This document shows, one piece after another, positions 1 through 64,000 of a stretch of 64,000 nt of DNA. The first letter of the stretch is position 1. Each line of letters starts with the position of its first letter. The stretch lies in the NCBI RefSeq assembly GCF_045037415.1, contig NZ_CP173438.1. One strand, given 5' to 3'. Below the pieces are notes generated by a model. The model was given only the letters and a program-made list of their open reading frames with translations. It did not search any database and had not been told where the DNA came from. Origin of the DNA: Escherichia coli. Lineage in GTDB: Bacteria > Pseudomonadota > Gammaproteobacteria > Enterobacterales > Enterobacteriaceae. The translations under genes and the position numbers were made by a program.

Positions 1-1551
1 GTTGAACGCGTACTCTTTAGCGCGCTTGGCGTCTCTGACCGCGAGATGAACTGGAAGCAGTATCTCTCAGCCATTCTTGGCCTGAATATACTGGGGCTGG
101 CGGTGCTGTTTTTTATGTTGCTCGGTCAGCACTATCTGCCGCTTAATCCACAGCAGTTGCCAGGGCTGTCGTGGGATCTGGCGCTCAATACCGCCGTCAG
201 CTTTGTCACCAATACCAACTGGCAATCTTATAGCGGTGAAACCACGTTGAGCTATTTCAGCCAGATGGCGGGCTTAACGGTACAAAACTTTCTTTCTGCC
301 GCCAGCGGGATTGCGGTGATTTTTGCCCTCATTCGTGCATTTACCCGCCAGAGCATGAGCACACTCGGGAATGCCTGGGTCGATCTGCTACGCATCACGT
401 TATGGGTGCTAGTCCCTGTGGCGTTGTTGATCGCACTGTTTTTTATTCAACAAGGTGCGCTGCAAAACTTTCTGCCCTATCAGGCGGTGAATACCGTTGA
501 AGGAGCACAACAGCTGTTACCCATGGGGCCAGTAGCTTCTCAGGAAGCGATCAAAATGCTCGGAACTAACGGCGGTGGCTTTTTTAATGCCAACTCGTCG
601 CATCCGTTTGAAAACCCAACCGCACTGACCAACTTCGTGCAAATGCTGGCGATTTTCTTGATCCCAACAGCGCTGTGCTTTGCCTTTGGTGAAGTGGCGG
701 GCGATCGTCGCCAGGGGCGCATGTTGCTGTGGGCGATGTCGGTGATTTTTGTCATCTGCGTAGGCGTAGTGATGTGGGCAGAAGTTCAGGGTAATCCTCA
801 TCTGCTGGCGCTCGGCGCGGACAGCAGCATCAATATGGAAGGTAAAGAGAGCCGTTTCGGCGTGCTGGTCAGTAGCCTGTTTGCGGTCGTGACTACGGCG
901 GCTTCCTGCGGCGCGGTGATTGCGATGCATGATTCGTTTACCGCTCTTGGTGGCATGGTGCCGATGTGGTTGATGCAAATTGGTGAAGTGGTATTCGGCG
1001 GCGTCGGTTCCGGCCTTTACGGCATGATGCTGTTTGTCCTGCTGGCGGTGTTTATTGCCGGGCTGATGATTGGTCGTACACCGGAATATCTGGGTAAAAA
1101 AATCGACGTACGCGAGATGAAACTGACTGCACTGGCGATTCTGGTCACCCCGACGCTGGTGCTGATGGGCGCGGCGCTGGCAATGATGACCGACGCCGGA
1201 CGTAGCGCCATGCTCAACCCTGGCCCGCATGGTTTTAGCGAAGTGCTGTACGCCGTGTCATCCGCCGCTAACAACAACGGCAGCGCCTTTGCCGGATTAA
1301 GCGCCAACTCTCCATTCTGGAACTGTTTACTGGCGTTGTGCATGTTTGTCGGGCGCTTCGGGGTGATTATCCCGGTGATGGCAATTGCCGGTTCGCTGGT
1401 GAGTAAAAAGAGCCAACCCGCCAGCTCCGGCACATTGCCAACGCACGGCCCGCTGTTTGTTGGCCTGTTAATCGGCACCGTGTTGCTGGTTGGCGCACTG
1501 ACCTTTATCCCTGCCCTGGCGCTTGGTCCGGTGGCGGAATATCTCTCCTGA
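1..1551 (+). CDS. kdpA: Potassium-transporting ATPase subunit A, 5' truncated by window edge
   Basis: Open frame from position 1 with no stop; ORF 46..1551 translation matches KdpA; followed by kdpB and kdpC. Confidence 0.9.
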
Positions 1552-1573
1552 TGATATTGAGTGAGCACTGAAT

Positions 1574-3622
1574 ATGAGTCGTAAACAACTGGCGCTATTC
1601 GAACCAACACTTGTCGTTCAGGCGCTGAAAGAAGCGGTGAAAAAATTAAACCCGCAGGCGCAATGGCGCAATCCGGTGATGTTTATCGTCTGGATCGGCA
1701 GTCTGCTGACCACCTGTATTAGCATCGCGATGGCAAGCGGTGTGATGCCTGGTAATGCGCTGTTTAGCGCGGCAATTAGCGGCTGGCTGTGGGTCACCGT
1801 ACTGTTCGCTAATTTCGCCGAGGCGTTGGCAGAAGGCCGCAGTAAAGCGCAGGCCAACAGTCTGAAAGGGGTGAAAAAAACCGCTTTTGCTCGCAAGCTG
1901 CGCGAACCGAAATATGGCGCTGTGGCAGACAAAGTTCCTGCCGATCAACTGCGTAAAGGCGATATCGTACTGGTAGAAGCTGGCGATATTATCCCCTGCG
2001 ATGGTGAAGTCATTGAAGGCGGCGCATCGGTCGATGAAAGCGCCATCACCGGGGAATCGGCTCCGGTGATCCGTGAATCCGGCGGTGATTTTGCCTCCGT
2101 CACTGGCGGCACGCGTATTCTTTCTGACTGGCTGGTGATTGAGTGCAGCGTTAACCCCGGCGAGACATTTCTGGATCGGATGATCGCGATGGTGGAAGGT
2201 GCGCAGCGACGTAAAACGCCGAACGAGATTGCCCTGACCATTCTCCTGATTGCCCTGACTATCGTCTTTTTACTGGCAACCGCCACGCTGTGGCCGTTTT
2301 CCGCGTGGGGCGGTAATGCAGTCAGCGTAACGGTACTGGTGGCACTGCTGGTCTGTCTGATCCCAACCACTATTGGCGGCCTGTTGTCAGCGATTGGCGT
2401 CGCCGGGATGAGTCGGATGCTGGGCGCGAATGTTATTGCCACCAGCGGGCGTGCAGTTGAAGCGGCGGGCGACGTGGACGTCCTGCTGCTGGATAAAACC
2501 GGCACCATCACACTCGGTAACCGTCAGGCGTCGGAGTTTATCCCTGCGCAGGGCGTGGATGAAAAAACGCTGGCTGACGCCGCACAACTGGCTTCGCTGG
2601 CTGATGAAACGCCGGAAGGCCGCAGTATTGTGATCCTCGCCAAGCAGCGTTTTAACCTGCGCGAGCGCGATGTGCAGTCGCTCCATGCCACCTTTGTACC
2701 GTTTACTGCGCAAAGCCGGATGAGCGGGATCAACATCGACAACCGCATGATCCGTAAAGGTTCTGTCGATGCCATTCGCCGCCATGTTGAGGCTAACGGC
2801 GGTCACTTCCCTGCCGATGTTGATCAAAAAGTCGATCAAGTTGCGCGTCAGGGAGCCACGCCGCTGGTGGTGGTGGAAGGTTCTCGTGTGCTGGGCGTTA
2901 TTGCGCTGAAAGATATCGTCAAAGGCGGTATTAAAGAGCGCTTCGCCCAGCTGCGTAAAATGGGCATTAAAACGGTGATGATTACCGGCGATAACCGTCT
3001 GACTGCCGCCGCGATTGCCGCGGAAGCGGGCGTCGATGATTTTCTCGCCGAAGCAACACCGGAGGCCAAGCTGGCGTTGATTCGTCAGTATCAGGCAGAA
3101 GGCCGTTTAGTGGCGATGACCGGCGATGGCACCAACGATGCTCCGGCGCTGGCGCAGGCGGATGTCGCGGTGGCGATGAACTCCGGCACCCAGGCGGCGA
3201 AAGAAGCAGGCAATATGGTGGATCTCGACTCCAACCCGACCAAGTTGATCGAGGTGGTGCACATTGGCAAACAGATGCTGATGACCCGTGGCTCGTTGAC
3301 CACCTTCAGCATTGCCAACGATGTGGCGAAATACTTCGCCATTATTCCAGCGGCGTTCGCGGCAACGTATCCGCAGTTAAATGCGCTGAACATCATGCGC
3401 CTGCATTCGCCCGACTCCGCCATTCTCAGTGCGGTCATTTTCAACGCCTTGATTATCGTCTTTTTGATTCCCCTGGCGTTAAAAGGCGTGAGTTATAAAC
3501 CGCTTACCGCTTCTGCCATGTTGCGCCGTAACTTATGGATTTACGGTCTGGGTGGGCTGCTGGTGCCGTTTATTGGTATCAAAGTCATTGATTTACTGCT
3601 AACCGTTTGCGGTCTGGTGTGA
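1574..3622 (+). CDS. kdpB: Potassium-transporting P-type ATPase subunit B
   Basis: 682 aa; P-type ATPase motifs DKTGT and GDGTNDAP present; operon context. Confidence 0.95.
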
Positions 3623-3630
3623 GGTTTACC

Positions 3631-4203
3631 ATGAGTGGATTACGTCCGGCATTATCGACATTTCTCTTTCTGTTATTGATTACTGGCGGCGTTTACCCGC
3701 TGCTGACCACCGCACTGGGGCAATGGTGGTTTCCCTGGCAGGCCAACGGTTCATTGATTCGTGAAGGTGATACGGTGCGCGGTTCGGCATTAATCGGGCA
3801 AAATTTTACCGGCAACGGCTATTTTCATGGTCGCCCGTCGGCAACAGCAGAAATGCCCTATAATCCACAGGCTTCTGGCGGGAGCAATCTGGCAGTCAGT
3901 AACCCGGTGCTGGATAAACAGATAGCCGCACGCGTTGCCGCATTACGGGCCGCTAACCCGGACGCCAGCACGAGCGTTCCGGTTGAACTGGTGACAGCGT
4001 CAGCAAGCGGGCTGGACAATAATATTACCCCGCAAGCGGCGGCCTGGCAGATCCCACGCGTGGCGAAAGCGCGTAATCTCAGCGTTGAACAGCTCACGCA
4101 ACTGATCGCAAAATACAGCCAACAACCGCTGGTGAACTATATCGGCCAGCCGGTCGTCAACGTTGTAGAACTCAATCTGGCGCTGGATAAGCTTGATGAA
4201 TAA
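3631..4203 (+). CDS. kdpC: Potassium-transporting ATPase subunit C
   Basis: ORF 3607..4203 trimmed to internal ATG ([11 protein letters not shown]...); RBS gagg upstream; 190 aa. Confidence 0.9.
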
Positions 4204-6880
4204 CGAACCCTTACGTCCCGACCCCGATCGTCTGCTGGAACAAACTGCCGCGCCGCATCGGGGGAAGCTGAAAGTTTTCTTCGGTGCCTGCGCAGGCGTC
4301 GGAAAGACCTGGGCGATGCTGGCAGAAGCCCAGCGACTGCGGGCGCAAGGGCTGGATATTGTGGTTGGCGTGGTAGAAACCCACGGGCGGAAAGATACCG
4401 CCGCAATGCTGGAAGGTCTGGCTGTTCTGCCGCTGAAACGCCAGGCGTACCGTGGGCGGCATATCAGCGAGTTTGATCTCGATGCCGCCCTCGCCCGCCG
4501 TCCGGCACTGATCTTAATGGACGAACTGGCGCACAGTAATGCGCCAGGTTCTCGTCATCCTAAACGCTGGCAGGACATCGAAGAGCTGCTGGAAGCAGGC
4601 ATTGATGTTTTCACTACCGTCAACGTTCAGCATCTGGAAAGCCTGAACGATGTGGTCAGTGGCGTAACCGGAATTCAGGTTCGGGAAACCGTGCCCGATC
4701 CTTTTTTCGATGCCGCCGACGACGTAGTACTGGTGGACTTGCCCCCGGACGATCTGCGCCAACGACTGAAAGAAGGCAAAGTCTATATTGCCGGGCAGGC
4801 AGAACGCGCCATTGAGCATTTTTTCCGCAAAGGCAATCTGATCGCCCTGCGCGAGCTGGCGCTACGCCGTACTGCCGATCGCGTAGATGAGCAAATGCGC
4901 GCGTGGCGGGGGCATCCTGGCGAAGAGAAAGTCTGGCACACGCGCGACGCGATCCTTTTATGCATCGGGCATAACACCGGCAGTGAGAAACTGGTCCGCG
5001 CGGCGGCGCGGCTGGCGTCGCGCCTGGGCAGTGTCTGGCACGCGGTGTATGTTGAAACCCCTGCCCTGCATCGCTTACCGGAGAAAAAACGTCGGGCAAT
5101 TCTCAGCGCCTTACGTCTGGCGCAGGAGTTGGGCGCGGAGACGGCAACACTTTCTGATCCAGCGGAAGAAAAAGCAGTAGTGCGTTATGCCCGTGAACAT
5201 AATCTCGGCAAGATTATTCTCGGTCGCCCGGCCTCGCGCCGCTGGTGGCGTCGGGAAACGTTTGCTGACCGGCTGGCGCGCATCGCCCCCGATCTCGATC
5301 AGGTACTGGTCGCGCTTGATGAACCACCCGCCCGCACGATTAATAACGCGCCGGATAGCCGCTCTTTTAAAGACAAGTGGCGGGTACAGATTCAGGGATG
5401 CGTGGTTGCCGCCGCGTTATGCGCCGTTATCACCTTAATTGCCATGCAGTGGCTGATGGCGTTTGATGCCGCCAACCTGGTGATGCTGTATCTGCTTGGC
5501 GTGGTTGTGGTGGCACTATTTTACGGACGCTGGCCTTCGGTGGTTGCGACCGTCATTAATGTGGTGAGTTTCGATCTCTTTTTTATCGCCCCACGCGGCA
5601 CGCTCGCCGTCTCTGATGTGCAATATCTGCTGACCTTCGCGGTGATGTTAACCGTCGGGCTGGTGATCGGGAACCTTACTGCTGGCGTGCGTTATCAGGC
5701 GCGGGTAGCCCGTTACCGCGAACAACGCACACGGCACTTATATGAAATGTCCAAAGCTCTGGCTGTGGGCCGTAGTTCGCAGGATATCGCCGCCACCAGC
5801 GAACAGTTTATTGCCTCCACGTTTCATGCCCGTAGCCAGGTGTTGCTGCCTGATGACAACGGTAAATTGCAGCCTTTAACACATCCGCAAGGAATGACGC
5901 CGTGGGACGATGCCATCGCGCAGTGGAGTTTTGATAAAGGCCTGCCTGCGGGCGCGGGCACCGACACGTTACCCGGTGTACCGTACCAGATTTTGCCGCT
6001 AAAAAGCGGCGAGAAAACCTACGGACTGGTGGTGGTGGAACCGGGGAATCTGCGCCAGTTGATGATCCCGGAACAGCAGCGCCTGCTGGAGACGTTTACG
6101 CTGTTAGTCGCCAATGCCCTTGAGCGACTGACACTGACCGCCAGCGAAGAACAGGCGCGGATGGCAAGCGAACGTGAACAGATCCGCAACGCCCTGCTGG
6201 CGGCGCTTTCGCATGATTTACGCACGCCGCTTACGGTGCTGTTCGGTCAGGCAGAAATCTTAACGCTCGATCTGGCAAGCGAAGGATCGCCCCACGCCCG
6301 CCAGGCCAGCGAGATTCGTCAGCATGTGCTGAACACCACCCGACTGGTGAATAATCTACTGGATATGGCGCGAATTCAGTCCGGCGGCTTTAATTTGAAG
6401 AAAGAGTGGTTAACGCTGGAAGAAGTGGTCGGCAGCGCGCTGCAAATGCTGGAACCGGGTTTATCGTCGCCCATCAATCTTTCTCTGCCAGAGCCGCTGA
6501 CCTTAATCCACGTTGACGGGCCACTCTTTGAACGGGTGCTGATTAACCTGCTGGAGAACGCGGTGAAATATGCGGGGGCGCAGGCCGAAATTGGTATCAA
6601 TGCCCACATCGAGGGCGAAAATCTACAACTGGATGTCTGGGATAACGGCCCCGGTCTTCCACCAGGCCAGGAGCAGACGATATTTGATAAGTTTGCTCGC
6701 GGGAATAAAGAGTCGGCGGTACCGGGTGTAGGGCTTGGGTTGGCAATTTGTCGGGCGATAGTGGATGTACACGGCGGCACCATTACCGCATTCAACCGAC
6801 CGGAAGGTGGTGCCTGTTTTCGTGTTACACTTCCCCAGCAAACAGCCCCTGAACTTGAAGAATTTCATGAGGATATGTGA
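4196..6880 (+). CDS. kdpD: Sensor histidine kinase KdpD
   Basis: 894 aa from ATG at 4196 (ORF begins at TTG 4193); N-terminal Walker-type KdpD domain, C-terminal HisKA/HATPase; start overlaps kdpC stop. Confidence 0.9.
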
Positions 6881-7554
6881 CAAACGTTCTGATTGTTGAA
6901 GATGAACAGGCTATTCGTCGCTTTCTGCGCACGGCGCTGGAGGGCGATGGGATGCGCGTCTTTGAGGCCGAAACGCTGCAACGCGGCTTGCTGGAAGCGG
7001 CTACCCGTAAGCCAGATTTGATTATTCTCGATCTCGGCCTGCCCGATGGTGATGGGATTGAGTTTATCCGCGACCTGCGCCAGTGGAGCGCGGTGCCGGT
7101 GATTGTGCTTTCCGCACGTAGCGAAGAGAGCGACAAAATCGCCGCGCTGGATGCCGGAGCGGATGATTATCTGAGTAAGCCGTTTGGCATTGGCGAATTG
7201 CAGGCCCGTCTGCGCGTCGCTTTACGTCGCCACTCCGCCACCGCCGCGCCCGATCCGCTGGTGAAATTTTCCGATGTTACCGTCGATTTAGCCGCCCGCG
7301 TTATCCATCGGGGCGAGGAAGAGGTGCATCTCACCCCGATTGAGTTCCGCCTGCTGGCAGTGTTGCTCAACAACGCCGGAAAAGTGCTCACCCAGCGCCA
7401 GTTACTCAATCAGGTGTGGGGACCAAACGCGGTCGAACACAGCCACTATTTGCGTATTTATATGGGGCATCTGCGACAAAAACTGGAGCAAGATCCCGCC
7501 CGCCCCCGCCATTTTATTACTGAAACCGGTATTGGGTATCGGTTTATGCCATGA
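6877..7554 (+). CDS. kdpE: Response regulator KdpE (OmpR family)
   Basis: 225 aa; receiver domain plus winged helix; GTG start overlapping kdpD stop. Confidence 0.95.
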   Translation: MTNVLIVEDEQAIRRFLRTALEGDGMRVFEAETLQRGLLEAATRKPDLIILDLGLPDGDGIEFIRDLRQWSAVPVIVLSARSEESDKIAALDAGADDYLSKPFGIGELQARLRVALRRHSATAAPDPLVKFSDVTVDLAARVIHRGEEEVHLTPIEFRLLAVLLNNAGKVLTQRQLLNQVWGPNAVEHSHYLRIYMGHLRQKLEQDPARPRHFITETGIGYRFMP

Positions 7555-7828
7555 ATTATTATTCAATAAATACGCTTAAATAATTATTAATTTATTATTA
7601 AACCTGCCCCGAAAATTATTATTTGGCAGGTTTAATTTCTTAATGAAAATACAACCCACAAAATTGCAACATTTAAACAACAAAACAGCATCTAATATGG
7701 CGCTATTCATCATTAATGATTTATTATTTGGGATATGATCGTTTTTTGTTGATCTTCTTCACAGATTATAGCCATTTCATGGATAGAATAACCCTACCTT
7801 CAACTGACACAGAAAAAGGTAAAGGTAA

Positions 7829-7933
7829 ATGGAAAATAATAACCGCTTAATGCCTCATATAAGGCGGACAACCCATATCATGAAGTTTGCCCATCGTAAT
7901 AGTTTTGACTTTCATTTTTTTAATGCCCGCTAG
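7829..7933 (+). CDS. speFL: speF leader peptide (ornithine-sensing arrest peptide), 34 codons
   Basis: atg at 7829 translates to MENNNRLMPHIRRTTHIMKFAHRNSFDFHFFNAR then TAG; below the ORF-track size cutoff; sits ~300 nt upstream of speF. Confidence 0.8.
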   Translation: MENNNRLMPHIRRTTHIMKFAHRNSFDFHFFNAR

Positions 7934-8242
7934 TCTTCTGACTAAAGGGCACCCCAGCGTACAGGTCTCCCTGACTTTAAGCATTACAGGTTAATACCTG
8001 TATCCCTCGGTGCTCATATACTGCTAACCCTTTTAAACTCTAAATAATTCGAGTCGCAGCACATGCAACTTGAAGTATGACGAGTATAGCCAGTTACCGG
8101 GCTGGTCTGGGTTATTGCATCTGCAAAAAGCAAACTACTGATTTATTTATCAGCGGTGGGGTTTTGCTTTTTTCCGGCGTGATCAATTTCTCCTTTGAGA
8201 AATTGAGGACCTGCTATTACCTGAAATAAAGAGATGAACAAA

Positions 8243-10441
8243 ATGTCAGAATTAAAAATTGCCGTTAGCCGTTCTTGCCCGGATTGTTTTTCCACTCATC
8301 GTGAATGCGTGAATATTGACAAAAGTAATTATATTGACGTTGCCGCCATTATTTTATCAGTCAATGATGTTGAACATGGAAAACTCGATGAAATAGACGC
8401 TACTGGCTATGGCATTCCTGTTTTTATTGCAACGGAAAATGAAGAACGTGTACCAGCAGAATATCTGCCACGTATTTCTGGTGTCTTCGAGCATTGCGAA
8501 TCACGGAAAGAGTTTTATGGACGTCAGTTAGAAACCGCTGCCAGCCATTATGAAACGCAACTGCGCCCGCCCTTCTTCCGCGCACTGGTCGATTATGTCA
8601 ATCAGGGCAATAGCGCTTTTGACTGCCCGGGTCATCAGGGAGGTGAGTTTTTCCGTCGCCATCCGGCAGGCAATCAGTTCGTGGAATATTTTGGCGAAAT
8701 GCTCTTCCGCTCCGACTTGTGTAATGCCGACGTTGCAATGGGCGATCTACTGATTCATGAAGGTGCGCCATGCATTGCACAGCAACATGCGGCTAAAGTG
8801 TTTAATGCCGATAAAACGTACTTTGTTTTAAACGGCACATCCTCCTCCAACAAAGTGGTTTTAAACGCCCTGCTGACACCGGGTGATCTGGTGCTGTTTG
8901 ACCGTAATAACCATAAGTCTAACCACCACGGAGCGTTGCTACAGGCTGGTGCAACACCGGTTTATCTGGAAACAGCACGTAACCCGTATGGTTTTATCGG
9001 TGGCATTGATGCGCACTGCTTCGAAGAAAGTTATCTGCGTGAACTGATTACAGAAGTTGCACCGCAACGGGCAAAAGAGGCGCGTCCGTTCCGCCTCGCT
9101 GTGATTCAGTTAGGCACCTACGACGGTACTATTTATAACGCCCGCCAGGTGGTGGATAAAATCGGCCATCTGTGTGACTACATCCTGTTTGACTCCGCAT
9201 GGGTCGGCTATGAACAGTTTATTCCGATGATGGCGGACTGTTCGCCGCTGCTACTGGAGCTTAATGAGAACGATCCGGGTATTCTGGTTACGCAATCTGT
9301 GCATAAACAACAGGCTGGTTTTTCTCAGACTTCACAAATTCATAAAAAAGACAGCCATATCAAAGGGCAACAGCGTTATGTACCGCACAAACGCATGAAC
9401 AACGCCTTTATGATGCACGCCTCCACCAGCCCGTTCTATCCGCTGTTTGCCGCACTGGATATCAACGCCAAAATGCATGAAGGTGTCAGCGGTCGTAATA
9501 TGTGGATGGATTGTGTGGTTAACGGTATTAATGCCCGCAAATTGATCCTCGATAACTGCCAGCACATTCGCCCGTTCGTTCCTGAACTGGTGGATGGTAA
9601 ACCCTGGCAGTCGTATGAAACAGCGCAAATTGCGGTTGATCTGCGCTTCTTTAAATTTGTACCCGGTGAGCACTGGCATTCTTTTGAAGGCTACGCAGAG
9701 AACCAATACTTTGTCGATCCGTGCAAACTGTTGCTGACAACTCCAGGTATTGATGCACGTAACGGCGAATATGAAGCGTTCGGTGTACCCGCAACGATTC
9801 TTGCTAACTTCCTGCGCGAAAATGGCGTAGTGCCGGAAAAATGCGATCTTAACTCCATCCTCTTCCTGCTGACTCCGGCAGAAGATATGGCCAAACTGCA
9901 GCAACTTGTTGCCCTGCTGGTACGCTTCGAAAAACTACTGGAAGCTGATGCGCCTCTGGCGGAAGTACTGCCTTCCATCTACAAACAGCATGAAGAGCGC
10001 TACGCCGGTTATACCCTGCGTCAGTTGTGCCAGGAAATGCATGATTTGTATGCCCGTCACAACGTGAAACAACTGCAAAAAGAGATGTTCCGTAAGGAAC
10101 ACTTCCCTCGCGTCAGCATGAATCCGCAAGAAGCCAACTACGCCTACTTACGCGGTGAAGTGGAGCTGGTTCGTCTGCCGGATGCAGAAGGCCGTATCGC
10201 TGCCGAAGGTGCGCTTCCTTATCCTCCGGGTGTGCTGTGTGTTGTTCCTGGTGAAATCTGGGGTGGTGCTGTTCTGCGTTACTTCAGCGCTCTGGAAGAA
10301 GGCATCAACCTGCTGCCAGGTTTTGCACCGGAGCTGCAGGGTGTCTATATCGAAGAACATGATGGTCGTAAGCAAGTTTGGTGCTATGTCATCAAGCCTC
10401 GTGATGCGCAAAGCGCCCTGTTGAAAGGGGAAAAATTATGA
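8243..10441 (+). CDS. speF: Inducible ornithine decarboxylase
   Basis: ORF 8234..10441; second in-frame ATG at 8243 gives 732 aa, the length I recall for SpeF; PLP-dependent fold I decarboxylase; followed by potE. Confidence 0.9.
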   Translation: MSELKIAVSRSCPDCFSTHRECVNIDKSNYIDVAAIILSVNDVEHGKLDEIDATGYGIPVFIATENEERVPAEYLPRISGVFEHCESRKEFYGRQLETAASHYETQLRPPFFRALVDYVNQGNSAFDCPGHQGGEFFRRHPAGNQFVEYFGEMLFRSDLCNADVAMGDLLIHEGAPCIAQQHAAKVFNADKTYFVLNGTSSSNKVVLNALLTPGDLVLFDRNNHKSNHHGALLQAGATPVYLETARNPYGFIGGIDAHCFEESYLRELITEVAPQRAKEARPFRLAVIQLGTYDGTIYNARQVVDKIGHLCDYILFDSAWVGYEQFIPMMADCSPLLLELNENDPGILVTQSVHKQQAGFSQTSQIHKKDSHIKGQQRYVPHKRMNNAFMMHASTSPFYPLFAALDINAKMHEGVSGRNMWMDCVVNGINARKLILDNCQHIRPFVPELVDGKPWQSYETAQIAVDLRFFKFVPGEHWHSFEGYAENQYFVDPCKLLLTTPGIDARNGEYEAFGVPATILANFLRENGVVPEKCDLNSILFLLTPAEDMAKLQQLVALLVRFEKLLEADAPLAEVLPSIYKQHEERYAGYTLRQLCQEMHDLYARHNVKQLQKEMFRKEHFPRVSMNPQEANYAYLRGEVELVRLPDAEGRIAAEGALPYPPGVLCVVPGEIWGGAVLRYFSALEEGINLLPGFAPELQGVYIEEHDGRKQVWCYVIKPRDAQSALLKGEKL

Positions 10442-11757
10442 GTCAGGCGAAATCGAACAAAATGGGTGTCGTTCAGTTAACCATACTGACGATGGTCAAC
10501 ATGATGGGCTCCGGTATCATCATGCTGCCGACAAAGCTTGCCGAAGTCGGGACAATCTCAATTATCTCCTGGCTGGTGACAGCCGTAGGCTCAATGGCAC
10601 TGGCATGGGCATTCGCAAAATGCGGTATGTTCAGCCGTAAATCAGGAGGTATGGGCGGTTATGCCGAGTATGCTTTCGGTAAATCCGGTAACTTTATGGC
10701 GAACTATACCTACGGCGTCTCGCTGCTGATTGCTAACGTCGCGATTGCTATTTCGGCGGTTGGTTACGGCACCGAACTGCTCGGCGCGAGTTTGTCGCCA
10801 GTGCAGATTGGTCTTGCGACCATCGGGGTGCTGTGGATTTGTACCGTGGCTAACTTTGGTGGTGCGCGCATTACCGGGCAAATCAGTAGCATTACCGTGT
10901 GGGGGGTCATTATTCCGGTGGTAGGCCTGTGCATTATCGGCTGGTTCTGGTTTAGCCCGACGCTTTACGTTGATTCCTGGAATCCGCATCATGCACCCTT
11001 CTTCAGTGCGGTAGGTTCTTCCATCGCTATGACGCTGTGGGCTTTTCTTGGTCTGGAGTCTGCGTGTGCGAATACTGATGTAGTGGAAAACCCGGAACGT
11101 AATGTGCCAATCGCGGTACTCGGCGGTACGTTAGGTGCGGCGGTGATTTATATCGTCTCCACCAACGTGATTGCCGGGATTGTGCCAAATATGGAGCTGG
11201 CAAATTCAACGGCACCATTTGGTCTGGCCTTCGCGCAGATGTTCACGCCGGAAGTGGGTAAAGTCATTATGGCGCTGATGGTGATGTCCTGCTGCGGTTC
11301 GCTGCTTGGCTGGCAGTTCACCATTGCCCAGGTGTTTAAATCTTCATCTGATGAAGGCTACTTCCCTAAAATTTTCTCCCGTGTAACCAAAGTGGATGCA
11401 CCGGTGCAGGGAATGTTGACCATTGTGATTATCCAGAGCGGGTTGGCGCTGATGACGATTAGCCCGTCGCTAAACAGTCAGTTCAACGTGCTGGTTAACC
11501 TGGCCGTGGTGACTAATATCATTCCGTATATTCTGTCAATGGCGGCATTAGTCATTATTCAGAAGGTCGCTAATGTGCCCCCCTCAAAAGCGAAAGTTGC
11601 AAACTTTGTTGCTTTTGTTGGCGCGATGTACAGCTTTTATGCGCTGTACTCATCCGGGGAAGAAGCCATGCTATACGGTTCCATCGTGACCTTCCTCGGT
11701 TGGACACTGTATGGTCTGGTCTCACCACGCTTTGAACTGAAAAATAAACACGGTTAA
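10438..11757 (+). CDS. potE: Putrescine-ornithine antiporter
   Basis: 439 aa APC-family permease; start overlaps speF stop (ATGA). Confidence 0.95.
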   Translation: MSQAKSNKMGVVQLTILTMVNMMGSGIIMLPTKLAEVGTISIISWLVTAVGSMALAWAFAKCGMFSRKSGGMGGYAEYAFGKSGNFMANYTYGVSLLIANVAIAISAVGYGTELLGASLSPVQIGLATIGVLWICTVANFGGARITGQISSITVWGVIIPVVGLCIIGWFWFSPTLYVDSWNPHHAPFFSAVGSSIAMTLWAFLGLESACANTDVVENPERNVPIAVLGGTLGAAVIYIVSTNVIAGIVPNMELANSTAPFGLAFAQMFTPEVGKVIMALMVMSCCGSLLGWQFTIAQVFKSSSDEGYFPKIFSRVTKVDAPVQGMLTIVIIQSGLALMTISPSLNSQFNVLVNLAVVTNIIPYILSMAALVIIQKVANVPPSKAKVANFVAFVGAMYSFYALYSSGEEAMLYGSIVTFLGWTLYGLVSPRFELKNKHG

Positions 11758-11770
11758 TTAAGCAAAGCAA

Positions 11771-11800
11771 AAAAGGGCGATCTTCCGACCGCCCTTTTTC
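11771..11800. terminator. Bidirectional intrinsic terminator between potE and pgm
   Basis: A-run, stem gggcg...cgccc, then T-run (aaaagggcgatcttccgaccgcccttttt). Confidence 0.6.
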
Positions 11801-11813
11801 TTATTTGATATGT

Positions 11814-13454
11814 TTACGCGTTTTTCAGAACTTCGCTAACAATTTCAACCGCTTCTTTCTCAATCTGCTTGCGATGTTCTTCACCAAGGAAGCTTTCGCA
11901 GTAGATCTTATATGCGTCTTCCGTGCCTGACGGACGCGCGGCGAACCAGCCGTTGTCAGTCATCACTTTCAGACCGCCGATAGAAGCGCCATTACCCGGT
12001 GCCGCCGTCAGACGCGCGGTGATCGGGTCACCTGCCAGGGTGCTGGCGCTCACCATTTCCGGAGACAGCTTAGACAACGCCGCTTTTTGTGCGGAAGTCG
12101 CTGCTGCCTGCAAACGGTTATAGCTCGGCGCACCAAAGCGTTTTGCCAGTTCGTTATAGTGTTCCTGCGGGTTCTTACCGGTGACAGCGGTGATTTCCGC
12201 CGCCAGCAGACACATAATGATGCCGTCTTTATCGGTGGACCACGGCGTGCCGTCGAAACGCAGGAAGGAAGCCCCTGCGCTCTCTTCGCCGCCAAAGCCG
12301 AAGCTGCCGTCGAACAGACCATCAACAAACCATTTGAAACCTACCGGGACTTCTACCAGCTTACGGCCCAAGTCATTGACCACACGGTCGATCATCGCAG
12401 ATGAAACCAGCGTTTTACCGACAGCAACATCTTTGCCCCACTGCGGACGATGCTGGAACAGGTAATTGATCGCCACCGCCAGGTAGTGGTTCGGATTCAT
12501 CAAACCTGCCGGAGTGACGATACCGTGACGGTCATAATCCGGGTCGTTAGCAAACGCCAGATCGAACTTATCACGCAGTGCCAGCAGGCCCGCCATCGCA
12601 CACTCGGAGGAGCAGTCCATACGGATCGCGCCGTCTTTATCAAGGTGCATAAAGCGGAAGGTTTGATCGACCTGATCGTTAACAATAGTCAGGTTGAGGT
12701 TGTAATACTCGCCAATACGCTTCCAGTATTCGATACCGGAACCGCCCAGCGGATCAACGCCAAGCGTCAGGCCCGCTTTCTGAATCGCCGCCATATCAAC
12801 GATATCGGCCAGCCCTTCCACAAACGGCTGCACCAGATCCTGCTCTTTCACATGACCGGATGCCATCGCTTCGTCGAGGGAGATACGCTTCACGCCTTTC
12901 AGGCCATCAGCCAGCAGTGCGTTTGCTCTGTCTTCCACCACTTTAGTGACGTTGGTATCAGCCGGGCCACCATTTGGCGGATTGTACTTGATACCACCAT
13001 CTTCCGGCGGGTTATGGGACGGTGTAATCACGATACCGTCTGCCAGCGGGCCACCTTTTTTATTGTGAACCAGAATGGCATTGGAAATGGCAGGTGTCGG
13101 AGTGAAGCCATTGTTTTCCTGCACAATGACATCAACGCCGTTCGCTGCCAGCACTTCCAGTACGGAAATGAACGCAGGCTCGGACAGGGCGTGAGTATCT
13201 TTACCCACATAGCAAGGGCCAGTGATGCCGTTTTTCGCACGTTCTTCAGCAATTGCCTGAGCGATCGCCAGAATGTGCGGCTCGTTAAAGCTGTGGCGCG
13301 CTGCACTGCCACGGTGACCGGAAGTACCGAATTTCACCGCGTGCTCCGCATTCCCTGCTTCTGGTTTCAGTACATAATATTGCGCCGTCAGTTGGGCGAC
13401 GTTAATCAAATCACTCTGTTGTGCAGGTTGGCCTGCACGATTGTGGATTGCCAT
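11814..13454 (-). CDS. pgm: Phosphoglucomutase
   Basis: ORF 11814..13505 trimmed to internal ATG giving [10 protein letters not shown]..., 546 aa; phosphohexomutase motifs (TSGHRG). Confidence 0.9.
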
Positions 13455-13479
13455 TGCTTTGTCCTTTGTCTGCAACGTT

Positions 13480-14025
13480 TTAGATAGTTCCGCAAACCTT
13501 CTCAATCAATTCCGCCGGGAATTGCATCGACTGCATGATGTGTTCGATCATGCTGCATTTACGGCCGGTGTTGGTGTTGGTGATCACCCAATACGGCGTA
13601 CCAGGCACATGTTTCGGCTTGGTCTGATTACCATTTTTCAGCAGCGTTTGTTCATCTGCCGCAAAGTAAACGCGTGTACGACCGTGCAACGATTCCGTTG
13701 CTTCGGCAAACGCCTGGGCGTCAAGAGAATATAGTGTAGACAACAGCAGCATAAAGCGATTGACCGCTCGCTTTTGCTCTGCGTATTCGTCCGAAAGCAG
13801 AAGTTCACGCATTGCGCGAACCTTGTCTTTAATCGTTTTGACCGGCTTCGCTTCGACGATAGCAGGTGACGCAACGCGAACCTCTTTCGTCACCGGAGCA
13901 GCAGGCTGTGATGCGGCGGTAAATTTCAACATACGCCGTAAAATGTCGGATGCGCTCTCGCCGATATGCTTAGTGTGGCTGGCAATATAGCTGTAGAGTT
14001 CATCATCAACTTCAATCGTTTTCAT
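13480..14025 (-). CDS. seqA: Replication initiation negative regulator SeqA
   Basis: ORF 13480..14160 trimmed to [13 protein letters not shown]..., 181 aa. Confidence 0.9.
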
Positions 14026-14209
14026 CTTAATCCAGTGCAGTGTCTTAGCTGAATACAAGTCGCCAGGAGTATATGAATAAATCCCGGCAGCGGATAGCGT
14101 CAAGCCTGGCTTGCAGAAAAACTCGGAATAAACCTTATTTGTTGCAGCCCTGTGGCACAATGGTCAACATAATACCCTAACCCGACAACGCGAAAAAAAG
14201 AACTTTGCC

Positions 14210-14974
14210 ATGAAATTGAATATCCGCGCGCAAACTGCACAAAACCAGCACAATAATTCTCCCATCGTTCTTGTCCATGGTCTGTTTGGCAGCCTCGACA
14301 ACCTTGGCGTACTGGCTCGCGATCTGGTAAACGATCACAATATCATCCAGGTTGATATGCGTAACCACGGTCTTTCACCGAGAGATCCGGTAATGAATTA
14401 CCCGGCGATGGCGCAGGATCTTGTTGATACCCTGGATGCACAGCAGATCGACAAAGCAACATTTATCGGTCACTCCATGGGCGGTAAAGCGGTAATGGCT
14501 CTTACTGCACTAGCCCCTGATCGCATTGACAAGCTGGTGGCGATTGATATTGCGCCGGTCGATTATCACGTTCGCCGTCATGATGAGATTTTCGCGGCCA
14601 TCAACGCAGTCAGTGAATCAGACGCACAAACACGCCAGCAAGCAGCGGCAATAATGCGCCAGCATCTTAATGAAGAAGGGGTGATTCAGTTTCTGTTGAA
14701 ATCTTTTGTTGACGGGGAGTGGCGCTTTAACGTGCCAGTATTGTGGGATCAGTATCCGCATATTGTGGGTTGGGAGAAAATCCCGGCATGGGATCATCCT
14801 ACCCTGTTTATCCCTGGCGGCAATTCTCCGTATGTTAGCGAGCAGTACCGTGATGATTTACTGGCACAATTTCCACAGGCTCGGGCGCATGTGATTGCAG
14901 GCGCGGGTCACTGGGTCCATGCTGAAAAACCGGATGCGGTATTACGCGCTATCCGTCGCTATCTCAATGATTAA
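14210..14974 (+). CDS. ybfF: Alpha/beta-hydrolase esterase YbfF
   Basis: 254 aa; GHSMGG nucleophile elbow. Confidence 0.9.
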   Translation: MKLNIRAQTAQNQHNNSPIVLVHGLFGSLDNLGVLARDLVNDHNIIQVDMRNHGLSPRDPVMNYPAMAQDLVDTLDAQQIDKATFIGHSMGGKAVMALTALAPDRIDKLVAIDIAPVDYHVRRHDEIFAAINAVSESDAQTRQQAAAIMRQHLNEEGVIQFLLKSFVDGEWRFNVPVLWDQYPHIVGWEKIPAWDHPTLFIPGGNSPYVSEQYRDDLLAQFPQARAHVIAGAGHWVHAEKPDAVLRAIRRYLND

Positions 14975-15113
14975 CGCAACTGATTAAAAACCCAGCGTCC
15001 GCGTCGCTTTCCGCGCGTGGACGTTGGCGTGACTCATCGCGCTGATGTATTATGGCGCGCTATCCATCCGGGCAGAGGCCTGGCTGATTGTTTCCCCCGA
15101 AGTCACCAAGATC

Positions 15114-15407
15114 ATGGCCAAAGAACAAACGGACCGTACGACATTAGATCTGTTCGCGCACGAGCGTCGACCGGGACGACCGAAAACTAATCCGCTTTCG
15201 CGCGATGAACAGCTGCGTATTAATAAACGCAACCAACTAAAACGCGACAAAGTACGTGGCCTTAAGCGTGTCGAACTGAAGCTGAACGCGGAAGCTGTCG
15301 AGGCGCTGAACGAGCTGGCGGAATCGCGTAATATGAGCCGTAGCGAACTGATCGAAGAGATGTTAATGCAGCAACTGGCGGCGCTGCGTAGTCAGGGCAT
15401 CGTTTAA
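15114..15407 (+). CDS. ybfE: CopG/RHH-like small protein YbfE
   Basis: 97 aa from [10 protein letters not shown]...; an upstream in-frame ATG at 15045 would give 120 aa. Confidence 0.75.
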
Positions 15408-15546
15408 ATTTCCACTTTCATGTAGCACAGTGTGCAGTCCTGCTCGTTTGCTGATTCCGCAAGACTGCCTGTTCTGCTATGATTGCCTTTATCCGTGGGC
15501 AATTTTCCACCCCCATTTCAATAAGTTTCAAGAGGTTATTTCACTC

Positions 15547-16077
15547 ATGGCTATCACTGGCATCTTTTTCGGCAGCGACACCGGTAATACCGAAAATATC
15601 GCAAAAATGATTCAAAAACAGCTTGGTAAAGACGTTGCCGATGTCCATGACATTGCAAAAAGCAGCAAAGAAGATCTGGAAGCATATGACATTCTGCTGC
15701 TGGGCATCCCAACCTGGTATTACGGCGAAGCGCAGTGTGACTGGGATGACTTCTTCCCGACTCTCGAAGAGATTGATTTTAATGGTAAACTGGTTGCGCT
15801 GTTTGGTTGTGGCGACCAGGAAGATTACGCAGAATACTTCTGCGATGCATTGGGCACCATCCGCGACATCATTGAACCGCGCGGCGCAACTATCGTTGGT
15901 CACTGGCCAACCGCGGGCTACCACTTCGAAGCGTCAAAAGGTCTGGCTGATGATGACCACTTTGTCGGTCTGGCTATCGACGAAGATCGTCAGCCGGAAC
16001 TGACCGCTGAACGTGTAGAAAAATGGGTTAAACAAATTTCTGAAGAGCTGCATCTCGACGAAATTCTCAATGCCTGA
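15547..16077 (+). CDS. fldA: Flavodoxin 1
   Basis: ORF 15430..16077 trimmed to [16 protein letters not shown]..., 176 aa flavodoxin signature. Confidence 0.9.
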
Positions 16078-16083
16078 TGTGAT

Positions 16084-16110
16084 GCGGCGTAGACTCATGT
16101 CTACGCCGTA
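16084..16110 (+). terminator. Hairpin downstream of fldA
   Basis: Inverted repeat gcggcgtagac...gtctacgccg; weak T-tract. Confidence 0.35.
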
Positions 16111-16282
16111 TTAATAGATAATGCCAATCAAAATAATTGCTACAAATTTGTAACTTTTGCTGTTGTACCTGTACAATGTCCCGGTGTTCAAGTGGCCTTG
16201 CCGTTGTAAATGTAAGCTGTGCCACGTTTTTATTAACAATATTTGCCAGGGACTTGTAGTTTTCATTTAGGCGTGGCAATTC

Positions 16283-16301
16283 TATAATGATACGCATTAT
16301 C
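16283..16301 (+). promoter_or_regulatory. Fur box in the uof-fur promoter
   Basis: tataatgatacgcattatc resembles the Fur consensus GATAATGATAATCATTATC; overlaps the uof start. Confidence 0.6.
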
Positions 16302-16373
16302 TCAAGAGCAAATTCTGTCACTTCTTCTAATGAAGTGAACCGCTTAGTAACAGGACAGATTCCGCATGACTGA
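16287..16373 (+). CDS. uof: Upstream-of-fur leader ORF, 28 codons
   Basis: atg at 16287 gives MIRIISRANSVTSSNEVNRLVTGQIPHD; its stop overlaps the fur ATG (atgactga). Confidence 0.75.
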   Translation: MIRIISRANSVTSSNEVNRLVTGQIPHD

Positions 16374-16812
16374 TAACAATACCGCCCTAAAGAAAGCTGG
16401 CCTGAAAGTAACGCTTCCTCGTTTAAAAATCCTGGAAGTTCTTCAGGAGCCGGACAACCATCACGTCAGTGCGGAAGATTTATACAAACGTCTGATCGAT
16501 ATGGGTGAAGAAATTGGTCTGGCTACGGTATATCGCGTACTGAACCAGTTTGACGACGCTGGTATCGTCACCCGCCACAATTTTGAAGGCGGTAAATCCG
16601 TATTTGAACTGACACAGCAACATCACCACGATCACCTGATCTGCCTCGACTGCGGTAAGGTTATCGAATTTAGTGATGATTCCATCGAAGCGCGTCAGCG
16701 TGAAATCGCCGCAAAACATGGCATTCGCCTGACTAACCACAGTCTCTATCTTTACGGTCACTGTGCCGAAGGCGATTGCCGCGAAGATGAGCACGCGCAC
16801 GAAGGCAAATAA
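16366..16812 (+). CDS. fur: Ferric uptake regulator
   Basis: 148 aa; HHDH and CxxC metal-binding motifs. Confidence 0.95.
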   Translation: MTDNNTALKKAGLKVTLPRLKILEVLQEPDNHHVSAEDLYKRLIDMGEEIGLATVYRVLNQFDDAGIVTRHNFEGGKSVFELTQQHHHDHLICLDCGKVIEFSDDSIEARQREIAAKHGIRLTNHSLYLYGHCAEGDCREDEHAHEGK

Positions 16813-16827
16813 GCCAGCCTGAACGAG

Positions 16828-16856
16828 AAAAGCCAACCTGCAGGTTGGCTTTTTTA
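16828..16856. terminator. Bidirectional terminator between fur and chiQ
   Basis: agccaacc-tgca-ggttggct followed by tttttt, A-run upstream. Confidence 0.6.
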
Positions 16857-16895
16857 TACAAGGGAAATAAGAAAAGCGAGAGTTACAGCTCTCAC

Positions 16896-17222
16896 TTATT
16901 TGTTATTACTGCGAATTTCCTGCCAGACCTTATCACAATCGGCTTTCACCGCCTGATCATTTCCGGTTTGCGTTGCCTGAATGCACTGCTGATAATCCAG
17001 TACGCGGACACTTTCCTGCTCGGCAAACTGCTGATGTTGTTTCTCTTTCTTCAGCACGTTTAACACGCTCTGGCAGGCTTCAATTTTTTCCGGCGAACCT
17101 TGCGCGGTGTTGATACAGGCGCTGTAAGCCTCTTTCAGACGACTGTCTTCCTGTGGCGCGGTTGATTGCGCACAAGCCACCAGCCCCGATGCCATCATGG
17201 CGATGAGAATCAGTTTTTTCAT
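16896..17222 (-). CDS. chiQ: Lipoprotein ChiQ (YbfN)
   Basis: 108 aa; signal peptide with lipobox LVAC; directly downstream of chiP. Confidence 0.85.
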   Translation of the reverse strand: MKKLILIAMMASGLVACAQSTAPQEDSRLKEAYSACINTAQGSPEKIEACQSVLNVLKKEKQHQQFAEQESVRVLDYQQCIQATQTGNDQAVKADCDKVWQEIRSNNK

Positions 17223-17271
17223 AGCAAATTCCTCAAACGTGCGGCAGGCACAAAACCTGCCGCATCGGGCA

Positions 17272-18678
17272 TCAGAAGATGGTGAATGGTGCGATTACCA
17301 TAAATTTCACGTCACGCTCATCCTGGAAGATGTTGCCATAACCACCGCCCCAGCTTGGGATGTCGGAGTGGTTGTCGTATTCGGTGAAGTGCAGTTTGAA
17401 CATCGTGCCTTTGGCGCGGCCGTCCTGAATGGTGTAGACCGCATCCAGGCTGTAGGCAGACTCTTCAATAGTCCGGTTTTTGTCGTAGTACGCATCCGGA
17501 TTGCTCTGCCAGGTAGCGGGTTTAGCATCCCATGCGTAAACGTAGGAGGCGCCGATGGCAAAACCTGGAAGATTCCAGTTTTTCAGGTCATACATCGCGC
17601 CGAAGAAGACCGCTTTTTCGCCGTTGGCGTTGAAGTCAGAACGGTTATCCCACCAGATATCCAGGCGACCGTTCGAGGAAGCGTAGGTTGGTGTCATACG
17701 TTGCAGGAAGTATCCCTGCTGACCGTCGGCTTTAACCCAGGTGCCTTCCAGACGCAAATCCACTACGTCAGCCGCCCGGTAACCAAAGGTCAACGCCTGC
17801 AGCCAGGCGGTGCCGTCATAAAGATCGTTGGCGCTGCGATCGTCAACTTTATCGCGCGTGCCATAGAACTGGTAGCTGGTGGTTAACGGGCTACCGGCGA
17901 TATCAAATTTGTAGCTGGCTTTGGCAAAATATTGATCGATATACCCTTCGGCCTGACCAAACGCCGCTTCCAGTACGAAGTTATTTTTGAAGTCGTACTT
18001 CGCCCCAAGGGAGTGTAGATAATCAACTTTGGTGGTTTTATCGTTCTGATAAAACTCATCCATTTCCAGATGCCACGGTGCTTTGTATTCGTTGGTCCAC
18101 ATGTAGGAGAAACTCAACGCACCAGCATCGCCGTAATCAAAATTCGCCCCGGCCTCCGCCCCCTGATAAGTACCCGGCATAAAGCTCCAGTGTGGCGCTA
18201 ACAGCGTCTGACCGGTTGGCTGAATATAACCTGCCCTCGCCCAAACCGGACCGTATTTAAATTTGGCCGCTGCTTTATACAGGCTTATACCGCTTTTATC
18301 GCCGGACCAGTCTTCGTCATAGGCTTTATTACTTTTTGAAAACGCGATTTCGTTCGGGTGAGAGCTGTCGCCGTTTTCCGCCATTTCAATCGCCGTAAAC
18401 GCGGCAATATCAAGGCCGAACATATCAGCAGCATAACCAGACTGAAAATCGAGGTTGGCGTTCCAGGTGGAGTGAGAAAGGTTGGTTTTGTATTTATCGC
18501 CGTCGGTAACATCTTTACGGTCGCGTTCACGCTGCCAGTAATAGATACCGCCGGTTAAGGTTGAATCGTCGATGAATCCTTCGGCGCGAGCCTCCGGAAT
18601 TGCCATAAAGCCCGACATAGCTGTAACACCGGCGATAGCCAGCGCCAGCGTACTACGTTTGCCACTAAACGCACGCAT
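17272..18678 (-). CDS. chiP: Chitoporin (OprD-family outer-membrane porin)
   Basis: 468 aa; signal peptide; C-terminal aromatic residue (ends ...PFTIF). Confidence 0.9.
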
Positions 18679-19030
18679 GGGTTAATCCTCTTTGACGTAT
18701 AAATTGCTGCACCAAAGGTGAACAGCGAAAAAAATAAAAATTAAAAAAGTAGCGTTGAGAAAAGTCTCGCTGACTACAGGAACAGACTATTTTTCGCGAC
18801 GCGAATTATCAATCTCTTTCTGTAACCAGAATGTAAGAACATGAGCAACCGCACATATTTTGATGATTTTTGTTACAAGGCTTAAGTTTGCAGTTGAAAG
18901 GCTTGCAGAAGAATAAAAACGTGAAATTCCAGCAAGATGAAAGCGGTTACATTTTATTTAATTATGTTTTGTGATTTTAAATTTATTTTATGGATAAATT
19001 GCGAAGCGGAATTAATTCGCGAAGAAAAGC
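18679..19030 (-). promoter_or_regulatory. chiP promoter and long 5' leader
   Basis: AT-rich 350 bp upstream of chiP; individual sites not mapped. Confidence 0.4.
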
Positions 19031-19060
19031 AGAAAAAAACGCCGCAGAGCGCGGCGTTTG
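19031..19060 (-). terminator. glnS intrinsic terminator
   Basis: Stem acgccgc...gcggcgt with T-run on the minus strand. Confidence 0.5.
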
Positions 19061-19080
19061 GGATAATTTGCATATTTCTT

Positions 19081-19110
19081 GCCGGATGCGGCGTAAACGC
19101 TCTATCCGAC
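19081..19110. repeat. REP (palindromic unit) element
   Basis: gccggatgcggcgtaaacgctctatccgac matches the REP consensus family. Confidence 0.5.
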
Positions 19111-19119
19111 AACGTAAAC

Positions 19120-20784
19120 TTACTCGCCTACTTTCGCCCAGGTATCACGCAGCCCAACGGTGCGGTTAAATACCGGTTTTTCCGCCGTAGAATGGCGGCT
19201 GTCGAGGCAGAAGTAACCTTCACGCTCAAACTGGAATGCTTTACCCGCAACCGCATCTTTCAGCGACGGTTCAGCAAAGCCCTGTTTGATCACCAGCGAT
19301 TCCGGGTTAATCACCGACAGGAAATCATCCGCAGCACCAGGGTTCGGCACGCTGAACAGACGGTCATACAAACGGATTTCAACCGGCAGCGCATGTGCCG
19401 CGCTCACCCAGTGAATAACACCTTTGACTTTACGACCATCTGCCGGATCTTTGCTTAAGGTGTCGGCGTCATAAGTACAGAAGATGGTGGTGATATTGCC
19501 TTCGGCATCTTTCTCCACGCGTTCTGCCTTAATGACGTAAGCATTACGCAGACGCACTTCTTTACCCAGCACCAGACGTTTGTACTGCTTGTTAGCTTCT
19601 TCGCGGAAATCGGCGCGATCGATCCAAATCTCACCGCTAAATGGCACCTGACGGCTGCCCATTTCCGGTTTATTCGGATGGTTCGGCATGGTAACCATTT
19701 CGCCTTCGCCCTGGTAGTTTTCGATAACCAGTTTCACCGGATCGATAACCGCCATTGCGCGCGGCGCATTTTCGTTGAGATCTTCACGGATGCAGGATTC
19801 CAGTGACGCCATCTCAATGGTGTTGTCCTGCTTGGTCACACCAATGCGTTTGCAGAACTCACGAATAGAAGCCGCAGTGTAACCACGACGACGCAGACCA
19901 GAAATGGTCGGCATACGCGGGTCATCCCAGCCTTCAACGTGCTTGTCGGTCACCAGCAGGTTCAGCTTACGCTTGGACATCACAGTGTATTCCAGATTCA
20001 GGCGCGAGAATTCGTACTGGCGCGGGTGAACAGGAATGGTGATGTTGTCCAGTACCCAGTCGTACAGACGACGGTTGTCCTGGAACTCAAGCGTACACAG
20101 AGAGTGCGTAATACCTTCCAGCGCATCGCTGATGCAGTGGGTGAAGTCGTACATCGGGTAGATGCACCACTTGTTGCCAGTCTGGTGGTGTTCAGCAAAC
20201 TTAATGCGGTACAGCACCGGATCGCGCATCACGATAAACGGCGAAGCCATGTCGATTTTCGCACGCAGGCAGGCTTTACCTTCTTCAAAACCGCCGGTAC
20301 GCATTTTCTCGAACAGCGCCAGGTTCTCTTCAACGCTGCGATCGCGGTACGGGCTGTTTTTACCCGGCTGCGTCAAGGTGCCGCGGTATTCGCGGATCTG
20401 TTCCGGCGTCAGTTCATCAACGTACGCCAGGCCTTTATTGATCAGTTCGATCGCATAGGCGTGGAGCTGATCAAAATAATCGGAGGAGTAACGGACGTTA
20501 CCAGACCAGTGAAAACCTAACCACTCTACGTCGTTTTTGATCGAATCGACATACTCGATATCTTCTTTTACCGGGTTAGTGTCGTCGAAACGCAGGTTGC
20601 ACTGGCCTTTATAGTCCTGGGCGATCCCGAAGTTCAGGCAGATAGATTTCGCATGGCCAATATGCAGATAGCCATTCGGCTCCGGCGGGAAACGGGTGTG
20701 TACTGTGGTGTGCTTACCACTGGCCAGATCTTCATCGATGATCTGACGGATAAAGTTAGTCGGGCGGGCTTCTGCCTCACTCAT
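19120..20784 (-). CDS. glnS: Glutaminyl-tRNA synthetase
   Basis: 554 aa; class I HIGH motif ([11 protein letters not shown]) and VMSKR (KMSKS-type). Confidence 0.95.
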
Positions 20785-21003
20785 CGTGGATTCCTCAAAG
20801 CGTAAACAACGTATAACGGCGTATGATCTTATAAGCGGGACAGGCTGACAACTGTTAGTTAGCGAAAAAATGGTTTTGCGTAAGATATTGGGGCGTTTTC
20901 TGCGCTACTGCCAGCAGATCCTCGCGCTGGAAACGTAAGGCCAAACGTCGCCAGCCTGACGCATTTATTAAATTTCCGGATGAGCTGGCCGCAGAGTCGT
21001 AGA

Positions 21004-21765
21004 TTAGTCGGCTATGATTAAACGCGTCGACAAGGACGCAAGCGTTCTACGCGTCTGCCCATCAAGCTGACTATCCGTAATAATCTCTGTCAGTTCATTA
21101 AGATGCGCGATATTAAACAGCGACCATGAACCGTATTTTGAGCTGTCAGCCAGGAGAATTTTGCGCGAAGCATGCGCGATAAGATCGCGTTTTAGTGCGG
21201 CTTTCTCTTCCGTGGGTGCTGTAATACCCTTTTCAAGATCCCAGCTGTTACAGCTTAAAAATGCCACGTCCGGCCAGGTATTTTGCAGCAATTTACGACC
21301 ATGTTCGCCAATGCAGGACTGGCTGGAGTCGTCAATACGTCCGCCGATAATCGTCACTTCAATTTGCTTGAATTCAGCCAAAAAAAGCGCGATATGCAGG
21401 TCGCTTGTGATCACGCGAAGCGGTAAATGTGTAATCTGCCGCGCAAGTTCAATCATTGTCGTACCGGCATCAAGGACGACGGAATCCCCCGCTTTGACCA
21501 TTGACGCCGCTGCGCTGGCGATGGCATGTTTTTCCGCCAGGCTGCGCTGCATTTTCTCATGGGTAGTCGGTTGGGTAGGAATAAACCGGTTGAGAGTCAC
21601 ACCGCCGTGTGTACGGCTGATAACACCCTGCTCATCGAGTTTTATCAGGTCTCGACGAATCGTAGCCGGCGACGCATTGGTTACCGCCACCAGCTCATCT
21701 ACGGTGACCAGATTATGGCTTTTCAGGTAATCCATGATCTGCTCTAACCGGTTATATCCCTTCAT
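21004..21765 (-). CDS. DeoR-family transcriptional regulator
   Basis: 253 aa; N-terminal HTH ([20 protein letters not shown]), DeoR-type C-terminal sensor domain; start 1 nt after upstream stop. Confidence 0.85.
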
Positions 21766-21766
21766 T

Positions 21767-22753
21767 TTATTCTCGCGAAATCTGCATTGCTAACTGGATG
21801 GAAACTGCCATGCTCTCAGACTTGGCTTTTCCTGTCCAGGCAATATCAAACGCGGTGCCGTGGTCGGCAGAAGTGCGAATAAATGGCAACCCGGCGGTGA
21901 TATTCACCCCATCATAAAATCCAAGCAGTTTTAAAGGGATATGCCCCTGATCGTGGTACATAGCCACTACCATATCGAATAGCCCTTCATGGCATTGCAT
22001 AAACACGGTATCTGGCGGGCACGGGCCAGTAACATCAATATCTTCGGCCTGCATTGCTTCAATCGCAGGCGCGATAATCTCGATTTCCTCAGTGCCGAAT
22101 AAACCATGTTCCCCTGCATGTGGATTTACACCCGCCACGGCAATACGCGGACGCTCAATACCAACACGTTTCAGGAAGTGGTTCGCAACTCGAATAACCG
22201 TTTTGACCCTTTCACCATTCAAAGTATCCAGGAATTTACGCAGTGAGATGTGAGTCGAAATATGGATAACCTTGAGCTTCTCGGTATAGAGCACCATCGC
22301 GTACTCTTTGCTGCCGGTAAGATGGGCCAGCAATTCCGTATGCCCCGGATAGTTATGCCCGCCAAGATGCAGCGCTTCTTTATTCAGCGGCGCAGTGGCT
22401 ATGGCTTTCACCTCGCCTGATAAGGCCAGAGCCGTTGCACGTTTGATACAGCGATACGCTAAATCGCCTGCCACAGCCTGTACCACTCCGGGTGTCAGCG
22501 CATCGGGGTTAGCCAGCGGCTCATCCATCACGTTAATCACGCCGGGAGCAAAATGGGCGTCGCACACCTTTTGAATGACGCGTAACTCTGCCTGCGGCGT
22601 GATATTCATCGCCATAATACGTCGCAGCGTGCGCACACAGCCCACCACCACCACCGGGGCACCAGCAAGCCCGGCTTCGCTCAGGGATTTAATAATGATC
22701 TCCGGGCCAATACCCGCCGGATCGCCCATCGTTACCGCAATAATATTATTCAC
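21767..22753 (-). CDS. PdxA-family NAD-dependent dehydrogenase (PdxA2-like)
   Basis: 328 aa; [15 protein letters not shown] and [17 protein letters not shown] motifs; GTG start with gaggag RBS inside the kinase 3' end. Confidence 0.85.
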
Positions 22754-23981
22754 TACGCTTCTCCTCGATAAAATTCAGAACCTGATGCAACGTGGTCTCA
22801 TCGCCAAACCCACCGGCTTTCGTCATCACCGAACGGGACCAGACGCCGCCCAGAAAGTGACCGTATGGAACGCATTGCGCCACCTTCCCCGTAATACGAA
22901 ATCCGGTCGCGCCTAACGCACTGGCTGTTGCCATTGCGACATCACCACCAGAGAGATAAAGCGCATCGGGCATTGCGCAAAGCAGAACTTGCCGGGTAAG
23001 TTCGCCAAGAAACCGGCAAATTTTTTCCCCAAGTGCAGCGCGACTCATCTGCCAACGCTGGCAAAGGGTGTCGATCTGATGCCTTGCTACAGAATCGTTA
23101 CAGGTGTGGACAATACAGTGGTCGCCTTTCTGCAAGGCCTGCACAATACGCGCGTCATAGTCACTGGCATTGCCTGCCAGAATGTGTTCAACATCGACGT
23201 ATATCTGTGTGATACGTGGGTGTGAATGAAGTGTGGCGATCTGCCGTTGAGCGATTTCGCTCATTGAACCAATAATGGCCAGCACGGTGGGTGGCGGCAT
23301 AATCGCGGAGCGCCGGGCAACGGCATCACAAATACCAGCGGAGCCGACCAGCAGCAGCGGTTGTTTAGCCTGCATCACAGCGGCAGCGATGCGATCCAGG
23401 TCGCTGTCCGTCTGCGCATCTATCACGCCAATCCACGGTTGCTCATAAGACAAATGGCTGAGCTGAGAAACCGTAACGGGCTGGCATGGAATGGCCGTCT
23501 GCAACCGGATGATGTCCGCAATTCGGGCGCTCAATACCGGGGTTTTCGGATCGCTAGCAAACTCGGTTTCCGTTATCCGCACACCGTTTACCCAACACTC
23601 ACCGGCCACTGTGGTCCTTCCCGCCTGAGGAAATGCGGGGGCAACCACTGCGCCCGTTATACCGCATGCCTTCATCAGGGCTTCAATTTCTGCGCCGATA
23701 TTGCCTCGCAGCGTGGAATCTATCTTTTTAATCACGAGCGGCGGGTTATTCGCCAGAGGGAGATGACTCATCAGCGAGGTTATTTTCATCGCCGCCAGCT
23801 TAGGATCCATCGCCCGACTGTCGCTGTTAATCACCCATACGCTGGCATCACCGCGATAAGGCATTTCAAAGGCCACATCAACTGTATGCCCCACCTGCGC
23901 CAGGCTTACCCCCGCGTCGTTGGCTCCCGTGAAATCATCGGCAACGATGAGAATGCTCGGCTTAGTGATTCCCTTTTCCAT
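22746..23981 (-). CDS. DUF1537 four-carbon acid-sugar kinase family protein (OtnK/DtnK-like)
   Basis: ORF starts at TTG 24023; best start is ATG 23981 (ggag RBS 5 nt upstream); ILIVADDFTGANDAG N-terminal motif. Confidence 0.8.
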   Translation of the reverse strand: MEKGITKPSILIVADDFTGANDAGVSLAQVGHTVDVAFEMPYRGDASVWVINSDSRAMDPKLAAMKITSLMSHLPLANNPPLVIKKIDSTLRGNIGAEIEALMKACGITGAVVAPAFPQAGRTTVAGECWVNGVRITETEFASDPKTPVLSARIADIIRLQTAIPCQPVTVSQLSHLSYEQPWIGVIDAQTDSDLDRIAAAVMQAKQPLLLVGSAGICDAVARRSAIMPPPTVLAIIGSMSEIAQRQIATLHSHPRITQIYVDVEHILAGNASDYDARIVQALQKGDHCIVHTCNDSVARHQIDTLCQRWQMSRAALGEKICRFLGELTRQVLLCAMPDALYLSGGDVAMATASALGATGFRITGKVAQCVPYGHFLGGVWSRSVMTKAGGFGDETTLHQVLNFIEEKRSE

Positions 23982-24019
23982 CATCACTCCAGGTTGTTTT
24001 ATGATAACAATGATTATAT

Positions 24020-24033
24020 TCAATCATGATTGA
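24020..24033. promoter_or_regulatory. Candidate operator palindrome 1 in divergent promoter
   Basis: Perfect 14-bp palindrome tcaatcatgattga upstream of the kinase operon. Confidence 0.4.
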
Positions 24034-24116
24034 TTAAATGTGAGCAAGCTCAAGTTATTAATCACTCGAATAAATTATAAAATTAGACCATGTTACGTAG
24101 GCTACGGCATTTTGAA

Positions 24117-24132
24117 TGATTGAATTCAATCA
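24117..24132. promoter_or_regulatory. Candidate operator palindrome 2 in divergent promoter
   Basis: Perfect 16-bp palindrome tgattgaattcaatca ending 19 bp before the ADH GTG start; shares the TGATTGA half-site with palindrome 1. Confidence 0.4.
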
Positions 24133-24150
24133 CCAGAAGAGAGGTTATTT

Positions 24151-25308
24151 GTGGTAATTATCAATAGCACGATACTGAGCGGCGCAGGCGCTATCCCTTC
24201 CCTGACGTCGCTCTTACCCGACATCAGAAAAATGCTGCTGGTCACTGACCGTAATATTGCGCAGCTCGACGGTGTGCAGCAGATTCGCGCCTTACTGGAA
24301 AAGCACTGCCCGCAGGTTAACGTTATCGATAATGTGCCCGCAGAGCCCACGCATCATGATGTGCGCCAGCTAATGGATGCCCTTGGCGATGCCTCTTTTG
24401 ATGTGGTGGTCGGGATCGGCGGTGGCAGCGTGTTGGATGTGGCGAAGCTGCTATCGGTGCTTTGCCATCCACAATCACCGGGGCTGGATGCGCTGCTTGC
24501 GGGTGAAAAACCGACTCAGCGGGTGCAATCATGGTTGATTCCTACAACCGCCGGAACCGGCTCAGAAGCCACGCCGAATGCGATTCTGGCAATCCCTGAG
24601 CAAAGCACGAAGGTGGGTATTATTTCCCAGGTGCTGTTACCAGACTATGTGGCGCTTTTCCCGGAACTGACCACCAGTATGCCCGCGCATATTGCGGCGT
24701 CCACGGGCATTGATGCTCTTTGCCACTTACTGGAGTGTTTTACCGCGACCGTGGCAAATCCGGTCAGCGATAACGCGGCGCTGACTGGGTTAAGTAAACT
24801 TTTCCGGCACATTCAACCCGCCGTGAACGATCCTCAGGATCTGCGCGCAAAACTGGAAATGCTGTGGGCGTCTTACTATGGCGGCGTAGCGATAACCCAT
24901 GCGGGCACGCATCTCGTTCATGCGCTCTCCTACCCGTTAGGTGGCAAATATCATCTGCCGCATGGCGTCGCGAATGCCATCTTGCTGGCGCCGTGCATGG
25001 CGTTTGTTCGCCCCTGGGCGGTCGAGAAATTTGCCCAGGTCTGGGATTGCATTCCCGATGCGGAAACCGCCCTGAGCGCGGAAGAAAAATCTCATGCCCT
25101 GGTGACCTGGTTACAGGCATTAGTCAATCAACTCAAGCTACCCAACAATCTCGCGGATCTCGGCGTACCGCCAGAGGATATTGCCTCTCTGAGCGAGGCG
25201 GCACTGAACGTGAAGCGCCTTATGAACAATGTGCCGTGCCAGCTTGATCTACAGGACGTACAGGCCATTTACCAAACACTGTTTCCGCAACATCAATTTA
25301 AGGAATAA
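24151..25308 (+). CDS. Iron-containing (group III) alcohol dehydrogenase family oxidoreductase
   Basis: 385 aa; GIGGGSVLDVAK and TTAGTGSE motifs; GTG start with RBS agagagg. Confidence 0.85.
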   Translation: MVIINSTILSGAGAIPSLTSLLPDIRKMLLVTDRNIAQLDGVQQIRALLEKHCPQVNVIDNVPAEPTHHDVRQLMDALGDASFDVVVGIGGGSVLDVAKLLSVLCHPQSPGLDALLAGEKPTQRVQSWLIPTTAGTGSEATPNAILAIPEQSTKVGIISQVLLPDYVALFPELTTSMPAHIAASTGIDALCHLLECFTATVANPVSDNAALTGLSKLFRHIQPAVNDPQDLRAKLEMLWASYYGGVAITHAGTHLVHALSYPLGGKYHLPHGVANAILLAPCMAFVRPWAVEKFAQVWDCIPDAETALSAEEKSHALVTWLQALVNQLKLPNNLADLGVPPEDIASLSEAALNVKRLMNNVPCQLDLQDVQAIYQTLFPQHQFKE

Positions 25309-25311
25309 ATC

Positions 25312-26199
25312 ATGCCGAAAACCATTGAAGGTGTATTAACCGCTATCGTCACCCCGTTTACCGCGACCGGCAGTCTGAATATCCCGGCGTTAAAAGTGCA
25401 GGTGAATCGTCAACTGGAAGCGGGTAACGCGATTTTTTGCGGCGGCACCAACGGCGAGTTTTTTGTGTTGAATGAACAGGAGAAGCTCAGCGTTACGCAA
25501 ACCTGCGTGGATGAAGTGGCTGGTCGTGCGCCAGTCGTGGCACACATTGGCGAGATCTCTACGCGCGAAACGATTCGTCTGGGTCAGCAGATTGAAAAAC
25601 TTGGCGTAGATGCCGTGTCGGTCATTGCCCCTTACTTCGTACCGCTGAAACAGGAAGAGTTGATTGCGCATTACAGCGCAATTGCCGACACACTGAGCAT
25701 TCCGATGTTTCTCTATAACATCCCGGCCCGCACTGGCAATACGATCCAGCCAGAAACCGCGCGTGCTCTGGCGTCGCACCCCAATATCATTGGGATTAAA
25801 GACAGCGACGGAAGCGACGAAAGCCTGAAGGGTTTTCTCGATGCGGTGCGCGACATTGACGGCTTTAATGTGCTCAACGGCCCGGATTCGCTGATCCATA
25901 AAGGGTTTGTCGAGGGATGTTCAGCCTGTATCTCTGGGCTCGCCAACGTCGCGCCGCGAGAAATCAATGCCATCTGGTCTCGCTTCCATGCCGGTGATAT
26001 TGAAGGGTCTTATGAAGCACAGGAGAGTGTAACGGGCCTGCGTACCGATCTTTATAAAGTAGCATTCTCCCCGGCTGCGGTGAAAAAAGCGTTGCAGCTT
26101 ATGGGGCATGATGTTGGTGATAGCCGCTACGCGGTTAATTTCACGCCTGAACAGATCAGCGAGATTCAACAAATTATTCGTCATTATAACATTAATTAA
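25312..26199 (+). CDS. DapA/NAL-family class I (Schiff-base) aldolase
   Basis: 295 aa; TPF...GTNGE and GIKDS (Schiff-base lysine) motifs; 3 nt after ADH stop. Confidence 0.85.
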   Translation: MPKTIEGVLTAIVTPFTATGSLNIPALKVQVNRQLEAGNAIFCGGTNGEFFVLNEQEKLSVTQTCVDEVAGRAPVVAHIGEISTRETIRLGQQIEKLGVDAVSVIAPYFVPLKQEELIAHYSAIADTLSIPMFLYNIPARTGNTIQPETARALASHPNIIGIKDSDGSDESLKGFLDAVRDIDGFNVLNGPDSLIHKGFVEGCSACISGLANVAPREINAIWSRFHAGDIEGSYEAQESVTGLRTDLYKVAFSPAAVKKALQLMGHDVGDSRYAVNFTPEQISEIQQIIRHYNIN

Positions 26200-26258
26200 A
26201 TTAACTCTATTATCCAGCCCGCTATAAAGTTTAGATAAAGAGAATAAAGGATTACCCC

Positions 26259-27017
26259 ATGTTTTTGTGGTTTATGCAGCCAGATATCTGGCTCACTTTA
26301 ATTACCCTCACCTTTCTGGAAATTATTCTTGGGGTGGATAATATTATTTTTCTTTCACTGGTGGTGGCAAAACTTCCGTTATCACAACAAAATATGGCGC
26401 GTAAACTGGGTTTAAGCTGCGCGATGATTATGCGGATATTATTGCTGATATCCATTGCGTGGCTTTCACATATTACCCAGCCGCTTTTTACCGTGCTGAC
26501 GCTGGAGATTTCGTTCCGCACGTTGATTCTGCTCGGGGGCGGGCTGTTCCTGATTTATAAAGCGATACAGGAGATACGCGAAGAGCTGTCGCCCGCGCAG
26601 GAAGACGAACATGGCAGCGGATCGCGGCAACTGTCGTTGTGCGGTGCCATTGTACAGATAATGCTGCTCGATATCGTGTTTAGCCTGGATTCGGTGATCA
26701 CCGCCGTCGGCCTTTCTCAGCATATATTTATCATGATTGCCGCCGTAATGATTGCCGTCGGTGTCATGATGTTTGCGGCGAAAACAATTGGTGATTTCGT
26801 TAACGCCACGCCGTCAATAAAAATACTGGCGTTAACCTTTTTATTGTTTGTCGGTGTATTGCTGGTTGCCGATAGTCTCAACATTCATATTGCCAAAGAG
26901 TATCTCTACTTCGCGATATTTTTCTCATTAAGTGTTGAGACACTCAATATTATCCGTGAAAGAAAAAATAAAAAAGTTTCGACATTGATCGAAACGCATG
27001 AATCGCACTCGCATTAA
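26259..27017 (+). CDS. TerC-family integral membrane protein
   Basis: 252 aa; paired TerC motifs ILGVDNIIF and DIVFSLDSV; visibly more AT-rich than neighbours. Confidence 0.8.
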   Translation: MFLWFMQPDIWLTLITLTFLEIILGVDNIIFLSLVVAKLPLSQQNMARKLGLSCAMIMRILLLISIAWLSHITQPLFTVLTLEISFRTLILLGGGLFLIYKAIQEIREELSPAQEDEHGSGSRQLSLCGAIVQIMLLDIVFSLDSVITAVGLSQHIFIMIAAVMIAVGVMMFAAKTIGDFVNATPSIKILALTFLLFVGVLLVADSLNIHIAKEYLYFAIFFSLSVETLNIIRERKNKKVSTLIETHESHSH

Positions 27018-27052
27018 TAAATCTATTACCAACTTTAAGATGGAGTCTAACT

Positions 27053-28222
27053 ATGTCTGTAGCCCTTATTCGTGACGGCGTCATCCGTCCATCCGAAAAC
27101 GATTCGCATGTGCTTACCGCCATGCTGCCCTCGTCCTGCCCGCAAAACCACGCGGCGAATATTCTGCCTTTGCCGGATGGCGCGTTAATGTGCGTCTGGT
27201 TTGCGGGAACGCAGGAAGGTATTGCCGATATTTCTGTCTGGGGATCGCGATTGCCCGCTGGCGGAATGCAGTGGAGCGATGCGGCCAAACTTTCCCACGA
27301 TGACACGCGTTCAGAGCAAAACCCGGTGCTGTTTCTCGCGCCGGATAACGTGCTGTGGCTCCTATGGACCGCACAAATATCCGGTAATCAGGACACCGCC
27401 ATCGTCCGCTACCGTAAGTCAGACGACCTCGGACAAACCTGGGGCGAGATTGCCACCCTGCTTGATAAACCCGGTACGTTCATTCGACAGCCAATCACGG
27501 TGCTTGATAACGGCAACTGGCTGCTGCCCGTCTTTTATTGCCGTACCCAACCCGGCGAAAAATGGGTCGGCAATGATGATATCAGCGCAGTGAAAATTTC
27601 CGCTGACGGTGGTCACTCCTGGCGCGATGTCGAGGTGCCGCAAAGTCTCGGCTGTGTTCATATGAATATCACAATGTTGCACGACGGTACGTTGGTTGCT
27701 CTCTTTCGCAGCCGTTGGGCAGACAACATCTATATCAGCCATTCAGTGGACAACGGCGAGAGTTGGTCGGTGCCGCAAGCAACCGAATTGCCCAACAACA
27801 ATTCGTCTATTCAGGTAACGACGCTTGCCAGCGGCGAACTGGCGCTGGTGTACAACGCGATGAGTGCGGCAGGCGCAGTAGAACGTCGCGCGTCGCTTTA
27901 TGACGAAATCGACGATGGCGACGACAGCCGCAAAGAACCGACAGCCGTCGGACGCTCCGCTTTCTGGGGTGCCCCACGCGCGCCGATGACGGTAGCGATT
28001 TCTGCCGATGGTGGGAAAAGCTGGTCGTGGCGGCGCAATCTCGATGAAGGCGACGGCTACTGCATGACCAACAATTCCCTGGAAAAGCTAAATCGTGAGT
28101 TCTCCTACCCCAGCATCAAACAAAGCCCGGACGGTACGCTACATATCGCTTACACCTGGTGGCGTCAGGCCATCAAGTACGTACGCATCTCCCCCGAGTG
28201 GGTTAAGGGGCAGGCATCATGA
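27053..28222 (+). CDS. BNR/Asp-box repeat protein, sialidase-fold beta-propeller, no signal peptide
   Basis: 389 aa; four Asp-boxes (SDDLGQTW, SADGGHSW, SVDNGESW, SADGGKSW); N-terminus lacks a signal peptide. Confidence 0.8.
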   Translation: MSVALIRDGVIRPSENDSHVLTAMLPSSCPQNHAANILPLPDGALMCVWFAGTQEGIADISVWGSRLPAGGMQWSDAAKLSHDDTRSEQNPVLFLAPDNVLWLLWTAQISGNQDTAIVRYRKSDDLGQTWGEIATLLDKPGTFIRQPITVLDNGNWLLPVFYCRTQPGEKWVGNDDISAVKISADGGHSWRDVEVPQSLGCVHMNITMLHDGTLVALFRSRWADNIYISHSVDNGESWSVPQATELPNNNSSIQVTTLASGELALVYNAMSAAGAVERRASLYDEIDDGDDSRKEPTAVGRSAFWGAPRAPMTVAISADGGKSWSWRRNLDEGDGYCMTNNSLEKLNREFSYPSIKQSPDGTLHIAYTWWRQAIKYVRISPEWVKGQAS

Positions 28223-28689
28223 TTATCGGTAATCTCAACCATTTGTCGCTGGCGGGGCTTCCTGCCTGGGTGAGAAATATTCTGCTGCGCCCGGAGTGTT
28301 CGTTATCGGCGTTATCCACCAGAGAGGACGGTCGCTGGCAACCTGAAGGATGTCGGTGGTTCTGCTCGCTGGGAACTTCAGACACGCAACCCGCCGAACT
28401 TCGCCATACGGAGTATCACCATCTATGGGCCGATATACAGGTGGTGATTACTGGTTGTGAGGGCATTAATGCGGGAACGCGGCCCATCGCTCGCGAAAAC
28501 GATGAAGAACGTAAGCCCGATCTGTTTATCGCCCCATCCCCTGAAAACAGTGTCGCCATCACCCTACACGCCGGTGATTTCGCCGTCTTTATGCCTGAGG
28601 AACCTCACCAGGCACTGTGCGCAATTGGCACGGCTACTTCAATACGCAAAGCGGTCTTTAAAGTACCGCGCGACATGCTGGAAGCCTAA
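28219..28689 (+). CDS. YhcH/YjgK/YiaL (DUF386) family protein, NanQ-like
   Basis: 156 aa; GDFAVFMPEEPH and KVPRDMLEA resemble the YhcH family as I recall it; ATGA overlap with the upstream stop. Confidence 0.8.
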   Translation: MIIGNLNHLSLAGLPAWVRNILLRPECSLSALSTREDGRWQPEGCRWFCSLGTSDTQPAELRHTEYHHLWADIQVVITGCEGINAGTRPIARENDEERKPDLFIAPSPENSVAITLHAGDFAVFMPEEPHQALCAIGTATSIRKAVFKVPRDMLEA

Positions 28690-28702
28690 AAGGAGAGAAA
28701 AA

Positions 28703-29983
28703 ATGACAATGGAAATGATCCTGGCATTAGGAATACTGGTCCTGATGATCGTGCTGATCATGTCGGACAAAATGCCTTTTGGCGCACCGCCACTGCTTGC
28801 GTGTTTATTGCTGGTTGTATCGGGACTTTCGACCGTTCAACAGGCTTTTGCCGGATTCGTCAATCCAAGCGTGGTGATGATTGCAGGGTTTATGGTGGTC
28901 ATGGCGGCGCTACAAAAAACCCGGCTTATCAGCAACGTTAAATCTGCGATGATAAGCCTGGTCAATAAAGGCAGTTACCGCAGCTATGGGCTGTTATTAG
29001 TCATTGTTATGCTGGGTGCCAGTCTTGCCGGCACCGGAGCGACCGGTTATTACGTGCTAATTCTGTCGCTGGTATCCACCATTCCGTACAGTAAAAAGCT
29101 ACCAACATCGAAATTAATGATGCCCCTGGGATTTGCCACCAACCACCCGCTTCTTCCTATCAATCTCGCGCTTCTCTTTGGCGTTACGGCGACCGTACTC
29201 GAAACCGCGGGGTTTCATCAGGCGATTTCGATGGGGCGCTTTGCGCTGGTGAATCTCATCATGTCAGCGGCTTTCCTCGCATGGAGTCTTATTGCCTACC
29301 GTTTTCTTCCGGATCATCCCATTGCGGATGCTTCCGAGGATGCGCTGGCGGCACGCGAGGAAACGTTTAACGCCCTTCCTGCCTGGAAAGAATATTGCAC
29401 TATTGCCGCATTCGCTGTCAGCGTTATCGGCATGATGCTAATGAACATTCTGGGAAATATCGCCTTCGTTATTCCGGGTCTTGCGGGTGCGTTTGTTCTG
29501 ATGATCGATGTACTGGACTTCAAAGAAGTTCGCGATCATATGGGGGCTCCGGTCATTTTAATGATGGCGGGGGTGATCGGTGTAGCTGATGCACTGGCGG
29601 GCACCGGCTTTACGGCGATGGTTGGCGATGCCGTTGCAGGTGTGCTCGGTTCTGGCGTCTCACCGTTTGTATTTATTGTCGCCTTTGCTTTGCTTACCAG
29701 TACCTGCGCCACCTTCACGGGTTCGAATATGGGGTCAGTATATATTTTTGCCCCCATCGCCATTGCCGCCTGTACTAGCCTTGGGCTTAACCCGACCGCT
29801 GCCGCGATTGCGGTGGTGATTTCTGGCTGGAATGGCGGCTATATGCCTATTGACGGAATGCCAGCCATGATCCTCGGAATGGGGAAATACAAACTTCCCG
29901 AATTCTGGGTGTTCTCTGTACCAATGTATCTCATCCGCATTCTGGCGCTTTGTGCAGGCGCTGTTTTTATCTTCCCAATGTAA
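28703..29983 (+). CDS. Polytopic permease, ion-transporter-superfamily-like (family unresolved)
   Basis: ORF 28457..29983 trimmed to ATG 28703 (aaggagag RBS); about 12 hydrophobic segments, 426 aa. Confidence 0.75.
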   Translation: MTMEMILALGILVLMIVLIMSDKMPFGAPPLLACLLLVVSGLSTVQQAFAGFVNPSVVMIAGFMVVMAALQKTRLISNVKSAMISLVNKGSYRSYGLLLVIVMLGASLAGTGATGYYVLILSLVSTIPYSKKLPTSKLMMPLGFATNHPLLPINLALLFGVTATVLETAGFHQAISMGRFALVNLIMSAAFLAWSLIAYRFLPDHPIADASEDALAAREETFNALPAWKEYCTIAAFAVSVIGMMLMNILGNIAFVIPGLAGAFVLMIDVLDFKEVRDHMGAPVILMMAGVIGVADALAGTGFTAMVGDAVAGVLGSGVSPFVFIVAFALLTSTCATFTGSNMGSVYIFAPIAIAACTSLGLNPTAAAIAVVISGWNGGYMPIDGMPAMILGMGKYKLPEFWVFSVPMYLIRILALCAGAVFIFPM

Positions 29984-29991
29984 TCTCAGAC

Positions 29992-30026
29992 AAAAAAAGC
30001 GGCAGAGAAGATCCCTGCCGCTTTTT
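29992..30026. terminator. Bidirectional terminator between island permease and nagE
   Basis: aaaaaaa-gcggcag-agaagatcc-ctgccgc-ttttt. Confidence 0.55.
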
Positions 30027-30033
30027 ATTGTTG

Positions 30034-30060
30034 GATGCGACGCTGCCGCGTCGCATCAGA
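30034..30060. repeat. REP-like palindrome
   Basis: gatgcgacgc-tgcc-gcgtcgcatc perfect inverted repeat resembling REP units. Confidence 0.4.
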
Positions 30061-30071
30061 CATAAAGCAGA

Positions 30072-32018
30072 TTACTTTTTGATTTCATACAGCGGTGTTT
30101 GACCCGCCACAACATGGCCCTGAGCTTTAATGATAAGGCCGCTGAAATCATCGATATTGCTGCAAACCACCGGGCTAATCATCGAACGGGCGTTAGCGTT
30201 CAGGTAATCCAGATCCATTTCCAGAATCGGTTGCCCTGCGCTTACCTGCGCGCCCTCTTCCACCAGACGTTTAAAGCCTTTACCTTCCAGCGCTACGGTG
30301 TCGATACCCATATGGACGACGATCTCCGCGCCTTTTTCGGTTTCCAGACAGAACGCGTGGTTGGTGTTGAAGATTTTCACGATTGTTCCTGCGGCTGGTG
30401 ATACGACGATTTTATCTGTCGGTTTCACCGCCACACCGTCACCCACCGCTTTGCTGGCGAATGCTTCGTCAGGAATCTGATCCAGTGCCACAACATCCCC
30501 GGTAATCGGCGATACCAGCTCCGCGATAGATACCGCGTTTGGTACAGCCTGCGGTTTTGCTACAGGAGCGGCAGTTGCCGGAGTTGCTTCAGCTGACGCA
30601 GCGGCTACCGGACCACGGGCAACGACTTTCTTCATCGCATCGCCGATGGATTCTGCTTTCGCGCCAACAATCACCTGAATAGTCTGTTTGTTCAGTTTTA
30701 CTACCCCAGAAGCACCCAGACGTTTACACATCGCATCGTTGACGCGAGCTGAGTCAACCACGGTAAGGCGCAGACGAGTAATACAGGCGTCAATGGCTTT
30801 CAGGTTGTCAGTACCGCCAACCGCAGCAATATAGTTGGTTGCCAGTTGATTGAGACCTTCTTCAGTATTGCTGTTAGCCTCTTCAGTAACGATCTCGTCT
30901 TCTTTATCTTCACGACCCGGCGTTTTCAGGTTGAACATGCGGATAACCAAACTGAACACCACGAAGTAGATAGCGAAGAAGACAACCCCCATCACCAGCA
31001 GCATCCAGACGTTCTGGCTGGCGGCCGGCAGGTTATACATCAACGCGTAGTCGATAGCCCCCGCAGAGAAAGAGAAGCCGGCATGGATACCCAGCAACGT
31101 TGCCACAAACAGGCTGATACCGGTCAGCAGTGCGTGCAGGAGGTACAGCAGCGGTGCAAGGAACATGAACAGGAATTCCAGCGGCTCAGTCACACCGGTC
31201 AGGAACGCAGTAACAGCAACAGAAAGCAGCATCCCGCCAACCATCGGACGACGCTCTTTCGGTGCTGCGAAGTACATCGCCAGCGCCGCACCCGGCAGGC
31301 CGAACATCATAATCGGGAAGAAGCCGGACATGAACATCCCCGCGGTGCCGTCACCGGCATAGAAGCGGTTGATATCACCGTGGAAAACCGTTCCCGCCGC
31401 GTTGGTGAATTCACCAATCTGGAACCAGGCGATGGTGTTCAGCACCTGATGCAGACCGGTTGGGATCAGCAGACGGTTGATGAAACCAAAGATACCGGAA
31501 CCCAGCGCGCCCGCAGAAACGATCCACTCGCCGCCTGCATGGATAGCGTGCTGTACCGGTGGCCAGACGTAACCAAAAATGGCCGCCAGCACCAGACAGA
31601 AGAAGCCGGTGGCTATCGGCACAAAGCGTTTGCCGCCGAAGAAGCTCAGGAAGTCCGGCAGTTTAATATCGGACCAACGGTTATAGGCTGCGCCACCAAC
31701 CAGACCGGTAATGATACCCGCCAGTACACCCATGTTAATTTCTGGGTTGATGGTCACCATCGCTTTGGTTAACACAAAGTAACCTACCGCACCCGCCAGT
31801 GCCGCCGCACCTGCGCTGTCTTTCGACCAGCTGGATGCCACGCCGATGGCGAATATTAATGCGAGGTTATCAAAAATCGCACCGCCCGCCTGGGCAATAA
31901 ACGCAACGTTAAGTAAATCTGGCTGACCGAATCGCAGCAACAGCGCCGCCACCGGCAGCACCGCGATAGGGAGCTGTAACGCCCTACCGAGTCGCTGGAA
32001 AAAACCTAAAATATTCAT
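30072..32018 (-). CDS. nagE: PTS N-acetylglucosamine-specific EIICBA
   Basis: 648 aa; EIIC membrane domain followed by EIIB and EIIA domains. Confidence 0.95.
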   Translation of the reverse strand: MNILGFFQRLGRALQLPIAVLPVAALLLRFGQPDLLNVAFIAQAGGAIFDNLALIFAIGVASSWSKDSAGAAALAGAVGYFVLTKAMVTINPEINMGVLAGIITGLVGGAAYNRWSDIKLPDFLSFFGGKRFVPIATGFFCLVLAAIFGYVWPPVQHAIHAGGEWIVSAGALGSGIFGFINRLLIPTGLHQVLNTIAWFQIGEFTNAAGTVFHGDINRFYAGDGTAGMFMSGFFPIMMFGLPGAALAMYFAAPKERRPMVGGMLLSVAVTAFLTGVTEPLEFLFMFLAPLLYLLHALLTGISLFVATLLGIHAGFSFSAGAIDYALMYNLPAASQNVWMLLVMGVVFFAIYFVVFSLVIRMFNLKTPGREDKEDEIVTEEANSNTEEGLNQLATNYIAAVGGTDNLKAIDACITRLRLTVVDSARVNDAMCKRLGASGVVKLNKQTIQVIVGAKAESIGDAMKKVVARGPVAAASAEATPATAAPVAKPQAVPNAVSIAELVSPITGDVVALDQIPDEAFASKAVGDGVAVKPTDKIVVSPAAGTIVKIFNTNHAFCLETEKGAEIVVHMGIDTVALEGKGFKRLVEEGAQVSAGQPILEMDLDYLNANARSMISPVVCSNIDDFSGLIIKAQGHVVAGQTPLYEIKK

Positions 32019-32350
32019 CTTATTCCCCCTACGAGAACCCTATTTGGCTCGTTTAAAGCCGTATTTTTATTTTGCTGCAAATTGTACTGCCGATGTTCTG
32101 TAATCAGATTGTTAGATCATCTGCTACAGAGTGTGTGAAAATTTAATTCGTATCGCAAATTAAACGCGTGTCTTTTGTGAGTTTTGTCACCAAATATCGT
32201 TATCATCACTCCCTTTTACTGGCTAAACCAGAAAACTTATTTTATCATTCAAAAAATCAGGTCGGATTGACGCCTGTCTGCGCAAATCCAGGTTACGCTT
32301 AAAGATGCCTAATCCGCCAACGGCTTACATTTTACTTATTGAGGTGAATA
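32019..32350. promoter_or_regulatory. nagE-nagB divergent control region
   Basis: Contains a CRP-type site tgtga-gttttg-tcac at 32176..32191 and an imperfect palindrome tttaattcg..cgcaaattaaa near 32140..32165. Confidence 0.55.
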
Positions 32351-34359
<2,009 letters not shown>

Positions 34360-34367
34360 GAGAAAGT

Positions 34368-35588
34368 ATGACACCAGGCGGACAAGCTCAGATAGGTAAT
34401 GTTGATCTCGTAAAACAGCTTAACAGCGCGGCGGTTTATCGCCTGATTGACCAGTACGGGCCAATCTCGCGGATTCAGATTGCCGAGCAAAGTCAGCTTG
34501 CCCCCGCCAGCGTAACCAAAATTACGCGTCAGCTTATCGAACGCGGGCTGATCAAAGAAGTTGATCAGCAGGCCTCCACCGGGGGCCGCCGCGCTATCTC
34601 CATCGTCACCGAAACCCGCAATTTCCACGCAATCGGCGTACGGCTTGGTCGTCACGACGCCACCATCACCTTGTTTGATCTCAGCAGCAAAGTGCTGGCA
34701 GAAGAACATTACCCGCTGCCGGAACGTACCCAGCAGACGCTGGAACATGCCCTGCTGAATGCCATTGCTCAGTTTATTGATAGCTACCAGCGCAAGCTAC
34801 GCGAGCTGATCGCGATTTCGGTGATCCTGCCAGGGCTTGTAGACCCGGACAGCGGCAAAATTCATTACATGCCGCATATTCAGGTAGAAAACTGGGGGCT
34901 GGTTGAAGCACTGGAAGAGCGTTTTAAAGTGACCTGTTTTGTCGGCCACGATATCCGCAGTCTGGCGCTGGCAGAGCACTACTTCGGTGCAAGTCAGGAT
35001 TGCGAAGACTCCATTCTGGTGCGTGTCCATCGCGGAACCGGGGCCGGGATTATCTCTAACGGGCGAATTTTTATCGGGCGCAACGGCAACGTCGGTGAAA
35101 TTGGCCATATTCAGGTCGAACCGCTGGGTGAACGCTGCCACTGCGGCAACTTTGGCTGCCTGGAAACTATCGCCGCCAATGCTGCCATTGAACAACGGGT
35201 GTTGAATCTGTTAAAGCAGGGCTACCAGAGCCGTGTGCCACTGGACGACTGCACCATCAAAACTATCTGCAAAGCCGCGAACAAAGGCGATAGCCTGGCC
35301 TCGGAAGTGATTGAATATGTCGGTCGTCATCTGGGTAAAACCATCGCCATTGCTATCAACTTATTTAATCCGCAAAAAATTGTTATTGCTGGAGAAATCA
35401 CCGAAGCCGATAAAGTGCTGCTCCCTGCTATTGAAAGCTGCATTAATACCCAGGCGCTGAAGGCGTTTCGTACTAATCTACCGGTGGTACGTTCTGAGTT
35501 GGATCACCGCTCGGCAATCGGCGCTTTTGCGCTGGTAAAACGCGCCATGCTCAACGGTATTTTGCTCCAGCATTTGCTGGAAAATTAA
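34368..35588 (+). CDS. nagC: ROK-family repressor NagC
   Basis: 406 aa; N-terminal HTH plus ROK domain with CxCGxxGC. Confidence 0.95.
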   Translation: MTPGGQAQIGNVDLVKQLNSAAVYRLIDQYGPISRIQIAEQSQLAPASVTKITRQLIERGLIKEVDQQASTGGRRAISIVTETRNFHAIGVRLGRHDATITLFDLSSKVLAEEHYPLPERTQQTLEHALLNAIAQFIDSYQRKLRELIAISVILPGLVDPDSGKIHYMPHIQVENWGLVEALEERFKVTCFVGHDIRSLALAEHYFGASQDCEDSILVRVHRGTGAGIISNGRIFIGRNGNVGEIGHIQVEPLGERCHCGNFGCLETIAANAAIEQRVLNLLKQGYQSRVPLDDCTIKTICKAANKGDSLASEVIEYVGRHLGKTIAIAINLFNPQKIVIAGEITEADKVLLPAIESCINTQALKAFRTNLPVVRSELDHRSAIGAFALVKRAMLNGILLQHLLEN

Positions 35589-35635
35589 TGTGCTTTTATA
35601 GTGGCGCTTATTGTTGTCAATATTCTGGGTAGTCC

Positions 35636-36388
35636 ATGACCATTAAAAATGTAATTTGCGATATCGACGGCGTGCTGATGCACGATAACGTCGCCGTACC
35701 GGGTGCAGCGGAATTTTTGCACGGGATTATGGATAAAGGCCTGCCGCTGGTGTTGCTGACCAACTATCCTTCGCAGACCGGGCAAGATCTGGCGAATCGC
35801 TTTGCCACTGCCGGTGTCGATGTACCGGATAGCGTGTTTTATACCTCCGCAATGGCGACCGCCGATTTTCTGCGTCGCCAGGAAGGCAAGAAAGCGTATG
35901 TGGTGGGCGAAGGCGCACTGATTCATGAACTGTACAAAGCCGGTTTCACTATTACCGATGTGAACCCTGATTTTGTGATTGTTGGCGAAACGCGTTCCTA
36001 CAACTGGGACATGATGCATAAAGCAGCCTATTTCGTCGCTAACGGTGCACGCTTTATCGCCACCAACCCGGACACCCACGGGCGCGGTTTTTATCCCGCC
36101 TGTGGCGCGTTGTGTGCAGGGATCGAGAAAATCTCCGGGCGCAAACCGTTCTATGTTGGAAAGCCGAGTCCGTGGATCATCCGCGCGGCATTAAACAAAA
36201 TGCAGGCGCATTCGGAAGAAACGGTGATTGTCGGCGATAACTTGCGTACCGATATTCTGGCGGGCTTCCAGGCCGGTCTGGAGACGATTCTGGTGCTTTC
36301 TGGTGTTTCGTCGCTCGACGATATCGACAGTATGCCGTTCCGCCCAAGTTGGATTTACCCATCGGTCGCTGAAATCGACGTTATCTGA
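35636..36388 (+). CDS. nagD: HAD-family UMP phosphatase NagD/UmpH
   Basis: 250 aa; DIDGVL HAD motif. Confidence 0.95.
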   Translation: MTIKNVICDIDGVLMHDNVAVPGAAEFLHGIMDKGLPLVLLTNYPSQTGQDLANRFATAGVDVPDSVFYTSAMATADFLRRQEGKKAYVVGEGALIHELYKAGFTITDVNPDFVIVGETRSYNWDMMHKAAYFVANGARFIATNPDTHGRGFYPACGALCAGIEKISGRKPFYVGKPSPWIIRAALNKMQAHSEETVIVGDNLRTDILAGFQAGLETILVLSGVSSLDDIDSMPFRPSWIYPSVAEIDVI

Positions 36389-36393
36389 ATAGC

Positions 36394-36425
36394 AACCACG
36401 CCTCAGGGCGTGGTTTCTTATTTTT
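36394..36425 (+). terminator. nag operon terminator
   Basis: aaccacgcc-tcag-ggcgtggtt followed by T-rich tract. Confidence 0.6.
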
Positions 36426-36643
36426 ACCCATCATTAAAATCACCCCATTCAATAAAACCCGTCAAAAACTATCGATCCATCAATAAATATACCCAAAAGC
36501 CCTCCCCTTTTTCATCAATCAGCAATCGCCATTACGTTTTTTATTTTTCCACTGCCAAATCGCTTGCGCACCGTGCTGCTTTGCGGCATTTTTTTAACAA
36601 GTAAACACAACACGCAGTAAACACCAGGTTAATGGAGAAGGTT

Positions 36644-38308
36644 ATGTGTTCAATTTTTGGCGTATTCGATATCAAAACAGACGCAGTTGAGCTGCGTAAG
36701 AAAGCACTCGAGCTGTCACGCCTGATGCGTCATCGTGGCCCGGACTGGTCCGGTATTTATGCCAGCGATAACGCCATTCTCGCCCACGAACGTCTGTCAA
36801 TTGTTGACGTTAACGCGGGGGCGCAACCTCTCTACAACCAACAAAAAACTCATGTGCTGGCAGTAAACGGTGAAATCTACAACCACCAGGCATTGCGCGC
36901 TGAATATGGCGATCGTTACCAGTTCCAGACCGGGTCTGACTGTGAAGTGATCCTCGCGCTGTATCAGGAAAAAGGGCCGGAATTTCTCGACGACTTGCAG
37001 GGCATGTTTGCCTTTGCCCTGTACGACAGCGAAAAAGATGCATATCTGATTGGTCGCGACCATCTGGGGATCATCCCACTGTATATGGGCTATGACGAAC
37101 ACGGTCAGCTGTATGTGGCCTCAGAAATGAAAGCCCTCGTGCCAGTTTGCCGCACGATTAAAGAGTTTCCGGCGGGGAGCTATTTGTGGAGTCAGGACGG
37201 CGAAATCCGTTCTTATTATCATCGCGACTGGTTCGACTACGATGCGGTGAAAGATAACGTGACCGACAAAAACGAGCTGCGTCAGGCACTGGAAGATTCC
37301 GTTAAAAGCCATCTGATGTCTGATGTGCCTTACGGTGTGCTGCTTTCTGGTGGTCTGGATTCCTCAATTATTTCCGCTATCACCAAGAAATACGCCGCCC
37401 GTCGCGTGGAAGATCAGGAACGCTCTGAAGCCTGGTGGCCGCAGTTGCACTCCTTTGCTGTAGGTCTGCCGGGTTCACCGGATCTGAAAGCAGCCCAGGA
37501 AGTGGCAAACCATCTGGGCACGGTGCATCACGAAATTCACTTCACTGTACAGGAAGGTCTGGATGCCATCCGCGACGTGATTTACCACATCGAAACTTAT
37601 GATGTGACCACTATTCGCGCTTCAACACCGATGTATTTAATGTCGCGTAAGATCAAGGCGATGGGCATTAAAATGGTGCTGTCCGGTGAAGGTTCTGACG
37701 AAGTGTTTGGCGGTTATCTCTACTTCCACAAAGCGCCGAACGCTAAAGAGTTGCATGAAGAGACGGTGCGTAAACTGCTGGCCCTGCATATGTATGACTG
37801 CGCGCGTGCCAACAAAGCGATGTCAGCCTGGGGCGTGGAAGCACGCGTTCCGTTCCTCGACAAAAAATTCCTTGATGTGGCGATGCGCATTAACCCACAG
37901 GATAAAATGTGCGGTAACGGCAAAATGGAAAAACACATCCTGCGTGAATGTTTTGAAGCGTATCTGCCTGCAAGCGTGGCCTGGCGGCAAAAAGAGCAGT
38001 TCTCCGATGGCGTCGGTTACAGTTGGATCGACACCCTGAAAGAAGTGGCAGCGCAGCAGGTTTCTGATCAACAGCTGGAAACTGCCCGCTTCCGCTTCCC
38101 GTACAACACGCCGACCTCAAAAGAAGCGTATCTGTACCGGGAGATCTTTGAAGAATTGTTCCCGCTTCCGAGCGCCGCTGAGTGCGTGCCGGGCGGTCCT
38201 TCCGTCGCTTGTTCTTCCGCTAAAGCGATTGAGTGGGATGAAGCGTTCAAGAAAATGGACGATCCGTCTGGTCGCGCGGTTGGCGTTCACCAGTCGGCAT
38301 ATAAATAA
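36644..38308 (+). CDS. asnB: Asparagine synthetase B (glutamine-hydrolysing)
   Basis: ORF 36632..38308 trimmed to MCSIFGV (N-terminal Cys nucleophile); 554 aa; SGGLDSS PP-loop. Confidence 0.95.
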   Translation: MCSIFGVFDIKTDAVELRKKALELSRLMRHRGPDWSGIYASDNAILAHERLSIVDVNAGAQPLYNQQKTHVLAVNGEIYNHQALRAEYGDRYQFQTGSDCEVILALYQEKGPEFLDDLQGMFAFALYDSEKDAYLIGRDHLGIIPLYMGYDEHGQLYVASEMKALVPVCRTIKEFPAGSYLWSQDGEIRSYYHRDWFDYDAVKDNVTDKNELRQALEDSVKSHLMSDVPYGVLLSGGLDSSIISAITKKYAARRVEDQERSEAWWPQLHSFAVGLPGSPDLKAAQEVANHLGTVHHEIHFTVQEGLDAIRDVIYHIETYDVTTIRASTPMYLMSRKIKAMGIKMVLSGEGSDEVFGGYLYFHKAPNAKELHEETVRKLLALHMYDCARANKAMSAWGVEARVPFLDKKFLDVAMRINPQDKMCGNGKMEKHILRECFEAYLPASVAWRQKEQFSDGVGYSWIDTLKEVAAQQVSDQQLETARFRFPYNTPTSKEAYLYREIFEELFPLPSAAECVPGGPSVACSSAKAIEWDEAFKKMDDPSGRAVGVHQSAYK

Positions 38309-38318
38309 GACGTGTAAT

Positions 38319-38350
38319 ATTGCCCCGGAGAAATCCGGGGCAATTTCAGT
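38319..38350. terminator. Hairpin between asnB and the convergent 145-aa ORF
   Basis: attgccccgga-gaaa-tccggggcaat. Confidence 0.55.
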
Positions 38351-38787
38351 TACTGGGGCGCTTGTTGATTCTGATATGCAGTAAGGAAATGTTCCGGGTT
38401 TGCCACATCGCTATTTGACAACTCATCACTGTAGGCCACCAACCAGGTCGCCTGCTCATCCGGAATATGCAGTCTGCCATTTCCCTCTTTCAGGCGTAAT
38501 AACTCAAAAGATTTGCCCTTAATTACGGCGGTATAGGATTTCTCACCTTCCTGTAATGCTTTCACTTTACAGCGAAATATCTGACCATCGATGTCATTAT
38601 CAACATGCGATACCTGAATGAGGGCTTCATTAGAAGCTTTCGGGCCTATCCGCATCATCCACACCACAGCGCCTTCCTGCCCACGATAGCCAAAAACATA
38701 TTTACCGATTTCCGGTTTAACCGTATCGGCGAACGCAGATTGCATAAGTAATAACGCACCCATCAACGCCGTCATAAAACGCAGCAT
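38350..38787 (-). CDS. Small secreted protein of unknown function
   Basis: 145 aa; ATG with RBS gaggg 6 nt upstream; signal peptide MLRFMTALMGALLLMQSAFA; I recall no gene here in K-12. Confidence 0.6.
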   Translation of the reverse strand: MLRFMTALMGALLLMQSAFADTVKPEIGKYVFGYRGQEGAVVWMMRIGPKASNEALIQVSHVDNDIDGQIFRCKVKALQEGEKSYTAVIKGKSFELLRLKEGNGRLHIPDEQATWLVAYSDELSNSDVANPEHFLTAYQNQQAPQ

Positions 38788-39050
38788 AGTATTCCCTCAA
38801 TAAATCGCCTGAAGTGGTAGCAGAGATGCAGGCGTAGCGATCCCTGCCCTGTCCTGTTGCAACGGGCCAGTATTTCATAGATTAATTTCCCACCACTATT
38901 GTTGAATTCCGAATTTCATCCTGTATGACAAAAGAATGGCTGTAGGGTGGGGAAAAAACACAAAGTAAACAATAATTGACGAATATAGCGCCATGCTGTT
39001 CGCAACCTAACCAAACAGTCACTTTCGAGCAATTTTCCTTGAAAAAGAGG

Positions 39051-39079
39051 TTGACGCTGCAAGGCTCTATACGCATAAT
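39051..39079 (+). promoter_or_regulatory. tRNA operon promoter (sigma70, stringent type)
   Basis: -35 ttgacg, 17-bp spacer, -10 cataat, GC-rich discriminator gcgcccc, AT-rich UP region upstream. Confidence 0.6.
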
Positions 39080-39120
39080 GCGCCCCGCAACGCCGATAAG
39101 GTATCGCGAAAAAAAAAGAT

Positions 39121-39197
39121 GGCTACGTAGCTCAGTTGGTTAGAGCACATCACTCATAATGATGGGGTCACAGGTTCGAATCCCGTCGTAGCCACCA
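39121..39197 (+). tRNA. metT: tRNA-Met (elongator, anticodon CAU)
   Basis: 77-nt cloverleaf ggctacgtagctcag...gtagccacca; anticodon loop ctCATaa; identical to the copy at 39515. Confidence 0.9.
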
Positions 39198-39207
39198 TCT
39201 TTTTTTT

Positions 39208-39292
39208 GCGGGAGTGGCGAAATTGGTAGACGCACCAGATTTAGGTTCTGGCGCCGCAAGGTGTGCGAGTTCAAGTCTCGCCTCCCGCACCA
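39208..39292 (+). tRNA. leuW: tRNA-Leu (anticodon UAG)
   Basis: 85 nt with long variable arm; gcgggag acceptor pairs with ctcccgc; ends CCA. Confidence 0.85.
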
Positions 39293-39315
39293 TTCACCAG
39301 AAAGCGTTGTACGGA

Positions 39316-39390
39316 TGGGGTATCGCCAAGCGGTAAGGCACCGGTTTTTGATACCGGCATTCCCTGGTTCGAATCCAGGTACCCCAGCCA
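39316..39390 (+). tRNA. glnU: tRNA-Gln (anticodon UUG)
   Basis: 75 nt tggggtatcgccaagcggtaagg...; anticodon loop contains ttTTGat; ends gCCA. Confidence 0.9.
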
Positions 39391-39424
39391 TATTCTTCGA
39401 GTAAGCGGTTCACCGCCCGGTTAT

Positions 39425-39499
39425 TGGGGTATCGCCAAGCGGTAAGGCACCGGTTTTTGATACCGGCATTCCCTGGTTCGAATCCAGGTACCCCAGCCA
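39425..39499 (+). tRNA. glnW: tRNA-Gln (anticodon UUG)
   Basis: Identical repeat of the tRNA at 39316. Confidence 0.9.
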
Positions 39500-39514
39500 T
39501 CGAAGAAACAATCT

Positions 39515-39591
39515 GGCTACGTAGCTCAGTTGGTTAGAGCACATCACTCATAATGATGGGGTCACAGGTTCGAATCCCGTCGTAGCCACCA
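39515..39591 (+). tRNA. metU: tRNA-Met (elongator, anticodon CAU)
   Basis: Identical to the tRNA at 39121. Confidence 0.9.
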
Positions 39592-39639
39592 AATTCTGAA
39601 TGTGTCGAATATGTTCGGCAAATTCAAAAACCAATTTGT

Positions 39640-39714
39640 TGGGGTATCGCCAAGCGGTAAGGCACCGGATTCTGATTCCGGCATTCCGAGGTTCGAATCC
39701 TCGTACCCCAGCCA
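39640..39714 (+). tRNA. glnV: tRNA-Gln (anticodon CUG)
   Basis: 75 nt; anticodon loop attCTGatt. Confidence 0.9.
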
Positions 39715-39751
39715 ATTTATTCAAGACGCTTACCTTGTAAGTGCACCCAGT

Positions 39752-39826
39752 TGGGGTATCGCCAAGCGGTAAGGCACCGGATTCTGATTCCGGCATTCCG
39801 AGGTTCGAATCCTCGTACCCCAGCCA
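39752..39826 (+). tRNA. glnX: tRNA-Gln (anticodon CUG)
   Basis: Identical to the tRNA at 39640. Confidence 0.9.
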
Positions 39827-39830
39827 CATT

Positions 39831-39863
39831 AAAAAAGCTCGCTTCGGCGAGCTTTTTGCTTTT
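39831..39863 (+). terminator. tRNA operon terminator
   Basis: agctcgc-ttcg-gcgagct followed by tttttgctttt. Confidence 0.65.
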
Positions 39864-39914
39864 CTGCGTATATTCAATGCCGAATACGATGTTGACTCGT
39901 CTTATCCTTACAAA

Positions 39915-39950
39915 GTCGGATGCGACGCTGCCGCGTCTTATCCGACCTAC
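39915..39950. repeat. REP element
   Basis: gtcggatgcgacgctgccgcgtcttatccgacctac. Confidence 0.5.
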
Positions 39951-39980
39951 GGTTGGCATGCATCCAGCAATGTTGTGAGG

Positions 39981-41156
39981 CTACAACCCTAACGCATATT
40001 TCAGCGCCTTACGTTTCAACACGCCAGCACGCTCCGCCGCCATCAAACCAAGATTACGCACAAAACGCAGCGGTGGCAGATTATTGCTGAATCCGGCATA
40101 AAACAGATCCATACCACTTTGCATCATGAAGTTATCCGCCATACGCCGCATCTGGTAACGCTTGAGCACAGGATAACTGGCCCACGCTTCGCCGTAGCTG
40201 CGGGCGTTCACCAGAACGTCAATCAGGGCATCGACATCACGATAACCAAGATTCACTCCCTGCCCCGCCAGCGGATGGATGGTATGCGCGGCATCGCCCA
40301 CCAGAGCAAGCCCTGGTTGCACATACTGCAACGCATGGCGACGTATAAGCGGAAACGCACCAGCGGCAAGCGGTGTCACGTAACCCAGACGCGACGGGAA
40401 ATGCTTCGCGATTTCCGCCTGTAGCTGCGCCATATTCATATTCTGCAACTGGCGAATGCGCGCCGGAGAGTCATACCACACCAGCGATGCCCAGTTATCA
40501 AACAACGGCAGAAACGCACGCGGTCCGTCCGGGGTAAATTGCTGCCAGGTGCTGTCGCCGGGATCGTTCTCACACTGTACGCTAATCAACATACACGACT
40601 GCGCATACTGCCAGGCATGAACGCCAATTCCCGCCATCTGTCGCACCTGCGAATTTGCGCCGTCGGCACCAATCACCAGCTTCGCGAGGATCGTTTCACC
40701 GCCCTTCAGTTCCAGCTCCTGAAGATCATTATGGCGATGCAGTGCAGTCAGCGAGGTTGGCACACGTAACGTTACTTTCGGATGCGCTTCCAGCGCCTGC
40801 CACAAAGCCTGTTGCAGGACAGTGTTTTCCACCATGTAGCCAAGCAACGGTAGCTTAAGTTCAGCGGCGTCAAACACGACATGCGCCGTTTCCCACTCCC
40901 ACGTTTCCAGTCTGCGGTAAGGATGGCAACGCATAGCCTGTACTGCATCCCAGACCCCTAACCCTTTAAGCAATGATACCGAAGCCGCGCTGATCGCCGA
41001 GATCCGCACATCCGGTTGGCTGTCAGCGACAAACGGCGCAGGTTCTGCGTGCTCGATCACCGTTACCGTAAACCCGTGCTGTGCCAGCCCCAGCGCCAGT
41101 GCGCCGCCGACCATTCCTCCGCCGACAATGGCAATTTCCGTTGGTTGATTTGTCAT
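39981..41156 (-). CDS. ubiF: FAD-dependent ubiquinone biosynthesis hydroxylase
   Basis: ORF begins at TTG 41162; ATG at 41156 gives MTNQPTEIAIVGGGMVG (Rossmann GxGxxG), 391 aa. Confidence 0.9.
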   Translation of the reverse strand: MTNQPTEIAIVGGGMVGGALALGLAQHGFTVTVIEHAEPAPFVADSQPDVRISAISAASVSLLKGLGVWDAVQAMRCHPYRRLETWEWETAHVVFDAAELKLPLLGYMVENTVLQQALWQALEAHPKVTLRVPTSLTALHRHNDLQELELKGGETILAKLVIGADGANSQVRQMAGIGVHAWQYAQSCMLISVQCENDPGDSTWQQFTPDGPRAFLPLFDNWASLVWYDSPARIRQLQNMNMAQLQAEIAKHFPSRLGYVTPLAAGAFPLIRRHALQYVQPGLALVGDAAHTIHPLAGQGVNLGYRDVDALIDVLVNARSYGEAWASYPVLKRYQMRRMADNFMMQSGMDLFYAGFSNNLPPLRFVRNLGLMAAERAGVLKRKALKYALGL

Positions 41157-41301
41157 GGTCAATCATCCTGTTAGCAATATGCTTTAAGTTTACAGGATTT
41201 TTACCCCCAAGGGCTGATAACGCTCATACTGGTCACAACGGCAGCAAAGCATTACACTATGCGCCCTGCATTCCTGGCTACTATTTCGCAAGAGCAAGTC
41301 G

Positions 41302-42726
41302 ATGACCAAAAAACTCCATATTAAAACCTGGGGCTGTCAGATGAACGAGTACGATTCATCGAAGATGGCCGATCTGCTGGATGCCACCCACGGCTATCAA
41401 CTGACCGACGTGGCGGAAGAAGCGGATGTGCTGCTGCTGAACACCTGCTCAATCCGCGAGAAGGCTCAGGAAAAAGTCTTCCATCAGTTGGGTCGCTGGA
41501 AACTGTTAAAAGAGAAGAATCCAGACCTGATTATCGGCGTCGGCGGCTGCGTGGCATCGCAAGAAGGCGAGCACATTCGCCAGCGCGCCCACTATGTCGA
41601 TATTATTTTTGGGCCGCAAACGCTGCATCGTCTACCGGAGATGATCAACTCCGTGCGCGGCGACCGCAGCCCGGTTGTAGATATCAGCTTCCCGGAAATC
41701 GAGAAGTTTGACCGTCTGCCGGAACCGCGCGCCGAAGGGCCGACCGCGTTTGTCTCCATCATGGAAGGCTGCAATAAATATTGCACCTACTGCGTGGTGC
41801 CTTACACCCGTGGTGAAGAGGTAAGCCGTCCGTCCGACGATATTCTGTTTGAGATCGCCCAGCTTGCGGCTCAGGGCGTGCGTGAAGTCAACCTGCTCGG
41901 TCAGAATGTGAATGCCTGGCGTGGTGAGAACTACGACGGCACCACCGGAACGTTTGCCGATCTGCTGCGTCTGGTTGCGGCGATTGACGGGATCGATCGT
42001 ATTCGCTTTACCACCAGCCATCCGATCGAATTCACCGACGATATCATCGAAGTGTATCGCGACACGCCGGAGCTGGTGAGCTTCCTGCACTTGCCGGTAC
42101 AGAGCGGTTCCGATCGCATTCTGAACCTGATGGGCCGTACTCACACGGCGCTGGAGTACAAAGCGATCATCCGTAAACTGCGTGCGGCGCGTCCGGATAT
42201 TCAGATCAGTTCTGACTTCATCGTTGGCTTCCCTGGCGAAACCACCGACGACTTCGAGAAAACGATGAAGCTGATTGCCGACGTCAATTTCGACATGAGC
42301 TACAGCTTTATCTTCTCCGCTCGTCCAGGAACGCCTGCCGCCGATATGGTTGATGATGTTCCGGAAGAAGAGAAGAAGCAGCGTCTGTATATTCTGCAAG
42401 AGCGCATTAATCAGCAAGCGATGGCATGGAGCCGCCGTATGCTCGGCACCACCCAGCGTATTCTGGTAGAAGGTACATCGCGTAAGAGCATCATGGAGCT
42501 TTCCGGTCGTACTGAAAATAACCGCGTGGTTAACTTCGAAGGCACGCCGGATATGATCGGTAAATTCGTCGATGTAGAAATTACCGACGTCTATCCAAAC
42601 TCCCTGCGCGGAAAAGTGGTGCGTACTGAAGATGAAATGGGTCTGCGCGTCGCAGAAACACCGGAATCGGTGATTGCCCGTACCCGCAAAGAAAACGACC
42701 TTGGCGTGGGTTATTATCAGCCGTAA
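41302..42726 (+). CDS. miaB: tRNA-i6A37 methylthiotransferase
   Basis: 474 aa; radical-SAM CxxxCxxC (CNKYCTYC) plus N-terminal MTTase cysteines. Confidence 0.95.
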
Positions 42727-42731
42727 TTCTC

Positions 42732-42762
42732 AGGCCCGCCGTTCCGGTGGGCCTTGTTTTTT
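42732..42762 (+). terminator. Hairpin with T-tract after miaB
   Basis: aggcccgcc-gttc-cggtgggcct then ttgttttttc. Confidence 0.45.
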
Positions 42763-42878
42763 CTCTCTTTATCCCCATCTTTATCGCAATGCTTGCGCCT
42801 TTTTCCTGTGGCGTGAATAATTTCCTTATAGGCCGGTGAATGTTCAGCTTCCGGCGGCATACAGATAAGAGGAACGGT

Positions 42879-43919
42879 TTGAACATAGACACTCGCGAAA
42901 TCACCCTGGAGCCAGCAGACAATGCGCGTCTGTTGAGCCTGTGCGGCCCGTTTGATGACAACATCAAACAACTCGAACGCCGTCTCGGCATCGAAATCAA
43001 TCGCCGTGATAACCACTTTAAACTGACCGGCCGTCCGATTTGCGTCACCGCTGCGGCAGACATTCTGCGTAGCCTGTATGTCGATACTGCCCCGATGCGC
43101 GGTCAGATTCAGGATATCGAACCGGAACAGATCCACCTTGCGATTAAAGAAGCGCGGGTACTGGAGCAAAGCGCGGAGAGCGTGCCGGAGTACGGCAAAG
43201 CAGTCAATATCAAAACCAAACGCGGCGTAATTAAGCCGCGCACGCCAAACCAGGCGCAGTACATCGCCAATATTCTCGACCATGACATTACCTTCGGCGT
43301 TGGCCCGGCGGGTACGGGTAAAACCTACCTGGCAGTGGCTGCGGCAGTTGATGCCCTGGAGCGTCAGGAAATTCGCCGTATTCTGCTGACTCGTCCGGCG
43401 GTCGAAGCCGGTGAGAAACTGGGCTTCCTGCCTGGCGATTTAAGCCAGAAAGTAGACCCGTATCTGCGCCCGCTGTACGACGCGCTGTTTGAAATGCTGG
43501 GCTTTGAGAAAGTCGAGAAACTGATTGAGCGCAACGTTATTGAAGTCGCACCGCTGGCCTATATGCGTGGTCGTACGCTGAACGACGCGTTTATCATTCT
43601 TGATGAGAGCCAGAACACCACCATCGAACAGATGAAGATGTTCCTGACCCGTATCGGTTTTAACTCAAAAGCGGTTATCACCGGCGACGTCACACAGATC
43701 GACCTGCCGCGTAATACCAAGTCTGGTTTGCGTCATGCCATCGAAGTGCTGGCTGATGTCGAAGAGATCAGCTTTAACTTCTTCCACAGCGAAGACGTGG
43801 TTCGTCACCCGGTGGTGGCGCGTATCGTTAACGCTTATGAAGCCTGGGAAGAAGCCGAACAAAAACGTAAAGCGGCGCTGGCGGCAGAACGCAAGCGCGA
43901 AGAACAGGAACAAAAATGA
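42879..43919 (+). CDS. ybeZ: PhoH-like ATPase YbeZ
   Basis: ORF 42840..43919; TTG at 42879 with aagagga RBS gives 346 aa ([11 protein letters not shown]...); Walker A GPAGTGKT. Confidence 0.85.
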
Positions 43920-44383
43920 GTCAGGTGATCCTCGATTTACAACTGGCATGTGAAGATAATTCCGGGTTACCGGAAGAGAGCCAGTTTCAGACATGGCTGA
44001 ATGCGGTGATCCCGCAGTTTCAGGAAGAATCGGAAGTGACTATTCGCGTGGTCGATACCGCCGAAAGCCACAGTCTGAATCTGACCTATCGCGGTAAGGA
44101 TAAGCCGACCAACGTGCTCTCCTTCCCGTTTGAAGTGCCGCCTGGCATGGAAATGTCGCTACTGGGCGATCTGGTTATCTGCCGTCAGGTGGTTGAGAAG
44201 GAAGCTCAGGAGCAAGGCAAACCACTGGAGGCGCACTGGGCGCATATGGTGGTGCACGGCAGTCTGCATTTGTTAGGTTACGATCACATCGAAGATGACG
44301 AAGCAGAAGAAATGGAAGCCATCGAAACAGAGATTATGCTTGCTCTGGGCTATGAGGATCCGTACATTGCCGAGAAAGAATAA
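43916..44383 (+). CDS. ybeY: Endoribonuclease YbeY
   Basis: 155 aa; [11 protein letters not shown] metal-binding motif. Confidence 0.95.
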
Positions 44384-44472
44384 TTTGCCAGGCATTTGAC
44401 TGGCAGACGTCCCCGCCGTTGGTGATTAACGACGGCGTTTTGATTAACTAACATGAGAACCCATACGACGCC

Positions 44473-45352
44473 ATGAGCGACGACAATTCACACAGTAGTG
44501 ACACGATAAGCAACAAGAAGGGATTTTTCTCCCTGTTACTCAGCCAACTTTTCCACGGTGAACCGAAAAACCGTGACGAACTGCTGGCGCTGATCCGTGA
44601 TTCCGGGCAGAACGACCTTATCGACGAAGATACGCGCGATATGCTCGAAGGGGTGATGGACATCGCAGACCAACGCGTTCGCGACATCATGATCCCCCGC
44701 TCCCAGATGATTACCCTGAAACGCAACCAGACGCTGGACGAATGCCTTGATGTCATCATCGAGTCCGCCCACTCACGTTTCCCGGTGATTAGCGAAGACA
44801 AAGATCACATTGAAGGGATTCTGATGGCGAAAGACTTGCTGCCGTTTATGCGCAGCGATGCTGAAGCCTTCAGCATGGACAAAGTGTTACGTCAGGCGGT
44901 TGTCGTTCCTGAAAGTAAGCGCGTAGACCGGATGCTGAAAGAGTTTCGCTCTCAGCGTTACCACATGGCGATCGTCATTGACGAATTCGGTGGGGTTTCC
45001 GGTTCTCGTGACCATTGAAGACATCCTGGAACTGATTGTTGGTGAGATTGAAGACGAGTATGACGAAGAAGATGATATCGACTTCCGTCAGCTGAGTCGT
45101 CATACCTGGACCGTGCGCGCACTGGCTTCTATTGAAGACTTCAACGAAGCGTTCGGCACCCACTTTAGCGATGAAGAGGTTGACACTATCGGTGGTCTGG
45201 TGATGCAGGCATTTGGGCATCTTCCGGCGCGTGGCGAAACCATCGACATCGACGGTTACCAGTTCAAAGTGGCGATGGCCGACAGTCGGCGTATTATTCA
45301 GGTTCATGTCAAAATCCCGGATGACTCACCCCAGCCGAAGCTGGATGAATAA
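44473..45352 (+). pseudogene. corC: Magnesium/cobalt efflux protein CorC (YbeX), disrupted by +1 frameshift
   Basis: CorC is encoded by ORF 44473..45018 (frame 1) continuing in ORF 44978..45352 (frame 2); the join is at ggt-t-ctc around 45004, consistent with one extra T. Confidence 0.8.
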
Positions 45353-45376
45353 AACCGAAACTGGATAGATAACTAC

Positions 45377-46915
45377 ATGGCTTTTGCCTCATTAATTGAA
45401 CGCCAGCGCATTCGCCTGCTGCTGGCGTTATTATTCGGTGCCTGCGGAACGCTGGCCTTCTCTCCTTACGACGTCTGGCCTGCGGCGATTATTTCGCTGA
45501 TGGGACTTCAGGCGCTGACCTTTAACCGCCGTCCACTCCAGTCTACCGCTATTGGCTTTTGCTGGGGATTTGGCCTCTTTGGCAGCGGTATTAACTGGGT
45601 CTATGTCAGCATCGCGACCTTTGGCGGAATGCCTGGCCCGGTTAACATCTTCCTGGTGGTACTGCTGGCGGCGTATTTGTCGCTGTATACCGGACTGTTT
45701 GCTGGCGTGCTGTCGCGTCTGTGGCCGAAAACCACCTGGCTGCGCGTGGCGATTGCCGCCCCTGCTCTCTGGCAAGTGACCGAGTTTCTGCGCGGTTGGG
45801 TACTTACAGGCTTCCCGTGGTTACAGTTCGGCTATAGCCAGATTGATGGCCCGTTAAAAGGGCTGGCACCGATAATGGGCGTGGAAGCCATTAACTTCCT
45901 GCTGATGATGGTTAGTGGCCTGCTGGCACTGGCGTTGGTCAAACGCAACTGGCGTCCGCTGGTGGTGGCCGTCGTGCTGTTTGCCCTTCCCTTCCCGCTG
46001 CGTTACGTCCAGTGGTTTACCCCGCAACCGGAGAAAACCATTCAGGTTTCGATGGTTCAGGGCAATATTCCGCAATCGCTGAAATGGGACGAAGGCCAGC
46101 TTCTTAATACGCTGAAGATTTACTACAACGCAACGGCACCGCTGATGGGCAAATCATCGCTGATTATCTGGCCGGAGTCGGCGATAACCGATCTGGAAAT
46201 TAATCAGCAACCGTTCCTCAAAGCTCTGGACGGTGAGTTGCGCGATAAAGGTAGCTCGCTGATCACCGGGATTGTCGACGCGCGTCTCAATAAACAGAAC
46301 CGCTACGATACCTACAACACCATCATCACACTGGGTAAAGGCGCACCGTACAGCTATGAATCAGCCGATCGCTATAACAAAAACCATCTGGTGCCGTTTG
46401 GCGAGTTTGTCCCACTGGAGTCGATTCTGCGTCCATTAGCACCGTTCTTTGATTTGCCGATGTCGTCATTCAGCCGCGGACCATATATTCAGCCACCGCT
46501 GTCGTTGAATGGCATTCAACTTACTGCGGCCATTTGCTACGAAATCATTCTCGGCGAGCAAGTGCGCGATAACTTCCGCCCGGATACCGACTATCTGCTG
46601 ACTATCTCCAACGATGCGTGGTTTGGTAAGTCTATTGGTCCATGGCAGCACTTCCAGATGGCGCGAATGCGTGCGCTGGAGCTGGCGCGCCCACTGTTGC
46701 GCAGCACCAACAACGGCATTACGGCGGTGATTGGCCCGCAGGGTGAGATTCAGGCGATGATCCCGCAGTTCACCCGCGAGGTGTTAACCACTAACGTAAC
46801 GCCGACCACCGGACTCACCCCGTACTCACGTACCGGCAACTGGCCACTGTGGGTGCTGACGGCACTGTTTGGCTTTGCCGCTGTACTGATGAGTCTGCGT
46901 GCTCGCAAACGTTAA
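45377..46915 (+). CDS. lnt: Apolipoprotein N-acyltransferase
   Basis: 512 aa; N-terminal polytopic domain plus C-terminal nitrilase-like domain. Confidence 0.95.
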
Positions 46916-46918
46916 TGT

Positions 46919-46947
46919 GCCTGATGCGCGACGCTTATCAGGCCTAC
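46919..46947. repeat. REP element
   Basis: gcctgatgcgcgacgcttatcaggcctac. Confidence 0.45.
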
Positions 46948-47013
46948 GCGATTTTTGCAATATGTTGAATTTTCGCGATTTTGTAGGATAAAGCGTACTT
47001 TTTCAACACGCTC

Positions 47014-47040
47014 TGGGGCATGATTATCATGCCCTTTTTT
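47014..47040 (+). terminator. Hairpin with T-tract after lnt
   Basis: gggcatgat-t-atcatgccc then tttttt. Confidence 0.5.
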
Positions 47041-47041
47041 C

Positions 47042-48919
47042 TTACGGTTCAGGGATACAAGCCACATCGCCATATTGGGGATGCCGAATAATTGCCTGCG
47101 GATCAAGTGAACTTTCTCTGTCCAGTTGTATTAGCCCGTTCTTCGCCATAACAAATATCTTTCTACCATCCGCTGAAAAACGAAGATGATTCACGTAGCT
47201 GGCAGGATAAACGCCAATAATCTGCCCGGCATTAATATTGAGCAGGATGACATAACCTTGCAGGCCATATGACACCAACGCTAAATATTGACCGTCCGGG
47301 CTAATACCCTCAACGGAATAAACGCTCCTGCTACACCATTGCGTCATAATGCTGGCTTGTTGATCCTCAGCTCTTATACGTGAAATCCCCTGGCTATCGG
47401 CAAAAATAATCTCACCATTTTTTGGTCGGAATCCCATCGCAGAAACGACACCACGCGCATCACCTGCGGGAAAGTCTTCTTTCTGATGCGTGATGGTATT
47501 GATCCGCACGATGTTACCTCTGCCTGCTCCCGGAACCAGTAATGTTTTTTCATCCGGGGAAAGTGCCATAACCCAGGCGCCTGGTTTACCGCTCATCCCC
47601 GTCCCGTCGTATTTCTCCAGCGGGATATCCGCCACATGCTGATAAGCCACCAGATCAATCGCTGACACACTATTACTGGTGCGATTCATCACCCAGGCTT
47701 TTGTGCCATCACGCGAGAGGATAAGGCTGTCAGGATGTGCGCCGGTGGTAATCGACTGAATAATCTCCCCCGTTGCCACGTTAATGACCGATAATGCATT
47801 CGCTTCAAATGAAGTCGCATACAGCAACGTTTCATCCGGGCTTAGCGCCAGCGACCTGACGCCCTGATCTTTACAGCCACCACAATGTTTGACTGACTTT
47901 TCTTTCGCTATGGGGGCTGTAAAGGTATGCAGGATTTTCTTTTGTCCGAGGTCGAAAACAACAATGCTGTTCGTGTTTTCAATTGCGGCATACAACGTAT
48001 TAGCATCCCGACTGATCGCCATATCATGGATATCGGCAATCTCAGCGAGTAAATCACCACTGGCCTGCTCACGACTTACCGGAGCGGATAATGTTTCCCT
48101 GAGGGCGTTGCGCTCCTCCACTAACTGCTGCTTTTTTTGTCGTCGCTCTTGTTCAATCTCCTGCGGATAAAACGCTTCACGCAGGCTTTGCCTGACCTGT
48201 AAAACTGATTCATCAATCTGCTGCTGCACAAGCCAGATAGTCCCGGTCAGAAGAAGAGTGACCGCAACAATAATCCCGCCTTCCGTAACGAGCCGATTTT
48301 GCCCAACTAAACGCGCACTCAGCCAACCCAACGCGCCCCCCGCAATCAGGCCGCCAATGTGGCAAGCGTTATCTATTCCTGTTTGCCGGGTACCATACAA
48401 CAGTGTCAGCGCCACCATACCCAACAGAGGAAATACTCGCCGCTGGTTTTTATGGTGTGTGCCCGCACCTGAAGCAAGCTGTGTTGCTATCGCAGCGCCC
48501 GCTATTCCCATAATTGCCCCGGATGCCCCAACGCTGATGACTATCTGCTCACTTTCGCGTAACGCATAACAGGCGCTGATCAGCCCACCAAAGATGCCGG
48601 AGAATAACCAGATAATCAGGAGTCGCCATTTCCCCAGTATCCGTTCCGCCACTGTCCCCACCACCAGGAGTGCAAACATATTCATCAGCAAATGGGAAAA
48701 ACTACTGTGCAGAAAAACACTGCTCAATAAGCGCCAGGATTCATCCGACAACGTGAGAGAAGCAACGTTAGCGCCGAGATGGATGAGTGCGGATTGATCG
48801 ACTTCTTCGTAACTCATCCATTGTGCGAGGTAACAAAATATCCCAACACAGAGCGCAAAAAGGATCAGGGTTATTGCGGGTAATTGAACATTTAACGGCT
48901 TAACCGAAGATGCAGACAT
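47042..48919 (-). CDS. Rhomboid-family intramembrane serine protease fused to a C-terminal YVTN-type beta-propeller
   Basis: 625 aa; rhomboid signatures WR...F.H..F.H, catalytic GASG and HIGGLIAG; about 7 TM segments; coiled-coil-like linker; six or more roughly 40-residue propeller repeats. Confidence 0.85.
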   Translation of the reverse strand: MSASSVKPLNVQLPAITLILFALCVGIFCYLAQWMSYEEVDQSALIHLGANVASLTLSDESWRLLSSVFLHSSFSHLLMNMFALLVVGTVAERILGKWRLLIIWLFSGIFGGLISACYALRESEQIVISVGASGAIMGIAGAAIATQLASGAGTHHKNQRRVFPLLGMVALTLLYGTRQTGIDNACHIGGLIAGGALGWLSARLVGQNRLVTEGGIIVAVTLLLTGTIWLVQQQIDESVLQVRQSLREAFYPQEIEQERRQKKQQLVEERNALRETLSAPVSREQASGDLLAEIADIHDMAISRDANTLYAAIENTNSIVVFDLGQKKILHTFTAPIAKEKSVKHCGGCKDQGVRSLALSPDETLLYATSFEANALSVINVATGEIIQSITTGAHPDSLILSRDGTKAWVMNRTSNSVSAIDLVAYQHVADIPLEKYDGTGMSGKPGAWVMALSPDEKTLLVPGAGRGNIVRINTITHQKEDFPAGDARGVVSAMGFRPKNGEIIFADSQGISRIRAEDQQASIMTQWCSRSVYSVEGISPDGQYLALVSYGLQGYVILLNINAGQIIGVYPASYVNHLRFSADGRKIFVMAKNGLIQLDRESSLDPQAIIRHPQYGDVACIPEP

Positions 48920-49372
48920 AAGGTGATTCTTCCTTGAAAAGACTAGTAAAAAGCATTTTCCCGTGTGTAGTTATCATCCCGGCAAACGTCCCACACCGAA
49001 AAGTTAACACTGTCCGAAATATGACTTTTTCAAACTGAAATTACAATCGTAATTAATTCACCCCTAAGTATTTTTTGGCATGTAAGTTGCTTTATTTACT
49101 GTGTAAGCAATGAAATCAGCCGCAACGCAACCGGGTTGCACCACCACAAATCAGCGGTAGCACCAAAAAGGTGCGGTTTAAGAATTTTGCTTCGGAATGG
49201 TGCGGCGCACCTCGCAAAAACAAACAATAAAACAGCAATATCTTTACATTTATCCAAACTAAATGTTACCTAACAAGCACAACACTGCACAATAAAGTCG
49301 CAGATGATAACAACACAAACACTCACAACGGGTATCCATGCGTTTTTAACGCAGAAGATAAAGGAGTTGGAT

Positions 49373-50281
49373 ATGCAATTACGTAAACCTGCCACAGCAA
49401 TCCTGGCCCTGGCGCTTTCCGCAGGACTGGCACAGGCAGATGACGCCGCCCCGGCAGCTGGCAATACGCTGGACAAAATCGCCAAAAACGGCGTGATTGT
49501 CGTCGGTCACCGTGAATCTTCAGTACCTTTCTCTTATTACGACAATCAGCAAAAAGTGGTGGGCTACTCGCAGGATTACTCCAACGCCATTGTTGAAGCA
49601 GTGAAAAAGAAACTCAACAAACCAGACTTACAGGTGAAATTGATTCCGATCACCTCACAAAACCGTATTCCACTGCTGCAAAACGGCACTTTCGATTTTG
49701 AATGCGGTTCTACCACCAACAATGCCGAACGCCAAAAACAGGCGGCTTTCTCTAACACTATTTTCGTGGTCGGTACGCGCCTGCTGACCAAAAAGGGCGG
49801 TGATATCAAAGATTTTGCCGACCTGAAAGGCAAAGCCGTAGTCGTCACTTCCGGCACCACCTCTGAAGTTTTGCTCAACAAACTGAATGAAGAGCAAAAA
49901 ATGAATATGCGCATCATCAGCGCCAAAGATCACGGTGACTCTTTCCGTACCCTGGAAAGCGGTCGTGCCGTTGCCTTTATGATGGATGATGCTCTGCTGG
50001 CCGGTGAACGTGCGAAAGCGAAGAAACCAGACAACTGGGAAATCGTCGGCAAGCCGCAGTCTCAGGAAGCCTATGGTTGCATGTTGCGTAAAGACGATCC
50101 GCAGTTCAAAAAGCTGATGGATGATACCATCGCTCAGGTGCAGACCTCCGGTGAAGCGGAAAAATGGTTTGATAAGTGGTTCAAAAATCCAATTCCGCCG
50201 AAAAACCTGAACATGAATTTCGAACTGTCAGACGAAATGAAAGCACTGTTCAAAGAACCGAATGACAAGGCACTGAACTAA
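49373..50281 (+). CDS. gltI: Glutamate/aspartate ABC transporter periplasmic binding protein
   Basis: ORF 49304..50281 trimmed to ATG 49373 (aaggag RBS); signal peptide MQLRKPATAILALALSAGLAQA; 302 aa. Confidence 0.9.
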   Translation: MQLRKPATAILALALSAGLAQADDAAPAAGNTLDKIAKNGVIVVGHRESSVPFSYYDNQQKVVGYSQDYSNAIVEAVKKKLNKPDLQVKLIPITSQNRIPLLQNGTFDFECGSTTNNAERQKQAAFSNTIFVVGTRLLTKKGGDIKDFADLKGKAVVVTSGTTSEVLLNKLNEEQKMNMRIISAKDHGDSFRTLESGRAVAFMMDDALLAGERAKAKKPDNWEIVGKPQSQEAYGCMLRKDDPQFKKLMDDTIAQVQTSGEAEKWFDKWFKNPIPPKNLNMNFELSDEMKALFKEPNDKALN

Positions 50282-50284
50282 TTA

Positions 50285-50437
50285 CAAGAACCAGGGGCGG
50301 AAATTCCAGCCCTCTCGATTGTTACGTAGCACGGACAGACTATACGCCTGGTGGTCGTTCCCCATCGGGCCTGAAAACCGCAATACGCTGGGTAACAATC
50401 TTCGAGGGTAGCAGTTAACGCTGCTACCCTCTTTTTT
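50285..50437 (+). ncRNA. sroC: SroC-like sRNA region (gltI-gltJ spacer) ending at an intrinsic terminator
   Basis: 169-bp structured spacer; 11-bp stem gagggtagcag / ctgctaccctc at 50404..50431 followed by tttttt; 5' end not determined. Confidence 0.4.
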
Positions 50438-50450
50438 CTGGAGTAGATTT

Positions 50451-51191
50451 ATGTCTATAGACTGGAACTGGGGTATTTTTTTACAACAAGCCCCGTTCGG
50501 CAACACCACCTATCTTGGTTGGATCTGGAGTGGCTTTCAGGTGACGATCGCTTTGTCGATCTGCGCCTGGATTATCGCTTTCCTCGTCGGTTCATTTTTC
50601 GGCATTTTACGTACCGTTCCAAACCGTTTTCTCTCCGGTCTGGGTACGTTGTATGTCGAACTGTTCCGCAACGTGCCGTTGATTGTGCAATTCTTTACCT
50701 GGTACCTAGTGATCCCGGAGCTGCTGCCAGAGAAAATCGGCATGTGGTTTAAGGCAGAGCTGGATCCCAATATTCAGTTTTTCCTTTCATCCATGCTCTG
50801 CCTGGGGCTGTTTACCGCCGCCCGTGTTTGCGAACAGGTACGCGCAGCTATTCAGTCGCTGCCGCGTGGGCAAAAAAATGCCGCGCTGGCGATGGGTCTG
50901 ACGCTACCGCAGGCTTACCGCTACGTACTGCTGCCTAATGCTTATCGCGTTATCGTCCCGCCGATGACCTCAGAGATGATGAACCTGGTGAAAAACTCCG
51001 CCATCGCCTCGACTATCGGTCTGGTGGATATGGCGGCGCAGGCGGGTAAATTGCTCGATTACTCGGCCCACGCCTGGGAGTCGTTTACCGCCATCACGCT
51101 GGCGTATGTATTGATTAACGCTTTTATCATGCTGGTGATGACGCTGGTTGAACGTAAAGTTCGCCTGCCCGGCAACATGGGGGGCAAATAA
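50451..51191 (+). CDS. gltJ: Glutamate/aspartate ABC transporter permease
   Basis: 246 aa; polytopic permease with ABC transmembrane-domain signature region. Confidence 0.95.
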
Positions 51192-51865
51192 TGTACGAGT
51201 TTGACTGGAGTTCCATTGTTCCTTCCCTGCCATATCTGCTCGACGGGCTGGTGATCACGCTGAAAATCACCGTCACGGCAGTGGTGATTGGTATTTTGTG
51301 GGGCACCATGCTGGCGGTGATGCGCTTGTCCAGCTTTGCGCCCGTAGCGTGGTTTGCCAAAGCCTACGTTAACGTATTCCGCTCGATTCCTTTAGTTATG
51401 GTTTTGCTGTGGTTTTACCTGATCGTACCGGGTTTTCTGCAAAACGTGCTGGGATTATCACCCAAAAATGATATCCGTTTAATTTCGGCGATGGTGGCGT
51501 TTTCGATGTTTGAAGCGGCCTACTATTCAGAGATTATCCGTGCTGGTATTCAAAGTATTTCTCGTGGTCAGTCGAGCGCCGCGCTGGCGTTGGGAATGAC
51601 TCACTGGCAGTCGATGAAACTGATTATTCTGCCGCAGGCGTTCCGCGCGATGGTGCCGCTGTTGCTCACTCAGGGCATCGTACTGTTTCAGGATACCTCA
51701 CTGGTGTATGTGTTATCTCTGGCCGATTTCTTCCGTACCGCCTCAACCATTGGTGAGCGTGATGGTACGCAGGTTGAGATGATCCTGTTTGCCGGATTTG
51801 TTTATTTCGTTATTAGCCTTAGCGCGTCGTTGTTGGTCAGCTACTTGAAAAGAAGGACAGCATAA
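51191..51865 (+). CDS. gltK: Glutamate/aspartate ABC transporter permease
   Basis: 224 aa; start overlaps gltJ stop. Confidence 0.95.
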
Positions 51866-52590
51866 TGATTACCCTGAAAAATGTTTCAAAATGGTATGGT
51901 CACTTTCAGGTGCTGACCGACTGCTCAACCGAAGTGAAAAAAGGCGAAGTTGTGGTGGTTTGCGGCCCGTCTGGTTCCGGCAAATCAACGCTGATTAAAA
52001 CCGTCAACGGCCTCGAACCGGTGCAGCAAGGTGAAATCACCGTCGATGGCATCGTGGTTAACGACAAGAAAACCGATCTGGCGAAACTGCGTTCCCGCGT
52101 CGGGATGGTGTTTCAGCATTTCGAGCTGTTCCCCCATCTGTCGATTATCGAAAACCTGACCCTGGCGCAGGTGAAAGTGCTTAAACGCAATAAAGCGCCG
52201 GCTCGTGAAAAAGCATTGAAATTGCTGGAGCGCGTCGGGCTTTCCGCACATGCCAATAAGTTTCCGGCGCAGCTTTCCGGCGGCCAGCAGCAGCGTGTGG
52301 CGATCGCTCGCGCATTGTGCATGGATCCTATTGCCATGCTGTTCGACGAACCAACGTCGGCGCTGGATCCGGAGATGATCAACGAAGTGCTGGACGTGAT
52401 GGTCGAACTGGCGAACGAAGGAATGACGATGATGGTGGTGACCCACGAAATGGGCTTTGCCCGTAAAGTGGCGAATCGGGTGATCTTTATGGACGAGGGT
52501 AAAATTATCGAAGACTCGCCGAAAGACGCTTTCTTCGATAATCCGAAATCGGACCGCGCAAAAGACTTCCTCGCAAAAATCCTGCATTAA
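51865..52590 (+). CDS. gltL: Glutamate/aspartate ABC transporter ATP-binding protein
   Basis: 241 aa; Walker [10 protein letters not shown], signature LSGGQQQR, Walker B. Confidence 0.95.
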
Positions 52591-52707
52591 TCACTCTGGC
52601 GCGCATACTCAATTGCGCGCCATCTCACGCTTTCTCGTTTCGTCCCTCGTATCTGTTACATCCCGGCGTTACCCTTGTCGCAAAGAAACACACAACAAGG
52701 AGCAACA

Positions 52708-64000: not shown

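Follow-up and report, generated by a model that had tools for sequence, protein, structure and literature searches.

Within the window, a 64,000-nucleotide stretch of an Escherichia coli genome, glnS and nagE flank a nine-gene island that holds adjoining genes for a BNR_2 sialidase-fold protein and a DUF386 protein (Table 1). One arm, on the minus strand, encodes a DeoR regulator, a D-threonate 4-phosphate dehydrogenase (PdxA2) and a D-threonate kinase (DtnK), the genes of the latter two being adjacent with an 8-nt overlap (22746–22753). The divergent, plus-strand arm encodes an iron-containing alcohol dehydrogenase (Fe-ADH), a DHDPS-family aldolase, a TerC protein, the BNR_2 and DUF386 proteins and an SLC13 permease, and forms one tight operon with intergenic gaps of 3, 59, 35, −4 and 13 nt and a terminator at its end (hairpin AAAAAAAGCGGCAGAGAAGATCCCTGCCGCTTTTTATTG, with an A-run and a T-run on its flanks). 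The permease has a Shine–Dalgarno sequence, AAGGAGAG, 13 nt past the DUF386 stop; a 508-aa permease ORF from 28457 was discarded as an over-extension. Between the arms lies a perfect 16-bp palindrome, TGATTGAATTCAATCA, at 24117–24132, a candidate DeoR operator; 12 loci from other genera have the motif TGATTnAwwTnAATCA in the equivalent intergenic region. Promoter and terminator consensus scans did no better than on shuffles, an Rfam scan of 20000–30500 (E ≤ 1) returned no credible match and so no yybP-ykoY-type riboswitch before TerC, and the G+C profile carried no foreign-DNA signature except a dip at TerC, the gene with the lowest G+C of the island (0.44); most other genera have an SSF transporter in its slot.

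Table 1 Features of the island between glnS and nagE, in window coordinates
Feature	Coordinates	Strand	Basis
DeoR/GlpR-family transcription regulator	21004..21765	-	SK1144 RefSeq annotation; adjoins PdxA2 in 49/87 related loci
PdxA2-type D-threonate 4-phosphate dehydrogenase	21767..22753	-	NF002891 equivalog; 65/87 BNR_2 loci
DUF1537 four-carbon acid-sugar kinase, D-threonate kinase DtnK	22746..23981	-	NF047819 equivalog; RefSeq start; 62/87 loci
Divergent promoter region with palindrome	24024..24150		Sequence; candidate DeoR operator
Iron-containing alcohol dehydrogenase (Fe-ADH)	24151..25308	+	NCBIfam family-level matches only; 65/87 loci
DHDPS/NAL-family class I pyruvate aldolase	25312..26199	+	Below DapA, NanA and KDG-aldolase cut-offs; 69/87 loci
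TerC-family membrane protein	26259..27017	+	NCBIfam YkoY/YjbE subfamilies, below cut-off
BNR_2 sialidase-fold protein, cytoplasmic, six-bladed, non-canonical active site	27053..28222	+	Pfam BNR_2; 389 aa
DUF386 (YhcH/YjgK/YiaL) protein, translationally coupled	28219..28689	+	TIGR00022; PDB relatives 9jrr, 1jop; 54/87 loci
SLC13/DASS-family anion permease	28703..29983	+	TIGR00785 below cut-off; RefSeq 'SLC13 family permease'
G+C-rich hairpin, likely bidirectional terminator common to nagE	29992..30030		Sequence

An identical island is annotated by RefSeq in strain SK1144 (its DeoR gene at 7952–8713 corresponds to window positions 21004–21765, an offset of 13052). The island occurs in 1047 of 5426 complete E. 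coli genomes (19%), where the identical pair is annotated as 'sialidase family protein' and 'YhcH/YjgK/YiaL family protein'. It coincides with the uncharacterised region 'GR 6' of ExPEC/APEC and is frequent among extraintestinal pathogenic E. coli (PMC12928451).

Both ORFs of the pair start with ATG, the DUF386 ORF encoding 156 aa, and they meet at GCATCATGATTATC, where the TGA stop and ATG start overlap as ATGA (28219–28222) shortly after an AAGGGG. The BNR_2 protein has four strict S-x-D-x-G-x-x-W Asp-boxes (residues 123, 183, 231 and 317), and its N-terminus, MSVALIRDGVIRPSENDSH..., contains no hydrophobic stretch; the two ORFs, the four Asp-boxes, the overlap and the lack of a signal peptide, with the intracellular location predicted from it, thus stand as a sequence-only reading of this DNA had given them. 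The protein is a six-bladed propeller of the sialidase-fold superfamily with Asp-box repeats and matches the Pfam BNR_2 profile (PF13088) end to end (E = 3.5e-65), a full-length match that, together with the identical annotated pair in the 1047 genomes, argues that the pair is not a product of chance. Its closest structures are GH33 sialidases, and its best PDB sequence-profile matches, obtained with a 40-sequence profile, are to the GH181 sialidase Amuc_1547 (8hls, 8axi and 9eob; E about 4e-17 to 1e-15); single-sequence phmmer against the PDB gave only marginal matches (E about 0.09).

The active site departs from that of GH33 enzymes at two places. Aligned by hhalign with a verified Neu2 sequence, the protein lacks the N-terminal (F)RIP arginine of the sialidase Arg triad: no RIP or FRIP motif was found in it, NHA replaces RIP, and His33, invariant in 88 orthologs, stands at Neu2 Arg21, whereas the second and third sialidase arginines have aligned counterparts in Arg219 and Arg309. 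The glutamate that GH33 enzymes pair with the nucleophile tyrosine on the first strand of blade 4 is also absent, the strand SLGCVHMN (198–205) having neither Asp nor Glu and the Glu position being occupied by His203 (HMMER) or Cys201 (hhalign). Tyr352 is kept in 87 of the 88 orthologs and pairs with the Tyr of GH181 9eob in the alignment, and the invariant Asp59 aligns with the Neu2 acid/base Asp46, with an alignment gap nearby. Glu55 and His203 are likewise invariant among orthologs; a possible 2-His-1-carboxylate metal site (His33, His203, Glu55) was considered, and distant homologs have Gln at 203. Invariant arginines in the centre (86, 145, 219, 221, 278, 279, 309, 348 and 371) fit a dianionic ligand, and an ortholog-specific insertion lies at about 270–305. 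Since the first Arg and the Glu are lost, classical retaining sialidase catalysis cannot be assumed, and the alignment agrees with the earlier remarks that a FRIP motif was not obvious and that the chemistry may differ from that of hydrolytic sialidases.

The neighbouring enzymes belong to the families of sialic-acid enzymes but not to the sialic-acid branches. The DUF386 protein passes TIGR00022 (94.9 bits against a cut-off of 45.5) and fails the NanQ equivalog NF040884 (90.6 bits against 160), so its description as YhcH/NanQ-like holds for the family and not for orthology with NanQ; among solved structures it is most similar to 9jrr (E = 4e-23) and less so to Haemophilus influenzae YhcH (E = 1e-11). 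By analogy with YhcH, a Neu5Ac anomerase of the DUF386 family (PMC8141875), we propose that it may act as anomerase or ring-opener for the aldolase substrate. The aldolase was likewise correctly placed in the NAL/DHDPS family as a NAL-family lyase, yet it scores far below the NanA models (142.3 against 281 for NF003164 and 108.6 against 382 for TIGR00683), below the cut-off of the DapA model (189/206) and below those of the KDG-aldolase models. Tyr135 and the Schiff-base Lys163 are invariant among the cluster aldolases, and Arg140, the equivalent of DapA Arg138, is conserved in 65 of 71. In DapA, whose reaction joins pyruvate and a C4 aldehyde-acid into a C7 diacid, Arg138 binds the carboxylate of that aldehyde-acid, and the retention of this DapA-type arginine points to a C4 aldehyde-acid here as well.

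In the lower pathway, DtnK (531 bits against a cut-off of 450 for NF047819) and PdxA2 (679 against 583 for NF002891) both exceed their equivalog cut-offs. The PdxA2 reaction is decarboxylating and gives DHAP and CO2; we know of no clear natural source of D-threonate for the DtnK/PdxA2 pathway. The island kinase is reported to be only 40% identical to characterised DtnK (PMC12928451), and our account of the D-threonate pathway draws on the NCBIfam names and a review (PMC10971088). Fe-ADH has only sub-cut-off matches, to ErcA, lactaldehyde reductase and 4-hydroxybutyrate dehydrogenase (E about 1e-63 to 1e-66), and is proposed to reduce the C4 aldehyde-acid to D-threonate; the SLC13/DASS permease (E = 3.6e-15 for TIGR00785, below cut-off) is the proposed importer.

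We gathered 87 BNR_2 loci from many genera, with an alignment of closer relatives, and found the partner genes to recur widely: the aldolase in 69, Fe-ADH and PdxA2 in 65 each, the DUF1537 kinase in 62 and DUF386 in 54. The association is kept in Firmicutes, in Alpha- and Betaproteobacteria, on a fungal-looking contig and in a subfamily only 41% identical; the kinase and PdxA2 accompany the aldolase and Fe-ADH in several gene orders, with an apparent kinase–PdxA fusion in Ralstonia. The hosts, mainly Pectobacterium, Dickeya, Pantoea, Rhizobium, Agrobacterium, Ralstonia, the Bacillus pumilus group, Gilliamella and similar taxa, are overwhelmingly plant-associated or pectinolytic and not mucosal sialic-acid users. 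Transporters vary by taxon and are mostly of carboxylate type (DASS, TRAP, TTT, ACS-type MFS and KdgM porin), with SSF transporters and an Opp-type ABC system among the others; in Rhizobiaceae and a distant subfamily the systems are Opp-type ABC transporters whose binding proteins are of family 5, a type that as a rule accepts ligands bigger than a monosaccharide. The R. solanacearum and A. fabrum clusters have BNR_2 without DUF386. The lower pathway is also found in Citrobacter (about 80% identical), but there BNR_2 and DUF386 are both missing and a D-2-hydroxyacid dehydrogenase and an MFS transporter are used in their stead; the aldolase substrate can therefore be reached without BNR_2, which rules out BNR_2 as an obligatory core enzyme of the pathway. 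A 226-aa SDR is present in 61 of the 87 loci and absent in E. coli, and neither it nor TerC has a role in the scheme proposed below. An M20 peptidase adjoins a distant BNR_2 homolog, and a tartrate dehydrogenase adjoins a Pantoea paralog, a synteny that is weak evidence because it comes from one closely related group only (Pantoea species and one record labelled Enterobacter cancerogenus).

These neighbours and the plant-associated spread suggest that a sialidase-shaped enzyme that stays in the cell serves a pathway for an acid sugar of plant pectin (probably Dha), not for sialic acid. The reading we favour, with confidence not quite reaching even, gives the BNR_2 protein the part of entry enzyme, within the cytoplasm, to a conserved and uncharacterised catabolic island whose substrate would be an acidic 3-deoxy-2-ulosaric sugar; the simplest candidate is Dha, from rhamnogalacturonan-II (RG-II). 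Operon structure, fold, residue substitutions, the gene association across phyla and the families of DtnK and PdxA2 are observed; we infer the identity of the substrate, the BNR_2 reaction and every enzymatic step as follows. The anionic substrate would be imported by the permease; the BNR_2 protein, probably a ketosidase, would bind the ulosaric acid through its Arg-rich centre and release Dha from a small ketoside, with Tyr352 as nucleophile, Asp59 as acid/base and His203 instead of Glu as partner of the Tyr; and the coupled DUF386 protein would open the ring, as YhcH does on Neu5Ac. The aldolase would then cleave the C7 diacid, through the Lys163 Schiff base, to pyruvate and 2,3-dihydroxy-4-oxobutanoate, Fe-ADH would convert this aldehyde-acid to D-threonate, and phosphorylation by DtnK followed by oxidative decarboxylation by PdxA2 would yield DHAP. 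More tentatively, COG4692-type BNR_2 proteins, which have His at the place of the RIP Arg and have lost the Glu that pairs with the Tyr, may form a distinct unclassified branch of the sialidase superfamily. In E. coli, the member of this branch would hydrolyse Dha ketosides in the cytoplasm and open a new route from Dha to pyruvate and D-threonate and on to DHAP.

Carbon count and stereochemistry single out Dha among the candidates considered. By Fischer-projection analysis, C3–C4 cleavage of the D-lyxo C7 diacid followed by reduction of the aldehyde gives exactly D-threonate, which Kdo, KDN, Neu5Ac and DAH do not give: Neu5Ac and KDN would yield ManNAc and mannose, Kdo would yield D-arabinose, and DAH or its diacid a C4 unit of erythro configuration. 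From keto-deoxy-glucarate a C3 semialdehyde results, and conjugates of ascorbate-derived L-threonate have the wrong enantiomer. Dha is rare, with one residue per RG-II, so that such a widespread dedicated cluster is somewhat surprising, and to our knowledge E. coli has no RG-II-degrading enzymes and would thus depend on cross-feeding or spontaneous release. The literature library that we searched yielded no paper on Dha catabolism or on this pathway, and according to a 2026 preprint the routes by which other gut microbes would use liberated RG-II sugars, Kdo among them, are unconfirmed (10.64898/2026.03.13.711244).

The small transporters (DASS, TRAP, TTT and SSF) fit a monosaccharide better than a glycoside, which weakens the ketosidase role, and it is conceivable, if unlikely, that the same pathway and type of substrate are served by a BNR_2 protein that is no glycosidase and acts on the monomeric ulosaric acid. 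It might hydrate or open an anhydro, lactone or 2,3-unsaturated derivative, or be a propeller-type anomerase or ring-opener, an activity that NanM, an unrelated propeller, performs on Neu5Ac. The predominance of small-carboxylate transporters, the loss of the sialidase Glu and first Arg with His33, His203 and Glu55 invariant (hinting at other acid/base or metal chemistry), the working Citrobacter variant and the clusters lacking DUF386, where BNR_2 might supply the open-chain form, would all agree with this. We know of no sialidase-fold enzyme with such a primary role, however, and Tyr352, Arg219, Arg309 and apparently Asp59 retain the positions that glycosidic catalysis requires; the family-5 Opp-type systems of Rhizobiaceae and the distant subfamily imply larger ligands, and a second anomerase would be redundant wherever DUF386 is present.

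We are distinctly doubtful that the island degrades some other acidic compound (a plant, algal or microbial sugar acid or conjugate, via a C4 acid), or that the divergent DtnK/PdxA2 pair is separate and serves, for instance, the recycling of 4-hydroxy-L-threonine for vitamin B6 that has been suggested for this island (PMC12928451). The Dha substrate is wholly inferred and rare in nature, the SDR, TerC, M20 peptidase and tartrate dehydrogenase misfit a simple Dha scheme, and 4-hydroxythreonine can serve as a substrate of DUF1537 kinases (Thiaville 2016, cited in PMC12928451, PMC10971088). Against this, the kinase and PdxA2 occur with the aldolase and Fe-ADH in 62–65 of the 87 loci, and this linkage, in several gene orders and with the Ralstonia fusion, argues for one pathway and not two; both enzymes pass D-threonate equivalog cut-offs, the DapA-like Arg indicates a C4 aldehyde-acid, and none of Neu5Ac, KDN, Kdo, DAH and keto-deoxyglucarate has the right carbon count and stereochemistry. 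The original idea of an intracellular sialidase or anhydro-/dehydro-sialic acid enzyme that processes imported sialosides together with an anomerase like NanQ and a lyase like NanA is very improbable and its substrate is not borne out, for although the closest structures are GH33 sialidases, DUF386 includes a Neu5Ac anomerase (PMC8141875), the lyase is of the NAL/DHDPS family and the island is common in extraintestinal pathogens (PMC12928451), the lyase scores and its DapA-type Arg, the plant- and soil-associated taxa, the missing RIP Arg and Glu, and partners that include no ManNAc kinase or epimerase but a C4-acid kinase, PdxA2 and Fe-ADH, which cannot process ManNAc, all speak against it.

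If the Dha reading is right, the label 'sialidase family protein' is misleading in Enterobacterales, rhizobia, Ralstonia, Bacillus and the fungal-looking contig, and masks a sialidase-fold enzyme of new specificity whose catalytic set is altered. The pathway would define a catabolic route for Dha, for which the library searched yielded none, would explain the fate of a signature sugar of RG-II and would provide a physiological D-threonate feedstock for DtnK/PdxA2. It would also be a nutritional trait separating island-positive E. coli from K-12-like strains: about a fifth of the species, notably extraintestinal pathogenic lineages, would be able to scavenge a product of pectin degradation that gut Bacteroides or acid sets free, with a bearing on dietary pectin cross-feeding. 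All the enzymes are small, soluble and easily expressed, so the hypothesis is directly testable.

Among known systems, the GH33 sialidases and KDNases (Micromonospora viridifaciens 1eut, human Neu2 1snt and Aspergillus fumigatus KDNase 4m4n) share only 15–19% identity with the BNR_2 protein, which differs in His33 for the RIP Arg, Cys201/His203 at the Glu strand, extra invariant arginines and a genomic context that is not sialic-acid catabolism; the alignment with GH181 Amuc_1547 of Akkermansia spans the blade-4 Arg and the nucleophile Tyr. The GH143 Dha-hydrolase domain of Bacteroides thetaiotaomicron BT1020 (PDB 5mqs), part of the Bacteroides RG-II polysaccharide-utilisation apparatus, is a propeller of five blades, joined within a 1081-residue protein to a GH142 arabinofuranosidase (PMC6811678). 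The BNR_2 protein, in contrast, is six-bladed, single-domain, cytoplasmic and without the Glu; by blade number and sequence it does not qualify as a GH143 Dha-hydrolase and is nearer to GH33 than to GH143. In the E. coli D-glucarate/galactarate pathway, the aldolase GarL cleaves a keto-deoxy diacid to pyruvate and an aldehyde-acid, the reductase GarR turns the latter into a hydroxy-acid, and the kinase GarK phosphorylates it. Set beside this and the DtnK/PdxA2 route, the island resembles a one-carbon-longer version ending in D-threonate to DHAP (PMC10971088), but its aldolase is of the DHDPS and not the HpcH family, its reductase is an Fe-ADH, and it has no dehydratase, entry being by a sialidase-fold enzyme. 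The E. coli nan system (NanT, NanQ/YhcH, NanA, NanK, NanE; PMC8141875 for YhcH) follows the same logic of a transporter, a DUF386 anomerase, a class I NAL/DHDPS-family lyase releasing pyruvate and a kinase acting on the remaining fragment. In the island that fragment would be not ManNAc but a C4 aldehyde-acid on its way to DHAP by reduction, phosphorylation and decarboxylation, the DUF386 protein and lyase fall short of the NanQ and NanA equivalog cut-offs, and a sialidase-fold enzyme sits inside the cytoplasmic operon.

The BNR_2 protein (sialidase-fold, 389 amino acids) and the DUF386 protein coupled to it (156 amino acids) were both recovered as open reading frames on the plus strand, joined by a stop/start overlap ATGA (GCATCATGATT) with AAGGGG just 5' of it. 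Pfam BNR_2 covers the former end to end (E = 3.5e-65), and the features that the sequence-only reading had listed are all present: four strict Asp-boxes (SDDLGQTW 123, SADGGHSW 183, SVDNGESW 231 and SADGGKSW 317), an N-terminus without a hydrophobic stretch and no RIP motif anywhere in the protein. The further claim that the partner resembles YhcH, taken there as NanQ, stands in its first half, as the 156-aa protein scores above the cut-off of the YhcH/YjgK/YiaL family model (94.9 bits against 45.5) but below that of the NanQ equivalog (90.6 against 160). In the PDB, 9jrr (E=4e-23; named 'DUF386 domain-containing protein', with a sequence that resembles E. coli YjgK/TabA) is a closer relative of it than H. 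influenzae YhcH (E=1e-11), so 'YhcH-like' is valid at the family level only. Of 5426 complete E. coli genomes, 1047 have the identical 1.6-kb pair, single-copy and chromosomal in every one; there it is annotated as 'sialidase family protein' and 'YhcH/YjgK/YiaL family protein'.

To locate the catalytic residues, the protein was profile-aligned with the Neu2 sequence, verified against 1snt, and HMMER alignments were used as well. In the profile alignment, His33 occupies the position of the RIP arginine (Neu2 Arg21), and Asp59, Asn90 and Arg219 align with the acid/base Asp46, Asn86 and Arg237 of Neu2, respectively; Arg309 corresponds to the third arginine of GH33 sialidases (by HMMER, the Neu2 alignment ending at residue 239) and Tyr352 lies at the nucleophile-tyrosine position. 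The strand SLGCVHMN, where sialidases carry the glutamate partner of this tyrosine, contains no acidic residue, the partner position being filled by His203 (HMMER) or Cys201 (hhalign). Among the 88 orthologs drawn from the collected loci, His33, Glu55, Asp59, Arg86, Arg145, His203, Arg219, Arg221, Asn248 and Asn250 are strictly invariant, and Asn249, Arg278, Arg279, Arg309, Arg348, Glu349, Tyr352 and Arg371 are kept in at least 97%. An insertion at residues ~270-305 (window 27860-27970, AGAVERRASLYDEIDDGDDSRKEPT...), modelled at lower confidence (pLDDT 75-88), is confined to this ortholog group and absent from distant BNR_2 homologs. Within it, Arg278, Arg279, Ser281-Asp284 and Ile286 are each kept by 97% of orthologs or more, and the insertion may act as a lid or provide a second carboxylate-binding element. 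As judged from these alignments, BNR_2 has a sialidase fold, yet lacks two features that define GH33 catalysis.

The pair belongs to an island of nine genes between glnS and nagE, three on the minus strand and six divergent on the plus strand, compiled from the RefSeq annotation of an identical island and NCBIfam scans.

Genes and candidate regulatory elements of the island, in window coordinates
Feature	Position	Strand	Basis
DeoR regulator	21004-21765	-	RefSeq annotation of identical island
PdxA2 D-threonate-4-phosphate dehydrogenase	21767-22753	-	NCBIfam 679 bits, cut-off 583
D-threonate kinase DtnK	22746-23981	-	NCBIfam 531 bits, cut-off 450
Half-sites	24020-24033, 24058
Palindrome, 16 bp	24117-24132		perfect, TGATTGAATTCAATCA
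Fe-ADH	24151-25308	+	nearest named relatives include 4-hydroxybutyrate dehydrogenase (NCBIfam)
DHDPS-family protein (aldolase)	25312-26199	+
TerC-family membrane protein	26259-27017	+
BNR_2	27053-28222	+	Pfam BNR_2
DUF386	28219-28689	+	YhcH/YjgK/YiaL family model
SLC13/DASS permease	28703-29983	+	RefSeq; start ATG 28703
Hairpin	29992-30030		GCGGCAG...CTGCCGC

Successive plus-strand genes are separated by 3, 59, 35, -4 and 13 nt, and the last is followed by a hairpin flanked by an A-run and a T-run, which looks like a bidirectional terminator between the convergent permease and nagE genes and would mark the right edge of the island. The palindrome, in the divergent DtnK/Fe-ADH promoter region, is likely the operator of the DeoR regulator; its motif, TGATTnAwwTnAATCA, is found again at the corresponding intergenic position in 12 loci, which come from Klebsiella, Atlantibacter, Cedecea, Mangrovibacter, Budvicia, Vibrio and Gilliamella. 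The permease start is preceded by a ribosome-binding site (AAGGAGAG), and a 508-aa frame (28457-29983) opening at a GTG inside the DUF386 gene was rejected as an over-extension of it. With a G+C of 0.44, the TerC gene is the lowest in the island, and it sits in the slot that an SSF transporter fills in most genera; no Mn-type riboswitch was found upstream of it. In another locus (L008), a gene ~6 kb from the BNR_2 cluster has Pfam hits to TerC and DUF475.

In the pathway that we propose, a class I aldolase would release pyruvate, the Fe-ADH would act next, and a C4 acid-sugar kinase followed by PdxA2 would yield DHAP. 4-Hydroxybutyrate dehydrogenase converts succinate semialdehyde, which is a C4 aldehyde-acid, to the matching omega-hydroxy acid and back. 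In its logic the scheme matches glucarate/galactarate breakdown in E. coli (GarL, GarR, GarK) with one carbon added, so on this reasoning the aldolase substrate must be a 2-keto-3-deoxy C7 diacid. The aldolase retains Tyr135 and the Schiff-base Lys163 of its family, and it also carries Arg140, equivalent to DapA Arg138 and found in 65 of 71 cluster aldolases; NanA has Leu there. In DapA, the ligand of Arg138 is the carboxylate of the C4 aldehyde-acid aspartate semialdehyde, whose condensation with pyruvate produces a C7 diacid, and the aligned Arg140 supports a C7-diacid substrate here. Such a compound is Dha, a 3-deoxy-2-ulosaric sugar found in rhamnogalacturonan-II (RG-II) and certain green-algal walls. 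By Fischer-projection bookkeeping, D-lyxo Dha has its C4-OH left, C5-OH left and C6-OH right; cut at C3-C4, reduced at C4 and renumbered from the old C7, it gives D-threonate (C2-OH left, C3-OH right), the enantiomer and diastereomer named by the kinase and dehydrogenase models. None of Kdo, KDN, Neu5Ac, DAH and keto-deoxyglucarate passes this test.

A locus scan with one genome per species yielded 80 loci, or 87 with those fetched earlier. Searched by tblastn with the island proteins, these contain the aldolase (69), Fe-ADH (65), PdxA2 (65), kinase (62), DUF386 (54) and DeoR (49), with SLC13 in only 8 and TerC in 7; by de novo clustering, 61 of 87 also have an SSF transporter and 61 have a 226-aa SDR. 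The most frequent layout is DeoR-PdxA2-DtnK / FeADH-DHDPS-SSF-BNR_2-DUF386-SDR. In E. coli, the Klebsiella oxytoca group, Kluyvera and Aeromonas, TerC fills the SSF slot, SLC13 comes last and the SDR is missing. The association extends far outside Enterobacterales: a TRAP system accompanies it on a Firmicute-like contig, Opp-type ABC systems do so in A. fabrum (plasmid pAt) and on an alphaproteobacterial contig, and SSF does so on the R. solanacearum megaplasmid. It persists in a BNR_2 subfamily only 41% identical. On the megaplasmid (L090 5115-7415), a 766-aa 'hypothetical protein' between alcohol dehydrogenase and SSF, at the kinase/PdxA place of other loci, is probably a DUF1537-PdxA fusion. 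The module may also be present in fungi: a contig with Fungal_trans transcription factors (L006 8024-13403) carries MFS fragments alongside one gene each for BNR_2 (~49% identical), a DHDPS-family protein and PdxA. A 37%-identical BNR_2 member sits after TctBA, and an M20 peptidase adjoins a distant homolog. The hosts stand out as plant-associated or pectinolytic, among them Pectobacterium, Dickeya, Erwinia, Pantoea, Kosakonia, Rahnella, Gilliamella, Bacillus pumilus-group, Paenibacillus and Bradyrhizobium; the genera with plasmid-borne copies include Rhizobium (128 records), Sinorhizobium (78), Pantoea, Ralstonia and Agrobacterium. Pantoea rodasii-type loci (L034, L035, L038, L039 and L071, ~6250-11850) hold a second BNR_2 paralog partnered by SSF and SDR only, adjoining a tartrate dehydrogenase (TIGR02089, 575 bits, cut-off 470) and a TtdR/YafC-like LysR regulator, which could indicate a link to C4 diacids or lineage-specific synteny only.

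Sialidase-fold enzymes are known to act on ketosides of 3-deoxy-2-ulosonic acids, Dha included (GH143; PMC6811678), and DUF386/YhcH hands a NAL-family lyase its cyclic ulosonic acid in open-chain form (PMC8141875). Both the kinds of transporter (DASS, TRAP, TTT and ACS-MFS, with a KdgM porin in Aeromonas) and the arginine-rich propeller centre fit an anionic, probably dianionic, ligand. From these considerations we propose that BNR_2 would free Dha from a small imported conjugate, either a Dha-2,3-GalA fragment or another ketoside, after which the DUF386 protein and aldolase would take over; brief heating is reported to detach chain D from RG-II (10.64898/2026.03.13.711244). This reaction, whose substrate and chemistry we infer, is the weakest step of the proposal. 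One rival holds that BNR_2 is no ketosidase, and that it turns over a monomeric derivative (anhydro, lactone or glycal) or serves as a ring-opener: small-solute transporters favour a monomer over a conjugate, and the missing first arginine and glutamate suggest altered chemistry. Citrobacter, too, manages without BNR_2, its DeoR-PdxA-DUF1537 / FeADH-DHDPS locus (L091 4681-12264, aldolase ~80% identical) lacking BNR_2, DUF386, SSF and SDR and carrying instead a D-2-hydroxyacid dehydrogenase and an MFS of the D-galactonate-transporter subfamily. BNR_2 thus belongs to an exchangeable upper module that the aldolase can do without, and the Citrobacter layout suggests that the same aldolase can be fed from another precursor. 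Least likely is the sialic-acid role of the sequence-only reading; the DUF386 and lyase proteins belong to the families it named, but are not NanQ or NanA. The Dha pathway is a coherent lead, although SDR, TerC, the M20 peptidase of the distant homolog and the Pantoea tartrate dehydrogenase fall outside it, and the rarity of Dha sits uneasily with so broad a distribution.

The same ORFs form the uncharacterised region 'GR 6' of ExPEC/APEC strains in a 2026 paper on BEN2908, with homologs clustered in S. meliloti (PMC12928451), and a 2026 RG-II preprint describes pathways for released RG-II sugars such as Kdo as unconfirmed in other gut microbes (10.64898/2026.03.13.711244). The literature searched held no paper on Dha catabolism and none tying Dha to D-threonate. 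BNR_2 is a sialidase-fold enzyme with an altered catalytic set in a cytoplasmic catabolic operon, and the pathway is probably new. The protein differs from GH143, to which its match is weaker, in having six blades where GH143 has five, and shares the fold of GH33 and membership of Pfam BNR_2 without being a canonical GH33 enzyme, since two defining features are absent.

Follow-up and report, generated by a model that had tools for sequence, protein, structure and literature searches.

Does an array of seven tRNA genes in which three sequences occur twice, as exact copies, represent a recently rearranged region of an Escherichia coli chromosome or an ordinary operon, and have the repeats themselves been used by recombination? 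The question was raised by a locus embedded in the window (that is, the whole 64-kb stretch of DNA analyzed in this work), where the array lies next to a small gene that the sequence-only reading of this DNA had regarded as putatively inserted.

Identity and Organization of the tRNA Array

Both ARAGORN and Rfam recognized seven tRNA genes on the + strand between positions 39121 and 39826, in the order Met-Leu(UAG)-Gln(UUG)-Gln(UUG)-Met-Gln(CUG)-Gln(CUG), and ARAGORN found no tRNA beyond these seven in the 64-kb window. The scores of all seven against RF00005 range from 57.6 to 71.1 bits, compared with a gathering score of 29 (E-values from 4e-11 to 7e-15), and every one of them is an exact string match in K-12 (NC_000913.3). 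The genes, each called by both programs, are the following:

39121-39197, + strand: metT, elongator tRNA-Met(CAU), equal to K-12 metT/metU (ARAGORN, Rfam)
39208-39292, + strand: leuW, tRNA-Leu(UAG), equal to K-12 leuW (ARAGORN, Rfam)
39316-39390, + strand: glnU, tRNA-Gln(UUG) (ARAGORN, Rfam; K-12 string match)
39425-39499, + strand: glnW, tRNA-Gln(UUG), exact copy of glnU (ARAGORN, Rfam; K-12 string match)
39515-39591, + strand: metU, elongator tRNA-Met(CAU), exact copy of metT (ARAGORN, Rfam; K-12 string match)
39640-39714, + strand: glnV, tRNA-Gln(CUG) (ARAGORN, Rfam; K-12 string match)
39752-39826, + strand: glnX, tRNA-Gln(CUG), exact copy of glnV (ARAGORN, Rfam; K-12 string match)

A string comparison revealed that metT is identical to metU, glnU to glnW and glnV to glnX, the exact repeats extending over 78, 76 and 77 nt for the Met, Gln(UUG) and Gln(CUG) pairs, respectively; the Gln(UUG) and Gln(CUG) sequences are unlike at 7 of 75 positions. 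The gene order and the anticodons, as well as the exact duplication of tRNA-Met and of each tRNA-Gln, had already been proposed from the letters of the sequence, and both proposals were borne out by these analyses.

Since the seven tRNAs are identical to K-12 genes and share with them both the order and the neighbours asnB and ubiF, the locus is almost certainly the long-known E. coli metT tRNA operon. The location of the array between asnB and ubiF on the chromosome emerges both from the open reading frames of the window and from the annotation of an identical region (strain SA186) and of K-12 MG1655, where asnB, the seven tRNAs, ubiF and miaB are reported. A 2.4-kb region including the array shares 100% identity with many E. 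coli chromosomes and has matches in 5424 of the 5426 complete E. coli genomes. The classical suppressor alleles supE (glnV) and supB (glnU) belong to the metT operon. Historically, the operon went by the name supB-E (Nakajima, Ozeki and Shimura, 1981).

The window matches the K-12 metT operon in its gene order and tRNA sequences, in the promoter hexamers and discriminator at one end and the terminator at the other, and in having asnB and ubiF as flanking genes. The alignment from promoter to terminator disclosed only five differences, all of which fall in the leader or in the spacers: an additional A in the A-run of the leader, an additional T between metT and leuW, a single substitution between glnU and glnW, and, between metU and glnV, one substitution plus an additional A. 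The comparison of spacers with K-12, which had been suggested as a check, thus shows the locus to be a known one, represented here by an ordinary allele, in agreement with the earlier description of the array as a standard one. A further difference is located upstream, where the window retains a 145-aa open reading frame and K-12 is without most of it.

Regulatory Signals, Transcription and Processing

The signals flanking the tRNA genes are the following:

38990-39050, + strand: conserved stretch, about 60 bp long, preceding the -35 hexamer, nearly invariant in the cross-genus alignment
39051-39079, + strand: sigma-70 promoter (TTGACG, 17-nt spacer, CATAAT), 10 of 12 matches in a consensus scan
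39080-39120, + strand: GC-rich discriminator GCGCCCC and 5' leader, read directly and conserved across genera
39832-39867, + strand: Rho-independent terminator, AAAAAGCTCGC-TTCG-GCGAGCTTTTT followed by GCTTTTCTGC, found by scan and identical in K-12

The promoter motif and the GC discriminator that had been read from the letters were found at 39051-39079 and immediately downstream, and the interval 39051-39863 originally assigned to the operon spans from the -35 hexamer into the T-rich tail of the terminator. Both hexamers are unchanged across five aligned sequences, and the hexamers, the discriminator and the leader are invariant across E. coli, E. albertii, a Salmonella-labelled record and Pseudocitrobacter. 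The transcription start is predicted about 7 nt past CATAAT, near 39087, because the distance from this point to the 5' end of leuW (121 nt) fits the metT intermediate of approximately 125 nt, with an unprocessed 5' end, described in rnpA49 mutants (PMC2241853). If so, the leader would be about 34 nt long. The GC-rich discriminator, taken by itself, predicts that the metT promoter might be under stringent control (ppGpp/DksA).

The block at 38990-39050 is near-invariant in E. coli, K-12, E. albertii, the Salmonella-labelled record and Pseudocitrobacter, and the intergenic sequence further upstream and at the flanks diverges. We consider this block a candidate upstream activating region, which might include an A/T-rich UP-like stretch and possibly a Fis site. 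One degenerate match to the Fis consensus, not significant alone, does fall within it (38998-39012); the same degenerate pattern occurs 91 times in the window, that is, less often than in shuffled sequence, so that this match carries little weight. A search of the literature for Fis control of metT returned nothing specific.

At the other end of the operon, the terminator hairpin (39832-39857) consists of 11 pairs and is followed by a T-rich tail; its fold of -17.9 kcal/mol (z = -4.15) was not equalled in stability by any of 200 shuffles, in accordance with the strong terminator previously claimed. This hairpin is placed between an A-run and a T-run and, given these runs on its two sides, it might also end the convergent ubiF transcript. 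The interval that separates the tRNA terminator from the ubiF stop codon also contains a REP-like palindrome (GTCGGATGCGACGC / GCGTCTTATCCGAC) at 39915-39946, with a degenerate direct copy at 39875-39907.

As for expression, the motifs for a single promoter and a single terminator are present in the window, conserved and identical to those of K-12, and transcription itself is known from the K-12 literature. In that strain a full-length polycistronic transcript of the seven tRNAs exists, the Rho-independent terminator is removed by RNase E, which also separates the distal tRNAs, and RNase P cuts the mature 5' ends, separating the tRNAs, whose maturation is completed by 3' exonucleases (PMC2241853). 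The tRNAs, the promoter and the terminator of the window being identical to those of K-12, we carried this mechanism over to the locus under study. Hence, the single sigma-70 promoter would give rise to one transcript of about 780 nt ending at the Rho-independent terminator; RNase E would then remove the terminator and separate the last tRNAs, and RNase P would act at every mature 5' end, followed by the 3' exonucleases. The K-12 unit holds all the genes with the CAU(Met), UAG, UUG and CUG anticodons and is among those that could not be deleted in a systematic deletion study (PMC11480407). It represents the whole K-12 supply of elongator tRNA-Met, tRNA-Leu(UAG) and both tRNA-Gln species and, as their sole source, it is essential.

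The Adjacent Small Gene

Upstream of the operon lies the small gene that had been suspected to be an insertion:

38350-38787, - strand: small gene, 145-codon open reading frame whose product bears a Sec-type signal peptide

The search of its 145-aa product against Pfam gave no match at E <= 1. The 431 bp at window positions 38439-38869 are missing from K-12, and a copy of GGCCA stands at either edge of the gap. Besides most of the gene, the deletion takes away 78 bp ahead of it, some 250 bp away from the metT promoter. By means of a query spanning the deleted segment, the intact segment was found in 985 of the 5426 complete E. coli genomes, at one place per genome; a count at 80% coverage of the 2.4-kb query is unusable for small-gene carriage, as the K-12-type deletion amounts to only 18% of that query. 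The window, like SA186, 81009 and other strains with which it is identical, retains the gene.

Taken alone, the absence of the gene from K-12 and its presence in only those 985 genomes would fit the idea that the tRNA locus, or part of it plus the small gene, was horizontally acquired or rearranged in the source strain. However, we regard this scenario as extremely improbable for three reasons. First, E. albertii, Pseudocitrobacter and the Salmonella-labelled record all have the arrangement ubiF-tRNA operon-small gene-asnB-nagD, and in these three fetched loci 99-100% of the length of the query protein could be aligned, with an identity of 69-90%. Second, K-12, 536, MC1061 and TUM2805 share one common deletion junction (TGTAGGCCA joined to GTATTTCATAG), and all four retain the final 89 nt at the 3' end of the gene. 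Third, the spacers of the tRNA operon differ from those of K-12 by single bases only.

The distribution of the protein is in agreement with this. Orthologues covering the whole query length, with 88-90% identity, are harbored by E. albertii, E. marmotae, E. ruysiae and other Escherichia clades, and remoter ones (65-71% identity) by Pseudocitrobacter, Superficieibacter and other Enterobacteriaceae. The putatively inserted gene is therefore not an insertion: E. albertii, Pseudocitrobacter and other Enterobacteriaceae have full-length orthologues in the corresponding position. The small gene, being syntenic in other genera, is ancestral, and it was lost in most E. coli, K-12 included, through a microhomology deletion. 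We also considered whether the 431-bp segment could be a mobile insertion accompanied by a 5-bp target duplication; this was rejected on account of the syntenic orthologues in other genera and of the single copy per genome.

Recombination Between the Repeats

The sequence-only reading had also pointed to the identical repeats as a substrate for recombination. To look for its products, synthetic recombinant-junction queries were compared with the 5426 complete E. coli genomes. With the default E-value cut-off, recombinants and normal loci could not be told apart, two overlapping normal pieces being joined into one place covered at 100%; strict E-value limits, which can be passed only by a single full-length alignment, were thus adopted. 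The junctions retrieved are the following:

Single Gln(UUG) junction: 71 of 5426 genomes
Single Gln(CUG) junction: 139 of 5426 genomes, including EPEC E2348/69 (two records)
Three or more Gln(UUG): 35 of 5426 genomes
Three or more Gln(CUG): 27 of 5426 genomes, among them a K-12 derivative carrying several additional copies
Met-Met-mediated duplication: 10 of 5426 genomes
Met-Met deletion: 8 of 5426 genomes
glnW x glnV crossover (Gln(UUG)/Gln(CUG) hybrid): 1 of 5426 genomes

These categories overlap and the counts are not additive, so that the genomes with a non-canonical array number between 139 and 291 (2.6-5.4%) of the 5426. Recombinant junctions are thus present in complete E. coli genomes, which supports the earlier suggestion at the population level. 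TUM2805, for instance, carries a Met-Met duplication, its array reading (Met-Leu-Gln)x3-Met-Gln. Unequal homologous recombination between the identical repeats of 75-77 nt generates arrays with fewer or more copies in a few percent of the strains. With regard to published copy-number variation of the metT operon, our survey of the literature retrieved nothing specific.

An obvious objection is that the copy-number variants might be assembly artefacts, the repeats representing a hazard for assemblers rather than an active substrate in nature. Indeed, the eight complete assemblies with the Met-Met deletion, including those of E. coli 536 (NC_008253.1, L003) and MC1061 (NZ_CP195014.1, L004), show only Met-Gln(CUG)-Gln(CUG) or Met-Gln(CUG) downstream of the promoter, without leuW, glnU and glnW, and a leuW-glnU segment is found nowhere in 16 of the 5426 genomes, even though the sole tRNA-Leu(UAG) and tRNA-Gln(UUG) genes of K-12 reside in this unit, which resisted deletion (PMC11480407). 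As leuW, glnU and glnW are expected to be indispensable, the simplest reading of these eight cases is that they are likely assembly collapses, and some of the Gln-pair collapses may have the same origin. As an account of the variants as a whole, however, we consider the artefact explanation rather unlikely: an assembly collapse cannot produce expansions, yet triplications occur in 35 (Gln(UUG)) and 27 (Gln(CUG)) genomes; the (Met-Leu-Gln)x3 array was found in strains of several laboratories and sources; two different records of E2348/69 both carry a single Gln(CUG); and the hybrid of AH21B066 exhibits a clean crossover within the first 29 nt shared by the two Gln sequences, which resulted in Met-Leu-Gln(UUG)-Gln(CUG)-Gln(CUG) and kept all four tRNA species.

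Recombination between the repeats is, therefore, the reading that we favor. A bolder version of it, according to which the Met-Met deletion is real in some strains (e.g., 536 or the sequenced MC1061 isolate) or, more modestly, the copy-number alleles (about 3-5% of genomes) reflect an adaptive tuning of Gln/Met/Leu tRNA dosage instead of neutral noise, seems to us very unlikely. If the Met-Met deletion were true, it would imply either an unrecognised mode of CAA/CUA decoding or extra gene copies that have gone unnoticed elsewhere.

Exact tandem duplicates are also found in other polycistronic stable-RNA units of E. coli, e.g., glyV-glyX-glyY, argQ-argZ-argY-argV-serV and lysT-valT-lysW-valZ-lysY-lysZ-lysQ, and in these operons, too, the copy number can be changed by unequal recombination; tandem gly tRNA arrays have been noted previously (PMC4539685). 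Unlike them, the metT operon has a nested duplication, in which the Met...Met repeat surrounds one Gln pair and a second Gln pair follows, and embeds every gene for four anticodons in a single unit, which limits the deletions that can be survived.

Age and Concerted Evolution of the Duplications

The loci of the relatives, which were fetched via the neighbouring small protein, exhibit the same seven-gene order in E. albertii, in Pseudocitrobacter cyperus and in the Salmonella enterica-labelled record, with exact pairs in each of them. Since this order is common to other genera, the duplications are old and predate these genera. In Pseudocitrobacter cyperus, glnX and glnV (L007, 1947-2132) share five substitutions with respect to E. 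coli, at positions 25, 27, 30, 38 and 41, that is, in the anticodon arm and adjacent positions, and the spacers diverged over the same period. That the five changes are common to both copies while the spacers diverged indicates that the tandem tRNA copies evolve in concert, an argument built on one outgroup and five shared changes. Both selection and homogenisation keep the copies identical.

Two further observations concern the loci of the relatives. In E. albertii the leuW-glnU spacer (L006, 2396-2499) measures 104 nt, versus 23 nt, and the extra 81 nt start with TGGGGCATATCCAGGCTGTAAG, which resembles the 5' end of a tRNA-Gln; this extra stretch may be a decayed third Gln copy. In the two Salmonella enterica-labelled records (L008 and L009) the tRNA spacers hardly differ from their E. 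coli counterparts, a resemblance closer than expected for Salmonella intergenic DNA, and in view of it the species name attached to these third-party assemblies may be unreliable.

Significance

The metT locus is already known and represents textbook material. This operon supplies all the elongator tRNA-Met, tRNA-Leu(UAG) and tRNA-Gln of E. coli. The repeats are probably behind assembly collapses, and caution is thus advisable when tRNA genes are counted from assemblies. The neighbouring small gene is an ancestral one, lost from most E. coli, and it should not be handled as an island or an insertion. Lastly, the repeats generate copy-number alleles of the operon in the E. coli population, laboratory strains included, an issue which matters for studies on tRNA dosage.

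Follow-up and report, generated by a model that had tools for sequence, protein, structure and literature searches.

A corC frameshift in an Escherichia coli ST131 assembly that is very probably a nanopore artefact at a methylated Eco31I site

The apparent frameshift in corC (ybeX) of an Escherichia coli ST131 chromosome is almost certainly not a mutation: judging from sequence comparisons, the extra T that breaks the gene would be a systematic Oxford Nanopore basecalling and consensus error at the 5-methylcytosine of an Eco31I site. The gene lies in the window, that is, the whole stretch of 64,000 nucleotides that was analysed. In the proposed read-level mechanism, which we infer from comparisons between assemblies, two Eco31I methyltransferases of the ST131 isolate E1 (CNR20191027) and its derivatives would modify every GGTCTC (GGT-m5C-TC / GAG-m6A-CC); the modified bases would distort the pore current, the T-m5C-T stretch may then be miscalled as TTC, TTCT or TTT, and this recurrent miscall could win a long-read-only consensus at some sites in some assemblies. 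In the assembly of the window it would have won at the corC site, giving a false frameshift and a false pseudogene call. corC is very probably intact in the strain, and the gene is an ordinary corC/ybeX that shows no difference once the spurious base is removed.

First of all, the earlier note had described CorC as split over two ORFs in different frames near 45004, broken by a single inserted base, and both points hold. According to the ORF translations, the ORF at 44473..45018 (+) encodes CorC residues 1–177, followed by SRDH and a stop, and the +1 frame carries the rest of CorC as far as its normal stop at 45350–45352; the other E. coli genomes align here with a 1-base gap. Around the break the window reads ...gaattcggtggggtttccggTTctcgtgaccatTGAagac... 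(...GAATTCGGTGGGGTTTCCGGTTCTCGTGACCATTGAAGAC... for 44984–45023), and the extra T at 45003/45004 turns GGTCTCG into GGTTCTCG, the frame switch bringing up the TGA at 45016..45018 that the same note had pointed out. When one T at 45003 was removed in silico, an 879-nt gene of 292 codons was obtained, as had been predicted for a single T, and this repaired corC is 100% identical, in DNA and in protein, to the corC of the parent strain (WP_001278605.1). Pfam places NMB0537_N at residues 29–63 of the repaired protein, CBS domains at 69–124 and 140–189, and CorC_HlyC at 206–281; the break at codon 177/178 falls within the second CBS domain and upstream of CorC_HlyC. The CBS pair, the CorC_HlyC domain and the identity to annotated CorC make the product a member of the CorC/YbeX (CNNM) family, whose CBS-pair protein of the ybeZ-ybeY-corC-lnt cluster has the same domains. 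The gene order found at the locus (miaB, ybeZ, ybeY, corC, lnt) is also the same as in that cluster, and the operon context given earlier is correct.

The two-frame arrangement could in principle be functional, through a programmed +1 frameshift or through re-initiation at the in-frame GTG at 45008–45010, in the immediate neighbourhood of the new stop. This GTG precedes the TGA by 8 nt, and upstream of it, at 44990–44996, there is a G-rich stretch, so that a speculative case for recoding may be drawn from the sequence. However, only one genome out of 5,424 has the arrangement and the parent lacks it, that is to say, it shows no conservation; the frame is continuous in the other genomes, no slippery motif is present at 45003–45018 and no slippery or stimulatory element is otherwise evident, and re-initiation would yield two half-proteins split inside a CBS domain. 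Functional recoding is hardly conceivable here. The coordinates of the features are collected in Table 1.

Table 1. Features at the corC break and Eco31I sites in the window; the term "spurious" and its like follow the preferred, very probable reading.
Feature	Position	Strand	Basis or remark
corC (ybeX) coding region, apparently in two frames	44473..45352	+	ORFs and translations; 880 nt vs 879 nt in the wild type
TT vs a single T in all other genomes apart from the near-identical Esc28 record; one T very probably spurious	45003..45004	+	Alignments with SK1144 and parent E1
Corrupted Eco31I site, GGTTCTC for GGTCTC	45001..45007	+	Sequence; motif from PMC4659465
In-frame TGA, very probably artefactual, from the spurious base	45016..45018	+	Sequence, ORF translation
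Second corrupted Eco31I site, GGTCTCT to GGTTCT, 1-bp deletion	55655..55660	+	Apparently a false frameshift of djlC (55457..56907, -)
Intact Eco31I site GGTCTC	7964..7969	+	Motif scan; one of six uncorrupted in the window
Other intact Eco31I sites (four)	start 11718, 21648, 22794, 25976	+	Motif scan
Other intact Eco31I site (GAGACC)	start 30852	-	Motif scan

A 1-kb corC query matched 5,424 of the 5,426 complete E. coli genomes, and among these 5,424 only NZ_OZ369436.1 (Esc28) matched without a gap; a 61-mer spanning the corC site was likewise found exactly in Esc28 only. Reverse-complemented, Esc28 positions 1,994,134–2,058,133 give the window except for one SNP (window 28996) and one 1-bp indel (about 55657) in 64 kb. 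The SNP, which lies in an SLC13 family permease gene (28703..29983, +), is a G-to-A change relative to the parent, Esc28 and SK1144; it is synonymous, falls in no recognised methylation motif, and is probably a random consensus error. The lineage of the window is E. coli ST131, to which its closest relatives outside the clone, such as SK1144, also belong; corC is intact in them. Besides the copy number of tRNA-Gln, the alignment of the window with SK1144 shows only two indels, each of 1 bp, and both (corC +T and djlC -C) lie inside GGTCTC. The tRNA difference concerns a cluster of seven tRNA genes at 39121–39826 (Met-Leu-Gln-Gln-Met-Gln-Gln), of which SK1144 has one tRNA-Gln(CUG) copy fewer; this difference in copy number is a real polymorphism, and the 64 kb show no other structural difference.

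It has been reported that Esc28 is one of 29 CRISPR "escaper" clones (Esc1–29), which were derived from the clinical recipient E1 in a single conjugation assay (Nucleic Acids Res 2026, PMC12774652). The Esc genomes were built from Oxford Nanopore reads by six long-read assemblers, including Flye, and merged with Autocycler, whose consensus drew on 30 long-read assemblies; the methods describe no short-read polishing, and strain E1 is reported with a hybrid assembly (PMC12774652). According to the same paper, MiSeq reads were also produced for all samples (project PRJEB101410). Since the consensus is long-read-only and short-read polishing is not described, a recurrent miscall can win it. Esc28 is accordingly a native-DNA nanopore assembly of the unpolished kind, and near-identity to Esc28 suggests the same origin for the window. 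The parent E1 corresponds to CNR20191027 (NZ_OZ369157.1; urine, Belgium), with an intact corC, and the set compared here consists of this parent and 28 E1-derived escapers including Esc28, that is, 27 siblings besides it. The one E1-derived escaper that this set lacks is Esc20; the window, which is identical to no record of the collection and equals Esc28 plus the SNP and the indel given above, may come from Esc20 or from a different assembly version of Esc28. The chromosome lengths of most E1 clones lie between 5,156,475 and 5,156,542 bp, a spread that already indicates indel noise.

An alternative that has to be weighed against this history is that corC was inactivated in the Esc28 clone by a genuine 1-bp insertion that arose de novo. 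Such an insertion would leave a product of 181 residues with an incomplete second CBS domain and without CorC_HlyC, and might be polar on the downstream essential gene lnt. In its favour, the window and NZ_OZ369436.1 differ slightly and yet share the T, corC is already annotated by PGAP as a pseudogene in the latter, and corC/ybeX is dispensable in E. coli, so that its loss would be tolerated. If the window and the non-identical Esc28 record came from independently sequenced clones, the common T could be a shared real mutation, yet a recurrent k-mer error explains it equally well. The lesion is not reproduced in the clonal relatives: the comparison with close relatives that the earlier note had proposed was carried out, and neither the parent nor any of the 27 clonal siblings has the extra T. 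Moreover, Esc28 and its parent are one laboratory experiment apart, and the mutation rate of E. coli is about 1e-3 per genome per generation, so that even one real indel in Esc28 is improbable. Furthermore, the identical +T occurs in Esc28 once more, at another CCGGTCTC, the siblings give readings of the corC hexamer that are incompatible with each other, and the lesion lies exactly at the methylated base in an unpolished nanopore assembly. A genuine insertion is therefore highly improbable.

The position of the extra T within the motif points to the methylation-related error. It sits immediately 5′ of the cytosine that is methylated by M2.Eco31I in GGTCTC, and a motif scan of the ancestral 64 kb found only eight copies of GGTCTC/GAGACC. 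The ST131 strain EC958 has the Eco31I system on GI-leuX; its M1 produces GAG-m6A-CC, with 100% of the GAGACC sites methylated by SMRT sequencing, and its M2 is an m5C enzyme with the predicted product GGT-m5C-TC (Forde et al. 2015, mBio, PMC4659465). In EC958 we located the Eco31I locus on GI-leuX; a search beside the type I restriction genes, towards the end of the record, did not find it there. Both methyltransferases are encoded intact in Esc28 and are identical to those of EC958 (WP_001295726.1 and WP_001295727.1), and about 0.8 Mb separate the system from the window. This protein identity suggests that the enzymes are active, in which case the motif would be modified by the strain's own methyltransferase and the discrepancy would fall at the modified base. 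In addition, nanopore methylation calling finds m5C at GGTCTC in E. coli ATCC 25922, whose Eco31I locus has 100% identity to the same locus. The Eco31I locus is present in 634 of 5,426 complete E. coli genomes (about 12%).

In Esc28 the 3′ end of the endonuclease gene of the system is missing, having been lost to an ISEcp1-blaCTX-M-15 unit. The segment concerned, outside the window at 1,185,619–1,198,173 of the Esc28 record, contains ISEcp1-blaCTX-M-15, a Tn3 fragment, IS26, aac(6′)-Ib-cr, blaOXA-1 and a truncated catB; the unit is inserted in the 3′ end of the endonuclease gene, both methyltransferase genes being intact, and the junction between the ISEcp1 unit and the Eco31I endonuclease gene is common to 39 complete genomes.

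Further evidence comes from discordant calls within the clone. Relative to the parent E1, Esc28 differs over the 64 kb by the corC +T only, and the window by the corC +T, the djlC -C at GGTCTC and the synonymous SNP described above. Over 50 kb, Esc6 differs from the parent by a +T at GGTCTC in dtnK, another +T at GGTCTC in a DHDPS-family gene, the reading GGTTCC at the corC site (missense) and a T6-to-T5 homopolymer deletion, and Esc7 by a +T at GGTCTC in a DeoR regulator and the reading GGTTTC at the corC site. That is to say, the corC hexamer of one clone has four readings: GGTCTC, GGTTCTC, GGTTCC (Esc6) and GGTTTC (Esc7). The discrepancies of Esc6 and Esc7 fall at the window equivalents of 21649, 22795, 25977, 42757 and 45004, and their apparently false CorC missense variants carry separate RefSeq accessions, WP_338756890.1 and WP_135141898.1. 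The sites at 21648, 22794 and 25976 are intact in the window and corrupted by +T in the sibling assemblies Esc7 and Esc6. The djlC -C, for its part, truncates DjlC to a 424-aa ORF and is peculiar to the window, no record of the collection having it, Esc28 and the parent included.

The changes are concentrated in a very small part of the sequence. Nine distinct discrepancies from the parent were counted in the region, and seven of them lie in the eight motif copies, which make up 48 of 64,000 bp. Of the two outside, one is the T6-to-T5 homopolymer error of Esc6, a kind that nanopore data also typically show; at an interim count, with five of seven discrepancies in the motif, the binomial P was about 5e-15. 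At least one of the four assemblies is affected at five of the eight regional copies, and each error is private to one record, except that the corC +T also occurs in the near-identical window. Since the clones are separated by a single laboratory experiment, almost no real mutations are expected between them, and identical insertions that are repeated at a methylated motif, each private to one assembly, are not explained by biology. The same pattern is seen beyond the window: on GI-leuX of Esc28, a change of CCGGTCTC to CCGGTTCTC that is private within the clone frameshifts a GTPase gene (position 46186 of locus L010; 1,176,186 of the Esc28 record). This gene is intact in EC958 and in nearly all other genomes, and the same change was found only in the unrelated strain 439 (NZ_CP183084.1), which suggests that the artefact recurs in assemblies of Eco31I-positive strains from other laboratories.

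These calls also bear on the alternative that the earlier note had put forward, namely that either a mutation had really inactivated the gene or the sequencing had erred at a homopolymer. The sequencing error stands, the mutation being very unlikely as argued above, and the homopolymer kind does not. An ordinary error in homopolymer length would agree with the indel base being the same as its neighbour (T to TT), and one true case, the T6-to-T5 deletion in Esc6 at the equivalent of about window 42757, does occur in the region. However, the corC change does not lie within a run of several identical bases: the run goes from just one to two bases, and it is in long runs that such errors accumulate. 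As one T is merely doubled, and as the siblings show substitutions at the hexamer (C to T; CT to TC), the corC error is not of the homopolymer type, and most of the discrepancies counted above are at GGTCTC and not in runs. An ordinary homopolymer error at corC is thus scarcely credible.

It is equally scarcely to be believed that some or all of the GGTCTC changes, corC included, are real, as would follow if the Eco31I-methylated cytosines formed an in-vivo mutational hotspot in a strain whose endonuclease is truncated by ISEcp1-blaCTX-M-15, the sister clones then truly differing from each other. Two related biological readings were tried and rejected. Deamination of 5-methylcytosine might be considered for the C-to-T change of Esc7, but it fails as a general explanation: insertions make up most of the changes, and with several sites hit per 64 kb in each clone, the rate required would be too high by many orders of magnitude. 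Scars from the repair of restriction cleavage were also considered; Eco31I cuts 1 and 5 nt downstream of its site, and all the changes are at the methylated C inside the site, so that this reading was discarded. What remains as the preferred explanation is the nanopore error at the modified base.

A further candidate, lineage-wide gene decay of the Shigella kind, was rejected too: the other proteins of the 64 kb all have RefSeq accessions already, and apart from the ybeQ remnants, which SK1144 shares, there are no further pseudogenes. At 58278–58743 these remnants comprise what is left of ybeQ, interrupted by an internal stop, and a gene fragment beside it, both annotated also in SK1144 and in the parent. 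Since they are lineage-wide, they are genuine pseudogenes, unlike corC.

Systematic nanopore errors that are mediated by base modification and can survive consensus have been described before (Chiou et al. 2023, Commun Biol, PMC10687267). As in that study, the errors here strike repeatedly at a motif that the strain modifies with its own methyltransferases, and they survive the read consensus; genomes with short-read support and related genomes lack them, and close relatives can serve to correct them. The published errors were mostly mismatches at novel modifications in Listeria, whereas here the site is the classical one of Eco31I, the species is E. coli (ST131), and a 1-bp insertion (GGTCTC to GGTTCTC) with false frameshifts dominates, C to T and CT to TC occurring in addition. 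Eco31I (EcoMI) is a type IIS restriction-modification system (Forde et al. 2015; Bitinaite et al. 1992), to which the present case corresponds in the M1 and M2 of Esc28 and in the coincidence of the recognition sequence GGTCTC and its methylated cytosine with the position of the error; a difference is that the endonuclease gene of E1 and the Esc clones is 3′-truncated by the ISEcp1-blaCTX-M-15 resistance unit. The Eco31I system would be the cause of the artefact and is separate from the corC finding itself. A general literature search on nanopore methylation together with frameshifts or pseudogenes returned nothing specific. In summary, the class of artefact is already known, and its GGTCTC-to-GGTTCTC form in Eco31I-carrying E. 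coli is a practical detail and no new biological feature.

With corC almost certainly intact, the break has no biological weight, and its value is that of a quality-control warning. About 29 nanopore-only RefSeq genomes of one ST131 clone would be concerned, in which false frameshifts and false missense variants appear at Eco31I sites; in the roughly 110 kb compared with references, corC, djlC, dtnK, the DHDPS-family gene, the DeoR regulator and the GTPase gene are affected. Because the Eco31I locus is not rare in the species, as counted above, unpolished nanopore assemblies of the E. coli that carry it may be exposed to the same artefact. GGTCTC/GAGACC sites should be masked or corrected before pseudogenes are counted, cgMLST or SNP distances calculated, or adaptive gene loss claimed from such assemblies.

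Apart from the above, one gene close to corC was noted. Between lnt and gltI, at window 47042–48919 (-), lies the gene of a 625-aa rhomboid-family intramembrane protease with a long C-terminal extension; it is presumably absent from K-12 at this position and is conserved in the ST131 relatives examined.

Follow-up and report, generated by a model that had tools for sequence, protein, structure and literature searches.

The lnt–gltI interval and its rhomboid gene

The window, a stretch of 64,000 nucleotides from contig NZ_CP173438.1 of Escherichia coli, contains between lnt (45377..46915, plus strand) and gltI (plus strand, annotated start near 49372) an uninterrupted open reading frame of 625 codons that is found in the ORF list on the opposite strand. 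The encoded protein can be divided by prediction into a rhomboid core, a seventh transmembrane (TM) helix, a helical linker and a C-terminal β-propeller (Table 1). A 100% identical protein is present in the record of strain SK1144 with the annotation “rhomboid family intramembrane serine protease”. The hairpin located between the convergent 3' ends of lnt and this reading frame is, according to a consensus scan, the likely terminator of lnt. A promoter scan of 46850-49400 yielded three promoter-like sites against 4.2 expected from shuffles and none is proposed here.

Table 1. Features of the lnt–gltI interval in window coordinates and the evidence on which they are based
Feature	Position	Strand	Basis
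Complete CDS, Rhom7-type rhomboid-propeller protease	47042..48919	-	625 codons + stop at 47042-47044; ORF list
Shine-Dalgarno-like AAGGAAG, 9 nt 5' of ATG (putative)	48929..48935	-	Sequence reading; inferred
Six-TM rhomboid core, residues 1-203	48311..48919	-	PF01694, GlpG structure matches, AF2 model, invariant motifs
Catalytic Ser133 codon (GASG)	48521..48523	-	Motif; S133A inactivates S. sonnei Rhom7 (PMC7232013)
Catalytic His187 codon (HIGG)	48359..48361	-	Motif; H187A inactivates S. sonnei Rhom7 (PMC7232013)
Predicted seventh TM helix, residues 209-233, by which the C-terminal domain would cross the membrane	48221..48295	-	Hydropathy, AF2, K/R-rich cytoplasmic loops
Predicted periplasmic helical linker (helices 237-250, 253-275) and conserved PxPVSxExAxG motif	48056..48220	-	AF2, alignments
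Predicted seven-bladed YVTN/YncE-type β-propeller, residues 289-625; conserved Cys346, Cys349, Cys529, Cys621	47045..48055	-	TIGR02276, 1l0q, Foldseek, AF2
Presence/absence segment among E. coli genomes	46901..49127 (right edge possibly nearer 49074)	.	blastn, local alignment
GC-rich hairpin followed by T-run, between convergent 3' ends of lnt and rhomboid gene	47015..47035	+	Consensus scan only

Judged by its profile match (Pfam PF01694 over residues 60-201, E 7.8e-29) and by the presence of all catalytic motifs, the 625-aa protein is a member of the rhomboid family (MEROPS S54, PF01694). These motifs comprise WR at 62-63, H71/H76xxxN80, GASG with Ser133 and HIGGLIAGG with His187 and include all those from which a first-pass annotation of this DNA had rightly recognized a rhomboid core. 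Among 56 aligned family members R63, H76, G131-A-S133-G134, H187, G190 and G194 are invariant (56/56), and W62 as well as N80 occur in 90% of them or more. In the AF2 model the core helices span residues 15-34, 74-95, 97-121, 133-149, 152-178 and 184-203, and the WR pair lies in the L1 loop (35-73). Comparison of the protein sequence with the PDB (phmmer) returned structures of GlpG and iRhom, with E values for GlpG of about 1e-3 to 1e-10. Two narrower assignments were rejected: the rhombosortase model (TIGR03902) scored 44.1 bits against a cut-off of 84, and the GlpG equivalog models (TIGR04239 / NF008155) scored 42.4 / 36.9 bits against cut-offs of 250 / 335, which marks the protein as a paralogous rhomboid.

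From Shigella sonnei a rhomboid denominated Rhom7 (SSON_0610, UniProt Q3Z4D6) has been described (Liu et al., EMBO J 2020, PMC7232013). The window protein and the sequence in Fig EV1 of that paper both comprise 625 aa, have matching termini and possess Ser133 and His187, and the S. sonnei proteins P0006 and P0013 show 92-93% identity over 100% of the query. On these sequence grounds the window gene is the E. coli orthologue of S. sonnei Rhom7 (~93% at the amino acid level), and the architecture of seven TM helices plus a C-terminal domain is common to both. If over-expressed, Rhom7 is proteolytically active as a rhomboid and cuts orphan HybA/FdnH as well as a TatA model substrate; no cleavage was obtained with its S133A and H187A variants, and proteins without TM7 or without the C-terminal domain still cleaved the model substrate (PMC7232013). 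All activity data are those of the Shigella protein, from which the window allele differs in about 7% of its amino acids (a difference of allele class), and with activity published for a 93% identical protein the window allele is predicted to be proteolytically active. The tag SSON_0610 is only suggestive of the same lnt–gltI position in S. sonnei, i.e. the position that the rhomboid-propeller gene occupies in all E. coli carriers examined and in Klebsiella aerogenes. The novelty implied by the first-pass annotation does not hold because the orthologue Rhom7 was already characterized experimentally. Being Rhom7, the locus does not bring a novel type of system to light.

Distribution and evolution of the gene

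The gene is accessory in E. coli since its segment is carried by 3231 of 5426 complete genomes and about 40% are without it. The first-pass annotation had also considered that this might turn out to be a universally present, already characterized core gene; it is already characterized but not universal. In MG1655 the order is gltI – IS5D/insH3 – lnt and the rhomboid gene is absent, exactly as had been stated there for K-12. This explains why rhomboid research based on K-12 never encountered Rhom7. The additional idea that IS5 had replaced the gene, to be decided by aligning the interval with that of K-12, has to be abandoned. Alignment of gene-less forms to the window (blastn of the gene-less L003 and the IS5-bearing L002) delimits an indel at ~46901-49073/49127. 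The K-12 IS5 site corresponds to window position ~49266-49273 in shared sequence upstream of gltI, approximately 140-200 bp from the edge of the indel. Because strains free of IS5 also lack the gene and the IS5 site lies outside the indel, replacement by IS5 is ruled out and the notion of a displacement in K-12 is hereby corrected. In gene-less strains the segment gives way to ~110-166 nt of unrelated filler, and lnt ends in different codons in gene-bearing and gene-less forms. A deletion scar was searched for in these strains but none was found, as the 166-nt filler showed no significant similarity to the gene. Only the right 48 nt of the filler align, weakly but in colinear manner, to window 49074-49121 (score 14; shuffled sequences averaged 11.8 and reached 17 at most).

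In Klebsiella aerogenes, as in a second enterobacterial contig, a homologue with 49-53% identity lies between gltI and lnt in the same orientation. This synteny indicates, as far as sequence comparison can tell, that the gene is ancestral in the lnt–gltI interval of Enterobacteriaceae and was lost repeatedly. In other Enterobacteriaceae homologues of 49-58% identity retain both architecture and position, and at least 50 clusters (at 50% identity) from other Proteobacteria share the rhomboid-propeller architecture, so the propeller design has been kept in many Proteobacteria. A scan of genome contigs seeded on the catalytic-His motif detected mostly ordinary rhomboids, with a propeller-bearing match in only four loci (L009, L010, L050 and L087).

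Frameshifted alleles are common in E. coli. The allele P0029 with 640 member sequences comprises 440 aa with an out-of-frame start near His187, P0036 contains a frameshift near residue 337, and P0025/P0027 start at Met137. This abundance of truncated and frameshifted forms, together with the segment missing from so many complete genomes, could be read as the signature of a decaying relic, i.e. of an ORF that looks intact but hardly functions any more, if at all, and is heading to loss as in K-12 and O157. A Shigella knockout without phenotype would agree with such decay: the S. sonnei glpG and rhom7 double mutant showed none, and endogenous expression was too low for detectable cleavage, that of HybA/FdnH by chromosomal Rhom7 included (PMC7232013). 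Between E. coli alleles dN/dS amounts to 0.16-0.18 for the propeller and 0.26 for the core (dS ~0.18-0.22); a value of ~0.2 is not especially low but well below 1 in both domains. With an ORF that has stayed intact here and in the majority of the carriers sampled, and with architecture and position maintained at 49-58% identity in other Enterobacteriaceae and the architecture shared by the clusters of other Proteobacteria mentioned above, we consider decay an unlikely explanation.

Still less probable is a horizontally acquired islet, for which K-12 would represent the ancestral empty site that was later hit by IS5. The presence/absence polymorphism, the non-homologous filler, the differing last codons of lnt and the high divergence of alleles (seen in dS) would suit such an acquisition. 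However, the same position and orientation at 49-53% identity in Klebsiella aerogenes and the second contig fit vertical descent, the GC content of the gene resembles that of its flanks, neither integrase nor tRNA, direct repeats or IS were found at the junctions of the carrier form, and the IS5 of K-12 sits at a separate site. In the preferred history, the gene is an old resident of the lnt–gltI interval in Enterobacteriaceae; many E. coli lineages, K-12 among them, have lost it by deletion, and in others it is frameshifted.

Seventh helix, linker and β-propeller

The AF2 model (pLDDT 87) exhibits seven TM helices, a linker and seven blades, with an inter-domain geometry that is uncertain (pTM 0.64). 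A hydrophobic segment at about residues 210-235 is evident from hydropathy and coincides with an AF2 helix at 209-233, a hydrophobic stretch of 25 residues with R203/R208 at one end and an acidic segment at the other. Structures of GlpG have fixed the topology of the rhomboid core (N-in, C-in after TM6). With this orientation the number of K+R per loop is 3/3/2 on the cytoplasmic versus 1/1/1 on the periplasmic side. In the linker the charged stretch EIEQERRQKKQQLVEERNALRE falls within the AF2 helix 253-275, and family alignments reveal a PxPVSxExAxG motif with nearly invariant V281, A286 and G288. Exactly four cysteines occur in the C-terminal domain of 46 of the 56 family members and losses concern the pairs 1+2 and 3+4. 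This conservation suggests that two disulfides probably stabilize the propeller. From the topology, the positive-inside charge bias and these four conserved cysteines that are lost in pairs the propeller is predicted to be periplasmic, and a 6+1 TM layout is supported by hydropathy, the AF2 helix, the positive-inside rule and the paired cysteines. In PMC7232013 Phobius agrees in placing the C-terminal domain of Rhom7 outside the cytoplasm. The seventh TM helix, the charged coiled-coil-like linker and the periplasmic location of the propeller, all postulated in the first-pass annotation, thus find their counterparts in hydropathy and model, in EIEQERRQKKQQLVEERNALRE, and in the pattern of loop charges, TM7 and cysteines, respectively. 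AF2 does not model the membrane and periplasmic placement is a prediction, but a cytoplasmic propeller acting like the cytosolic N-terminal domains of GlpG/YqgP is highly improbable, as it would demand that helix 209-233 does not span the membrane or that the core is inverted, against its hydrophobic length of 25 residues with oppositely charged flanks, the topology known from GlpG, the pairwise loss of cysteines, the Phobius result and the extracytoplasmic nature of YVTN/YncE-type relatives.

The C-terminal part is matched by the YVTN repeat model TIGR02276 with 53.3 bits (cut-off 27.85; E 2e-14) and by PF21783 with E 3.5e-4. The best PDB match is the YVTN propeller 1l0q (phmmer E 3e-23, Foldseek E 1.3e-19), and the other best structural matches are propellers of the YncE/lactonase type. 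In the AF2 model residues 289 to ~620 form 28 strands that make up seven blades with four strands each, where “six or more” YVTN-like ones had been counted at first. In the original description this part was named just “C-terminal domain” and its fold was not named (PMC7232013). The word “propeller” is absent from that paper and from a 2025 review, and within the literature covered by our search no relevant paper on a propeller-bearing bacterial rhomboid was found. The present analysis assigns to the C-terminal domain of Rhom7 a YVTN fold of seven blades and describes its cysteine pairs.

Relation to other rhomboids and putative role of the propeller

With E. coli GlpG (PDB 2ic8 and others) Rhom7 shares the core fold and the motifs WR (L1), HxxxN (TM2), GxSG (TM4) and His + GxxxG (TM6). 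GlpG, the prototype of rhomboids with six TM helices, is encoded by a core gene; its N-terminal domain is cytoplasmic and nothing comparable to a domain is found on its periplasmic side, whereas the accessory Rhom7 has almost no N-terminal extension but a seventh TM helix and a periplasmic extension of 390 residues. AarA of Providencia stuartii carries its extra helix N-terminally (1+6) and is devoid of a large extramembrane domain. Its alignment to Rhom7 ends near residue 281. This 7-TM rhomboid with ~30% identity was the BLAST probe that led to the finding of Rhom7 (PMC7232013). The nearest cores outside the Rhom7 family, with 35-40% identity over the core, belong to rhomboid-TPR proteins of the GluP/YqgP type (Bacillus subtilis YqgP/GluP), which share the 6+1 TM layout and an extracytoplasmic C-terminal repeat domain for protein binding. 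YqgP contains a short C-terminal TPR array and a metal-sensing cytosolic N-terminal domain; Rhom7 has a seven-bladed propeller on a helical stalk, probably disulfide-stapled, in place of the TPR domain, and lacks such an N-terminal domain. Both YqgP and Rhom7 have been linked to membrane-protein quality control (PMC7231995, PMC7232013). Propellers of the YVTN/YncE type, such as those of the Methanosarcina S-layer (1l0q), E. coli YncE (3vgz) and the β subunit of hydrazine synthase (5c2v), belong to the same repeat family and have the same fold as residues 289-620. All of them are extracytoplasmic, but they occur as soluble proteins, on surfaces or as subunits of enzymes, and none is fused to an intramembrane protease.

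Few physiological substrates of bacterial rhomboids have been established so far, and very little has been learned about control by their extramembrane domains. With high confidence, E. coli Rhom7 can be regarded as the second intramembrane serine protease of the rhomboid family in Escherichia/Shigella, accessory in nature and organized as a whole in the following way. Six TM helices would form a GlpG-like catalytic core, in which the Ser133/His187 dyad is expected to open toward the periplasmic leaflet. TM7 would lead the chain to the periplasm, where a helical stalk of ~40 residues would carry the seven-bladed YVTN-type propeller, probably with two disulfides. The core presumably cleaves TM segments of single-pass proteins that possess small residues and a helix-breaking proline, as was shown for the Shigella orthologue with orphan HybA and FdnH and the TatA model substrate. 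The propeller would not be part of the catalytic machinery but is most likely a module for protein binding, by which clients or partners exposed to the periplasm would be selected or gated. A substrate-recruiting or sensing function, as already envisaged in the first reading of this DNA, is reasonable, although in S. sonnei Rhom7 the domain was dispensable on the model substrate. Gene neighbours differ among the distant homologues L005, L006, L010 and L050 with none in common that would point to a partner, and blastp detected no similarity between the unknown neighbours of L005 and those of the other three loci. The propeller fold provides a practical starting point from which native clients or ligands can be sought.

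As a tentative possibility, the propeller could act as auto-inhibitory gate or sensor that holds Rhom7 nearly silent until binding of a specific periplasmic ligand, or of the exposed periplasmic domain of an unassembled client, releases cleavage. Such auto-inhibition, if true, would account for the undetectable activity at native levels. The 50 or more rhomboid-propeller clusters of Proteobacteria would then constitute a distinct class of signal-gated intramembrane proteases in parallel with TPR-bearing GluP/YqgP. In YqgP, deletion of the extracellular TPR domain raises activity 4-6 fold (PMC7231995).

Identity of the rhomboid gene and published activity

The window gene is an uninterrupted open reading frame of 625 codons (47042–48919, minus strand, in the ORF list of the window), convergent with lnt (45377–46915) and divergent from gltI. 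Residues 60–201 of its product match the Pfam Rhomboid domain (E 7.8e-29), all hallmark residues are found, and R63, H76, GASG, H187, G190 and G194 are invariant among 56 aligned full-length homologues. This bears out the rhomboid core and motifs described in the first-pass annotation, whose listed sequence features are all present, far beyond chance.

The novelty it implied did not hold. Shigella sonnei has a second rhomboid, "Rhom7" (SSON_0610), with seven predicted TMDs and catalytic Ser133 and His187; its sequence in Expanded View Figure 1 comprises 625 residues, starting with MSASSVKPLNVQLPAITLILFALC and ending with RHPQYGNVACIPEP (Liu et al., EMBO J 2020, PMC7232013). Both catalytic residues carry identical numbers in the window protein, which is 92–93% identical to S. 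sonnei database entries over its whole length, and on these sequence grounds the window gene is the E. coli orthologue of Rhom7. The gene is already known as a characterised protease, and its annotation in databases is the standard "rhomboid family intramembrane serine protease"; our analysis should be useful to specialists as a clarification and would not surprise them.

The S. sonnei Rhom7 cuts single-pass TM segments that contain a helix-breaking proline within the membrane, in a manner that depends on Ser133 and His187, and is selective for orphan subunits (PMC7232013). Cleavage of a TatA-based model substrate was abolished by S133A or H187A, but not by deleting the C-terminal domain with or without TM7. 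Plasmid-expressed Rhom7 cleaved HybA, HybO-TMD and FdnH, and full-length HybA and FdnH when these were orphaned from their complexes. Expression from the chromosome was too low for cleavage to be detected, and a glpG rhom7 double mutant had no phenotype in growth, Biolog, oxidative-stress and T3SS assays (all PMC7232013).

Distribution, alleles and direction of change

A query of 2451 nt spanning the gene was matched (≥80% coverage) in 3231 of 5426 complete E. coli genomes, so the gene is accessory; the remaining genomes match only 223 nt adjoining gltI. As stated in the first-pass annotation, K-12 carries IS5 at this junction and no such gene: MG1655 has the order gltI–IS5D(insH3)–lnt, without a rhomboid gene. 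The idea that IS5 replaced the gene is rejected: aligning the lnt–gltI interval against K-12 places IS5 at about 49266–49273, in shared gltI-upstream sequence outside the indel, and SCEC020007 and many other strains have neither the gene nor IS5. In the alignment, the match between gene-less genomes and the window breaks off after 46900, 15 nt ahead of the lnt stop, and resumes at 49128 or perhaps already at about 49074; in place of the segment between these points, gene-less genomes have about 110–166 nt of unrelated sequence. The last five lnt codons differ between carriers (…SLRARKR*, 46901–46915) and gene-less genomes (…SLRQRRK*, 2835–2849 of the gene-less locus L003) because the breakpoint falls inside the lnt 3' end. 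By eye, a REP-like palindrome, GCCTGATGCGCGACGCTTATCAGGC, stands at the start of the 126-nt lnt–rhomboid spacer (46916–47040); the filler in strains without the gene contains a different REP-like sequence.

Truncated alleles are abundant in the protein database and are consistent with ongoing loss of the gene. Entry P0029 (440 aa, 640 member sequences) has its N-terminus out of frame near His187, P0036 is frameshifted near residue 337, and P0025 and P0027 start at Met137. That the gene is a decaying relic in E. coli is nevertheless unlikely: between the window allele and two alleles of about 93% nucleotide identity, dN/dS is 0.26 in the core and 0.16–0.18 in the propeller, which points to purifying selection still acting on intact alleles. 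The corresponding dS of about 0.18–0.22 means that the E. coli alleles are old. A horizontally acquired islet, compatible with accessory carriage, is still less probable. The GC content resembles that of the flanks, no bordering mobile elements were found in the window ORF list or in the record of strain SK1144, and homologues lie between gltI and lnt in Klebsiella aerogenes (49% identical, same orientation) and in another enterobacterial contig (53% identical). Most simply, the gene is ancestral and was lost repeatedly.

Rhom7 alleles of E. coli differ from one another to an unusual degree (93–94% nucleotide identity between window 47042–48919 and the allele loci L089, L090 and L091), and the window belongs to the minority class, which suggests that the allelic lineages are old or that the locus has recombined. 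Nearby, one additional T at about 45003 (ccggTTctcgtg in the window versus ccggTctcgtg in SK1144, otherwise 99.98% identical over 8.45 kb) breaks corC (ybeX; 44473–45352) into two overlapping ORFs, which is either a genuine frameshift pseudogene of the strain or a sequencing error.

Architecture and topology

An AlphaFold2 model built from the 56-sequence alignment (mean pLDDT 87) has an inter-domain arrangement that is unreliable (pTM 0.64). The "coiled-coil-like linker" of the first-pass annotation corresponds to its two helices following the hydrophobic seventh one. The C-terminal domain was indeed a propeller, and the "six or more" blades become exactly seven, since the strands form seven groups of four.

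Features of the window protein (residue numbers) and of the window (nucleotides)
Feature	Position	Strand	Location or source
Rhomboid hallmark	W62-R63		loop L1
Rhomboid hallmark	H71 and H76xxxN80		TM2
Rhomboid hallmark	G131-A-S133-G134		start of TM4
Rhomboid hallmark	H187-IGGLIAG194		TM6
Six-TM core, helices	15–34, 74–95, 97–121, 133–149, 152–178, 184–203		AlphaFold2 model
Seventh long hydrophobic helix	209–233		AlphaFold2 model
Two amphipathic or charged helices	237–250, 253–275		AlphaFold2 model
28 beta-strands, seven groups of four	289 to ~620		AlphaFold2 model
sRNA SroC	window 50277–50439	+	Rfam RF00369, 172.6 bits; gltI–gltJ spacer, as in K-12

The YVTN repeat model TIGR02276 scores 53.3 bits against the C-terminal part (curated cut-off 27.85), and sequence search matches it to 1l0q, the YVTN propeller of a Methanosarcina S-layer protein (E 3e-23). 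The same structure ranks first in a Foldseek search of the PDB (E 1.3e-19), followed by other seven-bladed propellers including G-beta, which likewise has an N-terminal helix; propeller-only matches in AFDB are YncE-type, lactonase-type and YVTN proteins. The fold is evident from routine annotation, as these proteins already have precomputed matches to Pfam propeller families as well as AFDB models. Neither PMC7232013 nor a 2025 review, where Rhom7 is UniProt Q3Z4D6, identifies this fold or contains the word "propeller", and a full-text literature search found no paper on a bacterial rhomboid–propeller fusion.

From GlpG structures it is established that both termini of the rhomboid core are cytoplasmic, so a seventh TM helix (residues 210–235 by hydropathy) places the rest of the chain outside. 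The short loops contain 3, 3 and 2 Lys+Arg on the predicted cytoplasmic side versus 1, 1 and 1 on the periplasmic side, and family means show the same trend. Exactly four cysteines (346, 349, 529, 621) occur in the C-terminal domain of 46 of the 56 family members; where Cys1 is missing Cys2 is missing too (2/2 sequences), as is Cys4 in 6/8 sequences that miss Cys3. Two disulfides in an oxidising compartment would be expected to leave such a record of paired loss, with Cys1–Cys2 and Cys3–Cys4 as probable pairs. The periplasmic propeller proposed earlier thus agrees with hydropathy, charge bias and cysteines, and a cytoplasmic one is highly improbable. The architectural interpretation is sound, and there is good support for a 6+1 topology in which a helical stalk carries a seven-bladed, disulfide-stabilised propeller in the periplasm. 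The first cysteine pair (residues 342–349, window 47873–47896, compared across alignment A3) reads CxxC (HCGGC) in Escherichia; most distant homologues have Cx4C, and in K. aerogenes the pair is wholly deleted. The propeller model has a single low-confidence loop (pLDDT below 50), and the pair falls within it; it may form a small disulfide loop or serve as a metal or redox site.

Wider family and putative role of the propeller

When 1.84 billion representatives were scanned exhaustively with HMMER, the best 150 matches included at least 38 proteins of about 610–690 aa that align in one stretch (residue ~10 to ~610, 28–35% identity); about 15 further homologues align in two or three stretches. 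This gives at least 50 clusters at 50% identity with the same architecture, for example from Paraburkholderia, Phytopseudomonas, Trinickia and Uliginosibacterium. The closest rhomboid cores beyond this family (35–40% identity) are those of GluP/YqgP-type enzymes; there a TPR array forms the C-terminal extracytoplasmic domain, in the position of the propeller of the window protein. Deletion of the TPR array of B. subtilis YqgP increased activity 4–6 fold on two substrates (PMC7231995), which suggests that domains of this kind restrain or regulate their enzymes. The propeller would not be needed for catalysis as such; by analogy only, it might bind periplasmic protein domains or a ligand and so select or gate clients.

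No neighbour gene is common to the loci examined, so the protein apparently functions on its own. In Uliginosibacterium gangwonense (locus L010, 1650–5878) the homologue has three co-directional ORFs with no assigned function immediately upstream, which the other loci examined do not share; one of them is weakly similar to the kinase region in class III/IV lanthionine synthetases.

Follow-up and report, generated by a model that had tools for sequence, protein, structure and literature searches.

The gltI-gltJ spacer of an Escherichia coli genome and the small RNA SroC

What does the spacer between gltI and gltJ encode in this Escherichia coli genome? The question was addressed in a window of 64 kb, by which we mean the whole stretch of DNA that was analysed. 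The spacer occupies positions 50282-50450 and is 169 bp long. The sequence and the list of open reading frames (ORFs) place the TAA stop codon of gltI at 50279-50281 and the ATG of gltJ at 50451. The sequence-only reading of this DNA had described a 169-bp spacer with an 11-bp perfect stem followed by six T residues just before gltJ, and the positions confirm all of this. It had also proposed an SroC-like small RNA for the spacer, which is borne out by a full-length Rfam match and by K-12 b4763 at the same position. The spacer almost certainly encodes SroC, an Hfq-binding small RNA from the gltI 3' UTR that acts through decay of the small RNA GcvB. SroC is already known and is annotated in K-12, and its occurrence here adds no new biology. 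Its identity, position, structure, pairing sites, terminator and conservation were computed here. Its processing, Hfq dependence, effect on GcvB decay and terminator leakiness are carried over to this strain from the K-12 and Salmonella literature. The coordinates of the features are collected in Table 1.

Table 1. Features of the gltI-gltJ region, in window coordinates
Feature	Coordinates	Strand	Basis or remark
SroC small RNA, 163 nt	50277..50439	+	Rfam RF00369 full length; K-12 sroC b4763 at equivalent place
SL1 hairpin (SroC nt 18-37)	50294..50313	+	MFE fold; helix 1
P2 long stem (nt 41-62 with 95-124) around SL2	50317..50400	+	MFE fold
GcvB-pairing site GGACAGAC (SroC nt 57-64)	50333..50340	+	Exact 8-nt complement of K-12 GcvB R3/SL4 nt 156-163
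SL2 hairpin (nt 70-94), 9-bp stem, 7-nt loop	50346..50370	+	MFE fold; helix 6
Sole difference from K-12 sroC: G for A, SroC nt 75	50351	+	Alignment
GcvB-pairing site UCGUUCC (SroC nt 79-85), the SL2 loop	50355..50361	+	Exact 7-nt complement of GcvB SL1 nt 13-19
Rho-independent terminator, 11-12 bp stem, 4-6 nt loop, U6	50404..50437	+	Stem scan; 3' end of SroC and of short gltI mRNA
Candidate GcvB R1 target in gltI 5' UTR	49299..49332	+	RNAduplex
gltI, periplasmic glutamate/aspartate-binding protein, SroC parental mRNA	49373..50281	+	909-bp CDS; annotated start from SK1144 and K-12
gltJ ribosome-binding site GGAG (50440-50443) and gltJ CDS (50451-51191), first permease gene on read-through	50440..51191	+	
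gltK (51191-51865) and gltL (51865-52590), remaining operon genes 3' of the attenuating terminator	51191..52590	+	

The start of gltI bears on how the upstream region is read. The automatic ORF call begins gltI at an upstream ATG (49304) and gives a product of 325 amino acids. The annotated ATG at 49373 gives a product of 302 amino acids, which opens with the signal peptide MQLRKPATAIL. With the annotated start, the GcvB R1 site at 49299-49332 therefore lies in the 5' UTR and is not coding. A consensus scan of 48900-52800 retrieved no sigma-70-like sites on the plus strand and missed the real gltI promoter too, so that its negative result is a weak sign that SroC lacks its own promoter. Two other observations were made in the window. 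Between lnt and gltI it encodes a 625-amino-acid rhomboid-family intramembrane serine protease on the minus strand (47042-48919), as does SK1144; in the lnt-gltI interval of K-12 MG1655 this gene is replaced by an IS5D insertion (insH3). An array of seven tRNA genes was retrieved with the Rfam tRNA model at 39121-39823 on the plus strand. This array would correspond to the metT-leuW-glnUW-metU-glnVX cluster of the K-12 map.

The Rfam sroC model (RF00369) matched 50277-50439 on the plus strand over its full length (model positions 1-163 of 163). The match scored 172.6 bits against a gathering score of 45 (E = 2.5e-36). It was the sole non-tRNA Rfam match in a search of the whole window. Our own covariance model gave 206.7 bits for the same interval. 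The 5' end of SroC lies 5 nt within gltI and not at the spacer boundary, and the 3' end is the U-tract of the terminator. The curated K-12 MG1655 record lists an ncRNA, sroC (b4763, 163 nt), between gltI and gltJ on the same strand. The K-12 gene overlaps the final 5 nt of gltI and ends 11 nt short of gltJ. When the two were aligned, the window SroC was identical to K-12 sroC at 162 of 163 positions; this alignment to annotated SroC, which the sequence-only reading had proposed as a check, establishes homology. The locus, the sense strand and the length of 163 nt are also those of the known SroC RNAs, including the Salmonella SroC of Miyakoshi, Chao and Vogel (2015). Of 5426 complete E. coli genomes, 5421 contained a 411-nt segment spanning the spacer, with a median copy number of one. 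A discrete SroC is known in E. coli from northern blots and from GcvB RIL-seq chimeras (PMC10250213, PMC5145812, PMC9299463).

The spacer is predicted to be strongly folded. Its minimum free energy (MFE) was -65.7 kcal/mol, against -42.7 +/- 3.8 kcal/mol for shuffled sequences (z = -6.0), and none of 200 shuffles was equally stable. The fold contains the conserved features of SroC, which are SL1, a long stem enclosing SL2 and the terminator hairpin. It shares with known SroC the three-domain fold and the terminator, together with two GcvB sites 14 nt apart.

Orthologues were retrieved by a scan of species-representative genomes with a pattern spanning both GcvB sites. The 67 loci retrieved belong to Escherichia, Salmonella, Citrobacter, Klebsiella, Raoultella, Enterobacter, Kluyvera, Kosakonia, Phytobacter, Lelliottia, Yokenella and others. 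Neither the stems nor the terminator formed part of the selection pattern. The pattern required both GcvB sites, so conservation of these sites in the orthologue set is not independent evidence. A covariance model was built from six indel-free Escherichia copies and the MFE structure, and 64 full-length copies were aligned with it. A first alignment, which had taken in weak antisense echoes (19-41 bits) and truncated or insertion-bearing loci, was dropped and redone with a strict cut-off.

The 63 distinct orthologues came from about 20 enterobacterial genera. Their pair cells were 92.6% paired, against 39-50% in slid controls in which the partners were shifted by 1-3 columns; the covariance-model alignment is fitted to the model structure and so favours it. 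Both-sided changes were found in 18 pairs (195 cells), and 0 of 500 shuffles matched this. They fell mostly in SL2 and P2. SL2 (helix 6) was 97.5% paired, with both-sided changes in 6 of its 9 pairs. P2 (helices 2 and 3) contained compensatory changes in 8 of 13 pairs. SL1 (helix 1) was paired in 90.6% of cells and contained both-sided changes in 3 of 8 pairs. Helix 5 (nt 60-62 with 95-97) was paired in just 66.7%, as would fit a bulge where the first GcvB site lies. An independent alignment with MAFFT and RNAalifold again yielded the terminator and SL2, the latter with identical compensatory changes. It missed SL1 and P2 owing to indels. A small hairpin in columns 50-70 of that alignment was rejected, as it had no compensatory support.

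The single base that differs from K-12 SroC is G50351. It stands opposite U89 in the SL2 stem, where the A-U pair of K-12 becomes a G-U pair and pairing is kept. An exact 61-mer with this base was found in 1086 of 5414 E. coli genomes (about 20%), and G50351 is a common lineage allele. Across genera, the pair at nt 75-89 is A-U in 27 sequences, G-C in 24, C-G in 8 and G-U in 1, the window itself. Since A-U, G-C or C-G may stand at this position across genera, the pairing is what is conserved.

The window keeps every nucleotide of both GcvB-pairing sites. The gap between them is 14 nt, which matches the published spacing; two SroC-GcvB pairing sites of 7-8 nt each, 14 nt apart in SroC, have been described (PMC4474525). 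The GcvB regions that pair with SroC have been named SL1 and R3 (PMC9299463). The critical C residues at nt 60 and 84 are C63 and C87 of the Salmonella numbering (offset +3). In published probing, one protected G lay at the SL2 tip and two lay in an internal bulge (PMC4474525), and the positions of the sites here (the SL2 loop and the weakly conserved helix 5) fit these data. Complementarity of 7-8 nt to GcvB is not beyond chance, as 375 of 500 SroC shuffles reached at least 7 nt. It was dropped as statistical evidence, such stretches being typical of shuffled SroC. The pairing function therefore rests on published compensatory mutants, which combined SroC C63G with GcvB G160C and SroC C87G with GcvB G14C (PMC4474525). 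Point mutants of sroC stabilised GcvB and left the SroC level unchanged (PMC4474525). Judged by the sequence match, the GcvB sites of the window are intact, and the match is not proof of function.

The partner RNA and its target were also considered. Of 5426 E. coli genomes, 5425 contained gcvB, which was at least 99% identical in 5389 of them. RNAduplex was run with the R1 region of K-12 GcvB (nt 61-91) against 49240-49390. [quoted passage not shown] The candidate site is the other half of the published feedback loop of SroC, GcvB and gltI.

The terminator pairs GAGGGTAGCAG (50404-50414) with CTGCTACCCTC (50421-50431). It contains 11 Watson-Crick pairs and a 6-nt loop, and a possible U-G closing pair would make 12 pairs and a 4-nt loop. 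The stem is followed by TTTTTT (50432-50437), which ends 13 nt before the gltJ ATG, with the GGAG between. This was the top-ranked terminator-like site in a consensus scan of 48900-52800 (12 pairs, of which 7 are G-C). On both strands of the whole window, no other perfect stem of 10 bp or more was followed by a T-rich tail. Forty shuffles that preserved dinucleotide composition contained on average 0.025 stems of 9 bp or more each, and none contained a stem of 11 bp or more. Lowering the limit to 9 bp adds one further site to the window, a perfect stem with a T-rich tail at 36394-36415 on the plus strand. It contains AACCACGCC-TCAG-GGCGTGGTT followed by TCTTATTT and is probably another intrinsic terminator.

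The base of the SroC terminator (GGGUAGC/GCUACCC) and the T-run were invariant in the 63 distinct orthologues and so are uninformative for covariation. The tip of the hairpin varies. Escherichia and Kluyvera contain different tip insertions, each of which is still self-complementary. The Escherichia hairpin has a 9-nt tip insertion, a stem of 11-12 bp, a stability of -22.7 kcal/mol and a U6 tract interrupted by C. By comparison, the hairpin in most other genera, including Salmonella, Citrobacter and Klebsiella, has a 9-bp stem, a stability of -13.7 kcal/mol and a U8 tract. The Kluyvera insertion is independent and gives -20.4 kcal/mol. Within Escherichia, one locus (L010) carries CCCTTTTTTTT in place of CCCTCTTTTTT.

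The published biology of SroC is extensive. SroC has been described as a stable RNA, about 160 nt long, that carries a 5' monophosphate (PMC4474525). Its 5' end lies inside gltI, where there is no transcription start, and its 3' end is the conserved Rho-independent terminator in the gltI-gltJ spacer (PMC4474525). Correct maturation needs RNase E and Hfq (PMC4474525). This terminator has been called leaky, and some transcription goes on into gltJKL (PMC4474525). Because it is leaky, one gltI promoter yields both a full gltIJKL mRNA and a short gltI mRNA (PMC4474525; PMC9438474), and RNase E frees SroC from the short one (PMC4474525). The sequence-only reading had expected attenuation between the binding-protein gene and the permease genes, in agreement with the published leaky-terminator model (PMC4474525, PMC9438474). 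In E. coli the half-life of GcvB falls from more than 16 min to about 4 min with SroC, and SroC expressed alone destabilises GcvB (PMC10250213). SroC accounts for about 70% of the GcvB interactions in stationary-phase RIL-seq data (PMC5145812; PMC9299463). Further SroC targets given in reviews are MgrR, fliE and flhBAE (PMC9438474).

The proposed mechanism for the window follows this work. Transcription from the gltI promoter would either stop at the hairpin and U6 tract (50404-50437) or read through into gltJKL. Stopping would produce the short gltI mRNA. With this partial read-through, binding protein would be made in excess over the permease and ATPase subunits. Trimming of the short mRNA by RNase E, in a 5'-end-dependent manner, would halt at the SroC body and leave a stable RNA of 163 nt with three structured domains. 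SroC is described as exceptionally stable (PMC4474525, PMC10250213). With Hfq, SroC would then bind GcvB at two places, R3 through the GGACAGAC site and SL1 through UCGUUCC in the SL2 loop of SroC, and this would trigger decay of GcvB by RNase E. Loss of GcvB would in turn de-repress its regulon of amino-acid and peptide transport and metabolism, which includes the parent gene gltI.

SroC resembles several known RNAs. Like CpxQ, SdhX, OppZ, MalH and NarS, it is released by RNase E, uses the terminator of its host mRNA, binds Hfq and carries a 5' monophosphate (PMC9438474, PMC10250213). Unlike these RNAs, it ends at a terminator inside the operon and not in the 3' UTR of the last gene. Its main target is another small RNA, for which it is a sponge or decay trigger, and not an mRNA as for the CpxQ-type small RNAs. 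In this it is like the chbBC-ChiX pair, where an intercistronic RNA of a transporter operon inactivates an Hfq-dependent small RNA that represses the same pathway (PMC4474525, PMC5145812). In the SroC case two distant sites are paired, GcvB is then degraded by RNase E, and SroC stays stable. ChiX, by contrast, is paired with chbBC in a way that alters its terminator region and exposes it to PNPase (PMC4474525). The operon as a whole is like other binding-protein ABC operons, whose first gene encodes the binding protein and whose first intergenic region contains an element that raises the amount of this protein above that of the permease and ATPase (PMC4474525). The usual route is a monocistronic 5' fragment that is stabilised against 3'-exonucleases, whereas gltI uses a leaky intrinsic terminator (PMC4474525).

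Two other readings of the spacer were weighed against SroC. The spacer may be only a cis-acting terminator or mRNA stabiliser that sets the ratio of GltI to GltJKL, with the 160-nt RNA an inert decay intermediate. The terminator and the cis effect are real features, and the short complementarity to GcvB is statistically unexceptional. Compensatory mutations in SroC and GcvB nevertheless restore regulation, and the point mutants stabilise GcvB at an unchanged SroC level (PMC4474525). SroC alone destabilises GcvB in E. coli (PMC10250213), RIL-seq chimeras have been found (PMC5145812), and the window retains both GcvB sites in full. An inert fragment is ruled out for K-12 and Salmonella by the published genetics (PMC4474525, PMC10250213), and we consider it very unlikely here. 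The spacer might also be a repeat of the REP or ERIC type, or encode the 75-amino-acid minus-strand ORF at 50282-50509 that is on the ORF list. Other genera do have ERIC-like repeats in this spacer, but the spacer of the window contains no repeat insertion, and its sequence occurs as a single copy, both in the window and in E. coli genomes. No inspected record annotates a minus-strand gene here. Orthologue indels of 1, 4, 6 and 7 nt, together with paired compensatory changes, point to a structured RNA rather than to a coding frame. On these grounds (single copy, no annotation, frame-breaking indels and compensatory substitutions) both the repeat and the antisense ORF were rejected, and this reading is the least probable of all those considered. 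SroC remains the preferred reading.

The spacer is interrupted or altered in some other Enterobacteriaceae. A repeat of about 125 nt is inserted in it at two positions, in the loci L015 (6868-7000), L021 (6459-6580), L026, L043, L045, L050 and L054. The repeat contains ...GGCGGCAACTGAGCGAATCCCCGGGAGC...GTGACCGGG...AAGGCAGCCAAC...GTGTAA. It appears to resemble the ERIC/IRU consensus. In strain RIT691 (L015) it interrupts SroC itself, after SL2 and before the 3' arm of P2. Several genomes of Citrobacter, Phytobacter and Intestinirhabdus carry it between the gltI stop and SL1, and there the usual 5' end is about 120 nt from the core. The Yokenella regensburgei locus (L049, 4263-4422, minus strand) keeps the 5' half of SroC with both GcvB sites and is divergent after SL2. 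It contained no recognisable terminator in the 220 nt examined and scored 47.8 bits, against 80-208 bits for the other copies. It may parallel the truncated, non-functional Yersinia homologue of PMC4474525.

A further reading would add to SroC and not replace it. SroC might also be a regulated attenuator. Here the nearly invariant CCCUCUCG (nt 34-41) would form a helix with CGAGGG (nt 127-132) in competition with the 5' arm of the terminator, and this alternative fold would set how much transcription reads through into gltJKL, possibly via Hfq, another factor or gltI translation. The authors of PMC4474525 raised regulated termination as a possibility. The Rfam consensus structure pairs nt 37-41 with 127-131 and leaves the terminator unpaired. 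These pairs overlap the 5' arm of the terminator (nt 128-138), and a helix formed before the 3' arm is made could explain leakiness. For nascent transcripts without the 3' arm, four or more of the five pairs were in the MFE fold of 34 of 62 orthologues, the window included. Both blocks of the helix are nearly invariant across about 20 genera, and a single compensatory change was found (U39C with A129G, in L045). A second register (nt 34-38 with 128-132) was pairable in all 63 distinct sequences.

This evidence is offset by the covariation controls, which gave no signal beyond shuffles. The first register was 96.8% pairable, and 194 of 500 shuffles were as good. For the second register 500 of 500 shuffles were as good; its 100% pairability arises because both sides are nearly invariant. 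The middle pair of the first register is broken without compensation in 10 sequences, including Raoultella and Klebsiella loci. Once the RNA is full-length, the terminator fold is the more stable by 6-13 kcal/mol in every orthologue but one (L021, 2.6 kcal/mol). The invariance may be explained otherwise, by a U-rich Hfq-binding module just 5' of the terminator hairpin or by sites for other targets. The stop codon and SL1 are not a fixed distance apart, and some lineages have a repeat element between them; this disfavours a conserved coupling to translation. Of the published sources, PMC4958250 (mBio 2016) names gltI-sroC-gltJKL in its strain lists only and contains no genetic evidence on attenuation. 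The main text of PMC7815308 (eLife 2021, 3'-end mapping) mentions neither sroC nor gltI. It is unlikely, in our judgement, that the near-invariant CCCUCUCG (50310-50317) and CUUCGAGGG (50400-50408) form an early helix that competes with the base of the terminator, and a regulated attenuator of this kind is correspondingly doubtful. If it were true, the SroC terminator would be a tunable attenuator of SroC output, and hence of the GcvB level, and of gltJKL read-through. It would answer the open question of the 2015 paper on regulated termination. The longer Escherichia stem (-22.7 against -13.7 kcal/mol) would then be a lineage-specific reset of the balance.

The SroC of the window is thus a known RNA at its known place, and its value here is one of annotation and comparison. 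The three non-K-12 RefSeq records that were inspected (SK1144, RM9088 and the feature columns of other matches) list gltI and gltJ and no ncRNA between them. Readers of such records would meet a structured spacer without an explanation. The repeat insertions that split the SroC unit in some lineages could be natural experiments on SroC biogenesis. Of minor comparative value are the G-U allele in the SL2 stem and the terminator hairpin of Escherichia, which is markedly stronger than that of other genera. SroC itself is a textbook case of an mRNA-derived small RNA sponge.
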